Part shown: positions 1 through 64,000 of the stretch, in pieces
Layout: each line of letters begins with the position of its first letter
How positions within the stretch are numbered: position 1 is the first letter of the stretch
Origin: Phoronis australis
Lineage: Eukaryota; Animalia; Phoronida
Assembly (NCBI GenBank): GCA_002633005.1
Contig: NMRA01000376.1
Location: 87,414-151,413, forward strand
Length of the DNA stretch: 64,000 bases
Direction of reading: 5' to 3'
Made by a program: the position numbers and the translations under genes
The notes under the pieces: generated by a model
What the model saw: the letters and a program-made list of their open reading frames with translations, nothing else
The model's database searches: none
What the model was told of the DNA's origin: nothing

Positions 1-3000
1 TACATAAATGGTAAAACACATGTTTGTTTTGTTATGTCAATTAGCATCTACGAGCTAATTTATACCTAGTTCCTGCTATCATTGGACTACCTCATCTCTG
101 GAAGTCTACTAATAAACCTGTATGAAGTTTTAACTCTGTACCAGGGTGATCTCAGTAACTGAGTTGAAAGTCTCCACCTTGTAAACTAGCATGCATAAGA
201 TCAATTCAGAGAAAAAAATCAACTCTTGCTTGACCACCTCAATTTTTATCCACCATTTCGCATTTATTACGAACTACACTTACTAGTAAATACGAACAAC
301 AGGCCACAATATGACTGGCAATCTACAATCTATTCCAAATCCCAGCCCACATAATAAAGGAACTGTAGGAATAAGAAATTGTATCAAAAGACTTTTCATA
401 AATGCTTTACTAAACAAAAAATGCATCATAGACATAACAAAATGTCTCTCAAATTTGAGCTAAGAAAATCAACAAAGATCTATATTTTGGGTCTATGCAA
501 GAAAAACTTCTGTCACAATTCATCAGTAACATCAACGTACCATCATACAGATCTTATTAGAAATAAATGGCTATTATTTTTTCCATACATTTATTCATCC
601 ATCAGTAACATTTACAAGTACTTGTAATGAGATAATTCTAAACTGCCACTCCCTCNCACTCATCCAGTGAACCTAAATCTTAAGTTTTAACTTCATTAGG
701 TCAATCACAGAACCACTGTGGACCATCTAGTATTGAATTCTGCGAGGTCACAATTATTGGTAAAATTTTAAATGTATTTTTCAGTTTTGAACTATTCTGA
801 AATCTCTGTCTTGAGATGTTCAAAACATGGCAAACGCTTCTCCAACCTCATATGTGTGAAATTTACTCAATGCCAGTACTAGATTTATTACTTTTGGTCC
901 TGAATGTATACTAAAAAGGACATCAACGCAGGTTGTATTATTGAGGGGTTCAAACAATCAGTGATGCCTTAGTTACAGCAATTATTCACAGTTCAATAAA
1001 CATACAGCCCATAAATGCTGTTATAAGTGACTGGCAACATCTGCTAATTCAAAGCATGCACTCAGTCATTACCCGGAAACCAAGTGATTTGTAAACTCAA
1101 CATAATCTTGCAAAGATCTCCAAGTGCACAAACACATCTACAGGACTTTTATGCAAAGCACAAATTAAAGCCATTGCATTGGTAGTATGTGTAATCTACT
1201 AGTAAGTATGCAGGAATATTTTTGAAAACCACAGTTTCGGTCCATGTTTGGGAGTGGAGCCCTTTGTTATTTTTCAACAGGTGAGTTAGGCACCATTAAA
1301 ATTACAATAAAACTGCAGACCAAATGGAGTTCACTGATTAACACAACAAGAAGACTGCCGGTCGCTAAGTTCATTTATTCCAGTTTGAAGTTTGCAATTT
1401 CGGCTTAACCTAGCTGATGCTGTAAGGAACTTAAGAGCAACACAAAAAGCAACGCCAGATAATGTAACTTCTTGGATTTACTTTTCAAAATTTTCACACA
1501 TTGTACCAAGTTTGCAAACAAAGTCTTCAACAATGGCAGATCTACAATAACATAAGGGGGGACAGCCAAAATTTTTTAAGGAAAAACATTTTGCACAATT
1601 CTTAAAAACAACATACTGTCAGCTTTACCGTGTGCCCAGGGACCCCCCTTAATTAAGTGCAAAGCCACTAAATGTTAAAATACTACAAATAAGTTGATTA
1701 TAATTAAAAGTCACAACAGAGATAGGAATAAGTGGCTCGTTTACTATGTAGTGAGTCCTGCATGGAATGAAAGTTAAGATGAGATCTTTTCCCATGCTGG
1801 AAGAGCACTGGTCTTCCAGCATTTATCAAAATTAAATTGAAGCAAACTGAAGGGGGTTATACAAAGCAGTTTATAAATTAAGGCACTGGTGTTGACATAG
1901 TGAACTTTGAGAGTTGTGCTAAAACTATGAGCCACAGATCATTTTCAACAAAACAGCAGACACTAATTAGTGTGCTATCACTACATCATGGAGCACCAAC
2001 AGCAGTTTGGGTAATGACATAACATAACCTCCTACATGACAATTATGCATAGTTGCGTAATTTACAGACAGTAATACCAGATAACCTCTGACGTCACATG
2101 AGCAGAGTGGCTGAATGTAAGAATCTACTGCTAAATGCTAGTATAGTCTTTTTAAATCCAAAACATAAAAGTAGCTAACTGTACTCTCTCTGGTTTGTTA
2201 ATATATTTATCTAATGTTCTATTAACGCCACAAGTAGGAAGGCTGTCCCTTTCCACACTTCTGTAAAGATAGTAGACTAGTTGCCTTACAAAGAGTCTGC
2301 GGTTTCACTTTTATTATGGCATGTCAGTGAAGCATTACTGACTGCACCGTGAAAAACTTGGAAGCGTTGAAACGTGGTTTTAATATCCCAGCATCCATAC
2401 GATGAATTCACGCTGTCGATTTCTCAACCAGCTACATCAACAAGAGTTTTTAAAATAATTTTAAATCAACAATTTAAATAAGCTGCAAAATATCTTAACA
2501 TTCCTTGTACATTTTCCAAAATTTATAAACAATACAAAATTGATGACAACTATGAAAATAACCAACATTTAGTTCAATACTGGGTTGAAAAACTAACCAG
2601 AATGAAATATGCGGACTATCCGAATTTCAAAACTTAGAAGTTTCCTTTATGTCTTTTTCATCGTTAGATGATCCACAAATAGCACATCAGTAGTTCTATT
2701 TGTCTACTGTGACATTCTCAACTGAGATATACAACAAAATAAATGACTAAACATTTCAATGTCAAGTATCTCAAAACAAATGTGTCCATATTGAAACCTG
2801 AAACAGTTATAAAAAATACCGAAGTTTCAACTGAATGTATTCTTCTTCATTTTTGTTCATTCATGCTTTGTGTTAATTAAGCAAAGGAGATAACAAACCA
2901 AGAACAAAATCAAACAAAAACAACAAACAAGAGACAGATGCATAAATCAATGTAAAAAGAAGAGGAAAGCGCTAAGTTCAGATAAAGTCAAGACGTTGAA

Positions 3001-3082
3001 ATTTGACGTGCACACCTGCCATCATGAGGCACAATTTCTAAAAGCTATGAAGTGTGACAAAAAAGAAGAGAGCACGGCAATA

Positions 3083-3240
3083 CCATTGGATGCACTTGAT
3101 AGATTGACCCCAATGATTCAGTCGGGGTTGAGCGACTAAGACATCTGATTGGTTCAGTAGGACGACTTCCAGCTTACAAACCAATCAGATATCTTAGCCG
3201 TTTGGCTAAACCGGCAGAGTCAATCAAGTGCAGCCACTGG
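3083..3240. mobile_element. Degenerate fold-back MITE
   Basis: ccattggatgcacttgat...atcaagtgcagccactgg outer arms and ctaagacatctgattggtt...aaccaatcagatatcttag inner arms. Confidence 0.6.
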
Positions 3241-4164
3241 CAACACCACTAGTCTAACAGTAGAGCTGGAAATAGTGATATTATGCGTTTTAATTTACAC
3301 TGCAATGCACGTGTATTGCCTCAAATAGTTGACAGAGGAGCTGCCTGACAGGATGTCTGGGTGCACAATAAAATATGGCCAGCTGGCCAGCAAAGTACAA
3401 CGCAAATCCAATGTCCAGGTGTTTGTTTCATTAAAAATGACTTAAGACCGAAATTTGGTCTTACAATCCACACAACTATTCAATCTAAAAAAATAATTTA
3501 ATGCCACTTGAAAAATCTGCAAACTCTAGTCTGAGCTGAAAATAAACACTCAGACAACTGCTAGTTAATGAGAAATAAAATTATTTTTCGACTGTGATGC
3601 GCTCATAATTACTTGCTACACCAATTTTCAACAGCGGGAGTGTAACACCTAATTTCTGTTTGGAGTCATCAGTCACTGTCATGAACAAGACCCCAGAGCC
3701 GTCCTTTAGACGAGCGAGCATCACCCATTTAAAAAATTAATTCTTCAACTGTAACATATCAACACTACAACTAAAAATAAAATAATAACAATAATAAAAT
3801 TTAATTATTTTACTGTGATTGAACGTGGTAGTGACAGCAATGGTGACAATGCATTTTGTCAATTTCGTATCGTATAAATGAAAAGTGTAACGCTTAGCTG
3901 TGAGTGAATAGCCGTGCAACACTTCATCAGTTGAAGAACAAAATGAAAACAACAGAGGAGAGAATTAAAAAACAGTGAATAAATCTGAATAAAATGACAG
4001 CGATATCATGCCAGATGAAAACACAAGAAGCTAAATCTGTCTTATTTCAGCATGAACAACAAAAAGCTAACTGGATGTTAAAATTCACTCGGCATGTGCG
4101 GTAAAAGCTAGTCACCCATGTCAGTGTAGAGACACCGTTGGTAAGGCCAAGCGAGGTAACTTAC

Positions 4165-4219
4165 AGAGATTCCAAGTTTTCAATGTATCAATGCCATGAA
4201 AGGTGTGATATGGATTGTA
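4165..4219 (-). CDS. WDR59: Possible WDR59 exon 22 (YNPYHTFHGIDTLKTWNL)
   Basis: ttccag/ acceptor, /gtaagt donor, open in the phase left by exon 21; falls in a poorly conserved part of the protein. Confidence 0.5.
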
Positions 4220-5925
4220 CTGGAACGACCAATCAGAAGAGACAATAAAGTGACAGTTACTGGCATGGAGTGAGGAGGGGATAAACTGCAAAGCCATGGA
4301 CAGCTTAGAAGGTTTGGTACAAATAACGGCAAAACATCACCAAATTAGGAAAAAAATTGCCAAGCAAGAGAAAGAAATTTATGTAATTTTTCATAATTTT
4401 TTATGAACATCAGTATTCCCGTAGCACTACATTCACGCTCTCATATTTTCAAGAGCTGTGCAAGAGCTCACAATATTTTGAAAAACTATCAGTGGGCATT
4501 CAGAATGTTGGAAGCCTAAGAAAATCTAATAAAGACATTTTGGCAATTATTTCCTCTGAAAGTGATGAGATTTTACTGTGAAAGGAACTTTCTGAATACA
4601 TAAAAGACAATCTTCCCATCAGGTGATTCCAATTTCTTTCATGTGCAATTAAAACAACAGCTAAATTTGCCTGACAAAGTCAAAAGCAACTAAGATCGAA
4701 ATGATGCCAAACCCCCTCGTCAATGGCTTGCAGTTTCCCTCTACAATCTTTGTAAACGTGTAACACTTACAGGGCCAGGTTAAATGGCTCGAGTCTGGCA
4801 GATGATAAGTGTAATTAACTTCAAACTAGAAGAGAACGGAAAACATGTCATGCAGTTATGATTTTGAAAATAGTTATTCGGATCTGACCTTTCCAGAATG
4901 GAATGAAGCCAAAAGCCTTGAAAATAACAAAAAACAATTTCAGAACAATTCATCGACTGTGTTCAATGGGTTTAAAAAATATGACGTCACAAAGATTTTT
5001 ATATGCAATTACTTACAAAAAGAAGCCCTTTGTGTTTAAACGGGTTTCAAAATAAACTTGACTATGTGAAGCCTGTGGTGCTCCAATAGTTAGCAGATTG
5101 AAAAAACACCATTATGTGTCATAGCTGGATTAACTATCATGTGGCACCCTCTACTGCAGATGAATAAAACTAGTCACATGACTGGTGTTGAATACCAAGA
5201 AACCAAGCATGCATCCAGTGACTGCAATCCCAAAGCATTTTCCACATGTTCAAATGTGGTAATAGTCACTTTCAGGGGTCCCACATTCTAAGAACCAGTT
5301 TTCTTTACTGAACAACAGGCATGAAGCTTGGTGTCAAAATCCAGGACACCTGTAGGTGACTATTACTAACATTCAACTGTATTAATGAACACGAGATTTT
5401 TTGGTTCAAGGTGCGCACACTCAGGTCAGTGGATGTGCATACAACCCGCCATATAACAAAGAGGAAGATCTGGCTTGGATCTCCTGAACATTTAAATCAG
5501 ACTAGAGGTCAATTGGTATTTATCATCAACAATAGAGGGTGTTGCATGATATTTCAGAGCCATGAAATATTACTGAAGCAGCCATGTGTCTACTTTTAGT
5601 TCGCAACTGTGGGACATTTGACTGAAAATGGGTGACACTGAAAGACAGTCGCAAAGTAAACATTTGGTCTCGTGAAGCTGGTGGCAAACGTCAAAATCAG
5701 CAAAATACTTCTAAGCGTACCCCAGCAATACTTTTCATTCATCGAGCAAAAAGGTATCTATCCCCCACACCAGTGTCATCCACAATGTATTTGAATTAGT
5801 TCAGTCAAACTGTCTCTTAGTCAGCAAGAGGGCGCCACTGGTTTCATGGGACCCATCCTCATCACTTCACAAAATCTTCCAAATGACCGATGCCCACACT
5901 CCTCTTGTACTTACCTAGTATTTAA

Positions 5926-6432
5926 GGTTATGTAGGACCAAGGAAAAATCCTAAATTTGGCCAAATTCACAACATTGTGGATTTGATACATGTGAAACTT
6001 TCACATACTATGCTTTATGCAAAACAATGTCAAGAATTGTTATTAAAATTTTCCATTTTGCTTGAGGGTCTATCAAAAACGGACTTGAAAGATTTTTATA
6101 AGAAATTTAAGTTTGCATAAAATGAAAATGAAACAATAATTTAGAAAACTGTAACATCTTTTTGAGATGTTATCTTGAACATTTATATCATACAAAATTT
6201 GCTCAATGTTATTGATCCTGTTGTTTTGTTATGTACTTTTCTTTAATATTTTCTAAATTTTTGTAAAAAAACAAGGTCACATGATTGACCTAATTAGTGG
6301 CAGATTGGTTTGAAGTCAAATTCTATGGAACTTCTACTCTCAGAAAATATATACTTTGCTAAGCTAAATTCTATCTAGCTTTGTAGATATATGGCTGAAT
6401 GTACACACTAGTCAATAAGGTCCCACATACCC
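5926..6432. mobile_element. Non-autonomous DNA transposon, Kolobok-like
   Basis: TIRs ggttatgtaggacc / ggtcccacataccc flanked by TTAA on both sides; a related end (ggtcctacataacc) occurs near 24272-24286. Confidence 0.65.
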
Positions 6433-6932
6433 TTAACTGTTAAACAACATCAAGTCCATCAACAGTTTCTCACAGATGGCAGTACTCGGTATTACTTAAA
6501 ACACAGACATTAAAATTATACAGTAAATGCTCCTCAAATAGGCAAGCATAATAGCAGACAAGTGCAGAATTTAATTTTAGCTATCAATTTCGCAACATTA
6601 GCACAGTTTCAACTGAACACCTAATTAAACATCAAACAAAACTTTGGTAAAATTTCATCCAGAGCACTTGACCAAGGTAATCATTCATTAAGTTCAAAAC
6701 ACTGATTAACTCCAATTTGGAAATTGTTGTTATGACGAGACTGCTGCAAGAAGGAAGCACTAATTTTGTTACAAATTACTAAAATTAAAACCTTTGGTGC
6801 CAGAAACTCATGGTAATGAAAGACATGTTACATTCTGTAAATAATTTATGTAAATTAACCCTGCATTATGCAAAAGTCCATAGCTTAAGACAACAAGCGT
6901 GCCATTTTGGTTGCCAAAGGCCCTGTACTCAC

Positions 6933-7083
6933 ACTTCCCTGCACGATATCCCATTGACTGAGTGAGTCCCTGGAACTATTTGACACCAGCTTTTTACGAT
7001 GTGTCCTGTCGTCTTCACTACTGAAGGCACAGCACAGCAGTGCTAAAGTTTGAACATCCTGTAGCTTGCTGTAGTGTTCTATG
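6933..7083 (-). CDS. WDR59: WDR59 exon 21 (IEHYSKLQDVQTLALLCCAF...WDIVQGS)
   Basis: ttacag/ acceptor, /gtgagt donor; DVQTLA motif; donor position less certain. Confidence 0.88.
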
Positions 7084-8000
7084 CTGTAACCAAAACACAG
7101 CAAGTAACAAACATCTGGCATGATGACTCATAGCAGGAGCAAAAATTCACAACAATTCTTGCATAAGGCAAGCAACTTCCGTATTGACAACATTTTGTGT
7201 ATTAAATGTATTGGTCAACAGCTTTTTGTAAAGCAAAGTCAATAAAATGTTTTATTTCTGTAACTGAACCTAATTTAACAGTCAGTGCAAAAATAATAAA
7301 AATAATATGCAGCACTTGTCCTTCTCCACAGTATACTTCATAAAATGGAGAACTATTATGTATAATATCGTTTCCAATGAGTAGCAAAGTTAACAGACAT
7401 CAACAACTGAAGAATTTACATGAAACGAATATGAATCAAACGGTGATGATAGCAGACCCACTGCTGCAGCAATCACGGTGTTGCACAGCTGGAGACAGGT
7501 TTCTTAGACCTTTCTCACAGAACACACTGATGTTCTCATTAACAACATTCTTTTCCATTAATGGACTTCCTTTCTAATTAGTTGCCATTCTTTTCTTGTG
7601 AGCCGCATTTCAACTCCAACGAATACAAATAATGATTTTCTCATAAACAGCATGTGCTCCCAGTTGTAAGGTAAAGGTAGTGTTGATACATTGTACATTG
7701 TACCAAACAGGGGTCAAGCATCTGTAATCCATGTACCATCAGAAAAGAATAAGTTAGAAAATCTCCATGTTTGGAAGAGTAGGAAAGTCTATCACAAAAG
7801 TACTACGGTTTGCATAAAAAGAACCACAGAGAGAGGTACATAAACAATGAGGAACGCGAGGAAGAAATAAGGCTTTCTATTTCAAGTGCATAACAGAACT
7901 TGGAGGAATTGTGCATTTACAACAGAGAGAAGATAAAACGTCACTACCTAGATACTAATTTCATAAATTGCCATGGTATTACTGCCACGGTAATACATAC

Positions 8001-8113
8001 AAAGAGCTGATGAGCTTGCGTCCAAATGGGTGGTGAGCCCACGGTGGCCCGTGGTCAGGCTCTTTCTTGGGCTTTAAGGATTTGGAGCTCGTAAGGCCGA
8101 CCAGCGTCCACAT
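8001..8113 (-). CDS. WDR59: WDR59 exon 20 (MWTLVGLTSSKSLKPKKEPDHGPPWAHHPFGRKLISS)
   Basis: cttcag/ acceptor, /gtatgt donor. Confidence 0.93.
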
Positions 8114-8290
8114 CTGAAGGGACAGAACAGGCTTCGTAGAGAGGTAATAAAATAACAACTACAGTCTGTCCCAACAACAGCAACTACATTTAAGCTACAA
8201 TCAATATCCCCATTTTCCGGCCAAGAGGTTAATGATAGCCAGCTCATGTAATACAAGTGACAGTCCGAGGTATTGATACCCTGGAATGAT

Positions 8291-8594
8291 TCCAGGGGGT
8301 TCTCCCATTGGTGGGGTTATTACGGATGTGCCAAAAACTTGCCTGGATGGATAATTATGTTGTCCACTTGCATATCGTCCTAGGTAGGCACTTTGCTCTT
8401 TCTCAGATGGCTTTGAGATTTCGTCTCGGGTGGATAAACTACAGAGGTGACGATGGGTGGGATGGCGAAACTATTGTCTAGAGTTAATTATTACTTGGTA
8501 TTGTGTCAGGTATCCATTTTTCCAGCTATTGAAAGTATTGCATTGGTTGTGCACGGGCACACCCCTATCTGTTATTTGGGAGTGAGCCCCCGGG
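8291..8594. mobile_element. Probable MITE
   Basis: imperfect TIRs ccagggggttctccca / tgggagtgagcccccgg. Confidence 0.45.
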
Positions 8595-8620
8595 AATAAT
8601 AAAAATGGCCCAGATGTCAT

Positions 8621-9124
8621 CAGGGCTTGGAATGACCAATGACAAAAAACGCGGAAACTTTGAAACTTTTACGGCCCAAATCATGCCCGATAACCAGCCT
8701 TGAAATGGTCAATGTGAACCTTTCCCCGACAAAAATCGGGAGGACTAAAAAAAGAAAAAAAAACGTTACCACCATCAGTAGCATGCGTCTGCGTCCTTTT
8801 ACCTCGCCCGTCCACTCCCAACCCACACATTTTTGGCTGCAGAGCGGTAGTATTTGTCGCCACGCTTAACAATAACACGAGATGCCATTGAAAATCCCAC
8901 CACGCTGTCCCAAACAATGTTGACAATTTACGTTCCTTTGAAACATAAAGAGCAACTTCCGCTTTTCGAGGTGAACGTCGTCTGCAATGCGCGGTAAGAA
9001 AGGAATTTGCCGCGGAAATTTTATATCAAATCCGATTTTTTTACGTGGAAATATTATAAAAAAAGCGGAAAGCACATTTGAAAAAAGCGGAAATACACGT
9101 TTCCGCGGAAAATTCCAAGCCCTG
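8621..9124. mobile_element. hAT-like MITE with 6-bp TSD
   Basis: perfect 13-bp TIRs cagggcttggaat / attccaagccctg, subterminal gcggaaa repeats, tgtcat directly on both flanks. Confidence 0.8.
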
Positions 9125-9373
9125 TGTCATAGCCAAAGTTAGCAAAAAGCTGACTGTGAACAAACAGTCACAGGTTTATCACTAGTGACTCGAGGTTCAC
9201 TGCGCACAAGGGGATAGTGTCATGGAAAAGGCTTTTCATGTTGTCTGTGACCTCGTTGCTTTCCCATCAAAACAATTAATTGACCATCGAACAATCCATG
9301 AGGCAGCCATAATGTGCGACTACTGACATGCCTTAGACCACCTGGTAACTAGCACCGCACACCAGAGACTCAC

Positions 9374-9455
9374 CTGAATGAGATCCTTTCTACCTACGGC
9401 TGCAGCAGCACTAGCATTCACTTTGCACATGTTGGGGATGTCTTTGTTGTCAATG
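9374..9455 (-). CDS. WDR59: WDR59 exon 19 (IDNKDIPNMCKVNASAAAAVGRKDLIQ)
   Basis: tttcag/ acceptor, /gtgagt donor. Confidence 0.93.
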
Positions 9456-11399
9456 CTGAAAAGTGGACAAACTCGGTCAGTTAACTGGACTCATTTTAAA
9501 AAATACTAGACCAACAAAAAACACTTACACATGGTAATAAAACATTTTCACAATCCAGAATCATGTATTTATCCCACAGTATCAGTATGAAACCACTGAT
9601 AACTAACTTGTCATAATAACCCAAAGAAATATCTAATGCACAAATGACAACAATGTGCCAGGAAAATATGACAGGCATGTTGCAATGTTCTGTGAAAGAC
9701 TGATCCAAGACTTTGTGTGGGGATGTCAGGTACAACGAAAATTAAACATTATTTTTCATTCTCATTTTCTTCATTCTATAGTATTACTTAATACCTGAGA
9801 TATATGAATAATTGCAATATTCTGAATATCTGCAATGTAACTTTCTTTACACTTTTCATACAGGTCACAGATTCAAGGACAAAAGATGGTGCTAGATTCA
9901 TATCACGTCTTGGTAGCATTGCCATAAATATAAAATAATCTGCATTTCATCAACGACACTAACTTGTCAACTACAGCCACACAAATCCACTGATAACAAA
10001 TGGCAACGTGATATATAGAGAATCCTACACGAGTCTCAGGTTTATTACATGGGCAAGCCTCGGGATTTTGACGAAATTTCCAAGAGGTTTTGCCCATGCC
10101 ATAAACCTGAGACGACTGTAGGATTTGTTTTTTCACATGAACCATAAAAACGATCTTTTTTGCCGAAAAACTCGACGTGTCTAAAACTTTCAACCATACG
10201 ATGCAACTTTGTAAAAACACACTTGTGCAATGTAATGTAATTCAGTTACTTTTTGACAATAGCTTTATTTAAAAGCCTTAACAATTGTAAATTGCATTCA
10301 GCTTTCATAGCAAATATTCAAGTTAGAATCTAATATAAAATAGTCTTTGAAGTGGTTATATTAAAACTTAAAAATGTTTGCAACAGTCTGCAAGGCTTCA
10401 TCACGCGTGAGCACTGAATTGACCTAGAGACAGCACAGCTAGACAGTCTTTATTGAGTTGGGGCTCGTTTCCCTTTGAATGAACGTGGATGTGGAATTCT
10501 CTGTCGAAGTTGTTTGCATGTCCCTCCGACTGGTGTACGTACAGTTGCGAGACCCGAATTGTCAATCATAACCTTGTCACCTTCTTGGAATTACGGCATT
10601 GTTTGGTTGGTGCGTGTTTGGTCGTTTTAGTGTTTTGCAGACGATAAAATGTAAGGCGTACAGATTTCTACTTTGCACTACTTTGTGATTCGCCCATGGC
10701 AAGTAATGTAAAAAAATTATGTACTTGGTGTTAATAACCAGTCGTGGAATAACACATTCCAGGTCATGTGAGAAATGTTACTATGATGCCAAGTTTACAA
10801 TTCAGCATACTAGGCACTTTGTACCTGAGACCCAATATTTACATCAAGAAAACAAAGTTGCCTACAAAACAAAAAATTTGCCAAAGAAGCATTGTTCACG
10901 AGTGTTTTTGATGTTTTACACATTTCTGAGTGTTTTTACAACTGCACATGCTCACATGTCACGTGATTGCTAGTTCAGAATAGACTCTATATTCGTTATC
11001 ATGAAAGAATGACGTCGTTATTATTTTTTATCGTGTTACATCGTAAATCGTTTATCAAATTCAGAATTTAGTTGTGCACCATCGGCACACACATAATTGG
11101 TTCTGGTCAGGGTTTTTTCTGATAATTGAGTTGATGGTGCAATATTTTTATATGAAAATCCAAAAACAATGTGGCATTTGTTTGGTATCTTTTTACTCAT
11201 TGCTTGGCACATCACAGGGTTTTAAATCTTGGTTAGGCTTCCTTATATGCCTTTATGTAGCTTTTCAAAAAAACACACCAGACCTTGCATAAAATTGCAG
11301 GTGGGGATTTTTTTAGTCTGTGAGCACAGGCCTCGAAATAAGACAGGTACATAGCATTTGCTTTTTCAGCAAGTCAATGATAGATTCAAAAACTCTTAC

Positions 11400-11560
11400 A
11401 TGTATGTCTCGGCAAGTTGCCGATTAAGCGGCATAAGACAAGAGATGTCGTACACTTTAACGTTGTAAGGGCCAATCTTAGCAGAGCTAGACTTGCTCGG
11501 TGAATGGTGGGAGCTGTCCTCTCTGAGTCTCGACTTAGAACGTGTCCGGCCACCGGTCTT
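11400..11560 (-). CDS. WDR59: WDR59 exon 18 (KTGGRTRSKSR...VKVYDISCLMPLNRQLAETY)
   Basis: ttgtag/ acceptor, /gtaaga donor. Confidence 0.9.
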
Positions 11561-11679
11561 CTACAAAGTGAACAACAAAATCTCACAGTGACACTTTTGG
11601 TAGTTTTATAAAACACCAACTTGTTCTCTACTGAGATGAGAAATACTTTTTTGGGCTCTGAAATGATAGCTAGTTATCG

Positions 11680-11769
11680 CTCGTGACAATATTGCTTGTG
11701 ACAATATGGCTTGTGACAATATTGCTCACGACAATATTGCTCCTGACAATATTGCTCGAGACAATATTC
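11680..11769. repeat. 15-bp minisatellite (gtgacaatattgctc) x ~6
   Basis: direct inspection. Confidence 0.85.
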
Positions 11770-12212
11770 GGCGCATAAAGTGCACATAACAGCCATTTGA
11801 TGAGTTTAGTCTCAAGCAACAATGAACTGTCAAATCTTCCAAACACAGAAATTATTTCTAATTTAAATAAAAGGCACAAGTTGAGACCACTCTAATAACA
11901 AATGTTTACTAAATCATAAGAACCAGAAAAACATTTGTAATAATAAAAAATAAGTCAATAAAATAAGGCAAATTGTCACAAAGGTATGTTTATCCAGTTA
12001 CATGACCACAAATCAGGATTTCAATAAACTACATCAGCTTATCATGTAAAAAATACTGACCAACGAAACAAAGATTAAATTCCTGAGTGATAAATTACAG
12101 TGCTGATGTTGATAACAGTAATGAAATAATAAAGCCGTACCCTTGTATACAACAGCATTTAGGTTAGTATGTTAATTTTAAAGTTGAAAATTTCCAACTA
12201 TTTTTCACCTAC

Positions 12213-12336
12213 CCTTTTGTAGAAGTTACTGATAGACACATCAAAATCACGCGAGAAGCCTCTGGAACTGTACACTCCGCTGGGGGCCGGAGAACGCATG
12301 GCATTCTGGGAAAAGGCGCCAAGAGCAGATAGAGAT
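12213..12336 (-). CDS. WDR59: WDR59 exon 17 (SLSALGAF...VSISNFYKR)
   Basis: tttcag/ acceptor, /gtaggt donor. Confidence 0.9.
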
Positions 12337-12610
12337 CTGAAAGAAATGTTTATTACTTATTATCATTTTTAGTAGCCATCTGTTGTGACTGGGAATGATA
12401 GAAAACCTGCTGGAAAGTTATCGGGATGGAAACGTGATTAGATGAGTCAGCTATTTACACTGTAGAAGCCACAGACAAAATTAGCAGGTAGTACAGGGAA
12501 ACCGTATTTTGTACCATGAAGCACTCTTATGTTTTAACTGTTTGATGCAGCAATCTAACCAGCCCTGAAAACAACTTTCTGTGCAGGCCCTGGCTACATT
12601 CACACTATAT

Positions 12611-12691
12611 TCATTCCCTTTTATACTTATTCTTCTTATATGCAGTAATCCGTTCGGTGCTGAACGGGGCTTTCTTCGAAGGCCTCTTAGG
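12611..12691 (-). mobile_element. 81-bp retroposed fragment with 16-bp TSD
   Basis: tacattcacactatat at 12595-12610 and 12692-12707; internal hairpin ccgttc-ggtgct-gaacgg; A-rich end on minus strand. Confidence 0.65.
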
Positions 12692-13016
12692 TACATTCAC
12701 ACTATATCAAATCCAATTGACCAACTCAAGACCTAGCAGAAAGACAAAAGAGACAACTTGTGCAATACACATGATGTCTGCCAGCCAACACAACATTTGA
12801 ACTCTGGTTTCACAAGTGAGTTTAAGCAATGCTACTTCACTGCAGCCAAATGCTACACAAATAGATAAAAGAAATAAATAAATCCCTTTTTTCACCGCCT
12901 TTTTTACCCGCGTGATTTGCATATTGGCGCATGCACCAAAGTTTCGTATATGAGCATAGATCCACACAGACGCCCACCGGCCTAATGACAGGGCAATACG
13001 GTAGCCCTGTACTTAC

Positions 13017-13083
13017 TTTGGAGTGATCTCCATGCCTGCACGCTGACTTAAACCAGATGGACGACAGAAACACACCAAATAGC
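13017..13083 (-). CDS. WDR59: WDR59 exon 16 (GYLVCFCRPSGLSQRAGMEITPK)
   Basis: tttcag/ acceptor, /gtaagt donor, phase 1-2. Confidence 0.9.
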
Positions 13084-13902
13084 CTGAAAATGAAAAAAAT
13101 CATTGTCCATATACGTCTGTCTGTATCAAAAGTGAGACCTACTGTAGTCCACTGGGCTTGTGCGAGGGTTTCCATTAAGAGATTTTAAAAACCTTGTGAG
13201 AGATACATTGCAATAACAAGATTTTAATCTAGCACCTAGTATATCTCCAAGTGGATGAAGGAATTGCACATCAAGCAAACTCACGAAAATTCATTTGAAC
13301 AGCAGCTTTTAGGGACAAGACACGTGACACGTTTAAGTTAACCTGACGCCACTCTCCATTACAGTAACAACTGCAGTGGACCTGAATTTAGTCAAAAAGT
13401 TAACTTAAATACAATGACAAGTGAACCTTTGCAAATACGCTGCAGACCATTTACCATGTAAATACTAGTCTCACATAGTTCATTGGGAGAGATTTCTCAT
13501 CTTGGGAAGTATTGGCAGATTGTTGTTACATCAGACTCAATAAGTTGGCTTTGAGGGAATCCTCACATAAAGGGCCGAAAGTAATATGGCTGGACAAATA
13601 TAATCCTGCTTCTGCGATCGGACACTAGATGACGACCTTATGGTTACATTGACCAAATGAATGCTTTCAAGCCAACTTACTGTGTCTGTCCTTCATTGTG
13701 AATATTAAATTTTTTTCACCTAATGTAAGTAAGAAACAAGTTGAGAACAGTTTAAAAATCTGAAGGAAAAATTAGTTTTGCCAAGACGGTCGTCAGCACC
13801 TTTAGCTAACCACCATGTTTATAATCTCAGCACTGTAACCTTTATGAAATACGTACAGAACTGCAACTGAAAGAAGACATAATGCAGAACTGAGTTAATT
13901 AC

Positions 13903-14038
13903 CTGCCCCACAAAATTTTGCACCCGACGTTCGAGGAAACGGGACCGAAGTATCTTGGAAGGCTCCGTAACGATAGAAAGGTCGGGTTGTCGGCATGCTG
14001 TACACAGAGTCGCTGTCTTTAGGAGATTTGTTGTCCAG
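13903..14038 (-). CDS. WDR59: WDR59 exon 15 (...YGAFQDTSVPFPRTSGAKFCGA)
   Basis: ttacag/ acceptor, /gtaatt donor. Confidence 0.94.
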
Positions 14039-15662
14039 CTGTAACACACAGAAAAAAGTTTAAAGGTCAGATTCAAGGAATAAAGGGATTTAAAAGTTTA
14101 TCCCCAACAGGTTTTTGTTGCTAATGAAATTTGCAAGAAATGGGATTATAAAGCTTTGGGTGAAAATATTCTCGTCTGCAAAAGTTACAATACAATTTAC
14201 GTGACTGCGGTGCACGTCTTAAGTAGCAAGGCAAAATGAACCATTGTTCTCCGTCATGACACTTGGAGTCAAGCAGAAACCCCCACGATGAAGGCTGAGA
14301 ACAACTGACCAGTCATGACAGGGATAGGTGGAGGAGTTTGATGAAAAGTGTTCCTCCACTAATGATCCAATAAGTAAAAGAACCAGCATGTTGCGAACAA
14401 AGACGCAGGTTATACGGATGCCTATTTGGGTCACCTGTCACAACAATACTAATCGAGACTCGCACTTCAATTGTAATTGCATCATGCAAGGTGAACGAAT
14501 AGTAAGATTTTAGCGAGAACATGCTTTGAAGCCATGTTCAAATATTCAGGAAGACAAGCAATGACTCTATGCAAATGGGCTTTTTGTAATCATTTTTCAA
14601 ATTGGAATTTTAGGTACATAGGCCAGATGCAGGCACTATTCTACAAAGTGCGTTAAAACCCGGTGTTAAAACCACACCCAAGCATGTGCTATCAAAACTG
14701 AAATTTTGACCGATCAAAGATTTAAAAAATTCACCGCTGTTGATGTTGTATCAGAAAACGTAACGCAAAAAACAATACACTGTTGTGTAGTGGATGACAT
14801 GATGCTGCTTATTATACAGTACAAGCAAAAAGTATTGAGACAACATTCCCCATCATGATGGCTGGATGAAAGTTGAATCCATCGTCAGAGTAGACTTCCC
14901 TAATGACCGCGAATGACGAAGAATTGACCGGAAAGTTAGTAAGGTGGCTAAGCCAGTCTGTAATTAGAATTTTGCTGCCCTAATAGCTATTACCAGACAT
15001 TTTTGCTGTTAAGATTTCTGAATTAGCCGTCATGACTGGAAAATGACACCTTGTCCAATTACTTATGTCTCGTGCTGCAATATTGCAGTCATGTACACTG
15101 CCTGGAATTAGGTCAACATTCTGGACATAAATAATACGACAATATAGCTTGGAAGATGGCGAGGACAGATTACAGCTAGGGTGACAAGTCATTTTCACCT
15201 AGAATAAGGTGTGAAAAAAATCTGCAGGTGAAATTAACTGTCATGCCAGGAAATGGTATTATGTTGTTCACTGTACCTAAGACAGGGGCATTGTTTTCAT
15301 ACAAATAATAGATATGCGTTCATCTAGAAAATAAGAAGAAAAGCTGTAGAGTCTGCATCTCATGAAAGAAATGAGAGATTCTGTGACGGAGTTATCAAAA
15401 TTAATATTTTGTGGATGGACAAGTTTTATAAAAAAGCTGTTTGAAGAACTGCAACCCTTAGTAACAAAGGTGCTCGGGTGGGATCGCTCGTAATTATCGA
15501 CAATTTCAAAAGTGCACAAAACTTAATAATAGGAGGGAGGGCTGGCATACACTTTCAACATTTTTCAAAGTTGAAGAATGAGGAGCAGAAAAGTTTCGGA
15601 CGTACCCTTAATGAAGAGGGGGTCTGTAAAAAGAGAAATCAATGCAAATTGTATCACCACAC

Positions 15663-15798
15663 TGTCGCATATGCGATATTTAACATCACGTTCATGATGA
15701 CGCGTTCTAGCAGAACACTCTCTGATTTGGAATGTTATGTTTGTAGTTGAATATTAGTGGAATATATTTATTAATATGTCTTCTATCTTAATTCTACA
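15663..15798 (+). repeat. 5' LTR (136 bp)
   Basis: tgtcgcat...ctaca; direct repeat of 18296-18403. Confidence 0.92.
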
Positions 15799-15816
15799 TG
15801 GTGACCTCAACGTGAT
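15799..15816 (+). promoter_or_regulatory. Primer binding site, tRNA-Trp type
   Basis: tggtgacctcaacgtgat directly after the LTR; 16/18 match to the recalled tRNA-Trp complement TGGTGACCCCGACGTGAT. Confidence 0.85.
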
Positions 15817-15875
15817 AGATCAGCAGCAAGTTTATTGAACAGTTGCAAATTTAACGGTAAGCTTAAACAAACAAA

Positions 15876-17973
15876 ATGACCTCGAGAGATGACATAGAAG
15901 CCACAGGAAAGGCTCGTTTACACGGTGTAGAAATACCGAAACAACTTGAATTTTCTAGTAAAAAACTATATGACGAAACACTGACACAGAAAATTCTGAA
16001 TTGTTACGATGGACTCGAAGAAAAATACCAGGTCGATAAGGTATTAAATGTGGATGGGTCCAGAAGCATGTGTGAAACATGCAAACCACCCCTTTGATGG
16101 TAATGATAACGAGAGGATAAACCCTCTGTGGACATTTTTCGATGGCATTTGTGCCAAGAAGGAAGGCACACAAGAATCGTGGAATGCATCACGGATGAAA
16201 TTAAAGTTTGTCAAGCAGCAAGCCGACAAGCCTGTTGATCAATTTTATGATCGGATAAGGAAGCTGTTACAGCAATGTGAATATCCAAATGACATTTCAA
16301 GCATCATAGAGACTGAAGCCATTAAAAATGGATTCAAAGATGTTAAGATTTTGGAAAAAGACCGCGACAAGTACTCAAGTATTGGACACGGCAAGGGCGA
16401 CGGAGGCAGCACAATGGCACATGCGAGAAGTTGATAAAGTGAGGCAGGAGATCACACAGTGTTCTGATACCGCAGATAATACTGATGAACTTCGACAAAC
16501 TCGCACACGACACATTAATTGCACGAAATGTGGATATATGCACCCACCAAAGCGATGTCCAGCGTTCGGGAAAAAATGCAACCGCTACAAACAGACGAAC
16601 CATTTTGAGCGGTGCTGTCAGCTCAACACTAAACCTGAGAAGCGGGAAACCGAAAAGAGAAGAAAGCATGTGAAACAACTGCACCAAGCTGGAGCCAGTT
16701 ATCAATCTTCTGGAGAGGAAAATTTGTTTGACGACGAGTACGACAGTGCGTCAGTTGAGACTGTAGAGACCCAGGCAGGTGAAATCCATTTTGATGATGA
16801 CCTTGGGCCAGATACCCTATTTGCTGTTGTTAGGATCGAGACATCAGGGAGACAAGTTAGGCTGAAGGGCAAAATTGATACTGGGGCCCAAGTAAATCTC
16901 CTGAATATTGCCACATATAAGAAGCTGTACGGGGCCGATGCAGTCAAGAAACTCCAGAAATCCGCCTGACTGGTTATGGTGGAAAAAGTTTCACCAATCA
17001 TGGCAAGTTTTGGATTGCTCGTGTTTTCCACAACAACGTCGCTGGACATAGGGTACCTTTTTTAACTCAGATTTTGGAAACAATCTATTCTCGTTTAGGT
17101 TCTGCAAAGCAATGAACATAGTGAAAATACTTTGCGATGAGCCCAGTACTTGCAAAGATCGTCACAGTGACTTCGACATAAGTGAAGTCAAGTCAGGAAA
17201 AGACAGAATTGTGTCAAACAATAATCATTCCCGTTACGACTACCATGCCCATGCAGATCGTAGGACTGGATGTTTTCCATCACAAACAGAAGACATATTC
17301 GTGCATTGTCGACTATCACACAGGTTTTCCTTGGATAAGGCACTTGAAAACTCAAGATGCAGCCAGCATCGTGAAGCACGTAAAAGAGACATGCAACAAT
17401 TCGCGTATCCAACACAGATTGTTAGTGACCAAGGCACGCAGTATATGAGTGAAATGTTCCAGGAAATGTGTATGCAGTATAACATAACCCACACGCCTGC
17501 TACACCCCACTCCCAGTGGCAGAATGGTAGATGCGAGAGAACATTGGGAAAGATAAAATTACTCATGGATAAGTCAAAGAATGATGAATTGGCAATAGAC
17601 GATATTCTTTTGATGATACGAGATACCCCGATCAGCCAGAGCATCCCTTCCCCGTTTGAGCTCATGTTCCACAGGAAAGTCAACACAGATTTGCCATGCA
17701 TTCCCTTATACATGTTGGATACAGCTCTTTCTGAACAGGCTGGTCAGCGTTCAGTCCTATATGCTGAAGCGAAGAACAAGACAGTCGAGAAACGATCCCT
17801 GTCCGTTAGAGGAAAGCGAACCCATGTCATTCCTCAAGAACCCCTCAGATCGGCCTAATAAGTGGTCACGCGGAATTGTGACATCTGTGGATGGGGAAAG
17901 GTCATACACGGTCATAGACAGTCAGACTGGAGGAGAATACCAAAGAAATAGGGTGCACATAAAGCCAGTGTAG
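15876..17973 (+). pseudogene. Frameshifted gag / aspartic protease / integrase remnants
   Basis: broken ORFs 16048..16434 (gag-like), 16328..16969 (CTKCGYMH..CPAFGKKC knuckles, DTGA), 17182..17448 and 17112..17858 (integrase core), 17656..17973 (IN C-terminus RSYTV..YQRNRVHIK). Confidence 0.9.
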
Positions 17974-18295
17974 TGTCAGAGGTCCCGTTACAAGATCCCC
18001 TAGAGTAGCCGAGGGAGACGACTAGAACATCTAGCAACCGCGACTACAAAGCTGCACCTGTTGCCAAACCTTCAGCAGATGTTCCGTTACAGGACCCTGC
18101 AGAGGGGACGTGGGACACCGCTAGAGCACTTGATAATTGCGACAACGAAGTCACACCCGTTGCCCATCCTAGGCGAGAGATTAGACTTCCTGAGCGGTAC
18201 AAGGATTTTGCTCTTAGTTAGAAACACTTGGACGTTTTGTACACCATTGTAGTTAATCGTTAGTTTTCTAGTTCTTGTTTTGTTAAGAGGGGAGA

Positions 18296-18403
18296 TGTCA
18301 CATACGCGAGATTTAACATCACGTTCATGATGACGCGTTCTAGCAGAACGCTCTCTGATTTGGAACGTTATGTTAGTAGTTGAATATTAGTGGAATATGT
18401 ACA
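18296..18403 (+). repeat. 3' LTR (108 bp, ~28-bp deletion near its end)
   Basis: about 6 substitutions vs the 5' LTR over the first ~100 bp; preceded by PPT, followed by cacac. Confidence 0.9.
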
Positions 18404-18518
18404 CACACACAATCCCATACTGTTCTAAGCATTAAATTTAATTGTTTCGTCAAAAACGTCACACAGTAAAGCTAATAGTTCAATGCATAATTCCCCGCAT
18501 TGAGGTAATACAACTTAC

Positions 18519-18614
18519 AGTGAGAGTCTCCAAACTAGAGGCCAGTAGTCTCAAGCAAGGCTCTAAGCAAGAGCGATTGCGCTTGACACGCTGTGATGAA
18601 GCCTCGCGCAGAAT
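18519..18614 (-). CDS. WDR59: WDR59 exon 14 (ILREASSQRVKRNRSCLEPCLRLLASSLETLT)
   Basis: ttgcag/ acceptor, /gtaagt donor; CLEPCLR motif. Confidence 0.94.
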
Positions 18615-19343
18615 CTGCAATCAACAAATTAATGTTCACATTAGTTGATTACAAGAAATCGCATTTAACATGTTCTTATCAAAATGACTTAATGCTTATT
18701 AAACGACATAGGCAAGAAATTCAATTTTGGGAAAATAGGTGACCTTTACACTAATGACAAACCTCGCGGGCTCACACAGCCCGCATCAAGCAGTGTTATT
18801 CCCCAGCAACACGTAACGATACTTACTGGACATGGTTCAGTGATTTGCAGCGAATCATTTTCGCCACAAAACTCGTTTCTAAAAACATTTTGGCAATTTT
18901 CAAGCTACTTCATATTCACATCATCGCTATATGTTGTGTTTCTAACTAATTTGGTCAAGCAATCACAGAGATAAGTAATTAGTCTGCAATTTCTACTTTA
19001 AAATAATAAGGTGAACCCTAATTTGAGTAAAGAATAAGGTAATGTTGTTCCATCCACGTTTATCAAATCACGTCTGCTTACTGCACAGCTAAGTTGCAAA
19101 AATAACCAATTTGCGACTAAGCGCAATGACGTCATACTCAATTGTGACAAAAGCTCAACAAAAACACTATTTTACTACCCCAAGAGTTCGACTGAACTGC
19201 CCAATAATTCTGACAAGGCGTTTATTCAAGTTTGGTAGAGTATGGCAGAGTTCCGTCGAAGTCTGTCCAGTTTATTTTGAAACTACTGTATCGACAGTTT
19301 CATTTCGAGCCAAGCTGGTAGTCCAGTCAACAGATTGACTTAC

Positions 19344-19508
19344 CTTGAGTAACTTCATCTGTGTCTGTTTGTTGATGGAGGTCCGTTTGCCAAACTGGAA
19401 GGAGGGCAGTGCCTTGTTGGGGTACTGTGCCGGAAACATGATGATGAGATGTACCTGACTCACCCCACTGTGAGCTGTCACTGAACAAGTACGCTGGACT
19501 GCATCCAT
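19344..19508 (-). CDS. WDR59: WDR59 exon 13, RWD domain (MDAVQRTCSVTAH...FPAQYPNKALPSFQF...KLLK)
   Basis: tcccag/ acceptor, /gtaagt donor; FPxxYPxxxP RWD motif. Confidence 0.95.
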
Positions 19509-20220
19509 CTGGGAAACAGCAGTCATATAGCCAGAGGACATACATTAACTTACTTCCTAGACCAATAACACACCAAGCTAAAATCTTGTTTTTATATTGT
19601 TAGATAATGTCAGATTTTTTCTGTTTTGACAATTGAACATATTTTAAAGGACTGTGAAAAATTACAGAATCTAAAGAACCATTCATGACGCCCCCATTCA
19701 AATTTTTCAGCATTCTTTGGGGATATTAAGACTACTCAGATAAATGTTCTGTAGTGCGGTTGGGTAAACAAGTCAAATCGTCCCATTCTGATGCTCAGGG
19801 TGGTTACACAACAAAGATTGGAACATATCAACAAAGGAACAGCACATATAACGAACACAATTTCGCTTTGCTTCAGTTGAAATTAGCCAATTTTTGCCAT
19901 TGAAACAACAAAAAGTTCAATATAATGATGGGTTTAGTTTTTGTAGACCGTCGTGCCTAAAATGGTCACAAAAGAATGTTACCATGAACAGAAAGCAGCT
20001 AACACTGACATCCATCTATCTGTTCCCTAATCTCCAAACGCAAGAAGCCAGTCATAAATGTACAAGCACAATGGTAAAGAACTACACTGTAATATCAACT
20101 GGCAAGAAGCATTAAGAGATGTCGGTTGGGAAATGAGATGTAGCACCTAATGTCTAAATCAAACTGACAATTACTAATTTAATCTTTTGAATGTAAAGAG
20201 TACAATGTTATTATACATAC

Positions 20221-20357
20221 ATCCTCCACTTCAAGATTAGGTATCTGCAAATTGACCAATGAAAATTCTTGTTGCAAAGTCCTCGGCTGGTGTGGTGACA
20301 CAGATGAACTAGCCCTGTCTATTGTCTGGTCTGTGGGTGTGCATGACAAAGCAAGAC
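20221..20357 (-). CDS. WDR59: WDR59 exon 12 (...PHQPRTLQQEFSLVNLQIPNLEVED)
   Basis: ctccag/ acceptor, /gtatgt donor; start of RWD domain. Confidence 0.92.
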
Positions 20358-21451
20358 CTGGAGAAACAAGAACTCAAAATGAAAGGCAACAACTGAACGA
20401 TTTTAATTAACAGCGTTAACCCACATTTGAATTTCTTCTTCTGATAAATAAGAAATCAAGACAAATCAAAACTTGCCATTGATTATAAGTACAGTGATTG
20501 TGTTCCAAAATTGTAGTCACAGCTGTGAACCTGAGATGTCATGCCATGAGAATAGCATTTACAGACCTTGGTAAACCAAGACTAGCACTGGAGAGGTGCT
20601 TTACTCCAGTCAAGTAACAAGTCAAGCCTATTCATTAAGACATGCCAAAGCGTGTAAATTTTTGTTAAAAAGTGGTGTGCCAGTAATTATTTCTACCAGA
20701 TTTAGTTTACTGCATTGGAAACACAAAGAGTGAGATAATAAGCTGTGTGTAGGTGATCAGGTTGAGTGGAGTGTAATTCGTAAAATGCAACTTGTAAGTC
20801 ATGTGGAGGGGTAATCATGTTTTAAGAGGATCTTCAACAACACACATCTTAGAAAGTCAGGTAGCAATAAAATTATACTAGAGTCAGGGGTCTATAATGT
20901 TTTTACGCAAAACTCAAAATTATTTTTGGCATTTTCTATTCTACGCTTGTGCAAACTCAAGATAAGATGCCTTTATTAATTTGTGCTCATTGTTTACACA
21001 ATACACTTAATGTCCCCTACATCCATGCTACAAACTGCTGCAAAAGCTTGAAGTTTGGAGAAAGAACTTGACATTTCAAGTTCACACTCAAACTTTAAGC
21101 ATTAATGCTGGGGTCACCAAGTGCAAACTAGAATTAAGATATTCACCTATGCCATTACATGCACTCCAGCATATAATAATAGATATTTATCTCGAGTTTG
21201 CACAAAAGTATGGACAATGACAAAAATTATTTCAAATTTGATTTCCACTAAAAAGACCCCAGTTCCAGATCTGTTATCATTTAAGTGCCAGCAGGCCGCT
21301 GCCTTAACTCAAGAACTACACCCTATATCCAACATGACTCACTATCAACATCTTCCTCATCTGAGAGTGAGTCAACACCGAGCCTCATCCCATCTCCAGG
21401 CTACTGCCACAACTGAAGCCCTTCACCTATGTCCAACACATGGTGACTCAC

Positions 21452-21566
21452 CTAATTGATCATCATCCTCTTCTGACAACGAGTCGGCACAAAGCTCCAG
21501 TTCATCTCCAGGTTGTTGCACAGACTCCAGCTCTGCACCTGTGTCCAGCACATCATGACCACAAAG
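21452..21566 (-). CDS. WDR59: WDR59 exon 11 (LCGHDVLDTGAELESVQQPGDELELCADSLSEEDDDQL)
   Basis: ttgcag/ acceptor, /gtgagt donor, phase 0-1. Confidence 0.85.
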
Positions 21567-21631
21567 CTGCAAGGCAAGACAATGCATAGTGACTAGTACG
21601 GCCTTATAATTTGGGTAGACCACATGGCAGT

Positions 21632-21785
21632 GCCTGTGTAGCTCAGTGGTTAGTAAAGTGGACACTCAACTGAAAGGCTGTGGGTTCCATCCCTGCCTAA
21701 TGCAGTCACGTGGCTGTGTCCTTGGACAAAGCACTGGACCTGTGTTGCTTCAGTCCACTAAATATGAATGATTACCAGCCAAGGC
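21632..21785 (+). mobile_element. tRNA-derived SINE with CORE-like domain
   Basis: A box tagctcagtgg (21639-21649), B box ggttccatccc (21683-21693), then gtgtccttggacaaagcact...tgcttcagtccac CORE-like segment. Confidence 0.75.
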
Positions 21786-22204
21786 TGGCACATAAACTGC
21801 AATAGACCCTCAACCCATCCATTCCAATGCCACTCTACTGAACCAAGAGTCACCAGCCAACATGATGGTGATACTTATTGCTTCCCACAAAGTCCAAATC
21901 AATCACAGTTCATGTTGATTAATACATTCAGTATTAATATGTCCGCCCTTACAATTCCAAAATTTTTGGGGTTTGTTTCAATTACTTGGTGCACGTGAAA
22001 ACAGCCCTGAAATCACAAAAAACCTTGGCTTGAAAAAATAACGAACTGTCCGTTCTGGACAAAACCAGAGATCACACCTATCTTGACCAAGGAACAAAAT
22101 GAGACGGTTTCCAAGAGTAAGTGGAATGAATCAAAGCCTGTTTTTGACAGAATGCACTTAATACTAGCTTAATGCCGCTTTAAATAGAGGAAAAGCAGAC
22201 ATAC

Positions 22205-22284
22205 CCTTTGAAGAAATGGTTCAATCTTCCATATTCTGAGGCTCTGATCCCTAGACCACGTCACAAGTTGATAATCGTTTTCAT
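22205..22284 (-). CDS. WDR59: WDR59 exon 10 (ENDYQLVTWSRDQSLRIWKIEPFLQR)
   Basis: ttccag/ acceptor, /gtatgt donor. Confidence 0.94.
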
Positions 22285-23361
22285 CTGGAATAATTCAACA
22301 AACACTGAAAGGTATGAAACGACGTCAACACTGTTTCCACATGGTCAACCAAAGAGATGGTAGCTCTTTCCTTATTTTCTCAGTTGACAACTTTGTAAAA
22401 GGGCCGAAAATCAATCTTAACGAGGCTCTATCAATGTGTCATCAAATGTGTTCAAAGAATTAAACACGTTTTCAAAAAAAAAAATAACTTGAATTTCTGA
22501 TGTTGCACTAACAAAATGCCTGCCAGTTTTTAAAATGAATTGAAATTTTTCAGTCACGATTGATTGGTTTTGAGTTGTTTAGAATTGAAACTAGGAAAGA
22601 TTTTGCAGGTTTCCATAAATAATGACAATGTTTTCTACAAACACATTGAGGTCATTGGCATTCACTTGCTAAAGATTCAGACTTTTTTGGGATACCGCTT
22701 TAATTTCAACCAACACATTGTGGTTTTTGAGGATTTCTTATACAACCTAGATCAAAGATCATGATTGGTTTCAATGTATAAATTACATTAAAATATATTG
22801 GTTTCATTTGAATTTTATCATCTTATACATCAAACTTGCCATACATAAAGTACTCTGGCATTTGTTAACAATGGCTCCTTCTACCTCCAAAACTTACAAA
22901 GATACAGCGACGTAAACCTCCTTAAAATTTAGGATTTCTGAAAATGTTCAATGGCTTTCTGTACCTGATGGAGGCAAATTTTTAAACCAAAACACAATGT
23001 GAGGTGACTCAATACATAATCACACAGCACCAAACCAACACAGCCTCTCCTACAAAAATGTTATCCTGGGCTTTTCTCATAAACAAGGCACTTTTAAAAA
23101 CATGATTTTACTGTTGGGTAAACAGTTTATTTCGTGTCAGAACTTTGTATCGAAAAGATTGCTATCGAGCACTTTTATTAAGTCCATCAAACATTATTAT
23201 TTGAGTAAAAAGTATAGGACTCACAAAAATTCAAATTTCAAATTAAAAAGATGGTGTAGCTTTCACATTATTTTAACCAGCAGGATTAAGCATTCGTGGG
23301 CGTGTCTGACCGCGTGTTCTTTTGTAAAATGTAGAAACGGAAAAAAAACAGTCTCACTTAC

Positions 23362-23521
23362 TCTGGTCTTTATTCCTCCACTGAAACTCCAGCACTACGT
23401 CACTGTGTCCTACAAACGTGTGCGCTGGCTGTGTCAGATCCTCTAGGCACCACAAGAACAAACTGTTCTCCCCACGCCGTAGCTGCGGCACATTGACTGA
23501 CACCAGACCCTGGCCAAATGG
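23362..23521 (-). CDS. WDR59: WDR59 exon 9 (PFGQGLVSVNVPQLRRGENSLFLW...HTFVGHSDVVLEFQWR)
   Basis: ttgcag/ acceptor, /gtaagt donor; ORF 23354..23536. Confidence 0.95.
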
Positions 23522-24723
23522 CTGCAATAGGGGCACAAGTGGTACCGTTCAAAAATACAGGAAAAATACAAATAGAAGCTGTACTTTCTTTCCACCACAG
23601 ATTATGCGCAGTGAACCGTGAATAACCTAGAGATGAATTCGGGCAATCGATTCACGACTAGTCTTTTTGTCAGAGCTGGTTACATCAAATGCATCAGTGT
23701 GCTCTGGGTATTACAGGCTATTACCTGATGTTATCAGAACTGGCTTGAGCCTGTTACTCCTGTTTCATAACACTACTCTCACTATGCCAATGGTGGGTTG
23801 CGGGGGATCAAACAGGTTCTGATGTGAAACCAAAAAATAGAATGATAATGAACATTATACATGATTAGGAGCTTACAGACAAGACGGTGTATTTTGCCGA
23901 ATATCTACTATAGACTTTTAACTCAGCAGTAAAAGCATATATTCTCTGAAATTAGAAAGCCAGAAGAATTTGTCTACTTTTCGTAAATTTAACAAAAAAG
24001 ATAACCAAACAATGGTGTCAAATAATGTAACCAAATTTTGGTTTTTATAAATGTTCAAGATGAAATTTCAGAAAGTCTGTTTCAGTTTTCTGAATTATCA
24101 TTTCGTTAGCTTTTACTTTTTTCATAAAAATAAAATTCTATTTTGATACCATAAGCGAAACATTTTATTACTAAGCATTTGCAGAACAATTCAAAAAGTA
24201 CAGTTAAGTTTCATACAAATCCAATCAGCCATTTCTGAAATATGATGTGAGCCAAAGATGCACATCTCCACGGTCCTACATAACCTAAAGTCTGGTATGA
24301 AACTGACAGAGTGTGCTTAAAATTTCCTTGCCACAGCAGCTTTGTTTTTAGATGTTATTAGAAAATAGACTTGAGACTTTAAAGAAGTGGAACAAATTTT
24401 ACAAGAGCTGATCAGCACTCTGAAATTCAAATATAGAATCAGAATCACTTACAATACATGGTTTATTATCGCCATGGAGATGAGCAAGAACCTACTTAAC
24501 TTGACGGCCTGTTTTGCAATTTCAATACACCACACAACGAAAGAACGTCAAATATCCACCACGCAACAGAGACTCCTGTTGCCAGACAGAAATTACGCTG
24601 GCAGAACTAAGATATTACGTGAGAAGTCTAACTGCAGCCAATGTTTGTGATACCCCTGAAAATGACATCCTTCCCTCCCTTTCTTGAACCAGGCACAACC
24701 TGCATGCATCAGCGTGTACTTAC

Positions 24724-24801
24724 AGTGAACCTAGCCCGCCAAACTGGGCTGCTGGAAGACAGCATAGCTTCGTGCTTCTTGGGACTGTCTATGTTCCACA
24801 A
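24724..24801 (-). CDS. WDR59: WDR59 exon 8 (LWNIDSPKKHEAMLSSSSPVWRARFT)
   Basis: ccgcag/ acceptor, /gtaagt donor. Confidence 0.92.
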
Positions 24802-25813
24802 CTGCGGAGAAATCAAATGAAACTTATGGAAGAAACAAGTGTTGAAAATACTGGAAAACGTATCTACTAGGTTAAAGCGTGAATCTGTAGATTGTACACA
24901 CGGTCTAAAACTTCTTGTTATGAGTTGTTTGATGAACTAGTAGGTCAACCAATACAAGCTTTCTGTCAACCACTTACTGTATCAGTTGGAAGATTAATCT
25001 CAGCTTTTTGTTTTAGTAATTAGATTAGAAATGACTTCTGGGTTTGAGAAGAATTGATTTGCTTCAGATCAAACCCACTAAGGTAGTTGCCACAGCAGAT
25101 TAGCATGGATGTCAGGGCAATTTCCACGCCATTTTTCTAACAAATTTCAATCATCTGCAAATTCTAAGCCACTATGCAGACAAGTTATCCACTCCAAGCC
25201 CAAAATTGGTGTAAATAAGTATTTACAGACATGCTCAGCAAAGTAGTTACCGTTTGGAACACAAGTCTACCTACTGTTTGCAAAACAAAACATTACCTAG
25301 TGGTAGATGAAAGTCCTCAATAAACCAAAACACAGAGCTGGGTGCTAACGAACGCAGAAACATTCAATTGATGAAAGAAGTCGACAGTATATGTCGAAAT
25401 ATCAACATGTTCCAGACAAATGTCTTATTTCCCACGCCATTTAAGCAACACCACCTTTGCAACAAAGTTGATGTCGTGATTTGAAAGGAGGTCAAAGTTA
25501 AACTTACCTACTAACAAAGTTTTAAGTCACTGTAATTCTGTAGTCTTTGACGGTTTATTCTAGCAGAAGAGGAAACAGAAAAAGGGATCATGGGGTTTTT
25601 GGAACTGGTCTTTTTTAATGACAAATTTCTTTAATTTTGAAGGAACCATCAACACAACAGTGTTATGTTACAATCCAGACATGTTTGAAACAGCTGTGAA
25701 ATAGCACATTCCAAATATGTTTGAAAACAGTCATTCGTCTTTGAGAAAACCAGAAGCAAAACCAGCAGACTTGAGTAGCACAGGTTTCTAACTTGTGTCA
25801 ACTGACAACTCAC

Positions 25814-25930
25814 TTTGACTGTACAGTCTTGGCTGGACGTGGCGAGACAACTGTAGTTGAAGGGACTCCAGTCCAAACCGTGAATTTTGGACAGGTGACC
25901 TGCGATATACTGCACAGGAGACGTCTGCTT
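25814..25930 (-). CDS. WDR59: WDR59 exon 7 (KQTSPVQYIAGHLSKIHGLDWSPFNYSCLATSSQDCTVK)
   Basis: tttcag/ acceptor, /gtgagt donor. Confidence 0.95.
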
Positions 25931-26225
25931 CTGAAAACATCAAGAAATTGGAATTCATTACAGAACCAATACTCTTTACTGTCTAGTGTAATTCTGTAAG
26001 TAAGACTTATTGGTCTTCTCACACATATGGTCACGATCAGGGAGAGCAGGGAGAGCAGGAAGAGATCTTTTCAGACTATAGGTCTCACAGGGCATGTACG
26101 AAAACTAATCATTCTTACTTATACGATATCAACGCTCTGATTTATGACAATACAACTGAACACTAAGTGTGCGAATATTACATTCTGTCACATAAGGTTT
26201 CTGAAGGACATATATCCCCACATAC

Positions 26226-26352
26226 CCTGGGGTCCCAGATCCTGATGTCTGTGTCGTGGGCTGTTGCAATGAGATTTGGGGACACTCTATTCCACTTGAT
26301 CTGGGATGAGCCAGCCACAGCTTGCAATGATATGCTCGGCTTTCGAGTATCC
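26226..26352 (-). CDS. WDR59: WDR59 exon 6 (DTRKPSISLQAVAGSSQIKWNRVSPNLIATAHDTDIRIWDPR)
   Basis: tttcag/ acceptor, /gtatg donor; WD40 repeat. Confidence 0.93.
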
Positions 26353-26694
26353 CTGAAACAAAACCAAGTTCAACTTTGATGACCAATACAAATCGGTTCA
26401 CGGAGTTTCGTAGTCTGGCTGTAGGTTTTAATGATAAGAGTATACTAAAACAAAGTCATGAAAACATTCTCTTGTTTTACTCAAGATTAGTTGTAATACG
26501 CTTAAGGAAACCACGTTCACTGGGGGGGTCTGGGCATGGTGGAATGAAAACAATTAAAATGCACTCAGACGGTGGTTAACAACCAAGGTATGTTAAGATA
26601 CAAACCCTACAGCAGAGCCACCTGAAGTATAACAAGCACTTGTCATGTCGTGCCAAAATGTCTGAACCACATGCATAAAAGTAATAACACATAC

Positions 26695-26775
26695 CTCATG
26701 TCCCATATAAAAGTGAACGTGTCTGCAGAGCACGTGGCCAACACATGGGGGTCAAATGGCGACCACTCCAAGTCA
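26695..26775 (-). CDS. WDR59: WDR59 exon 5 (DLEWSPFDPHVLATCSADTFTFIWDM)
   Basis: tgtag/ acceptor, /gtatgt donor; WD40 repeat. Confidence 0.93.
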
Positions 26776-27665
26776 CTACAAGTAAGTACGGTTTGAAAGG
26801 CATGAGTTGCTAGCAAATAGAACTCAGTGTTAAATCGTGGATTGTGAGAAAACTATTACTGAAGGTAATTAAATATTCACCTATTCACTACAACATGTGA
26901 CAAATAAGTAAAAGTTGAATGCCTTTATTTTTAAATAAATAAAATACATGCTGGAATGCTGTACAGTTACCGATGGATAAGAATATAAAATAGTAAAAAT
27001 AGTAAAATTAAAACGACGAGCGATGGAGGGGAATATTTTAATATATTTTAGTACTGATGCTTGTTGCTTTATTTTTACTATATTCTTTTATTTTTGGGGA
27101 AGTCACTAACGTAGGTCCAGGATTTTTAGAACCGGATTGATGCCCACGGAGGAAACCCATTCTCAAAATGTGGGACTCCTGCAAGTGACCATTACAGACC
27201 ATTTTCCCATCAAAACTATGCAGTTTTATATCATCAACAATGGGTATAGTATCACCGTCAAAATTACATCTAGTATGGAAGGCAGCCCTTCAAAATGGAT
27301 AAATGACACTTTGGACAATAAGCTAATGTGTGACGTAACAGCAAAAATACAGGGAGTAACTGTACTTAAAGATACCAACATCCGTGAAATAATGTTATTC
27401 ATAAAACAATGGCTTCTACTATTATTACAAGTTAAAATTCTTCAATTACTGCTTCTATGGCTGTCTATTAGCTGGAACTTTGCCAAGTATTTTGAATACT
27501 CACTGTGACAACATAAACTTGACGCATGACACAATAACATTCATAATATATTTTATTGCGAAAAAACATCTATTTCAGTAGCTTAATAGTTTTAGTCATA
27601 AAGTATGTGAACTTTGGCAAGGTTGATAAAGTACTAGTCAGTGATTTGTAGTTCAATGAACTCAC

Positions 27666-27751
27666 CTGATGACCCTTGTGTGACCTTTCAGTGTTGCCTT
27701 GGTAGTGACCTGGACAGTCTCCCACTCCATCACCTCAGCCACCTGGTTTGT
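27666..27751 (-). CDS. WDR59: WDR59 exon 4 (TNQVAEVMEWETVQVTTKATLKGHTRVI)
   Basis: tgcag/ acceptor, /gtgag donor; WD40 GH motif. Confidence 0.93.
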
Positions 27752-28642
27752 CTGCATCAAGACATGACTGTTATACAAACGTGTTTTCAATAGTTTAATA
27801 ATTGTAGAAGCATTAAGAACAAGTGAAAAGATGCACAAAAACACCCAATAGCCATTTTCTAAATGTGGAGGCGACATGATGAAATACGCCTTGTCACTAG
27901 ATGGCGATAGGGTAGTTAGTGGAGAGAACAGCTGCATAAATGATCACGGGTGAAATTCTGTCCCCCAATTTCACACTGTTAAACTGAACTCCCACAAGGT
28001 AAGAGCCTAAACGTATAACTGAACAAAAAATTTGCAAACAGTAGGTATTTTATAGAACATTTCACTTATAATTTTTTCTGGAATCTACAGTGATTGATGG
28101 AAAGCGTTGTTTGACATTCAACGAGGAAAATATTCCCCTTGAGCTAAAAAACCCAATTAATATCTTCAACTCTAGACACAGAGAGCCAGATTTTTCACTT
28201 TCAAAAAACAGACAAATCCGTGGTGAATGATTATGGGTTTTTCATAAATTAGTGAACCATTCAAAATAAATTAACTTACAGGTAATTAGTCATTGTAGAA
28301 AACAGGTTAGCTCTTTGGGCAAATTTCACCACTGACAGCTCCAGTACAAAGTGTTTCTCAAGCAAGAGCCAGAAAAACAACAATACTCTGAGATTGAAAA
28401 AATGTAACACTTGAAAATGTCAGTTGCAAAACAACGATCCAATGAGTTAGGCAACACTATTAAACAAAAAATAATGAAAATTTGATTTTATCCGGAAATT
28501 CATACAGTACTTCTGTTAGAAATGAGTACTTCTGCAAAAGAAGCCCGGTTCAATAAAGTCTACCTCTTTGTGGTTATTGCGAAAATGAGGGTCCACATAT
28601 CACAGTCATACCTCCTTGGTGGACTGCACCATGGGTACTTAC

Positions 28643-28778
28643 GGAAAGCACAAAACAGGCTGAATGTGCTTGATGAGGATTGAACTGTAGTGACCCGACT
28701 TCCCATTTACTTTGACGACTAACTTTCTTGATGTCGTCCAATGGCTGGTCAAGATTAACTAGAGCCAACGCCCTCTTT
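28643..28778 (-). CDS. WDR59: WDR59 exon 3 (KRALALVNLDQPLDDIKKVSRQSKWEVGSLQFNPH...)
   Basis: gatag/ acceptor, /gtaagt donor; lies in ORF 28574..28804. Confidence 0.93.
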
Positions 28779-29412
28779 CTATCAATAAGAACAATAGATG
28801 GCAAAATAAATGAATGGAACAGTTTATTAGATAAAAAGTGACAAAAATCAAAAAAATATTCAGTGATATCAACTCAAATAACAAAGAAACATTACAGAGC
28901 CAAATGTTTAACTCTGATGAAACTCACACAAATCAGATATGCATCAGTTAGACCTTGGCCTAACTGGACAAAATTCAACCATATGGCTGTTCTAGTTTGT
29001 GTATTCTGATAGACAGGACCATATTCCCGAGCTGTCACCCCAGAAGTTTTTCTGAAAATTTCTGTTCGCCCTGGCTAAACCATAAACTTTATGATGGTTT
29101 TTAATAGCATTCACGTGTAGAGTCTCTAGATTTTGTTAGCAAACAACAACTCGTAAGGTCAAAGAGGCCATAAACATCAACGGTCAGCGCCCCCTCTTGA
29201 ACCGGGTCAGAGGACTCCACTTACCCCATGAACCTGTTTCTGTTTTATTGGATAATAATGTGCACAGCACAATTTAACTTTTGACAGATTTTCAATCCAA
29301 TGACTTGAAATGTCCACTATTTGATAACCCACAAATCCAGAAAAATTAAGCCAAAGCAATGTCCTTAACTTCAAGGCTTTTTGACCGAACAAAAGTAAAT
29401 GTCAATACTTAC

Positions 29413-29462
29413 GATGCCAGCATCGCATACTGTCCTGCGTAGTCGACAGTCATACAGCTGGC
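29413..29462 (-). CDS. WDR59: WDR59 exon 2 (ASCMTVDYAGQYAMLAS)
   Basis: ttacag/ acceptor, /gtaagt donor, phase 0-2. Confidence 0.9.
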
Positions 29463-31389
29463 CTGTAATATGAAGTACTTAATTGTCAGTTAAGGGACTG
29501 GTACTGTTCACCAATGAACTGTTCAAACACAGTAATGCACCATAATCATGTTCAAAAAGTTTTGAGTCATGTCTATAAATTTTGAGCCATGTGTAAAAAG
29601 CCTGAAAGTTTTCTGCTTAGTTCGTTACTGCTGAGGGAGCAGACTCTACAAGTTGGCTTGTCATGGGGCGTCATATGGAAAGCATGGTCTGTACGAATGA
29701 CTGTTAGTTCTCATAAAAACAAGTTGAAACCAATCTTATGGCAGTATGTGGTCTGAATCAAAAGTTTGAATCTTAGACAAAATGTGGCTTTACAGCCGCG
29801 TTATTTTCATTCTTTTGCTGAAAAATGATAGAGACCTCACAATGCTCAGCAAGTTAAACTAATATGTAACAGCAGCTCTTTCTATGAATTAGCAAAAGGC
29901 AGAAATAAGCCCATGGATGCATTGCACAAAATTTGCCAATACTCAGCTGTGAAACAGAGATGGGCCATAAGAGCATATTTCACAAACTTGTGAAATGGAC
30001 ATACAACAAATGAATGGGGAAAATACTTGCTGAGTGTGTTAGTATTAACAAAAGTGAATTCCCTCGACATACTTAAGGAACCGCGAACAATCAAACCACT
30101 TATATTTGGCCTCTTTTTACCTTTCTCTAACAATGATGAATCAAATCGTCTGCCATCTTACAATCTCAGTTTTTAATCTAATAACGTCACGTAATGACCC
30201 AAATGCCAGCCAATCAGCCAAGTGAATGCTTCAGTTCCTGACTTCACAAAAATGTAAGTGGCAGAGTGACAAGTGAATAGTAAGAAGTTAAATCTGCGAG
30301 TGAATAAGTTCTTTCAAAGGGCTTGATTTCCATGCAGTTATATTCGCCGTAGTATTTCTGCAGATAAATGTGTTCAAGTGATTGCAATTTTGACGTGTGC
30401 AGGTTAACATTTGATGTTTAACTTAAGTGAGATATGTATAACTTAATTCTACATTTTCAATGTACATACGGACTTACAACCCTGTTTAAGGGTTGGTTTA
30501 CCGACTAGTATGACACTAGTGTTACTGAACTCTACCCAGCAGTTCTGGCAAGGTTCGCAATCATGCCACAATGTGACATGTGTGATTACCTGCTGCTTGA
30601 CCTTCAACCTGGGTCAGACAATAATTACCCAGATTGAAGACCAAGCAAAAGTAAATCACAGCGATGACCACGAGCGAATGGAGATAGCAACCTCCGCAGA
30701 CTTTTGACACATCTATATCTAACTTCCTGAGCATCGTTTGTGTGCAATGCCAATGGCATAATGCAGGGTAGAGTTCAGAGAGACGGGGAAATTCGGACAC
30801 TGGGGGGGAAATTCGGACAGAGCGTAGGGGAAACTTGGACTAGTATAGGTAAAATTCGGACAAAATCAACCCAACCACGGATAAGCGCTTATTGCCACGC
30901 TTCTTTCTACTCAAATTTTGTTCGCGATAGCTTCAGCGACATCTGTTAACGAAGCTGGCAACCTGTGCTGCTCTGAGCTGACTTCGTGTTTGTATATATT
31001 CGTGTTTTTATAGACCAACATATTTGTGACATCAGATTTCGTTATTGGTTCAAATATTAATCTTTTAAGCTTATTTGCAGTTTTGGAAAAGATCTATGAT
31101 AATGAGAGCAAATCTTCTGGTGTCCAATAGAGTTCGGTGGTGTCAATACTGAACAATTAGTGAGACACATGGAACTTTTTATTATCATTATTCAAATACA
31201 ATTCTGTAAGTACAAAATGTGGGACACGGTGCAAGTGGCAAAAGTCCATTGTTGCAGAGGGCAACTGTGCTGCTTTCGTTGACTTTTCTTTTCAGCACTT
31301 CCCAGTATTAAATGTGTGATGGGATGCCCGAGTGCGGCGATTGTAGCAGATGGCAACCGTGTTACTTTACCCAGCTTTCCTTCTCAGCA

Positions 31390-31900
31390 CATCGCCGTTT
31401 TTCTTCTATATGACGTCTGACGTGAGCAGCTTATGAGTGGTCGATCCCATCCTCCTTTTGGTCAGCTCTCAACTGGTCAGCGAAGGAGGCAGGAATACTT
31501 CTCCGACAGCGTTGCCCAAATCCGCGTCAGAACTTGATGCTGCTTTCAGAGGACCAAACACCGTTCTGTCCAGGGGCAGGAGAGTGTGTGTGCAATGTCA
31601 TAGTAGAAGGGACAGCAACAAGATATTTTCTGCCATAGCCCTTTCTATTATAGCAATCGATTCATGAGAAGAGTGGCCATCAAAATTAAGCATTCCGGAC
31701 CACAAAACTTGAGGAAGATTTCCACAAACCACTTTTCCACTATGTCCTCATCAATCCAGCCATTCTTTTGGGAGGTCCACACGCAATCATTTGGAGCTGC
31801 AGCCACGTTGTATCCATGAAGAGACCGGTTTGTTTTTCCTTTCGTAATTACCATCGGCGGCATTCTATTGCCGGCAGCGCTGACACACGCCATCACCTTA
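31390..31900 (-). pseudogene. pogo-like DDE transposase fragment
   Basis: VMACVSAAGNRMPPMVI..KNGWID..WF, frameshift, then DGHSSH...*HCTHTLLPLDRTVFGPLK. Confidence 0.88.
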
Positions 31901-32013
31901 GTTAATGTTTGGATAATAAGTAACATAGCTTGTCCCAATTTTTGCACTGGCTTTGGGTGCAGGATACCATTTTAAACAAAGCGCGGATGTAGTCTACCCC
32001 AGCCGACTCCACC

Positions 32014-32124
32014 CAGCGGCGGATCCCTGCATCTCTACATTTTAAGCTGGGTGTGTGCATGTGGCGAAATTCTGGTTATTCCTGTGTCCTGGCCGCCCTA
32101 ACTCAAAATCCTGGACCCGCCCTG
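32014..32124. mobile_element. CAG..CTG MITE family copy (short), 5-bp TSD ccacc
   Basis: cagcggcggatcc...ggacccgccctg; shares gcgaaattctggttattcctgtg..actcaaaatcctgga with other copies. Confidence 0.8.
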
Positions 32125-33247
32125 CCACCTACGCACCTGCTGCGGTTAAGTGTCGGTACAAGGGCCAACCACTGTGGCTTTACATGAGAGTGTATACAGG
32201 TTATTGTTTTTGAGAATATTTCAAACAATTTTATAATTTATCAGTTTCAGCTTGAAGCGAATAACATCTTTAAAATTTGACGACTTGTCATGTCCACCGT
32301 TTAACGATGTGACAGCCGGTATGCAGCCGACTAGGAAAATGTGAGTATTTCACATGACGAACAGCGCCATCATTGTTGAATATTTAAATCATGAATTGAC
32401 CTCTTTTACATGAAAAGGTTATCACGTGAGTTTGAAAAATCTCGTGGATTCAAAAACGGCGCCTTGCACTGGCATCCGAATTTTACCGCAGCTTATAAAA
32501 AGTTGGAGGGGAAATTTGGACACTCAATTTTTATCATATCATGCTTTTTTGTATGTTTTTTAATTAAAATTAACACAGAAAACAGGATATCCATGCATTA
32601 GGCGTCTTGTAAATCCAAATGCAATTGCACGTCAAGCAGTCATGTGATCTAAATATAACTTGTAAATGGCAGTGTACCTACTGCAGACTTTCAAGATCGC
32701 GAAGAGAAGCAGACGTCAAATCGAGGAATGGTGATGAGCATGCATCAAATGTCCTGAAACCTTGTTGCAATTCAAAGATACATAATAAAAAAAATCATAC
32801 TATTGTTAAATGAAACGAGGAAGCTTTTCATTTATAAGAAAGGGTGGGTATAGGTGGTGATTTATTTGACATTCATTTAGATTCGTCCGAATTTTACTGC
32901 TGTCCGAGTTTCCCCAAACTACCCCTACCCACTTTTTTACTTTCGATGTATCCTAGAGGTAGGCTATATGCACTTTCATCATCAGATATTAAGACTACTA
33001 ACAGGGCAACTCGCAGGAGCAACCACAATTCCGTTCAGCACACCCATGCCAGAACAAACGCCTACAAATTGGACAAGACAAGGTATGTTTTACTTTCTTT
33101 CAAGCTAACATCTCTGCCTGGTAGATGGAAATAAGCTCAATGTTTTGTGCACGTTTGAGTCCGGTCACGTGAAATCATCTGATACTTGCACCGAAGCTCA
33201 TCCTCTATTCTCATATCCATCAATCACCTTAATAAGTTCAAACCAAC

Positions 33248-33304
33248 CTGCAATTCGCGATATTCTGCAGCAACATACTCTGCACTCCATCTCACCGCCG
33301 CCAT
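33248..33304 (-). CDS. WDR59: WDR59 exon 1 (MAAVRWSAEYVAAEYRELQ)
   Basis: caacATGG start context, donor CAG/gttggt, resembles the WDR59 N-terminus MAARWSSE...FRDSQ. Confidence 0.9.
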
Positions 33305-33409
33305 GTTGCTCTCTAACCCCACCTACCGGTACGAAACCTCATCCCTGATGCAGCCGCGAAAGACCGTAGTGCCCTAAGGGGAGGGAGGTAGGGAGGTAGG
33401 GACTTTTAC

Positions 33410-34560
33410 ATTAAGTTATAATAATACAATGATTATACAATTCGATTTCAGTTAGGAGGCCTTGAAAGGTTATTGACCGCTAACAAGAAGGTCCCCTAGT
33501 GTACGAAATAAATAAATGGAAATGCAAAAATCAGACTGAGGAATATGTGAGGAAGCCATATATATAACATACTTAACAAAACAAAGTGTCGAATTAGCGC
33601 TGAAAACGACCGACACGCCAGGAACCAAAAAGTGGACTGGCACATCTCAGGAGATTTTGGGCCCGGGAATACAATTAGATACTGTTACATATGAAGCAAT
33701 CGGATATATGACAAACTGGATCGTAGTTGCTAATAATAAAATTGGTTAAGAACTTGAATGCTGGCAAAGAATGTTTTTATTATCGTGATTTATAGCAGAA
33801 ACTGGTATTTCGTTGTTGTTTATAAGTCGAGGAATTTCAAATTTAATACAGGCTCTTGATGACAATTTGTTGGACGGAGGAATTAAAATTTTGGGTTGTA
33901 TTGTCGGAATAGCAGCTGAGTATTGATTCAGGTATGTAGGAGTTTTAATGTGTCTGGTTGGTTTATGTTGGATGGGTTTACTAAAGAAGTTGTTAGTGTA
34001 AAAATATTTAGAAAGCTGATTATTGAGGAATTTGTAGTAAAATTTTGCAGTTGAGATTTTAAAGATGTCTTGAAGTAGAGAGAGGCGAAGTTCCTTACAT
34101 ATGGGCAGAGAGTGAGTATTATAACTGGAATTTGATATATTCCGAAGGATCCTCTTCTGGGCTGTCTGGAGCTGCCAAAACCCCAAGTTGCAATGCCATA
34201 GTTTAAATGTCAGTGGGAGGACAAATGAATTATATATTAACTTGAGAGCTGGAAGAGGAAGATAAGTTTTCAATTTATATAAGAGTCCACCGAGATTGTT
34301 CAGTTTGTTTGAGATGAGGTTTATGTGGGGCGACCAGGGGTTTTTGTCAACGGTAATACCAAGGAAAAGAAAACTGTTTTCATGACATATGGTTTTGCTA
34401 TTTATATAAATGGTGGGAATAATACATTTTTCAATTTTCTTTTGAGGGTAGTGGAAGATCATTAATTTACTTTTTGATGTGTTAATTGAAAGTTTGTTCA
34501 CGGAAAACCAGTCTGAAATAGATTTAAGGTTGTTGTTGATGGTGGTTGATTGCTTTAAAG
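33410..34560 (-). mobile_element. 5'-truncated CR1/L2-type LINE (RT C-terminal part and 3' UTR)
   Basis: ORF 33746..34609: WFSVNKLSINTSKSKLMIF, FLGITVD, W..HI..ISNKL, LKLIYNSFVLP, LQTAQKRILRNI; the first ~16 residues of the ORF come from the adjacent MITE. Confidence 0.88.
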
Positions 34561-34567
34561 TGTTTGG

Positions 34568-34761
34568 CACTAGCATATGCGGGGCTCGGGAGGCGAATGC
34601 ACAATGCATAGGCCTTGAATAAACCCTTTTTTAGTGATAAGGTCCACAAACCCAAAAATTCGAGACCCCCTACATCCCCACATTTTAAGCTGGGCGCTTA
34701 AGGCGAAATTCTGCTTATTCCTGTGCCTCCCCCCCAACTCAAAATCCTAGATCTGCCCCTG
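34568..34761. mobile_element. CAG..CTG MITE family copy (truncated)
   Basis: strong similarity to 39685-39895. Confidence 0.75.
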
Positions 34762-35541
34762 GTACGCAAGTCTAAATTCCAGAAAAAACGTCTATTTTAC
34801 CTCAATCTGATACCTCCGGTCACTAAAGTCGAATACTTGATAGGGCATTGCAATATATCACATGTAGAAATTTCCAAATCTGATTTCTAAAAGTCAATGT
34901 GAAAACTGAGGACCAATTCACCTAATCGTAATTTATGTATATGAGGCGAGGTCCTGTTGGTGCACTGATGACTTGCCACGTCAGTACAGTTGAAGCACTG
35001 ATGTCTCGATCTAGCGATACCGTAGACATATGTCAACCTCTGAGTGACTCTTCCTACTGAAACAATATCTACACTGGTCGGAGTTGCTTAGTTTTAGTAC
35101 AGAGCTGTAGGCCTACATGCCAGTGCGCCTACTTACGCAATAATGTGCCGTTTTCATCAAAGCAGTTGTTTGCTCGGTTCGAAGTCAGTTGTCCTTACAG
35201 TGGACACGGCTAGGCAGCAACCATTTGTTAGCGTTTGTAAAGTATATAAGTCGCTGTATAATGTATTTCTGTGCATTTCTTAATTACTTCTGGATGTTTC
35301 AGTAGTGAGATAATCACCCAGTCTTTGTACCGTCTTCTAAGATTTAAAATATACTTTAAGTCTAACATTTTGCAACGGATAATGCAAGATACATTCACAT
35401 AATATACAATATATATGCTCCTTAGTTTTACTCAATTATTTATGTAGCTCTGCGTTCCTAATTCCAGATACAGACACAGTCGCATGGGCCTGATCGATAG
35501 GCAATTAACATATGGTACTTTTAGTCATACCTCCAACAGCC

Positions 35542-36703
35542 TTAAATGTAATCAAAATAATGTTTTTGATAGCACCACAAAAAGTGTCTACAATATTGGC
35601 GTCATCGTCAGATTGCATGATGTCTTTGGAGAGGCCATCAAAGAGATCCTTGTCATAACGTTCCGCTGCAACAACGTTGTTACGAGCGCTGGTCGCCTCT
35701 GAAAAAACAATGTACAATACCCACGAGAAAGCAACACCAAATCCCGCGCGCCTACGAAATTGCTCAACCAAGAGCTCGTACGTGAAACAACTGGGGACTC
35801 TCACACCCGCAATGTTGACAACGCTGACAAATTTGGCGCAGTAATCTCGGAGAACTGTATCCAGATATTGCCTACGAAACGCTTCAGTTGTGCTCATGAA
35901 AATCATGGTAACCAAATCCACTGCAGGCGATCCCTTCCTCACCATCTGTAAGTCGATGAATTTGAAGTCGGTCACAATTTTACTTCCTTGCAAAGAGTTG
36001 GCATATTTGAAAAGCATATTTCCACTGAGGCCTGAAATCTCGGTGATATAGCACGTTGAACTTGGAATCAGGTGCAAAGGCTAGCTCGCTCATATATTCC
36101 AGATACATCCATCGACTGATGCTTGTCGAGAACACAATGCATGTCTTTGTTGCTGATTTTATTTCGTACAACGTTGAGGCAAACATCAAAGTTGAACTTG
36201 ACTGGCTTTTTGAATATTCTCATCATCGGACCATGCAGGGGCGTATCTCTCCTGAAAGAGAGCCTCGTAATCAGTTCTAAGATTATTAACCGAGCCCTGA
36301 CCTAAGGCCAAGGAGAGCGCGTGGAATGTGGCCAGTCCTTCGACAGCAAGTTTGCAATGCTCCTTATCAAATTTGCCGTCTAACGTGGTGACAGAAAAGC
36401 CTTGTGTGGAGAGATCCTCCAGAGCCATGAATTAAACCCCATCACTTTGACTTTTGATAAGAGAAGGAGCCGGGACCCTTACGGATTGCGTTTTCGAGAA
36501 TTTCTCCATCGCACATATGAGCTTTGCATAAGAAATTTCTTCTTTTTCACGAAGCATTTACCGTAACTCATTTTCAGTTGCATTGTCCATATGGCAATCG
36601 TCTCGTTGTACAACAATTTTGAGAATCACTGAGCGCTGTTTAGTTTCGCCCTCTGTTGATACACTTGCAGTGACACCTCGGACCTTGGTGATGATGTCTT
36701 GTA
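35542..36703 (-). pseudogene. EcKL/CHK-like kinase catalytic exon A (disrupted)
   Basis: paralogous to 41300-42450 over its length; acceptor atttcag/ at 36704; in-frame TAA at 36558-36560 and near 36433; frameshifts near 36230, 36030 and 35560. Confidence 0.9.
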
Positions 36704-36929
36704 CTGAAATGGTAAAGTGAAAATGTTTGCAGAACACCATTTCAAAAATGAATAAAAGTTTAAAGCCCGTGTCACAGTTTTCTTTTATTAAAATGGCATT
36801 AAACCCGTGCTTTCTGCTTGGAGTTAGGACATTTACGGTTATAGAATTGATCACTTTTTGAGACATTTATTCAGTCATACTCACAGACTTTATAAAAAGG
36901 CGGTAAAATTGAATTGGTATAAGTACGAT

Positions 36930-37188
36930 CAAGCGCGCACCCAGGGGTGGGGGCTGGGGGGGAGGGTCGAACGAGTCCCCTAATTTGGCCAAGTGGGCAA
37001 AAAAGTCCACCTCCGAGAAATAAAAACTCCGAAAAAAGTACAAAACGAGACAAAAGTTCACTAAAACGGCAGGAACTACCTAAATTCGGCGAATGCACAA
37101 TTCATAGCTCTGAACGTTCCCCATGAATCTTAAGGTCCACATTTTCAAATATTCGAGCCCCCCATTTTTAGGCTGGGTGCGCGCATGA
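36930..37188. mobile_element. Diverged MITE family copy
   Basis: gcgaatgcacaat...aaggtccac...ttcgagccccc...ttttaggctgggtgcgcgcatg shared with 39587-39895. Confidence 0.6.
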
Positions 37189-38241
37189 CGAACAATGTTA
37201 ATTTTATCTGCTTCCCCAGTCACTCACATTCCCTTACAATTGGGGATCATTTTGGAGAATATATCCTGAATTTTGTAATACTCAAATATTTCTGTTTTAA
37301 GTAAATTGAAACGTGACAAATACGTGGTAAATCTGGCGATTTATATGATACTAGCCTAAAGTTATCATTTAATTACAAAAATTTTGGTCCTGCGAATGTC
37401 CTGAAGAGCTACATGTATATCCTTCAAAATATAAGTTAAGGATAAATTACAGTAACTCTTTGACCTTGCCTTGTTTCTTACTCAGTTGAGAAGTGGTCTC
37501 TAGGATCAAGAAGAAGTGACAGATTGTTATTTCTTCAGAACAAACCAATAAAACTTCAGATTAGTTCTTTCTAAGCACGAAATCAGGCCAACGAATCATA
37601 CACCAAATATAATCGTGGTGGCGATTTGCCTTCCCAAGCTTCTACATGAGAAAGAAAAACTGAAATAGATTGGTCTCAATGGAGGTTATCATGCAAGAAT
37701 CACATGAAGTAACGTTAATTGTTGTTAGTCTTCCTTTGAGATTGAAGTTTGGCGTTTAAATTCAAGTCTATTGGAAGAAATAGCACCCTTTGTTTAGACC
37801 AGTCCTGTTATCGTCTGTGGGAAAACAATGTTTTCACAAGAGCATTCTCAAATTTTCATTATTTCTTTTTGGTACAGTAGATGCTTACAAAAATGCTGCA
37901 TTTTCGATTTTGCGCCAATAATTAATACATACTGAACATTACTTACATTCTAAGTGACGTCAACCTAGGGTAAAGGTTAACTAAAGCGTCCGTGATCGCG
38001 TCATCTTGAACACAAGGGGTTCCCTAACCGTGGTGCCACTGACGGTGCCTGACATTGTCAGTACATGCGACTTCGTAATGACGTACACTTTGATCACCAA
38101 CGTCAACTGATTCTCTCAAACATGACATCCAATGAAACTCAAGCCAGGTTGAAGCGCAATTTGAGGCTAAAAATACCAAGGCACGATACCAGCGGCCAAA
38201 GGTCATTGCAGTCTTATTTACAAACGGTACAAACAGTACAC

Positions 38242-39389
38242 TTAAATGTCAACAAAGTAATGCCCCTCAACTGCTTCCTGAAAAGTTTGCACGATATCGT
38301 CGTCGTCACCAGCATGCAAAATATCCTTACACAATTGTTCAAATATTTCTCTGTCGTAGCGATCTGCCGCTGCTATACTGCCACGTGCTGTTGTTTGCGA
38401 AAACACCATGTACATAATCCAAGAATAAACGACACCGAAGCCCGCTCTTTCGCGAAAGTGTTGCAGCAGCATATCGAAAGTAAAACAGTCGGGCACTGCT
38501 ACGTCAGCTCTATGAAGAATGTCGATGAACTTGGAGAAGTAGTCATGGAGAATCTTATCAAGATATTGCCGCCGAAAGGCAGCAGTCGTGCTAGTGAATA
38601 GCATGGCGACTAAATCAACGGCAGGCGATCCAACTGTGACGATTTGTAGGTCGATGAATTTAAAGTCTGATACAACCTTTTTTCCTACCGCAGTGTCAGC
38701 GTACTTAAACATCATGTTCCCAGGCTTGAAATCTCGGTGACACACCACGTTGAACGTGGAATCTGGAGCAAAAGCTCTCTCAAACAAATTTGACGCGTCC
38801 TTACATTCAAGCTTGTCAATGAACTCAAGCATCTTTTTCTCACTGATTTTCGTGCGAAGCACTTTCAAGCAGACATCCAAGTTGAATCTGGCGGCATTTT
38901 TCATCGCGTTCGTCATGGGTCCCGGAGCGTCTCTTTCCAGAAACAAGATTTCATAATCATTTCGTAAATTTTCAACCGAACCCCGACCCAGTGCTACAGA
39001 CAGGGCGTGGAACGTTGCCAGTCCTTCAACAACGAGTTTGCAATGATCGTAATCTAATTTATCGTCATAAGATGTCACTCTGAATCCTTGCGCGGTGAGG
39101 TCTCCTAGTAAAATAAATTTGGTTCCCTCGCTTTCGCTCTTGATAAGCGAGGGTGCCGGAACATTAAGGAAACCACCTCCTCTAGTTACAATCTTCTCCA
39201 TTGCTGGTATGAGTAGAGTATATGAAAGTTCCTCTTTTTCAAATAGCAACATTTCTCTCACCAGTTTCTCGTCCACGTGACAATCTTCTCTATTTTGAAC
39301 TACTTTCACAACCATTGAGTACTGTTTCGTGTCACCCGCTTCAACCACGGTGGCGGTGATGCCACGAACTTTCGTTATGTAGTCTTTTT
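38242..39389 (-). CDS. EcKL/CHK-like kinase catalytic exon B (intact; 424 aa if joined to exon 45519-45645)
   Basis: acceptor tgcaatttcag/ phase 1; motifs VVK, LFEKE, LGDLTAQGF, LATFHALS, VCHRDFKPGNMMF, FIDLQ, GSPAVDL. Confidence 0.9.
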
Positions 39390-39586
39390 CTGAAATTGCA
39401 TAGCAGACTTATATTGTGTCAAGAGTACATGTCCGCAGTGACTCAAACATTCTCAAGTTTACGGAGAATAAGTGACAAAGAATTAACATTCACGAGCATT
39501 ACACTTCCTCGTATGTTAACAAAATAACACGATGCGTTACGTGACCAACCTAGGATCGTCTTATGAGGCCAGACAAGTCACTAAGC

Positions 39587-39895
39587 CAGTGGCGGATTTA
39601 GGGGGAGGGGGGCAAGGGGGCCATGGCCCCCCCTAAAATTCTCCCAGATTCCATTTGGCAGTTTGGGGTGTGACTGATTTGCTGACTAGCATATGCGCGC
39701 ACCCAGGAGGGCTCGGGGGGTGAATGCACAATGCACAGGCCTTGAACAAACCCCGTTTTTAGTAATAAGGTCAACAAACCCAAAAATTCGAGACCCCCTA
39801 CATCCCTACATTTTAGACTGGGCGCGCGCATGAGGCGAAATTCTGGTTATTGCTGTACCCTGACCCCCCAACTCAAAATCCTGGATCCGACACTG
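39587..39895. mobile_element. CAG..CTG MITE family copy (full length)
   Basis: TIRs cagtggcggatt / ggatccgacactg; flanks taagc / taaac. Confidence 0.85.
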
Positions 39896-39945
39896 TAAAC
39901 CACTATTTTTATTGATTCATTTTCATCATAATGGTTATTCTTTCT

Positions 39946-41178
39946 CACACACTAATCGTTTGGGCTAGGACCAAAATATTAATCTCAAAAATGTTATGGA
40001 AGTAGTTTCTGATCTTGGGAAGAACTCTCGAATTTAAGCATTTTAGATGTAAATCTACACGTAACGCAGGCCCCAAGCTTAAGTGTGAACAAATTTGTGA
40101 CTTGGTACAAGTGCTGTTTGTGAACTGCACGCCCAGAATTGAGCGATGACACTTGGGACTTCTAACAGCTGGTTCACGACTCTTGGAAATTTACCCACTA
40201 TTATATGTTGTGCGCCCAGCAGAATTAAGCAGAATACTGGCTGTGGACTGCTTTCAAGTTTAAGGTTATAAAAGTCATATCTCATGTCGGGTTTTCAAAA
40301 TTCAAAAACCTAACCGTGTGTACGTTTCACGCACTATTAAAATAACTACTACTTAAAATCTTTGAAATTGAAAGTTTAAAAAATACTTAATTGTCAACTC
40401 TCCAGTGTTTGCAACCATGTCTACTTAAATTAATCTCCACAGAACGACAACATCATCTAAAAGCCGGATGTGTTTTTGAAGAAGGTGGCGGATATTAAAG
40501 TTAGCGAACCGACAGAGTTGCCCAAACTCGATGGGTGATGGTGTCAGCGTAGAATGCTTNTTCTGACACACTAATCGTTTGTCTAGGACCAAAATATTAA
40601 TCTCAAAAATGTTATGGAAGTAGTTTCTGAGCTTGGGAAGAACTCTCGAATTTAAGCATTTTAGATGTAAATCTACACGTATCGCAGGCCCCAAGCTTAA
40701 GTGTGAACAAATTTGTGACTTGGTACAAGTGCTGTTTGTGAACTGCACGCCCAGAATTTAGCGATGACACTTGTGACTTCTAACAGCTGTTTCACGACTC
40801 TTGGAAATTTACCCACTATGTTGTGCGCCCAGCAGAATTAAGCAGAATACTGGCTGTGGACTGCTTTCAAGTTTAAGGTTATAAAAGTCATATTTCATGT
40901 CGGGTTTTCAAAATTCAAAAACCTAACCGTGTGTACGTTTCACGCACTATTAAAATAACTACTACTTAAAATCTTTGAAATTGAAAGTTTAAAAAATACT
41001 TAATTGTCAACTCTCCAGTGTTTGCAACCATGTCTACTTAAATTAATCTCCACAGAACGACAACATCATCTAAAAGCCGGATGTGTTTTTTTGAAGAAGG
41101 TGGCGGATATTAAAGTTAGTGAACCGACAGAGTTGTCCAAACTCGATGAGTGATGGTGTCAGCGTAGAATTCTTTTCA
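39946..41178. repeat. ~620-bp near-identical tandem duplication
   Basis: 39946-40564 repeated at 40567-41178 with few differences; an N at 40560 sits at the junction. Confidence 0.9.
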
Positions 41179-41299
41179 TGTGGTACAACAAGTACAAATG
41201 CGACAAAACGCAGCTGGGTATTCAGAAAATGAAATATTTTGCTCACAAAAAGTACGATATTCCGCAAAAAAAGAATAGGCTTACAACGACTGAACGTTC

Positions 41300-42450
41300 T
41301 TAAATATGATCAAAATAATGCTCCTTGACAGCACCACAAAACGTTTCCACAATGTTGACGTCATCGCCAGCATTTGCGATAGCCTTGCAAAGACCATCAA
41401 AGACTTCCATGTCGTAACGTTCTGCCGCCGGAATGTTATTACGTGTGGTAGTCTTTGAAAATACTATGTACATAATCCAAGCAAAGACGACACCAAATCC
41501 CGCCCGTTTCCGGAAATGCTTGAGTAGTAACTCGTATGTGAAGCAATCCGGGACTGCCAGATCTACCATGTTGAGAACGCTGACAAATTTGGCGTAGTAA
41601 TCTCGCAGAACTTTCTCCAGATATTGCCTACGAAACGCCTCAGTCGTGCTCGTATAGATCATGGTAACAAGATCAACGGCAGGCGACCCCACTGTGACGA
41701 TTTGTAAGTCGATGAATTTAAAATCGGTTACAACCTTCCTACCTGTCTCAAGATTCACGTATTTAAACATCATGTTACCAGGTTTAAAATCTCGGTGACA
41801 CATCACGTTGAACGTGGAATCTGGGGCAAAAGCTGTCTCAAACAGTTTAGATAGGTCCATTGACTGGAGCTTTTCGAGTTCAAAACGTGCATCGTTGTCG
41901 CTGATTTTCAGTCGGACAACGTTGAGGCAAACGTCTAAGGCAAACTTGGCGGCTGCTTTGAATATTCTTATCATAGGTCCAGGCGCGTATCTCTCCAGGA
42001 AGAGAGCCTCGTATTCAGTTCTCAGATTTTCAACCGAGCCCTGACCTAACGCTAAAGATAGTGCGTGGAACGTGGCCATTCCTTCGACGGCAAGTTTGCA
42101 ATGATCGTAATCCAGTTTGTCGTCGAACGTGGTCACACAGAATCCTTGCGTAGAAAGGTCTTCCAGTAACAGGAATTTGATTCCATGAGCTCGTTCACTT
42201 TTCATAAGCGACGGAGCAGGAACGCTAACTAGAGCTCCTTGTCTATTCGAAATTCTTTCCATCGCACGTATGAGCTTATCGTACGAAATTTCTTCTTTTT
42301 GGAAAAGCATTAATTCGTCTTCCATTGCTTCATCCATATGACAGTCGTCTCTTTGAACAACGACTTTGAGAATCATTGAGCACTGTCTGATGTCGTCTGC
42401 TGTTGAGACAGTTGCGGTGACACCCCGCACTTTAGTGATGACGTCTTGCT
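41300..42450 (-). CDS. EcKL/CHK-like kinase catalytic exon C (intact; 425 aa if joined to exon 45519-45645)
   Basis: acceptor ccattttcag/ phase 1; ILK, LFQKE, LEDLSTQGF, MATFHALS, MCHRDFKPGNMMF, FIDLQ, GSPAVDL. Confidence 0.92.
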
Positions 42451-42787
42451 CTGAAAATGGTTCAGTGAAACGCTGTACGGAACACTCATTTCCTAAAGAT
42501 AAATCTAAATCTTAAGTGTGCAATGAAGCGCACTTTATCGGTAGCCATTTAAAATCGCCAACCTTTTCAGATTTGAAATGTCAGGCAACCCTGTTTTCCT
42601 TTTCTCCAACACTATTACATTTAGAACATCACTTTGAGACGGCATTTTAGTGCGAGAGTTCTTTGCAATTCAAGGTACCATTCGCACGATGGTTGCGCCG
42701 GATCAAGGTTATTCGAGGCCCCAGAACGTGTGAGGGCGGGGGATCTAATCTAAGGCGGCTCGACTATAATCTCGTCTGTGGATAGAA

Positions 42788-43675
42788 ACTAGAGGTCGGC
42801 ATTCTTGGCTTTCTACGTCACAGTACTGATCTGCAATTTCAGAGATACAGCCGTAGACGCAAAAAAGCAAAACTGCCCCTAGGAGGCGCTAGAATAGCCC
42901 AAAATAGCNATCAGGAACACAGCCGTCAAATTTCATGATGATCCTTTGGGTGGTTTGACAGATAGAGAGGCAGTACAGTGATTTTAAATGGCCACCAGGC
43001 AGCGCAGAAAGCATCAATTCTGGGAAGGCGTTTCCGTCACTTTAATAGAAACCTGTTTGCCGAATTTCATGAACATGCATTAATGAACGCCGAAGATACA
43101 GAGGCAAATGTAAAAAAAAAACATTTTGCTATCAGGGGGCAAGTGGTATTTGGATCAGTTCGACACTTGTTACCGTTTGTCGTCGGCTCCATGATCAGGA
43201 CACGTCTTTCAAAGTTTTAGGCCGCAGACGCAAAAAAAACAAAATCATCACTTGAGGGCGACACAGAAGTCGATCTTGTTTAAAAATCAACATCAGTCGT
43301 GGCCTTCTCATCAGAAACACATCTGTAATTTTTCATAATGATCCTTTGAGCGTTATGGCAGATAGAAACTGACTCAAAATAACAAAAATTGGCCACAAGA
43401 TGGGGTAAAAACCGTCCGAAAATGGAATGGCATCATCACATTCTTATTAAAAACCAAATTGCCGAATTTCATGAAAATCCATCAAGGTACTCCGAAGATA
43501 CAGAGGCGGTATTCGGTCCGAAACTCGTCGTCAGCCGCATAGGACTACTCTTGCTACATTTCAATAAGATCCTGCCAGGTGTTTAGGAGATATAGCTGCG
43601 GACGACGAACGTCGGACGCCAAGACAGAGACGAAGACAATATGCTCTCAGATGTAAATATGTGGGCGCATAGAAA
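42788..43675. repeat. Probable interspersed repeat with internal degenerate subrepeats
   Basis: recurrent aatttcatga..atcc, gaagatacagaggc and gcc(g)cagacgcaaaaaa blocks; non-coding. Confidence 0.45.
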
Positions 43676-43789
43676 TGACTGCTCTAATTTCAGTAGACTC
43701 TACACAAGGTTTTTGGAGTCTTTGGTCCAGTATACTTTTCATATTTTCAGGTTTTTTGCGTCCTGTGGAAAAGATTTTGGGAACCAACA

Positions 43790-44078
43790 CAGGGTTGGAT
43801 CCAGGATTTTGAGTTAGGGGGAGGGGGTCAGAGCACAGGAATAACCAGAATTTCGGCAGATGCGAGCGCCTAGCCTAAAACGTAGGGATGCAGGGGTTTC
43901 GAATATTTAGGTTTGTGGACCTTTTGACTAAAAAAAAAAACGGTAAATGGGGTTTGTTCAGGGCCTATGCATTGTTTATTCAATCTCGAGCCCCTCTGGT
44001 TGCACACATGTGCTAGTCAGTAATTCGCGCCCGAACTGCCACATGGTATCCCTCCCCCCCCCCCTAAATCCGCCACTG
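43790..44078. mobile_element. CAG..CTG MITE family copy (inverted), 5-bp TSD caaca
   Basis: reverse complement of 39587-39895; caaca at 43785-43789 and 44079-44083. Confidence 0.85.
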
Positions 44079-45518
44079 CAACACGAACTGGTTTTCCAAG
44101 CCCAATATGGGCAAAAACTGTTGAGCGCCACCAAAATCATGTCCCATTGTATGTCTTGTCTGCATTTGATTGACTTCGCCGGTTCCGCCGGGTCAACTAA
44201 TAAGACTTTTGTTTGGTCTGTAATCCAAAATTCGCCATCTAGAATCAACCAGCTGCCTTAGCTAGTAATTGACTGGGCAGAACCGGTGAGTGATAAAGTG
44301 CAACCAGTCACTGAGCCTGTCGAATTAGGCCTGTGTGGATAGAGTGTGACATGCAGATGGAGAAATTGACCTACATGTAGTAGGCATGCATGTGTGAACA
44401 GAACGCCGAGTCTACGAACGCAGTAAGTAAAATGCCCTTACTGCAACAAACTGCTTTTTTCAAGGACACTGGGAAGAATGTTGATCAAATCATTAAACGC
44501 GATTCTGAAGAGACTCTACCGCGAGCCATACACATGTATCAGCAATTTCATAGTGGTCATGAAGAATACAACAGCCAGTGTTGGCTGTGTCCTTACTCCA
44601 GATTCAGTTACGATTAGAAGTCATATTTGCGTGGCTACGTTTACGAAAGTGAAGTTTCGGAATAAATGCGCGTTTAAATCCGATTGCATCAGCACGTCTA
44701 TATCCGAAATCATGCATTTTTTTTAAAAAATCGTAACTCAAGTGTTTTGTAAACGCACAAGCCCCTAAATTCAAGTGAGGTCCAATCCTCTCATACTAGT
44801 CGCATGTCTATAAGTGCCGTGAGTGTTGACTTGTTGCACGTTTTTGTTCGTTCTTAGTAGTTTCAAGTTAACTTGAATACACGTCCTCCACAACATGTCA
44901 AATTTCGATCAAATAATGTTTCACAGGTATCAAGCGAATAAGCCTAATTGTTGAAATAAGCGCAACTTCAATAAATGCGAATATGCCGGTGGTAGACACA
45001 TTAGAGGCTATTGCTCTGGTAAGCGGCCACACGAGCGAATACCCAACATCCTCGGTGTATCAAATTTATCCAATGCAAAAACTTTACCCGCCATATTCTG
45101 GTGTTAACAACATCAACATTTGTTCACATGCGCCATATTTCCGTTCCAAAAGATCGACATTATGTTCTCTTTACTTGCTGGCGATGACATTCAGTTGGTT
45201 TTTAATAAATCGTCTGATATTCTCTGAAAGCAATGCTGCCTTGACGTCTGAAACAAGCCCGCGGTCGTGACCGGCAACATGGTGGGCGTTAATAACGACC
45301 TGTCAGTTAATCTTAGCTTAGAACTTACTTCTTATCGAGTAAGGAACAATAACGAACAAGGAGATCGACGTGATAACAATATGCAGCATAAATCAAAAGT
45401 TGATTTTTGACAATGGGCTCGGGTTTAGTGCACGTTAAGTAACGTGTCCAAGGACAAGAATAGACCGAGCTGATAGGTCTAATAAGCAGTGCTTGTTTTA
45501 TTACACAGGGTAACATAC

Positions 45519-45645
45519 CAGCTGGTCTCAAACGTCGGAGTGTAAAATCGATGACTCGGAGATCATCTTTCGATTCGTAACGCCTCAGAATGTCTGTTAG
45601 GAAATCCTTTGTAACGAACGGGCAATCTTCGTTCGGCACGGCCAT
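45519..45645 (-). CDS. EcKL N-terminal exon (MAVPNEDCPFVTKDFLTDILRRYESKDDLRVIDFTLRRLRPA-G)
   Basis: 127 nt ending in phase-1 donor G/gtatgt; resembles the EcKL N-terminal FL..ILR......L.V..F...A..GE pattern; acceptor ctgcag one base before the ATG implies an upstream non-coding exon. Confidence 0.82.
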
Positions 45646-46165
45646 CCTGCAGAGACAAACAGATGTTGGTCGTAACGTGAGTTAGGAGCTGAACTGCAGT
45701 TGTGTAGTGAAATGGTGTGACCTGTTATCTCGCGTTTCTCGTCGTCGTGCTTGCTATCGTTGTGAGGTCATGGCTGATTTTCTGGGTCATGTCCAGCCAC
45801 CAGGTGGCGAGACCGTCTGGTGCACGTCGTGGCCGGCTCCGTCGCAGTACTGCCAACAGCGTTTTCAAATACCCGCTGGCCCATGGCCAATAGATTTGCG
45901 GCCCGGCCAGTAAACTTTCACATTCACTGTGTAGGCCTTATGTGGATGTGGTCTCAAATTCATGCAGTTTTCCTCAACAACAATAACCTCAGACTCTACA
46001 TGACTCCCAGCAATATCTAGCCCAAAGCCGATGTATCTTTAACTTTCCAAAACTTTGGGTGTAATGAATTACGGCCCTTAAGTTAGAACGTTTCCCTAGG
46101 TGCTGAAGTCATCGTTACATTATTATCTTGAGCCAAGTGTTATATTTCTCCGTAAGGACACAACC

Positions 46166-46353
46166 CAGTGCAGAATTTAGAGGGGGACCAAGGGGGCCAT
46201 GCNNNNNNNNNNNNNNNNNNNNNNNNNNNNNNNNNNNNNNNNNNNNNNNNNNNNNNNNNNNNNNNNNNNNNNNNNNNNNNNNNNNNNNNNNNNNNNNNNN
46301 NNNNNNNNNNNNNNNNNNNNNNNNNNNNNNNNNNNNNCCTGGACCCGCCCCTG
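46166..46353. mobile_element. CAG..CTG MITE family copy spanning an assembly gap (N 46203-46337)
   Basis: cagtgcagaatttagagggg...ggacccgcccctg; flanks caacc / caaca. Confidence 0.7.
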
Positions 46354-47035
46354 CAACATTTGCATGTGGTCATTTATTACCCATCAGTATAGGGGCAGCT
46401 GGGGACTTTAGATGTAATTGACCTGTGATTCTGAGTGTTTTCGGTATTACGTGATAGTTTATTCGTTAACTGCCATCAACAACATTTTTGGTGTCTCGTA
46501 TAACGCGTCCAGATATCAAGATTGTAAATTTGCAAGTGACGTGAACGCAACGACCGACGCTCGTCGTGCCGGTCATACAGGTATCAATACCGCCTTTTCA
46601 CGAAAGGCGTCGGTCCTGTCGCATGGCGACTAATAATACACACTAGTGTTGGCTTACGTAGTACTGATCAACAGTGTTCAAAAACCTGTCATAGTGTACA
46701 TCCATGTGGCGGGATCTACAACAGACAGCGACGTCTACATCAGTCATTGACTGAATGAAAAGACAAAAATTCGGTTAAATCTTTTAACAATCGCTTTGTT
46801 CCTTTATCTGCCAAATTTCCTGTCAGTTTAGTAAGATTTAGCAAAGTGGACGTTAGCGTCTATCTGGACGTTCAGTTTTTGAGTGAGCTACGAATAAATT
46901 CCAAGAACTTAGCTGATACGCCCAGCTTGTCAATAATCTTTTGGACTTCGCGACATCGCGCGAGTTGACGACGTATGGCATATCATTTTTGATTCTAAAA
47001 TACTCGTTCGTCGACGTTTGAACCTTGGTTAGCAC

Positions 47036-47118
47036 CACAGGCGCTTGGGTTTATCGCAAATGACGTCACAATATATATATATGAGTGACGTCATTTGCGA
47101 TAAACCCAAGCGCCTGTG
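47036..47118. mobile_element. 83-bp palindromic micro-MITE with 8-bp TSD
   Basis: perfect 34-bp arms, 15-bp AT spacer, gttagcac at 47028-47035 and 47119-47126. Confidence 0.9.
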
Positions 47119-49921
47119 GTTAGCACTAAAAAATTCTGTAAAGCCTCAAATAACTCACATGACGCAACAAGTGTTGCGCTAAAAAATGCTAATGATATAG
47201 TAAAAAGTAAGAGATATCATTTCTTTTACTATCTTAACATTACATTTGAAGTTTTTTTAAACCCGCCTTGCGACGTTACAAAAATAATTTTTGATTTATA
47301 CCACTTACCGTTATGAAATTATTTTCGAATTGTTCCTTCATCAAAAGTGTGAATTTTGGGCTTGGAATGAGCTGACAACTGCTTCTTCAAATAATGACGT
47401 CATTTCAAGTCATCCGCCGACCTTGGTCTAGAGAAGTCACTGGCTGTCATGCAATCCTTTGCAAGACCAAAAAATAACTTTCCATTTTAGTAAACAAACA
47501 AGTTGAATCAATTTTATAGCAGTAAATAGTCTAAAGCAGTATTTAGCTTTTTCAACGGAACGGGGTAAGGGGCGCTTTAAAATCTTGCGGGCAGATTTTT
47601 TGAGACTCTCAGGTGATGTCATTGCAACTTACTAGTTTGAGTTAATGTGCCCATTTTCTTGTTACTGAAGCTACACGTATTTGATTGCGTTGACACTGGC
47701 GGACATTCAGTGGGGATTACCCACATTCTCTTGCCGCTACATTAGTCCTCGTTCGTGTTATTTAAACAAAGCTATAAAAATACGCCTGGCTTATTGAAAA
47801 ATGTTTTTCATAACACTGACAACATTGACAGAATACCGTACTCATTACACATGACAGTCACATTGTGGACTCATAAAGCGGCTATAAACCAGACTTTCAT
47901 CTTAAAAATCAACAGATTTAGACCACTTATCATCAGAAAGTTTGCCTCTAATTGTTCCTGTAGGGACGATTTTAGGCCTTCGAAAGAACTGGCTGTTCGT
48001 TGTTGATTGACAACAAAAGTTGTCTTGTGACTTTATGCGCCAAGTATGGTTTTTACGAATAACGAACCTGTCCGTTCTTCGCAAACTCGAAATCGTTTCT
48101 CATCTGAGTAAGGCAGAAGTTGCTGAGATTAATTTTATAACTGTATGTGGCCTAAAGCAATAGTAGATCATTTCTTGGACAGAACGCGAGCTTATAGTCA
48201 CTTAAAGTGCTTTGTACTTCCGCAATAGAATCGTTTTTCTTTTTAACAATTTCAAAGTGTTTCTAAAAAATGTAGTTCCACATCTATGATATAATTAAGG
48301 TTCAAAGCAGAGTACATTCATTAAACGTCTTGCATCCTGATGCCACGTTGACAGGCTGCGTGTAGGGTATGAAAACCGAACTATACCACGGGGTGGAAAC
48401 GATTCTATATATAGCTACTTATTCAATGACTTTGGTTTCGTGGGATATAAACTCCCCTTTGAAAGCATTACCAAAATACAAATAATACTACCGGCGCAAC
48501 AAAATCTAGATCCGCCGCCGAAAATCGATGTAACTCATCCGAAGAGTATATATTTGTGCCGGAATACGAGTCCTCTATGCCTGAATCCAGAAAGACGTGC
48601 AGACTATCCTCAGCTCGGTAAGCTGGCAGTTGATTCAGACAGATGCTATGCATACTTGCTTACTCGAGCTTATGATAAAATGAAGTGATCTCGAAATATA
48701 TATATACTGCTCGTGCTGCTTAAGATGTCCGCTATTCATAACCTTTTGTGCATAAGACAAATTATGCTATTTCCCATAACAAGGCCAATTTTTCGTGGCC
48801 GGAACGGAATCAGATGTAACCACGTTCCAGCCTCCAGCGCGCAGTCGGCTTTGTACAAGCCAAAATACAGTCATTGACTGCATATTTCTAAATTCAAGTG
48901 CGGCATCAGTGGTGCGCATTTACTACCGAATAACACCAGTGCATAGTGTACGTGGACAGTGAGAGAATAAATATGTTGCCGTTACCCAGCGGACATCTCC
49001 ATGCAGTTAAAACTAAAAGATAGTTATTGAGATGACGTGACCAATCTGTGCCCTTGTTGGCAAGCCAAGTTTCGTTGCTACGTTACTCGACCAATCACGA
49101 GCCAGAATTGCTCAAAACAGTCTGATATCTCCTATGGTGTCTTAGATCAGTCGTGCTAACAATTTATGACAATTCATTGCACAAACACCTCTTTCACATG
49201 TGCCACAACCGGATGAGCGTATACGCAGTCGCGGACTTGAAGGCACACTGTTTCTCAGTTCCTTGTCAGTCTGAAGAATTCCTATAAGCACGATAAATGA
49301 AATGAATATTTGTGTTCAGCCTATTTGTAAGCAAACGATCGTAAAAATGTCATCGTTTTTTGGTTTGCCTGTGTGATGAAATGTTCATGTTGCACAATTT
49401 TATTGTTACCACCAAGGGACAAACAAATCCTTATTTTGAACAGATTTTCGTTATCACAACATCTCACGTTATCATGACCCATCTCTGCAGAGTATGTAGC
49501 ACAAAAGTTGAGGAAATTGCTGTGGCGTCGCACAATTTTAGTTCAGACATTTGTTGTATTTAGGCATTTATGTGTGAAACATTTCCCTGATAACTGTTGA
49601 GTACATTTCACTTGATGTCCAACAAATGAAAAGTATCTGTTCTAATGGAAAGGTTGTTAAGTGCAATACATTGATAACTGACGTGTTTCCTAGGACACCA
49701 GATGCAGACCTATGGTAAATACAGGATGGGCCCTACCAAGCACTTGAACATAGCTCGTGTTCATTTGCATATTTACCTGCATGTCACCAGTTTTTTATTT
49801 CTAAAAATAGAACAAAAACAAATTGATGCAGAAAGTGTGAAATATTGATTTCCATTATCATTCATAAGTATGACAATCGCTAAGTCTCCTATAATTACAA
49901 GTTAAAGAACACTCAGTTTGA

Positions 49922-50525
49922 ATGTACATCGACCTATATCAACGTTTAAATATGTACTGCATGCACATCGACTGATATCTACGTTTAAATATGTACTGCA
50001 TGCATATCGACCTATATCAACGTTTAAATTTCTACTGCATGCATATCGACTGACATCTACGTTTAAATATGTACTGCATGCATATCGACTGATATTTACG
50101 TTGAAATATGTACTGCATGCATATCGACTGATATCTACGTTTAAATAATGTACAGCATGCACATCGACTGATATCTACGTTTAAATATGTACTGCATGCA
50201 TATCGACTGATATCTACGTTTAAATAATGTACAGCATGCACATCGACTGATATATACGTTTAAATATGTACTGCATGTATATCGACTGATATCTACGTTT
50301 AAATATGTACTGCATGCATATCGACTGATATTTACGTTTTAAAATGCATTGGATACATTTCAACTTATATCTAAGTTTTAAAGATGTACTGCATGCATGT
50401 CTACCTATATCTACGTTTTAAATCTGTATTACAGGCATATCGACCTATATTTACGTTTAAAAGATTACTGCATGCACATTGACTTATATTTACGTAATAA
50501 AGATGTACTGCATGCATATCAACCT
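49922..50525. repeat. 39-40-bp minisatellite, ~15 units, degenerating rightwards
   Basis: unit atcgactgatatctacgtttaaatatgtactgcatgcat. Confidence 0.95.
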
Positions 50526-50720
50526 GTGTCCATGTTTTGCTGGGCGCAAAACTGACCAAATGGGCCAAGCTAAGAGACTCAGATATACTGATGTCTCGAA
50601 CAAATAGCAATTTTCGGTCTTCCAAGCGCAGCTGAAATCACCTCCAATCTGAGTACGGTAACTGTTTTATAAGGGTAAAACGAAATTCGTTTTTTGGCAG
50701 AAGGCGGTTTTCAACAGCTT

Positions 50721-51731
50721 TTAAAAATCAATTGCAAATTCACTGGTGACGTTTTGGTCTTCGTTTTTAGCTGAGTCATCAGGGACTTCACTTTGCTCAG
50801 TTGTACTTGATGAAAAGTTTATGGTTGACATTGGAATATTTCGAGATTTTGGGATTATTGCGCAGAACAAGATTCTGAGTTCCTTCCGGAATCTCTTTCC
50901 ACTCACGCTGTAAACGTAAAAGTTTCCCGCGTGATTCAGAGATGGGAATACGACCACTAGGTGATGCAAAGTCTGAACGACTAGTGTCCTGTTCACTTTC
51001 AACAAGAGTTCGATGAGAGAGTATGGAAGTGACGTTAGAAGGAAAAATAAAGATGCACCAATTAACATCGGAGCTGTTCCTTTTACGTTAGTTTGAAGAT
51101 TTCTGGATGCATCCAGGTCATTGTTGAACACCAAATTGTGAATAACAATGATGTTACTTCCTATAAGTATTAAACTTGGAATGACGGAGTAGAGAAACAA
51201 CCAAACCCATGACATCAGGGAGTTTACTCGAATCACCTTTCTTACCGTGACGCATCTTGTCCCTGAACTTGTTTTTGTCCAGAACACGAACGAGTTGAAC
51301 AGAAAAGACACAAGGCAGACAGTCACAATGAATGTAACGGCAACTCTCTTGCGACAGAAACGCCTGGAATGAAGAGGAAACCTCAGCGCCACCAGTCGGT
51401 CGAGTGAAAAGCCTGCGAGTATCCACGCCGAAGCCAGCCGCGAGGATTTTGTGAACCAGTACGACAACGAGCAGAATACTCCATACTTCGATAGCAATAC
51501 AGGAGCTAATATGCTTTTTTCAATATGCAAGAACAAGCTTATTTCAGCAATTGTGTCCACAGCTGTCAAACTTATCAAGAACACGTTAACTGACTTGTTC
51601 CTCTTACGACGAACAAAGACTGCTAATGCGATTAAGTTCCCTATAATACCAAGCGTTGGAATTATAAGGAAAGTGAGCGTTGACAAATATCTGATGGGGG
51701 GAATGTCTTCCTCTGTCGTGTTCGACTTCAT
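50721..51731 (-). CDS. Class A (rhodopsin-like) peptide-receptor-type GPCR, uninterrupted CDS, 336 aa
   Basis: seven hydrophobic segments; GIIGN (TM1), LTAVD (TM2), C..SLDRLVALRFP (TM3), IP (TM5), LP (TM6), NHAGNFYVY..SGKRFRKEL (TM7/helix 8); ATG at 51731 preceded by a ttttgcag acceptor. Confidence 0.93.
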   Translation of the reverse strand: MKSNTTEEDIPPIRYLSTLTFLIIPTLGIIGNLIALAVFVRRKRNKSVNVFLISLTAVDTIAEISLFLHIEKSILAPVLLSKYGVFCSLSYWFTKSSRLASAWILAGFSLDRLVALRFPLHSRRFCRKRVAVTFIVTVCLVSFLFNSFVFWTKTSSGTRCVTVRKVIRVNSLMSWVWLFLYSVIPSLILIGSNIIVIHNLVFNNDLDASRNLQTNVKGTAPMLIGASLFFLLTSLPYSLIELLLKVNRTLVVQTLHHLVVVFPSLNHAGNFYVYSVSGKRFRKELRILFCAIIPKSRNIPMSTINFSSSTTEQSEVPDDSAKNEDQNVTSEFAIDF

Positions 51732-53301
51732 TGTTGGCTGCAAAAGAAGTGAAACAGGCGGCTGACTGAACGCCTACCTTTTTAAGAAAGTAGTCACGTG
51801 ACGCGACTGCGGGGCACGACAGGATGCAACCAAAGACGTCGAAGTGTGTCTCTGGTAAATTGAAAGACTATGGAACTTTTGTCTATGTATAGATGTGTCT
51901 TTTAATTACTTCGCTATTATTTCAGTTACTTTATCTATGTTCAGTTTAGAGTAGAGTTTTGTTCAGAAGGTATGAACGTAACTTACATGTAATAAAGACT
52001 GTGAACAATGAAAAGTGTCGTGCGTTTAACCAATTCTGTGTATACAGATATATAATTTTATAATCGATTCAATAATTCTCGGATGTTCTGTTCTCGTGTT
52101 CAATACGTTCAGACATTAATTTTAATAACAAAAGTTCCAAGCGGTACTGTTTGAGATTACATTCGACAACTCACACCGTGTGTTCCATTAAATCTACCTT
52201 ATGGTCATTGCTAAACGGATATGCAGATTAGGCGTATCAAATGGAACTTAAAACTTCAGTGCCTTGAAAGCTTAGACTTCAACATTCCGCTGGCATAGGA
52301 AAATCACCTGCGACGGAATTAAAGAGGTCAATTTTAAAGGAAATTGTCGTTTTACGCCCTAAAATCATTTGGGGGATTGTTTATGGAAGGGATAGACCTT
52401 TCGTTGGCTTTGGCCAGAGCTATGAAACACTAAAATCCGTTGTGTCTTGTGACTTTATTATAAAATGCCAATTCCCATCGATATCTGTCATACATTTGGT
52501 GACTGCGTTAGGATGAATATGCTTAAAATACATTTATCGGGCGAAATTTAGCTCCTCACCAGAGCGTTTGGCTGCGAAGGTTCCTGTTTCGAATCCGCGC
52601 TGTGGCTCAGTGCAGAAAATCACTTTTCTCGCCGAGAATAGAAGACCAGCCTTGTGATTTTCTCATGAAGATTTGACTCACAAACAATGCGGTAAAGGAA
52701 ATTTCGAGATTGCTTTTAAACGTACTAGATAAGTGGCGTTGTTTTCAGAGAACATCTGAGCATCAGAAAATCAGTTTCTTGTATGTGTTTATGGTACACT
52801 ACTCAGGCTTTGTGAACAGAACGTCCAGCTATTCTCTGGCATTCTGTCTCTACCACAGTTTCCGTTTGACGAGTTAAATGAACTTTATAAATGACTTTTG
52901 TTAGCAGTGACGGACGGACCAATGATCGATCATAATCGATAAACTATCGGTTATATACCAAAGAGAAGAGCTCGAACTTTATTTTGCCAAAACCGGTCAA
53001 TTTGGCGATTGATTATCCGGAAGTGCTGTTCATACGTTTAACAGCATACTGTGAATGCAATAGCCAATAAAGCCCACTAATCAATGAATTTTTCACATTA
53101 AAAATGATAGGTAAAATCCCACACTGTGTTAATTGACCTATCGCAAGGATTATGACAGAAGGCTTAATTGAGCAATCAGAACGCATCATTCTTGACACAC
53201 CTTCGTCTGCGTTTCCAAGCCGCCATTTAACCTGACAAACCTCACGTAGTCGAGTAAAACTTACTTTAGTCTATAGCTCAAGAAATTGTGTGCGAAAAAT
53301 A

Positions 53302-53466
53302 GTGAAACGGTGTTGATATGGCGTGTGTAATCCCGACAGCTGTTACGCTGCTCCAGAATAATATTCCGTCATTTTTTGCATGTCCTAAGCCGAAAAGTGA
53401 TGTCGAAAGACGTAAACTACTGTGGATCAAACATGCATGGCTGTACGGCCACACGAGCTGAACTTT
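53302..53466 (+). pseudogene. Degenerate THAP zinc-finger relic of a DNA transposon
   Basis: VKRC*YGVCNPD ... FFACPKPKSDVERRKLLWIK ... RPHELN read across frameshifts. Confidence 0.6.
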
Positions 53467-54770
53467 GCAATGTTGTTTGATTACTCAGACTCTATAATAA
53501 AACAAATATATTAGTTCCAAGATAGCACTTTTTCAGCTTGGTGCAGGGCTATTTCAGATTTTCACTCCGGAGTTTCCTACGTCTGGCCGCCTTCGTCTCG
53601 GCACCTGCTGGATCTCAGCACTATAGCGATGACATTTTTATTTCATTTATTTTTTCATTTATTTCGGCTTAATGGACATCATTTTGTTCCATATCAGAGG
53701 TAATTTTTTGTTATTCACAAACCCGTAAGCTGGCGTTCAACTGAACTTCTCTCCTGGCCAAAATTCAGAGATTCTATCGGCACAGAGAGGGGCACTGGAT
53801 TGCTGAACTCAAAGCTTTGTTCGAGCTGTTGTCACAAAAAATAGACAATTGAATTACTTTTTGATGTGGACCTCTAGTATACACAATGTCTGTAGAGTTA
53901 GAGAGAGCTCATTTCGAAGTTGTTCAAACATGATTATTTAGATTTATGAAGCTTTAAAAAAGAATTTGGGTTATTTTTGTAAATACCCTATTTTTGCAAC
54001 TATCTCACCTCACTTGTAATCTTTTGTAACCATACCACAGCTTAGTGATCATGCTACGTTCAAAATTAACTAGAGGGCGTGCGTGCACTAGTGGTGATAG
54101 ATTAACAGCCTCGATTTCGCGAGCCCTTTAAATACATGGTGAAATGGCTTGCAGCCGTGCCAACTGAATCTGAGATTGCGTAAAAAGGGTGCTTCTATGA
54201 GAGGAAGTAAGCACGACCTCATACAAAGGTAAGGTTTGTGATCATTTTAACGATTATTCCATGATTATTCTACCGATGCCTGATAACTGAGGCACTCGCC
54301 GATGTCGACTTCGCGGCAGTCAGTCGCCAGTCAGAGTTGTTTATCTTTGTATGTTGTGATATATGTGATACGATACTTGACGTAGCAATCGGGATCTTTT
54401 CGTACATCAAAGCATTATTGTTGTTTGGAATGATTTCTAAAAGTTTATCAGTGACAGTTACACCAATCAATGCTGAATATTTATGCTGTCAACTCGATAC
54501 AGGTTGATGAGTTAAGATTACAATCCAATCCCAATGACAAAGGGTACGTGAGTGATAAATATCCATTGCATTAGACTATTTGTTTACTCCCTATCATATG
54601 TCTTCTGGACATCTATTACACGTTGAAATGGAAATCTATCACGTCAGTTTTCACNTGTAAATGTGTATATCTTCTGAATATAAATATGTAAAAGTGCATA
54701 TCTTCCGCAACTAGAGAGCCTGTGTAATTTCATTTTTGACTCAATGCCGCAGTGTGCCAATCGGCCATTC

Positions 54771-54933
54771 ATTGGGTCACGTGACCATGTATTTTAAATA
54801 AAACTTACCAAAAAGAAAGGTACATTCACAGCACAACAACGGTATCAATATTGACTATCGATACCGTTGTTGTGCTGTGAATGTACCTTTCTTTTTGGTA
54901 AGTTTTATTTAAGACATGGTCACGTGACCCAAT
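54771..54933. repeat. ~163-bp near-perfect palindrome
   Basis: arms 54771-54846 and 54860-54933 differ only at one small indel site; 13-bp loop. Confidence 0.92.
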
Positions 54934-57900
54934 TTCGTTTGATATAAATGCTCGAGATGAAATTTTCAAAAAAATGCAATAGTTTTTTAAATGTTCATCT
55001 CATTTTTCTTTTTATGCAACTTTTGACTTTTTGCATCGCCTCGACAAAGAGTGGAACATTTTGAAAACAATTCCTAACAGGCTATTTTAGAACAGCGCAA
55101 AATCTTAGTATCGGTAATTTTTCGTATCAGTGAATCCGAGCAACCATTTCTGGGGATATGACGTTCCGATGTTGTTCAAATTTGAAAATTTTTCTAGCGT
55201 CCAACATTAAACTCGACAAAACGAAGTTTGTGACAGCGAGTCTTCACGATGAAGCAAAATAAAGTTTATTGTTATCATATGTAATTTGGAAGGAAACGTA
55301 CGTAAACAAAACGATTTCGCCCTAAATATAAACCAATGTTGGCAATGCATGGAGGTTTTAAGGGGAAGGCAACCTTTTTTCGTGTCATTTTTAGTAAAAA
55401 TACGGTTCGCTGGATATCCCAGACATATGCTTCGGTTAACTACGGCTCTTCGTAATATTATTAACTAGTCGTGCACGGTTCGTTGATTATCCCAGACATA
55501 TTAATAATGGCTTTCCGTAATTTCATTTATTAGTCTCGCTTTACTCCGGAAGCGACCTTTAGGGGTTAAGAATTTCCCACCATTTTGTTTTTATATAGTC
55601 TGACTGTGGGATTTGTCGAGACAGTCATTGTTTTACCTCGGGTGCGTTTGTCGTTTGCGTTTGTTTACAAGTCAGTCAACATGCCGCTCGTCTGCTGCGA
55701 ACTGTATTCATCGTCGTCTCACGCGCACTTTGGGTATGCTACTACATCGCCGTACTAGGCTCGTTCGTGTGAAGAACGCTCCAAGTCTACAATAAACTTA
55801 TCAAAGTTTGTCTCACAGGTCTGACCACTGGTTGTCGAACTTAGCCTGTATTGATTCCCACTACTCAACTCCTCGCCTTCGAATTGTTCTTTTTTTTCTC
55901 GCGTTCCGTTGTTTGCGGACGCGGCAGATTTGCCAGTTACCTACTGGCCTTTGGTCTTAGTGACGTCAGTCCGTCGGCTTAATTTTCCTCCCTCCAGCTT
56001 CCATCACATACTTCGGGCTTGTCGCTGCCAAATATGGTACTCGGCTTCGCGGCAATTATGGCCTGTGTTTTGTCATGAGAAAATCCCTGCACTCTTCGTT
56101 GTCTTTTTCTTTCCACACGATGTTACGCTGGCACACCCGAATGTTTACAAACCGTTCATTTCGTCATAGTACTAGGCTGGACTGTTTGTAAACAAGCAAG
56201 GCTTTCCGAGTGCACTGCTAAGTTTTATATTTTACAACCTACAGTAAAGAATAAAATAGTCAGTATGTGTGTTTTACTGACTTACATGGCGATTATCCCT
56301 TTCTTTTGAGCCAAAAAATCGAACACAATGACGCATTATTTCACCATGCAGTGCGCTACGAGTTACGGGTGCTTCGGTCTACGTGTGGTCACGGTCTTCG
56401 TAAAAAGTTCTTCTCCTGCGGTCAGCTGGTACCCGTGAGAAAGCACGGCTACTAGCTAATCAATACATAACGTTTGTTACTTTTTAGCAAATCGCTGACT
56501 GATATTTGTCCTTTTCAGGACTTAGGGTTTGGTATTTGCATTGTAAAAAGAGAAAAGCTGAGTACTGTACGGTGTTATGATGTCTAAAAATTAAATGACA
56601 ATTTTCAATTGTTATTAGAAATTAACTGTTTGAACCAAAGGTAACAGCTGGTATCATTAGCCAGTTGCAGTGTTCCTAATTATTGCATACATTTTCAAGC
56701 CAGGAAACCATAAATTTTGATAATCGTTGATGATCGCAGAAACAGAATGTTAACACAAAAATAGTAGTCGGAAATTCATATTCCTGGCCATGTCCTGAAT
56801 TAAAATTCTTAGCAGGAAATCCCATACACGCCGTTGTAGTTAACAGAATAAAAAATACAATTACTTGCGCGTCTGTAATAGTTGCGGCAATCTCTGTGAT
56901 AAAGCATGATATTATAGGAAAAGTGGTAATGTGACTGCAAACGTCCAAGCATCATTTTTGCGCACATATTACGTTTCTTTGATCATCAAGAATTTAACAA
57001 AATATATGGTTCCACTAGTTGAGAATTCAGACATGGCAGTATTTTATCAAAATCTGCAGGTGTTGATGGTTTTCAATGAAAATCAGTGGGGATGCTGTTT
57101 GTGACATGTAAATCACGAAAATATTCATTTTGAGAAAAACAAATATTCGGTTGCCATGGAAACGTTCAAATAACGTAATATCAATAGGTCCACGAGAAAC
57201 TTTATAACTCGTTAACCTGTGGATATTTTTCATATCTCTTTTCTTTGAATTGTACTAAAACTAAAGACCTATAATACTACACGAGAAAATTTGAAATTTC
57301 TTAGTAGTTACTTTCTATACGGTACTGAAACTTGCGAAAAAAATGGGAAAACATGTTTTTCAAAAATCTTATTTTTCTGTTGAAATTTCAAAGAAATGCT
57401 CATGTAGTTTTATAGATATTCATGTAAAGACAATGTATCTCAAATTTCATAAGTATAGATCAAACAGTTTTTTATTTACAACATTTCATAGCAAAAATGT
57501 ACAGTTTTAGAAACGCAAGAAAGAAAGTTAGCGAATCATTTTTCCATGTCACATCCTGTTATATGTGATACAAATCACAGTTTTACTGTATTTTTGATAT
57601 AATTTAGTCAGTGTTCATCCCAGCACCATAAGTTTCTCCTTCCTGGTCTTCATGTTGAGATATTGCGCGATTTCTGGTGGCCGTAAAAGACTTTTTCAAC
57701 GACCTATTCCATGCAAGCATTTCAAAAGCTTGGTGCCAAACAACTAAAGTGTCCTGTAGCCTAAACACAAGTGTGACGGATTTGGACGAATTCTGTTTTT
57801 ACGTTTACAGGCTTTGTTTGTTGTTAATTTATTTTCACAAATGCTGAAGTTAAAAACAGAAAAGCTATGAAAATTGAAATTAATTGGTGATCAGATAATT

Positions 57901-60900
57901 ACTATCTTCATGGGCGATGCTTACGCAAAATTATAACAATGAAAATAACGTCATTTTGTGAAAACGCAATCTTAAGATTTTGATTGGAAGCGGCACTTCG
58001 AAGAAGACAATACGTCACACAGAGATGATTACGTTGAATGGCGCGCAGTAATTAATAACAAAACAAAACAAAACAGTTCAATTTTGGTAACTATAAAACG
58101 TTACACAATTTTTTGAAAAAACGCATAGCACTTTAAGGATGTTAGATGATTTCCTTTCAAAAACTCTATTTCTTTGAAAATAAAGTCAACTGTTAGTTTG
58201 TTCTGTCGTCTTCATTCTGGCACTATATTTTAGCGCGCATAATTTTCGAGTCAGTTTTAATCATTTGTTTTTATCCTGACGACTATAGTCAAGAAATTGG
58301 AAAAGCGATTTTTTAAAAGGTGAAGAAATTTCAAGAAATTTAAGAAAATCTTAGCAAACAAGGAACTACGGTTTAACATTTTTGTAGATAGGTAAGTCCA
58401 GGCATGTTTGATCCAAATTTCTGCCCAATTATGTCCAAGATGTGTAAACTGTTCATCGTTACACGGGTCCGTGATAACGGCCAAAGAAGTAAAATCTGCC
58501 ATTCCTCGAAAAAAGGCAAAGTTGTTTGTCGCAGAAATGACACGAATTCAAAGCGTACTGAATCGTTACTTTGGGCGTGTCGATGCTCTGGCTTCGATTA
58601 GAGGTCATTCAAACAATTTTGGCAGGCTGAAACAATAGCAACGGACAAAAATGGCACCACGAAAAATCAAACTAAAATAAGCACTAGTTTACGGACGTCA
58701 CGATTCTCTGTGATCATGTTGAATTCATACTTTCTAACTTCATATTTCAAGCTACTGTTATAACACTGGTCTTCGTGTTCACGCTGATGAAGACTGAATT
58801 CTGGGTAAGAGAGTAAATGACGGCGTGGTTTGTGACCATGCTTGGCATATAAAATAAACGGCCATGACAAATTAAGCCAGTAAATTGATCCTGACCTTCA
58901 GCAGCAACAAACTCTCAGTTATCTGATAGCCCAGAAGTCTCCTCTCATCCCAGAAAGGAACCATAATGAGACCAATTTTACAAATGGTCTACTCAAAAGT
59001 TATTTTTTGACAGAATCTGGGGTTTATTGAAGCTTAACTAATGAATTCTAACAAAAGCTTTCGCTTTTCCTTGTGGGATTGTGGGCTCAACTATCATACT
59101 GGAGCCAACTTGTAATGTGCAATGTAGGCCTCCCAACGATTTCACTTTTTGAAATATAGATCTACCCAATGAATTTCTTGAGTTAAGAAACATCCATTTT
59201 TGTTATTGACTTAAATCAAAAAAATTGCTTACTGTATCAGTTAGATTTTTCAGGCTGATGGATGACACAATGAGGTAAAATATTCAGTTTGTATGGGCTG
59301 CTCCACATCTTGTTTGTCCAGTTTGCGACAATGAGAACTAAACTGTTTAATGTTTGCAGATCAAGCAAAAAACAATGGGCCGCAGAGACAAGCGTTCCAA
59401 GACAAAAGTCACAAATGATCATCCGTCAGAAGCAGACCGCTTGTGTAAGCTGAAAAACACTTTAGGTTTGTCTGCAAAAGGGGCAATCATAAAGCGCCAT
59501 CTACACAAGCCGGTTGCAGACATACCTTCATTGGAACAGTTTATCGAGAGAGATAGAGCGCTGAACATGGCCAATACATCTGTACAAACACGTCTTCAGA
59601 CAAGTGATGAAATCCCTTCCAAGGAGCAAGTATTACCTCCCACAGAAAATCGTGCACATGATCAATAAAAAATAGTAAGCTCTTGAACAGCAACGGCACT
59701 TGCGAAAGAAAAGTCCAAACAGCATGCAAAGCGTCGACAGGTGAAAATAAGGTCCTCCAATACGACAGAAAAGCGGTCCTGGAGACGAGTCTATAACCAG
59801 GTACTGCCAGTCAAGACTCCACCAAACATTGAGGCAAGTTACAAGGGTATTTGAGATACCACTGCCTGCGTCGTCTATCAAGAATCCCCCACCGCACGTG
59901 ACAGTGCTTTCAGATGTTGTTCTGATGCAGTCATGTCCTCTCCAGACTTGAACCCGCTGGACGCATGCTGTTCTGTATTGGACGACTCATCATCGATGGA
60001 GACATTCTCTTCTGTAGTGAACGACTATAGCGCATTGGTGTCTGGAATTCGTCCCCCTTAGTATCATCACTGCAGGTGGTGCTGACTGGTACATCACTAT
60101 AATATTGCTTTATCTCCTTGGGTCTCTCTTGTCGCGTGGAACATTGTGAATCAGAATTGACTTCTATCATAGAATTGTCTCCCAGAATAGTCATGTCTTG
60201 CATAGAAGCCGCTAACCATCTCTGTCTTTGTAGAGCTGCGCATTGTCGTCCAGCGAACTACCAGCCACCTGTGAAACTCAGCAAATCGGGCCGACCTGGC
60301 ATTTGACAAAGCTAGCTCTTATCGTTCTTGCTCTTAATATATTTGTCACATTCACAGTCTTCATCAACACTAATTGGTTCCTTCTGATACTTCTCTGTGA
60401 CTGGGTACCTAACGCTTGCTTGGATGCCTGGTAACTCAAAGTACCTGTTTACTTTGTGAAATTTAGGCCAGTAGTCTTGATTACCATCACTCTCTGCAAG
60501 GTTTGAACCATGTTCGATGCTGCCCTCGACAACAGGTTGATTTGCCTTCGCAGCAAATTTTTTGGTTATCTTCCTAAATTGTTCGTCAAGCATCCTCTGC
60601 ATTTGGGCTTCTCTGCTACCAAACTCATCATGCGCTTTTCTGGACACCACGGCGATCTCAGTTCCACACCAAAAATGTCTTGATTTCTAAGAAATCTTCA
60701 ATTTGTTCTCAACAGATGAACCCTGGCTACTTTTGTTTGTACTAACTAACGTTGTCACTGAAATGTTCTTCTCGGAAGACGAAACCCGGGTAGTTCTCCT
60801 TGTACCAAATAGAATTTTCCCTTGACATTCATATGGGCATCACGACTCTTCTCCACAGCCAGCTGCATCAAACCGCCAGCCACGGCCTCCTTCGTTGGGG

Positions 60901-61899
60901 GAATATTCAGAGCAGCAATTCAAAAGCCAAACAAATTTCCGTGTCTGATGTTACCCAAGAGAGGTAGGCATTAAGATTAATGATGAAAAACTCAGTGACG
61001 CGTATGTACTTAATCGTGTTGATGAGCTGAAGTCAAACAAAGTTAAAGGGGACTATGATTTGACAGCCGACGTGTTGTCAGCGGAAGCTCGTTGACAATG
61101 GCAGCCATGAAGGATGGCAATCGTCGGCAGAACATGTTGAAAACAGAAAGTTTCTATCCTGATCTGAAACTCAACACTTTGATGTCTGACAATATAACGA
61201 TACTTTATGCAACGGTGTCAAAGAATTTCCACAGCCTTCTGCGTAAACTTCTTTTTGTGATCATGAAGTCAAGGTTTTGGTGTCTCACATCATAGCAGAG
61301 GAACTTAATGACAGTAATTTGAGCAAGAGCACCGGAGAATGTCGACAGGAAACTGTACAATCTTCCACTCTTGATCACACACACTCATGACTTTGATGTC
61401 TGGATGCATGGAAGTGAAAATTATTGACAACATTTCAAGCAACAACACCGAAGGAAAGCCTCAATACCCTTCTGTGCCAACTTGCTGTTTTGATTAGAAA
61501 CCAATAGTTTCGAAGTCTGACAGCCTAGAAGAGAAAGTTATTGACAATGCTCTAAGCAACGGGAAAAGAATATTCCTGCAGTTGTCTGTGCTAGCACCAA
61601 CTGTAGCGGAAGTTAAATTTACATCCGTTGCCAACAAAACTCAGGCTGTTGTGACACTGAAATATTTTGACACTATTCAGAGTGGAGAAAATGAAATGAA
61701 AGTTCATCTGCAGCAAAGAGATCGTGATCAGAGGACTCTTAGAGGTGGATTGCCTCGACCGGGAATGTTGAATGTTCAGAATAGCAGATTGGAACAATTA
61801 TTTCTGATCATTACTCGACGGAGAACCAAGAGGATAAAAGCTGTCTTGGGATATTTTTAATATGAAATTTACACACAAATCAATAAAAATTTCAAAGTA

Positions 61900-63730
61900 G
61901 GCAACAGGGACAGTTATTCATAGATCAAATAAATTAATTAATCACACAAGTGGAAAAAGAACCCAGTAATCACCCGTGGCAGTGTGAATTAAATAAATGC
62001 AAATTAAATCTCGAGATTTTACAAACCCAAGTAATAAAAGGTAGTATTGCTAGAAGTAAAGCACAATGGGTGGAAGAAGGTGAAACAAATTCTTAATATT
62101 TTTTAAATCTTGAAAAACATAAACATGGGAAAACATATAACAGAACTGGAGTCAAGTAGCAGAGTGACCCAAGACCCAAAAGGGACACAAAACATTCAAC
62201 GAGCTTTCTACGAAGGTCTTTATTAGGAAAAAGACTATGAGGATATAGACTTCCCTGATATATTCAGTCTGCCTAGTGATAAACTACTGACAGATGATCA
62301 GTACTTATTAGACGTAGAATAAGACATCACAGAGGACGGGCTCTATGAAGCTTTAAAACAATCCCAAAACAATAAAACACCAGGCAATGACGGTTTAAGA
62401 TACGAATTTTACAAAACATTTTGAGATACTACTGTCTTGTATTCGAAAAACGGGTTTACTTCGTCAAGGGGACCCTTCAAGTAGTCAACATTTTATACTA
62501 TGTGTGGAGCTCATGAGCCATTATATTAGAAATAACCCCTTAATCAAAAAATTGCGTATTGATGGGCATGAAGTCAAAAAAGCCCAGTATATGCTGATGA
62601 TACAATCTTATTTATTCAGGACGAAATGTCAGCAACAGAACGCTTTGAATTTCTCAGAAGATTTGGTGATGTGTCTGGTCTTAAATTAAATACGCGAAAA
62701 TGCTAAGGAAGGTCTTTAGGCCACCGGTCTGAACTTAACAAATTGTATGATATAAATTAGTCAAAAAGAAATATTAAGTGTCTGGGCGTTTATTTTGGTA
62801 AATACGGAAAGGAAAAAATAGGCAACATTTTGAAGAAAAAATTTCTGAACTTAGGAAAGTTTTGAATATTTGGAAAACAAGAAAAATGACTATCAAGGGA
62901 AGAATTGTCATAGCTGAAACTGTTACGCTATCCAAATTGATTCACGTCATGTCTGCTCTTGGTTTGAAAAGGAATTTGTGTAAACAAATAGACAAAATTT
63001 TAACTGATTTTATTTGGGCAGGGAAACCACCTAAAATAAAGAAAAGCGTTGCAATGGTCTCTTATGAAGATGGTGGTTTAAAAGTCCCTGACATGACGCT
63101 TATTAAGGAATGTATTTTAGTCAATTGGGTTAAAATACTTCAGTCTCCTGAATGTGGAAGTTGGAAGTTTTATCCACAATATATCCTGAATAGTTATGGT
63201 GGTGAACTGTTGTAGTCATGTAATTCTAAAGTAAACAAACTGGGTAGAACGGTAAATTGTGGTTTTTATAGAGAAGTTTTGTCGGTGAGTCTGCAGTTGA
63301 ATCATAACGCTTTTAAAGATGTACTTGTTGTGATCAGATTATATGGCATAACAGGAAGATAACACTTAATAAATAAGTCACTATATTATAGAGATTTTGC
63401 TAAAAATATGTTATGTTTCATCAATGACTCTTGATGCTGAAAATAAGTAGTTATCGTGGGAGGTCCTCAAGGCAAAATATAAATTAAAAGATTTGAAAGT
63501 TCTGAGTTTTAAGTCAATATGTATTATTTTATCTAGAAAAATTGATCAAAGTCATCAACGATTGGTTGGCTGCAGCAATAAAATTTGTTTAGGTTACAAT
63601 AAAATTGCAAAAGAAAAAATCTAAAATATTTTGTTACAGAAGTATCTCAAAAAAAACAGACAATTCTGAAAATTTGTTGCAGCATTATTCAAAACAAAAC
63701 ATCAAAAACATTATCCCTTGCCTTTTACAC
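61900..63730 (+). mobile_element. Decayed L1/Tx1-like LINE ORF2 (RT) fragment
   Basis: ARSKAQWVEEGETNS*YFLNLEK, NNKTPGNDGLRYEFYKTF, RQGDP, AQYADD, MTIKGRIVIA..LSKL..DFIWAGKPPKIKK..DGGLKVPD; many stops and frameshifts. Confidence 0.88.
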
Positions 63731-63749
63731 TTTCCCGCGACCCAAGTCT

Positions 63750-64000
63750 TTACTGTAATCTAGTGCAGAACATTAACACTGAACACATGTCCTTACTGTA
63801 ATCTAGTGCAGAACATTAACACTGAACACATGCCCTTACTGTAATCTAGTGCAGAACATTAACACTGAACACATGTCCCTACTGTAATCTAGTACAGAGC
63901 ATTAACACTGAACACATGTCCCTACTGTAATCTAGTGCAGAACATTAACACTGAACACATGTCCTTACTGTAATCTAGTGCAGAACATTAACACTGAACA
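63750..64000. repeat. 43-bp minisatellite, ~6 units, runs off the window
   Basis: unit tactgtaatctagtgcagaacattaacactgaacacatgtcct at 63751, 63794, 63837... Confidence 0.95.

Follow-up and report, generated by a model that had tools for sequence, protein, structure and literature searches.

The kinase locus of Phoronis australis described here raises the question of how three tandem kinase segments could be expressed from a region that carries a single N-terminus. Within the window, by which we mean the whole 64-kb stretch of DNA that was analysed, the segments C, B and A are duplicated terminal exons, each with its own acceptor and stop codon and in phase with the first coding exon, E1, and none has a start of its own. 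We consider it likely, with a probability of about 0.75, that this is one EcKL gene in which E1 is joined to either intact last exon, C or B, to give enzymes of 425 or 424 aa. For C and B, one gene with alternative last exons, as originally predicted, is the reading that fits best; the further claim of three distinct kinases falls, as A is broken. The features are as follows.

45519..45645, minus strand: E1, first coding exon; 127 nt, 42 codons plus 1 nt, phase-1 donor; EcKL N-terminal helix and strand
45646..45676, minus strand: 5' untranslated sequence adjoining E1; read through by X4 contig 8
41300..42450, minus strand: exon C, catalytic terminal exon, intact; 382 codons, PF02958, predicted kinase-like fold, sense RNA
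38242..39389, minus strand: exon B, catalytic terminal exon, intact; 381 codons, PF02958, low dN/dS against C, sense RNA
37963..38241, minus strand: 3' UTR of B; RNA coverage reaching at least 37963
35542..36703, minus strand: exon A, broken but transcribed copy; at least two stops, three internal frameshifts, sense RNA
35216..35541, minus strand: 3' UTR of A; depth tapering as at a transcript end; X4 contig 1 over 35216-35730
39942..41174: direct duplicate of ~620 bp on both sides of the lone N at 40560, where overlapping contigs were probably joined in assembly
43786..44078, no strand assigned: repeat element in the E1-C intron, candidate docking element, inverted relative to copies upstream of B and A
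39587..39898, no strand assigned: repeat copy, candidate selector, ~200-510 nt upstream of the B acceptor
37088..37192, no strand assigned: incomplete copy of a related repeat, ahead of the A acceptor

One first exon and duplicated last exons

The coordinates of A, B and C, their TTTCAG acceptors and their phase-1 starts at one homologous point were borne out, and the E1 donor is CTG/GTATGT. Joining the sequences reproduces the open frames of 425 aa (E1 with C) and 424 aa (E1 with B). The 30 codons upstream of E1 contain an in-frame stop and no Met, and the CTGCAG at 45646 may have a second role as an acceptor. Exons C and B begin where homologues are ~40 residues in, and about 90% of the protein is encoded by the variable exon. 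This part comprises the entire helical substrate lobe as well as K28, E52, the HxD...N loop and the DxQ motif, and the C and B enzymes could therefore differ in substrate. We propose that the catalytic exon and its acceptor were duplicated in tandem and the first exon was left out. B (65% protein and ~70% nucleotide identity to C) would have split off first and A (76% nucleotide identity to C) would have arisen from C later, to be disabled afterwards. A and C also have ~50 nt of intronic sequence upstream of the acceptor in common, as had been noticed before.

The products of C and B resemble EcKL proteins in domain score (160.6 bits for C and 161.8 for B; gathering cut-off 22), in catalytic residues (N-lobe Lys and Glu, HxD...N, DxQ), in tandem paralogy and in length, 424-425 aa against a mean of 418 aa (PMC10859841). 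K28, D220 and N225 are invariant among 74 sequences, and E52, H218, D247 and Q249 are present in at least 90% of them. Unlike the family, they show only ~23-35% identity to the best 150 library matches, and the catalytic loop reads HRDFKPGN, with the loop Trp replaced, where the EcKL norm is HGDxWxxN. According to a predicted structure (pLDDT 89), exon C has an APH/choline-kinase-like fold, matching APH, choline kinase, MTR kinase and PsiK (E ~1e-5 to 1e-6, TM 0.3-0.47); a sequence search found no relative among solved structures. Word-seeded protein searches returned no relative of C at E 1e-10 (3528 candidates of 210-669 aa) and none of E1 (proteins of 75-2000 aa, one candidate), and none of 105 pattern matches in a metagenome scan was confirmed; these searches yielded no relative's locus by which conservation of the arrangement could be judged, a point against the one-gene reading. 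Ten library matches were looked up, and the five named ones come from four insects and one crustacean. Near the kinase locus lies a GPCR gene whose library matches are taxonomically mixed, while those of C are mostly Arthropoda.

Three methods uphold the prediction that E1 is single and has no copy in either spacer. The next best tblastn match to E1 (E 0.067) is located outside the kinase locus, Smith-Waterman scores against the two spacers are 27 and 24 (null mean ~26), and an N-terminal HMM built from 72 homologues finds E1 alone (E 7e-4; next 2) among 1654 six-frame peptides of the 64 kb. In particular, none of the three detects an E1-like peptide that could serve as a first exon of B inside 39390-41299. 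The E1-C intron contains one Smith-Waterman match of score 38, above all 200 null segments. In tblastn this is only a 12-residue E1-like match at 43153-43118 with E 0.34; as it is missed by the HMM, we rejected it as a relic first exon.

The first ATG of B is codon 25; with 24 codons ahead of it, B needs an upstream coding exon. These codons are conserved with C, the differences being distributed 5/7/12 by codon position (9 synonymous, 9 replacement). The argument that B is under selection, being diverged from C yet intact, was also sound: B vs C gives dN 0.233, dS 1.49 and dN/dS 0.157. A branch dN/dS of ~0.13 for B and its intact frame together indicate that it is translated. Four of the nine allelic differences listed for B, C and E1 (40 of 641 entries) are replacements, as are three of the six in B, and these differences lend no support to strong present-day constraint.

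It is unlikely that B and A are separate genes whose own first exons escape recognition through divergence or lie concealed at the N join (40560). EcKL genes are usually stand-alone and single-domain, with 0.8% two-domain proteins (PMC10859841). A small exon could escape depth in 39309-40310 and 36804-37304, which are swamped by repeat-derived reads. Single Ns, at 40560 and, overlooked in the original prediction, at 42909 inside the E1-C intron, could conceal sequence, which also counts against the one-gene reading. However, neither spacer contains an E1-like peptide, a first exon co-duplicated with A would be easy to see at 76% identity to C, the B-A spacer contains no N, and E1 depth exceeds that of C in all three raw-read runs. 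Loss of a first exon at the N at 40560 had been named as something that would refute the prediction. Because two direct copies of ~620 bp flank this N (600 of 620 columns identical, 97%), its setting points to a join between overlapping contigs rather than to a loss of sequence.

Transcription and the proposed choice of last exon

Four RNA runs were assigned by species label, three as raw reads, with ~18-19% of each raw run read, and the fourth as the X4 contigs. E1, C, B and A have sense-only coverage in 3/3 raw-read runs (depth ~5-20), and depth in repeat-free spacer and intron bins is 0-1.0; because these bins are near-silent, B does not form part of a long C 3' UTR. Sense depth per bin is 4.8-12.5 in C, falling toward its 3' end in all three runs, and 5.4-14.1 in B, where it is above C in two of three; in A it is 10.8-17.8 (35802-36302), at or above B in every run. 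E1 depth, taken at one position (45565) with low counts, is 20/16/11, which is 2.0, 1.9 and 1.7 times that of C, 0.84, 1.13 and 0.63 times that of C+B, and only 0.34-0.64 of A+B+C. It matches C+B better than A+B+C, and its shortfall against all three exons tells against the one-gene reading. Letters 1-158 of the 186 in X4 contig 8 fit 45519-45676 and end exactly at the E1 donor, with 28 letters unplaced; the E1 donor is used in this contig. Extra sense coverage lies upstream of E1 at 45822-46823 in two of the three runs.

Each exon predicted to be joined to E1 is transcribed in sense, but the 15 of 100 joints listed, all in repeats, include no E1-C, E1-B or E1-A junction, which weighs against one gene. 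Repeat-derived reads dominate both this table and that of read loose ends (24 of 763 listed). We infer, and hold it likely, that E1 is common to C and B, because the N-terminus is unique, sense RNA covers the exons with near-silent spacers between them, E1 is deeper than C, and B, its codons ahead of the first ATG included, is under purifying selection.

Coverage stops after each cassette's stop codon, with a clear taper for A alone, where depth in run X1 falls from 25 at 35538 to 2 at 35293. Depth at 37963 in the B 3' UTR is 14/7/21. The AATAAA hexamers proposed as poly(A) signals are present at 39908 and 36866, but their use is improbable because sense depth drops between each stop and hexamer (0.5-0.9 in 40311-40811; 0.1-0.7 in 37305-37805); both lie beyond the end of RNA coverage, and we rejected them as working signals. 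No canonical hexamer occurs in the 500 nt that follow C or B, a further point against one gene with alternative ends. If the one-gene reading is right, the choice would couple splicing to polyadenylation: transcripts cleaved after C would yield E1-C, and read-through with skipping of C would yield E1-B. A would either be spliced straight to E1 or be carried, untranslated, as an exon of a B message.

A neighbouring reading, which we think improbable, takes E1-C as the sole protein-coding splice form, an upstream message carrying B and/or A as 3' exons that are not translated. Such a message could reach A via a donor-like site at 37946 (AAT/GTAAGT, 8/9 consensus), just past the full-depth B UTR, and the depth of A, at least that of B in every run, and that of E1, nearer C+B than A+B+C, would fit. 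However, 1.1 such donors are expected per 500 nt by chance, no donor of at least 7/9 lies within 500 nt after the C stop, and only 6/9 sites occur in the final 300 nt of either C or B. Nor does B behave as an untranslated exon: its frame is intact, its branch dN/dS calls for translation, and it is deeper than C in two of three runs, while C depth falls toward the 3' end in all three. For A alone an untranslated role is a more tenable, if tentative, proposition.

Still less credible is the idea of B and A as orphan exons whose RNA, N-terminally truncated or non-coding, would start at cryptic or repeat-borne promoters just ahead of their acceptors or be trans-spliced to a leader. Repeat elements do lie 200-500 nt upstream of both acceptors. 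However, a start at Met25 would remove part of two predicted N-lobe strands (E5-15 and E20-30 in the model of C), and conservation between B and C extends over codons 1-24 and the acceptor. A multi-domain read-through kinase was judged unlikely, because every segment ends in a stop of its own and neither B nor A has an N-terminus.

Exon A is a transcribed pseudo-exon and not, as first described, a third catalytic exon. Its join to E1 encodes 90 aa. Stops interrupt it at codon 48 (36560-36558, within a 6-nt insertion) and at 36434-36432; the frame shifts near 36237, near 36091 and again near 36028; and 1 nt is deleted near 35565. We rejected A as a functional kinase. We likewise rejected pure assembly error as the source of these lesions: in an independent check that covered the 36237 frameshift, X4 contig 2, from another study, crosses it with 0 gaps. 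Since its dN/dS is 0.2, A was functional for most of its history. The locus shows a cassette life cycle, two live and one dead but transcribed.

Known designs and repeats as candidate selectors

UGT1A and the clustered protocadherins combine alternative promoters and variable first exons with a constant 3' tail. The locus resembles these, to which it was originally compared, in having duplicated large exons and a constant partner exon at one locus, but here the first exon is constant and the choice would fall at the 3' end; 3' tandem cassettes are a closer match. In Anopheles GSTD1 / A. dirus adgst1AS1, four isoforms have ~45 N-terminal residues in common. Splicing of this gene changes its substrate specificity, according to PMC1950890. 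Anopheles gambiae GSTS1 and SOD3 combine a common 5' exon with alternative 3' exons (PMC1797171), and the Drosophila 3' tandem cassettes of PGRP-LC, Pip (10 cassettes) and CG42235 are coupled to alternative polyadenylation (PMC6191721). Because a constant 5' exon with variable 3' exons is published for these five genes, the original comparison overstates novelty. The gene design itself is well known, and the surprise is moderate.

Like GSTS1, the locus encodes a detoxification-type enzyme with a short constant N-terminal exon and duplicated last exons carrying the substrate-binding part. Unlike it, the enzyme is a kinase rather than a transferase, the variable exon holds every recognised catalytic residue, one copy is a transcribed pseudo-exon, and splicing to the last exons is deduced. 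With the Drosophila clusters it has in common duplicated 3'-terminal cassettes behind a common exon; here, in contrast, each cassette is a single exon and the candidate pairing elements belong to an abundant interspersed repeat, not to short conserved intronic elements.

Within the EcKL family, the excerpted survey (PMC10859841) mentions rare alternatively spliced models, counts isoforms when alternative exons exceed 25% of the coding sequence, states that the substrates of nearly all members are unknown, and describes no shared-first-exon EcKL. None appeared among the matches listed for EcKL and splicing, and the excerpts of PMC4195677, PMC4654499 and bioRxiv 2020.02.17.951962 do not describe the design for GSTD1 or EcKL. 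If confirmed, this would be an explicit EcKL case of repertoire growth by duplicating the catalytic exon alone, and EcKL gene counts and automated annotation would miss or fuse such isoforms. The C and B enzymes, with a common N-terminus and 35% difference elsewhere, would form a clean pair for the question of EcKL substrate choice.

In Dscam and PGRP-LC, one upstream docking element is complementary to selector elements before each distal cassette. The E1-C intron repeat is 75% identical over 269 nt to the B-side repeat, in opposite orientation, and their predicted duplex, with 236 intermolecular pairs, has a gain of -194.5 kcal/mol, compared with -11.3 for the best of 30 null segments; for the A side (36940-37195) the predicted gain is -24.5 kcal/mol. 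Predicted pairing with the intron repeat is thus strong for B, weak for A and absent for C, and the elements are ordinary repeats. The inverted pair flanking C, if it pairs as predicted, could loop C out. Transposon copies might steer the choice of catalytic domain, the intron repeat pairing with the inverted copies before B and A and looping out the proximal exons; we regard this as unlikely. If true, a docking/selector switch would have been assembled from mobile elements. The literature matches listed include no transposon-built selector acting on last exons through repeat pairing, and the locus suits a simple test of inverted transposon copies as splice selectors.

Two live kinase cassettes and their probable shared first exon

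The window is animal DNA (39% GC) whose minus strand carries a short first coding exon, E1, and three tandem EcKL (PF02958) kinase segments, C, B and A, which start at one common homologous point in phase 1.

45645-45519, minus strand: E1, 127 nt, in open frame when joined to C or B
43786-44078: intronic repeat between E1 and C, about 290 nt, inverted relative to copies upstream of the B and A acceptors
42450-41300, minus strand: C, preceded by TTTCAG, phase-1 start
39389-38242, minus strand: B, preceded by TTTCAG, phase-1 start
36703-35542, minus strand: A, preceded by TTTCAG, phase-1 start
In A, codon 48: stop, within a 6-nt insertion
In A, 36434-36432: second stop
In A, near 36237, 36091 and 36028: frameshifts
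In A, near 35565: 1-nt deletion

Joining E1 to C or B gives open frames of 425 and 424 aa, as originally predicted, and both segments are open and match the Pfam EcKL profile (160.6 bits for C and 161.8 for B; cut-off 22). The original prediction also counted A as a third catalytic exon, but its stops and frameshifts, and an E1+A join of 90 aa, make it a pseudo-exon. An RNA contig crosses the 36237 frameshift with no gap, so this lesion is present in a second study too. The feature itself holds up, with two live cassettes (C and B) and one dead one (A).

Nucleotide identity is 76% for A-C, 70% for B-C and 65% for A-B, with pairwise dN/dS of 0.216, 0.157 and 0.148, respectively. On its own branch B has a dN/dS of about 0.13, and A one of about 0.18; both values are noisy because dS is 0.8-2.0. 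The low values for A show that it was a functional copy through most of its past. The first ATG of B is codon 25, and over codons 1-24 B and C differ 5/7/12 times by codon position, mostly at the third; B therefore depends on a phase-1 coding exon upstream. Allelic differences in RNA over B, C and E1, among the 40 of 641 entries listed, number nine (five synonymous, four replacement, no nonsense) and neither raise nor lower this support.

In full-length homologues, about 40 residues precede the point matching the C and B starts. An N-terminal profile built from 72 single-domain homologues, taken from the best 150 library matches, was run on the window's 1654 six-frame peptides: E1 matches at E 7e-4, and nothing else falls below E 2. 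The predicted lack of an E1 copy in the spacers held in both of them, by tblastn and by Smith-Waterman against 200 control segments. A 12-residue E1-like match in the E1-C intron outscored all controls, at a tblastn E of 0.34 and without profile support. No N interrupts the 1538-nt spacer between B and A, and the N at 40560 is read, from direct copies on either side identical in 600 of 620 columns, as an overlapping contig join; a second single N, at 42909 in the E1-C intron, has no flanking duplicate and could conceal sequence. We consider it quite improbable that B and A are genes in their own right, each with a first exon that has escaped detection.

RNA coverage and a proposed last-exon choice

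RNA under the same species label was mapped on 34800-49800 from one contig set and three raw-read runs (X1, X2 and X3; about 18-19% of every run). Over all four exons the first mates fall on the plus strand, the pattern that most stranded libraries give for RNA of the minus (sense) strand. Mean depth in X1/X2/X3 is 10.1/8.6/6.6 over C, 13.8/5.5/10.8 over B and 17.8/10.8/14.7 over A; E1 depth, at a single position, is 20/16/11, or 1.7-2.0 times that of C, 0.63-1.13 times C+B and 0.34-0.64 times A+B+C. One contig matches 45676-45519 and breaks exactly at the E1 donor, its remaining 28 letters unplaced. Among the 15 of 100 joints listed, all in repeats, none is an E1 junction.

Spacer and intron bins free of repeats have a depth of 0-1.0. 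B and A are therefore not pieces of an unspliced long UTR, and the AATAAA hexamers once proposed as poly(A) signals, which lie about 1.4 kb past C and B, are unlikely to be used.

We propose, with a probability of about 0.75, alternative last-exon use, in which the E1 donor would join either the C or the B acceptor and this choice would be coupled to cleavage behind the selected exon. A may be reached straight from E1, or as an untranslated exon via a donor-like site at 37946 in the B UTR. By chance alone, 1.1 sites of this kind are expected in every 500 nt. We give little credence to B and A being solely UTR exons, and cryptic promoters or trans-splicing are very improbable.

The model of C (pLDDT 89) has an APH/choline-kinase fold. 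Because the variable exon carries every recognised catalytic residue and the helical lobe, the E1-C and E1-B isoforms could differ in substrate.

The catalytic loop of C (41770-41800) and B (38710-38740), minus strand, reads HRDFKPGN where the family usually has HGDxWxxN, and resembles the protein kinase consensus HRDxKPxN. Among 219 HxD...N motifs in the best 150 library matches, Arg follows His in 5 and Lys stands two after Asp in 2; B has a faint Pkinase match (E 0.065). Many top library matches (P0001-P0018) are 740-2200 aa long with 2-6 EcKL stretches. Two-domain genes make up only 0.8% in an insect EcKL survey (PMC10859841), so in part of these matches gene prediction may have fused tandem genes, or cassettes like the present ones.

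Sense depth of about 5-7 over 45822-46823 (minus strand) in X1 and X2, 0-1.4 in X3, spans a 135-N gap and may reflect a second upstream start or an allele-specific 5' extension.

Known designs and a candidate splice selector

The likeness first drawn to UGT1A and protocadherins does not apply, as their first exons vary whereas here the first exon is constant. Anopheles GSTD1 reportedly has four isoforms with about 45 residues in common. Its altered substrate specificity is cited in PMC1950890. For Anopheles GSTS1 and SOD3, PMC1797171 describes one common 5' exon and a choice of 3' exons, as proposed here. The insect survey, in its excerpted text, mentions rare alternatively spliced EcKL models without description, and in its supplement all five 'isoform' matches and the one 'splic' match are small N-terminal or internal differences (PMC10859841). 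Among the matches listed for EcKL and splicing, we found no paper on a shared-first-exon EcKL. The gene design is already known, and this locus adds a further case, whose junctions we infer.

A copy of the intron repeat lies 200-510 nt upstream of the B acceptor (75% identity over 269 nt), and a partial one upstream of the A acceptor. Pairing with the intron repeat has a predicted duplex gain of -194.5 kcal/mol for the copy at B and of -24.5 for that at A (best null of 30 segments, -11.3), and the pair with B is the sole non-local inverted pair of at least 60 nt within 8 kb in the whole window. Such pairing would loop C out, a predicted likeness to the docking/selector system of PGRP-LC. However, the repeat family is plentiful in the transcriptome, and any two copies would face opposite ways half the time by chance; we offer steering of exon choice by repeat pairing as an unlikely hypothesis and not as evidence.

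The family has two further direct copies, at 34569 and at 32024; all five detected copies fall within 32024-44078 (12 kb). The four in the same orientation are about 2.5-2.65 kb apart, near the exon spacing of 2686 nt (2443 nt with the 618-bp duplicate taken out); copy identities of 69-85% show no obvious fit to co-duplication with the exons.

Neighbourhood of the locus

An intronless rhodopsin-family GPCR frame, 350 aa between its stops, lies at 50721-51773, minus strand, and scores 55 bits on PF00001; its nearest atlas cluster is GPR139-like, with no clear orthologue. Directly downstream of its stop is a tandem repeat (period about 78-97 nt, 49919-50537). Palindromic elements at 47034-47120, 54771-54933 and 10021-10125 are 95%, 93% and 76% self-complementary, the second close to a single N at 54655. 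Degenerate retroelement-like fragments occur at 16048-17858 (plus), 33746-34630 (minus) and 62399-63362 (plus), named by eye from ORF translations as gag/protease/integrase-like and two LINE-like pieces. Several exon-like open frames of 108-124 aa at 59900-61860, minus strand, may belong to a putative gene.
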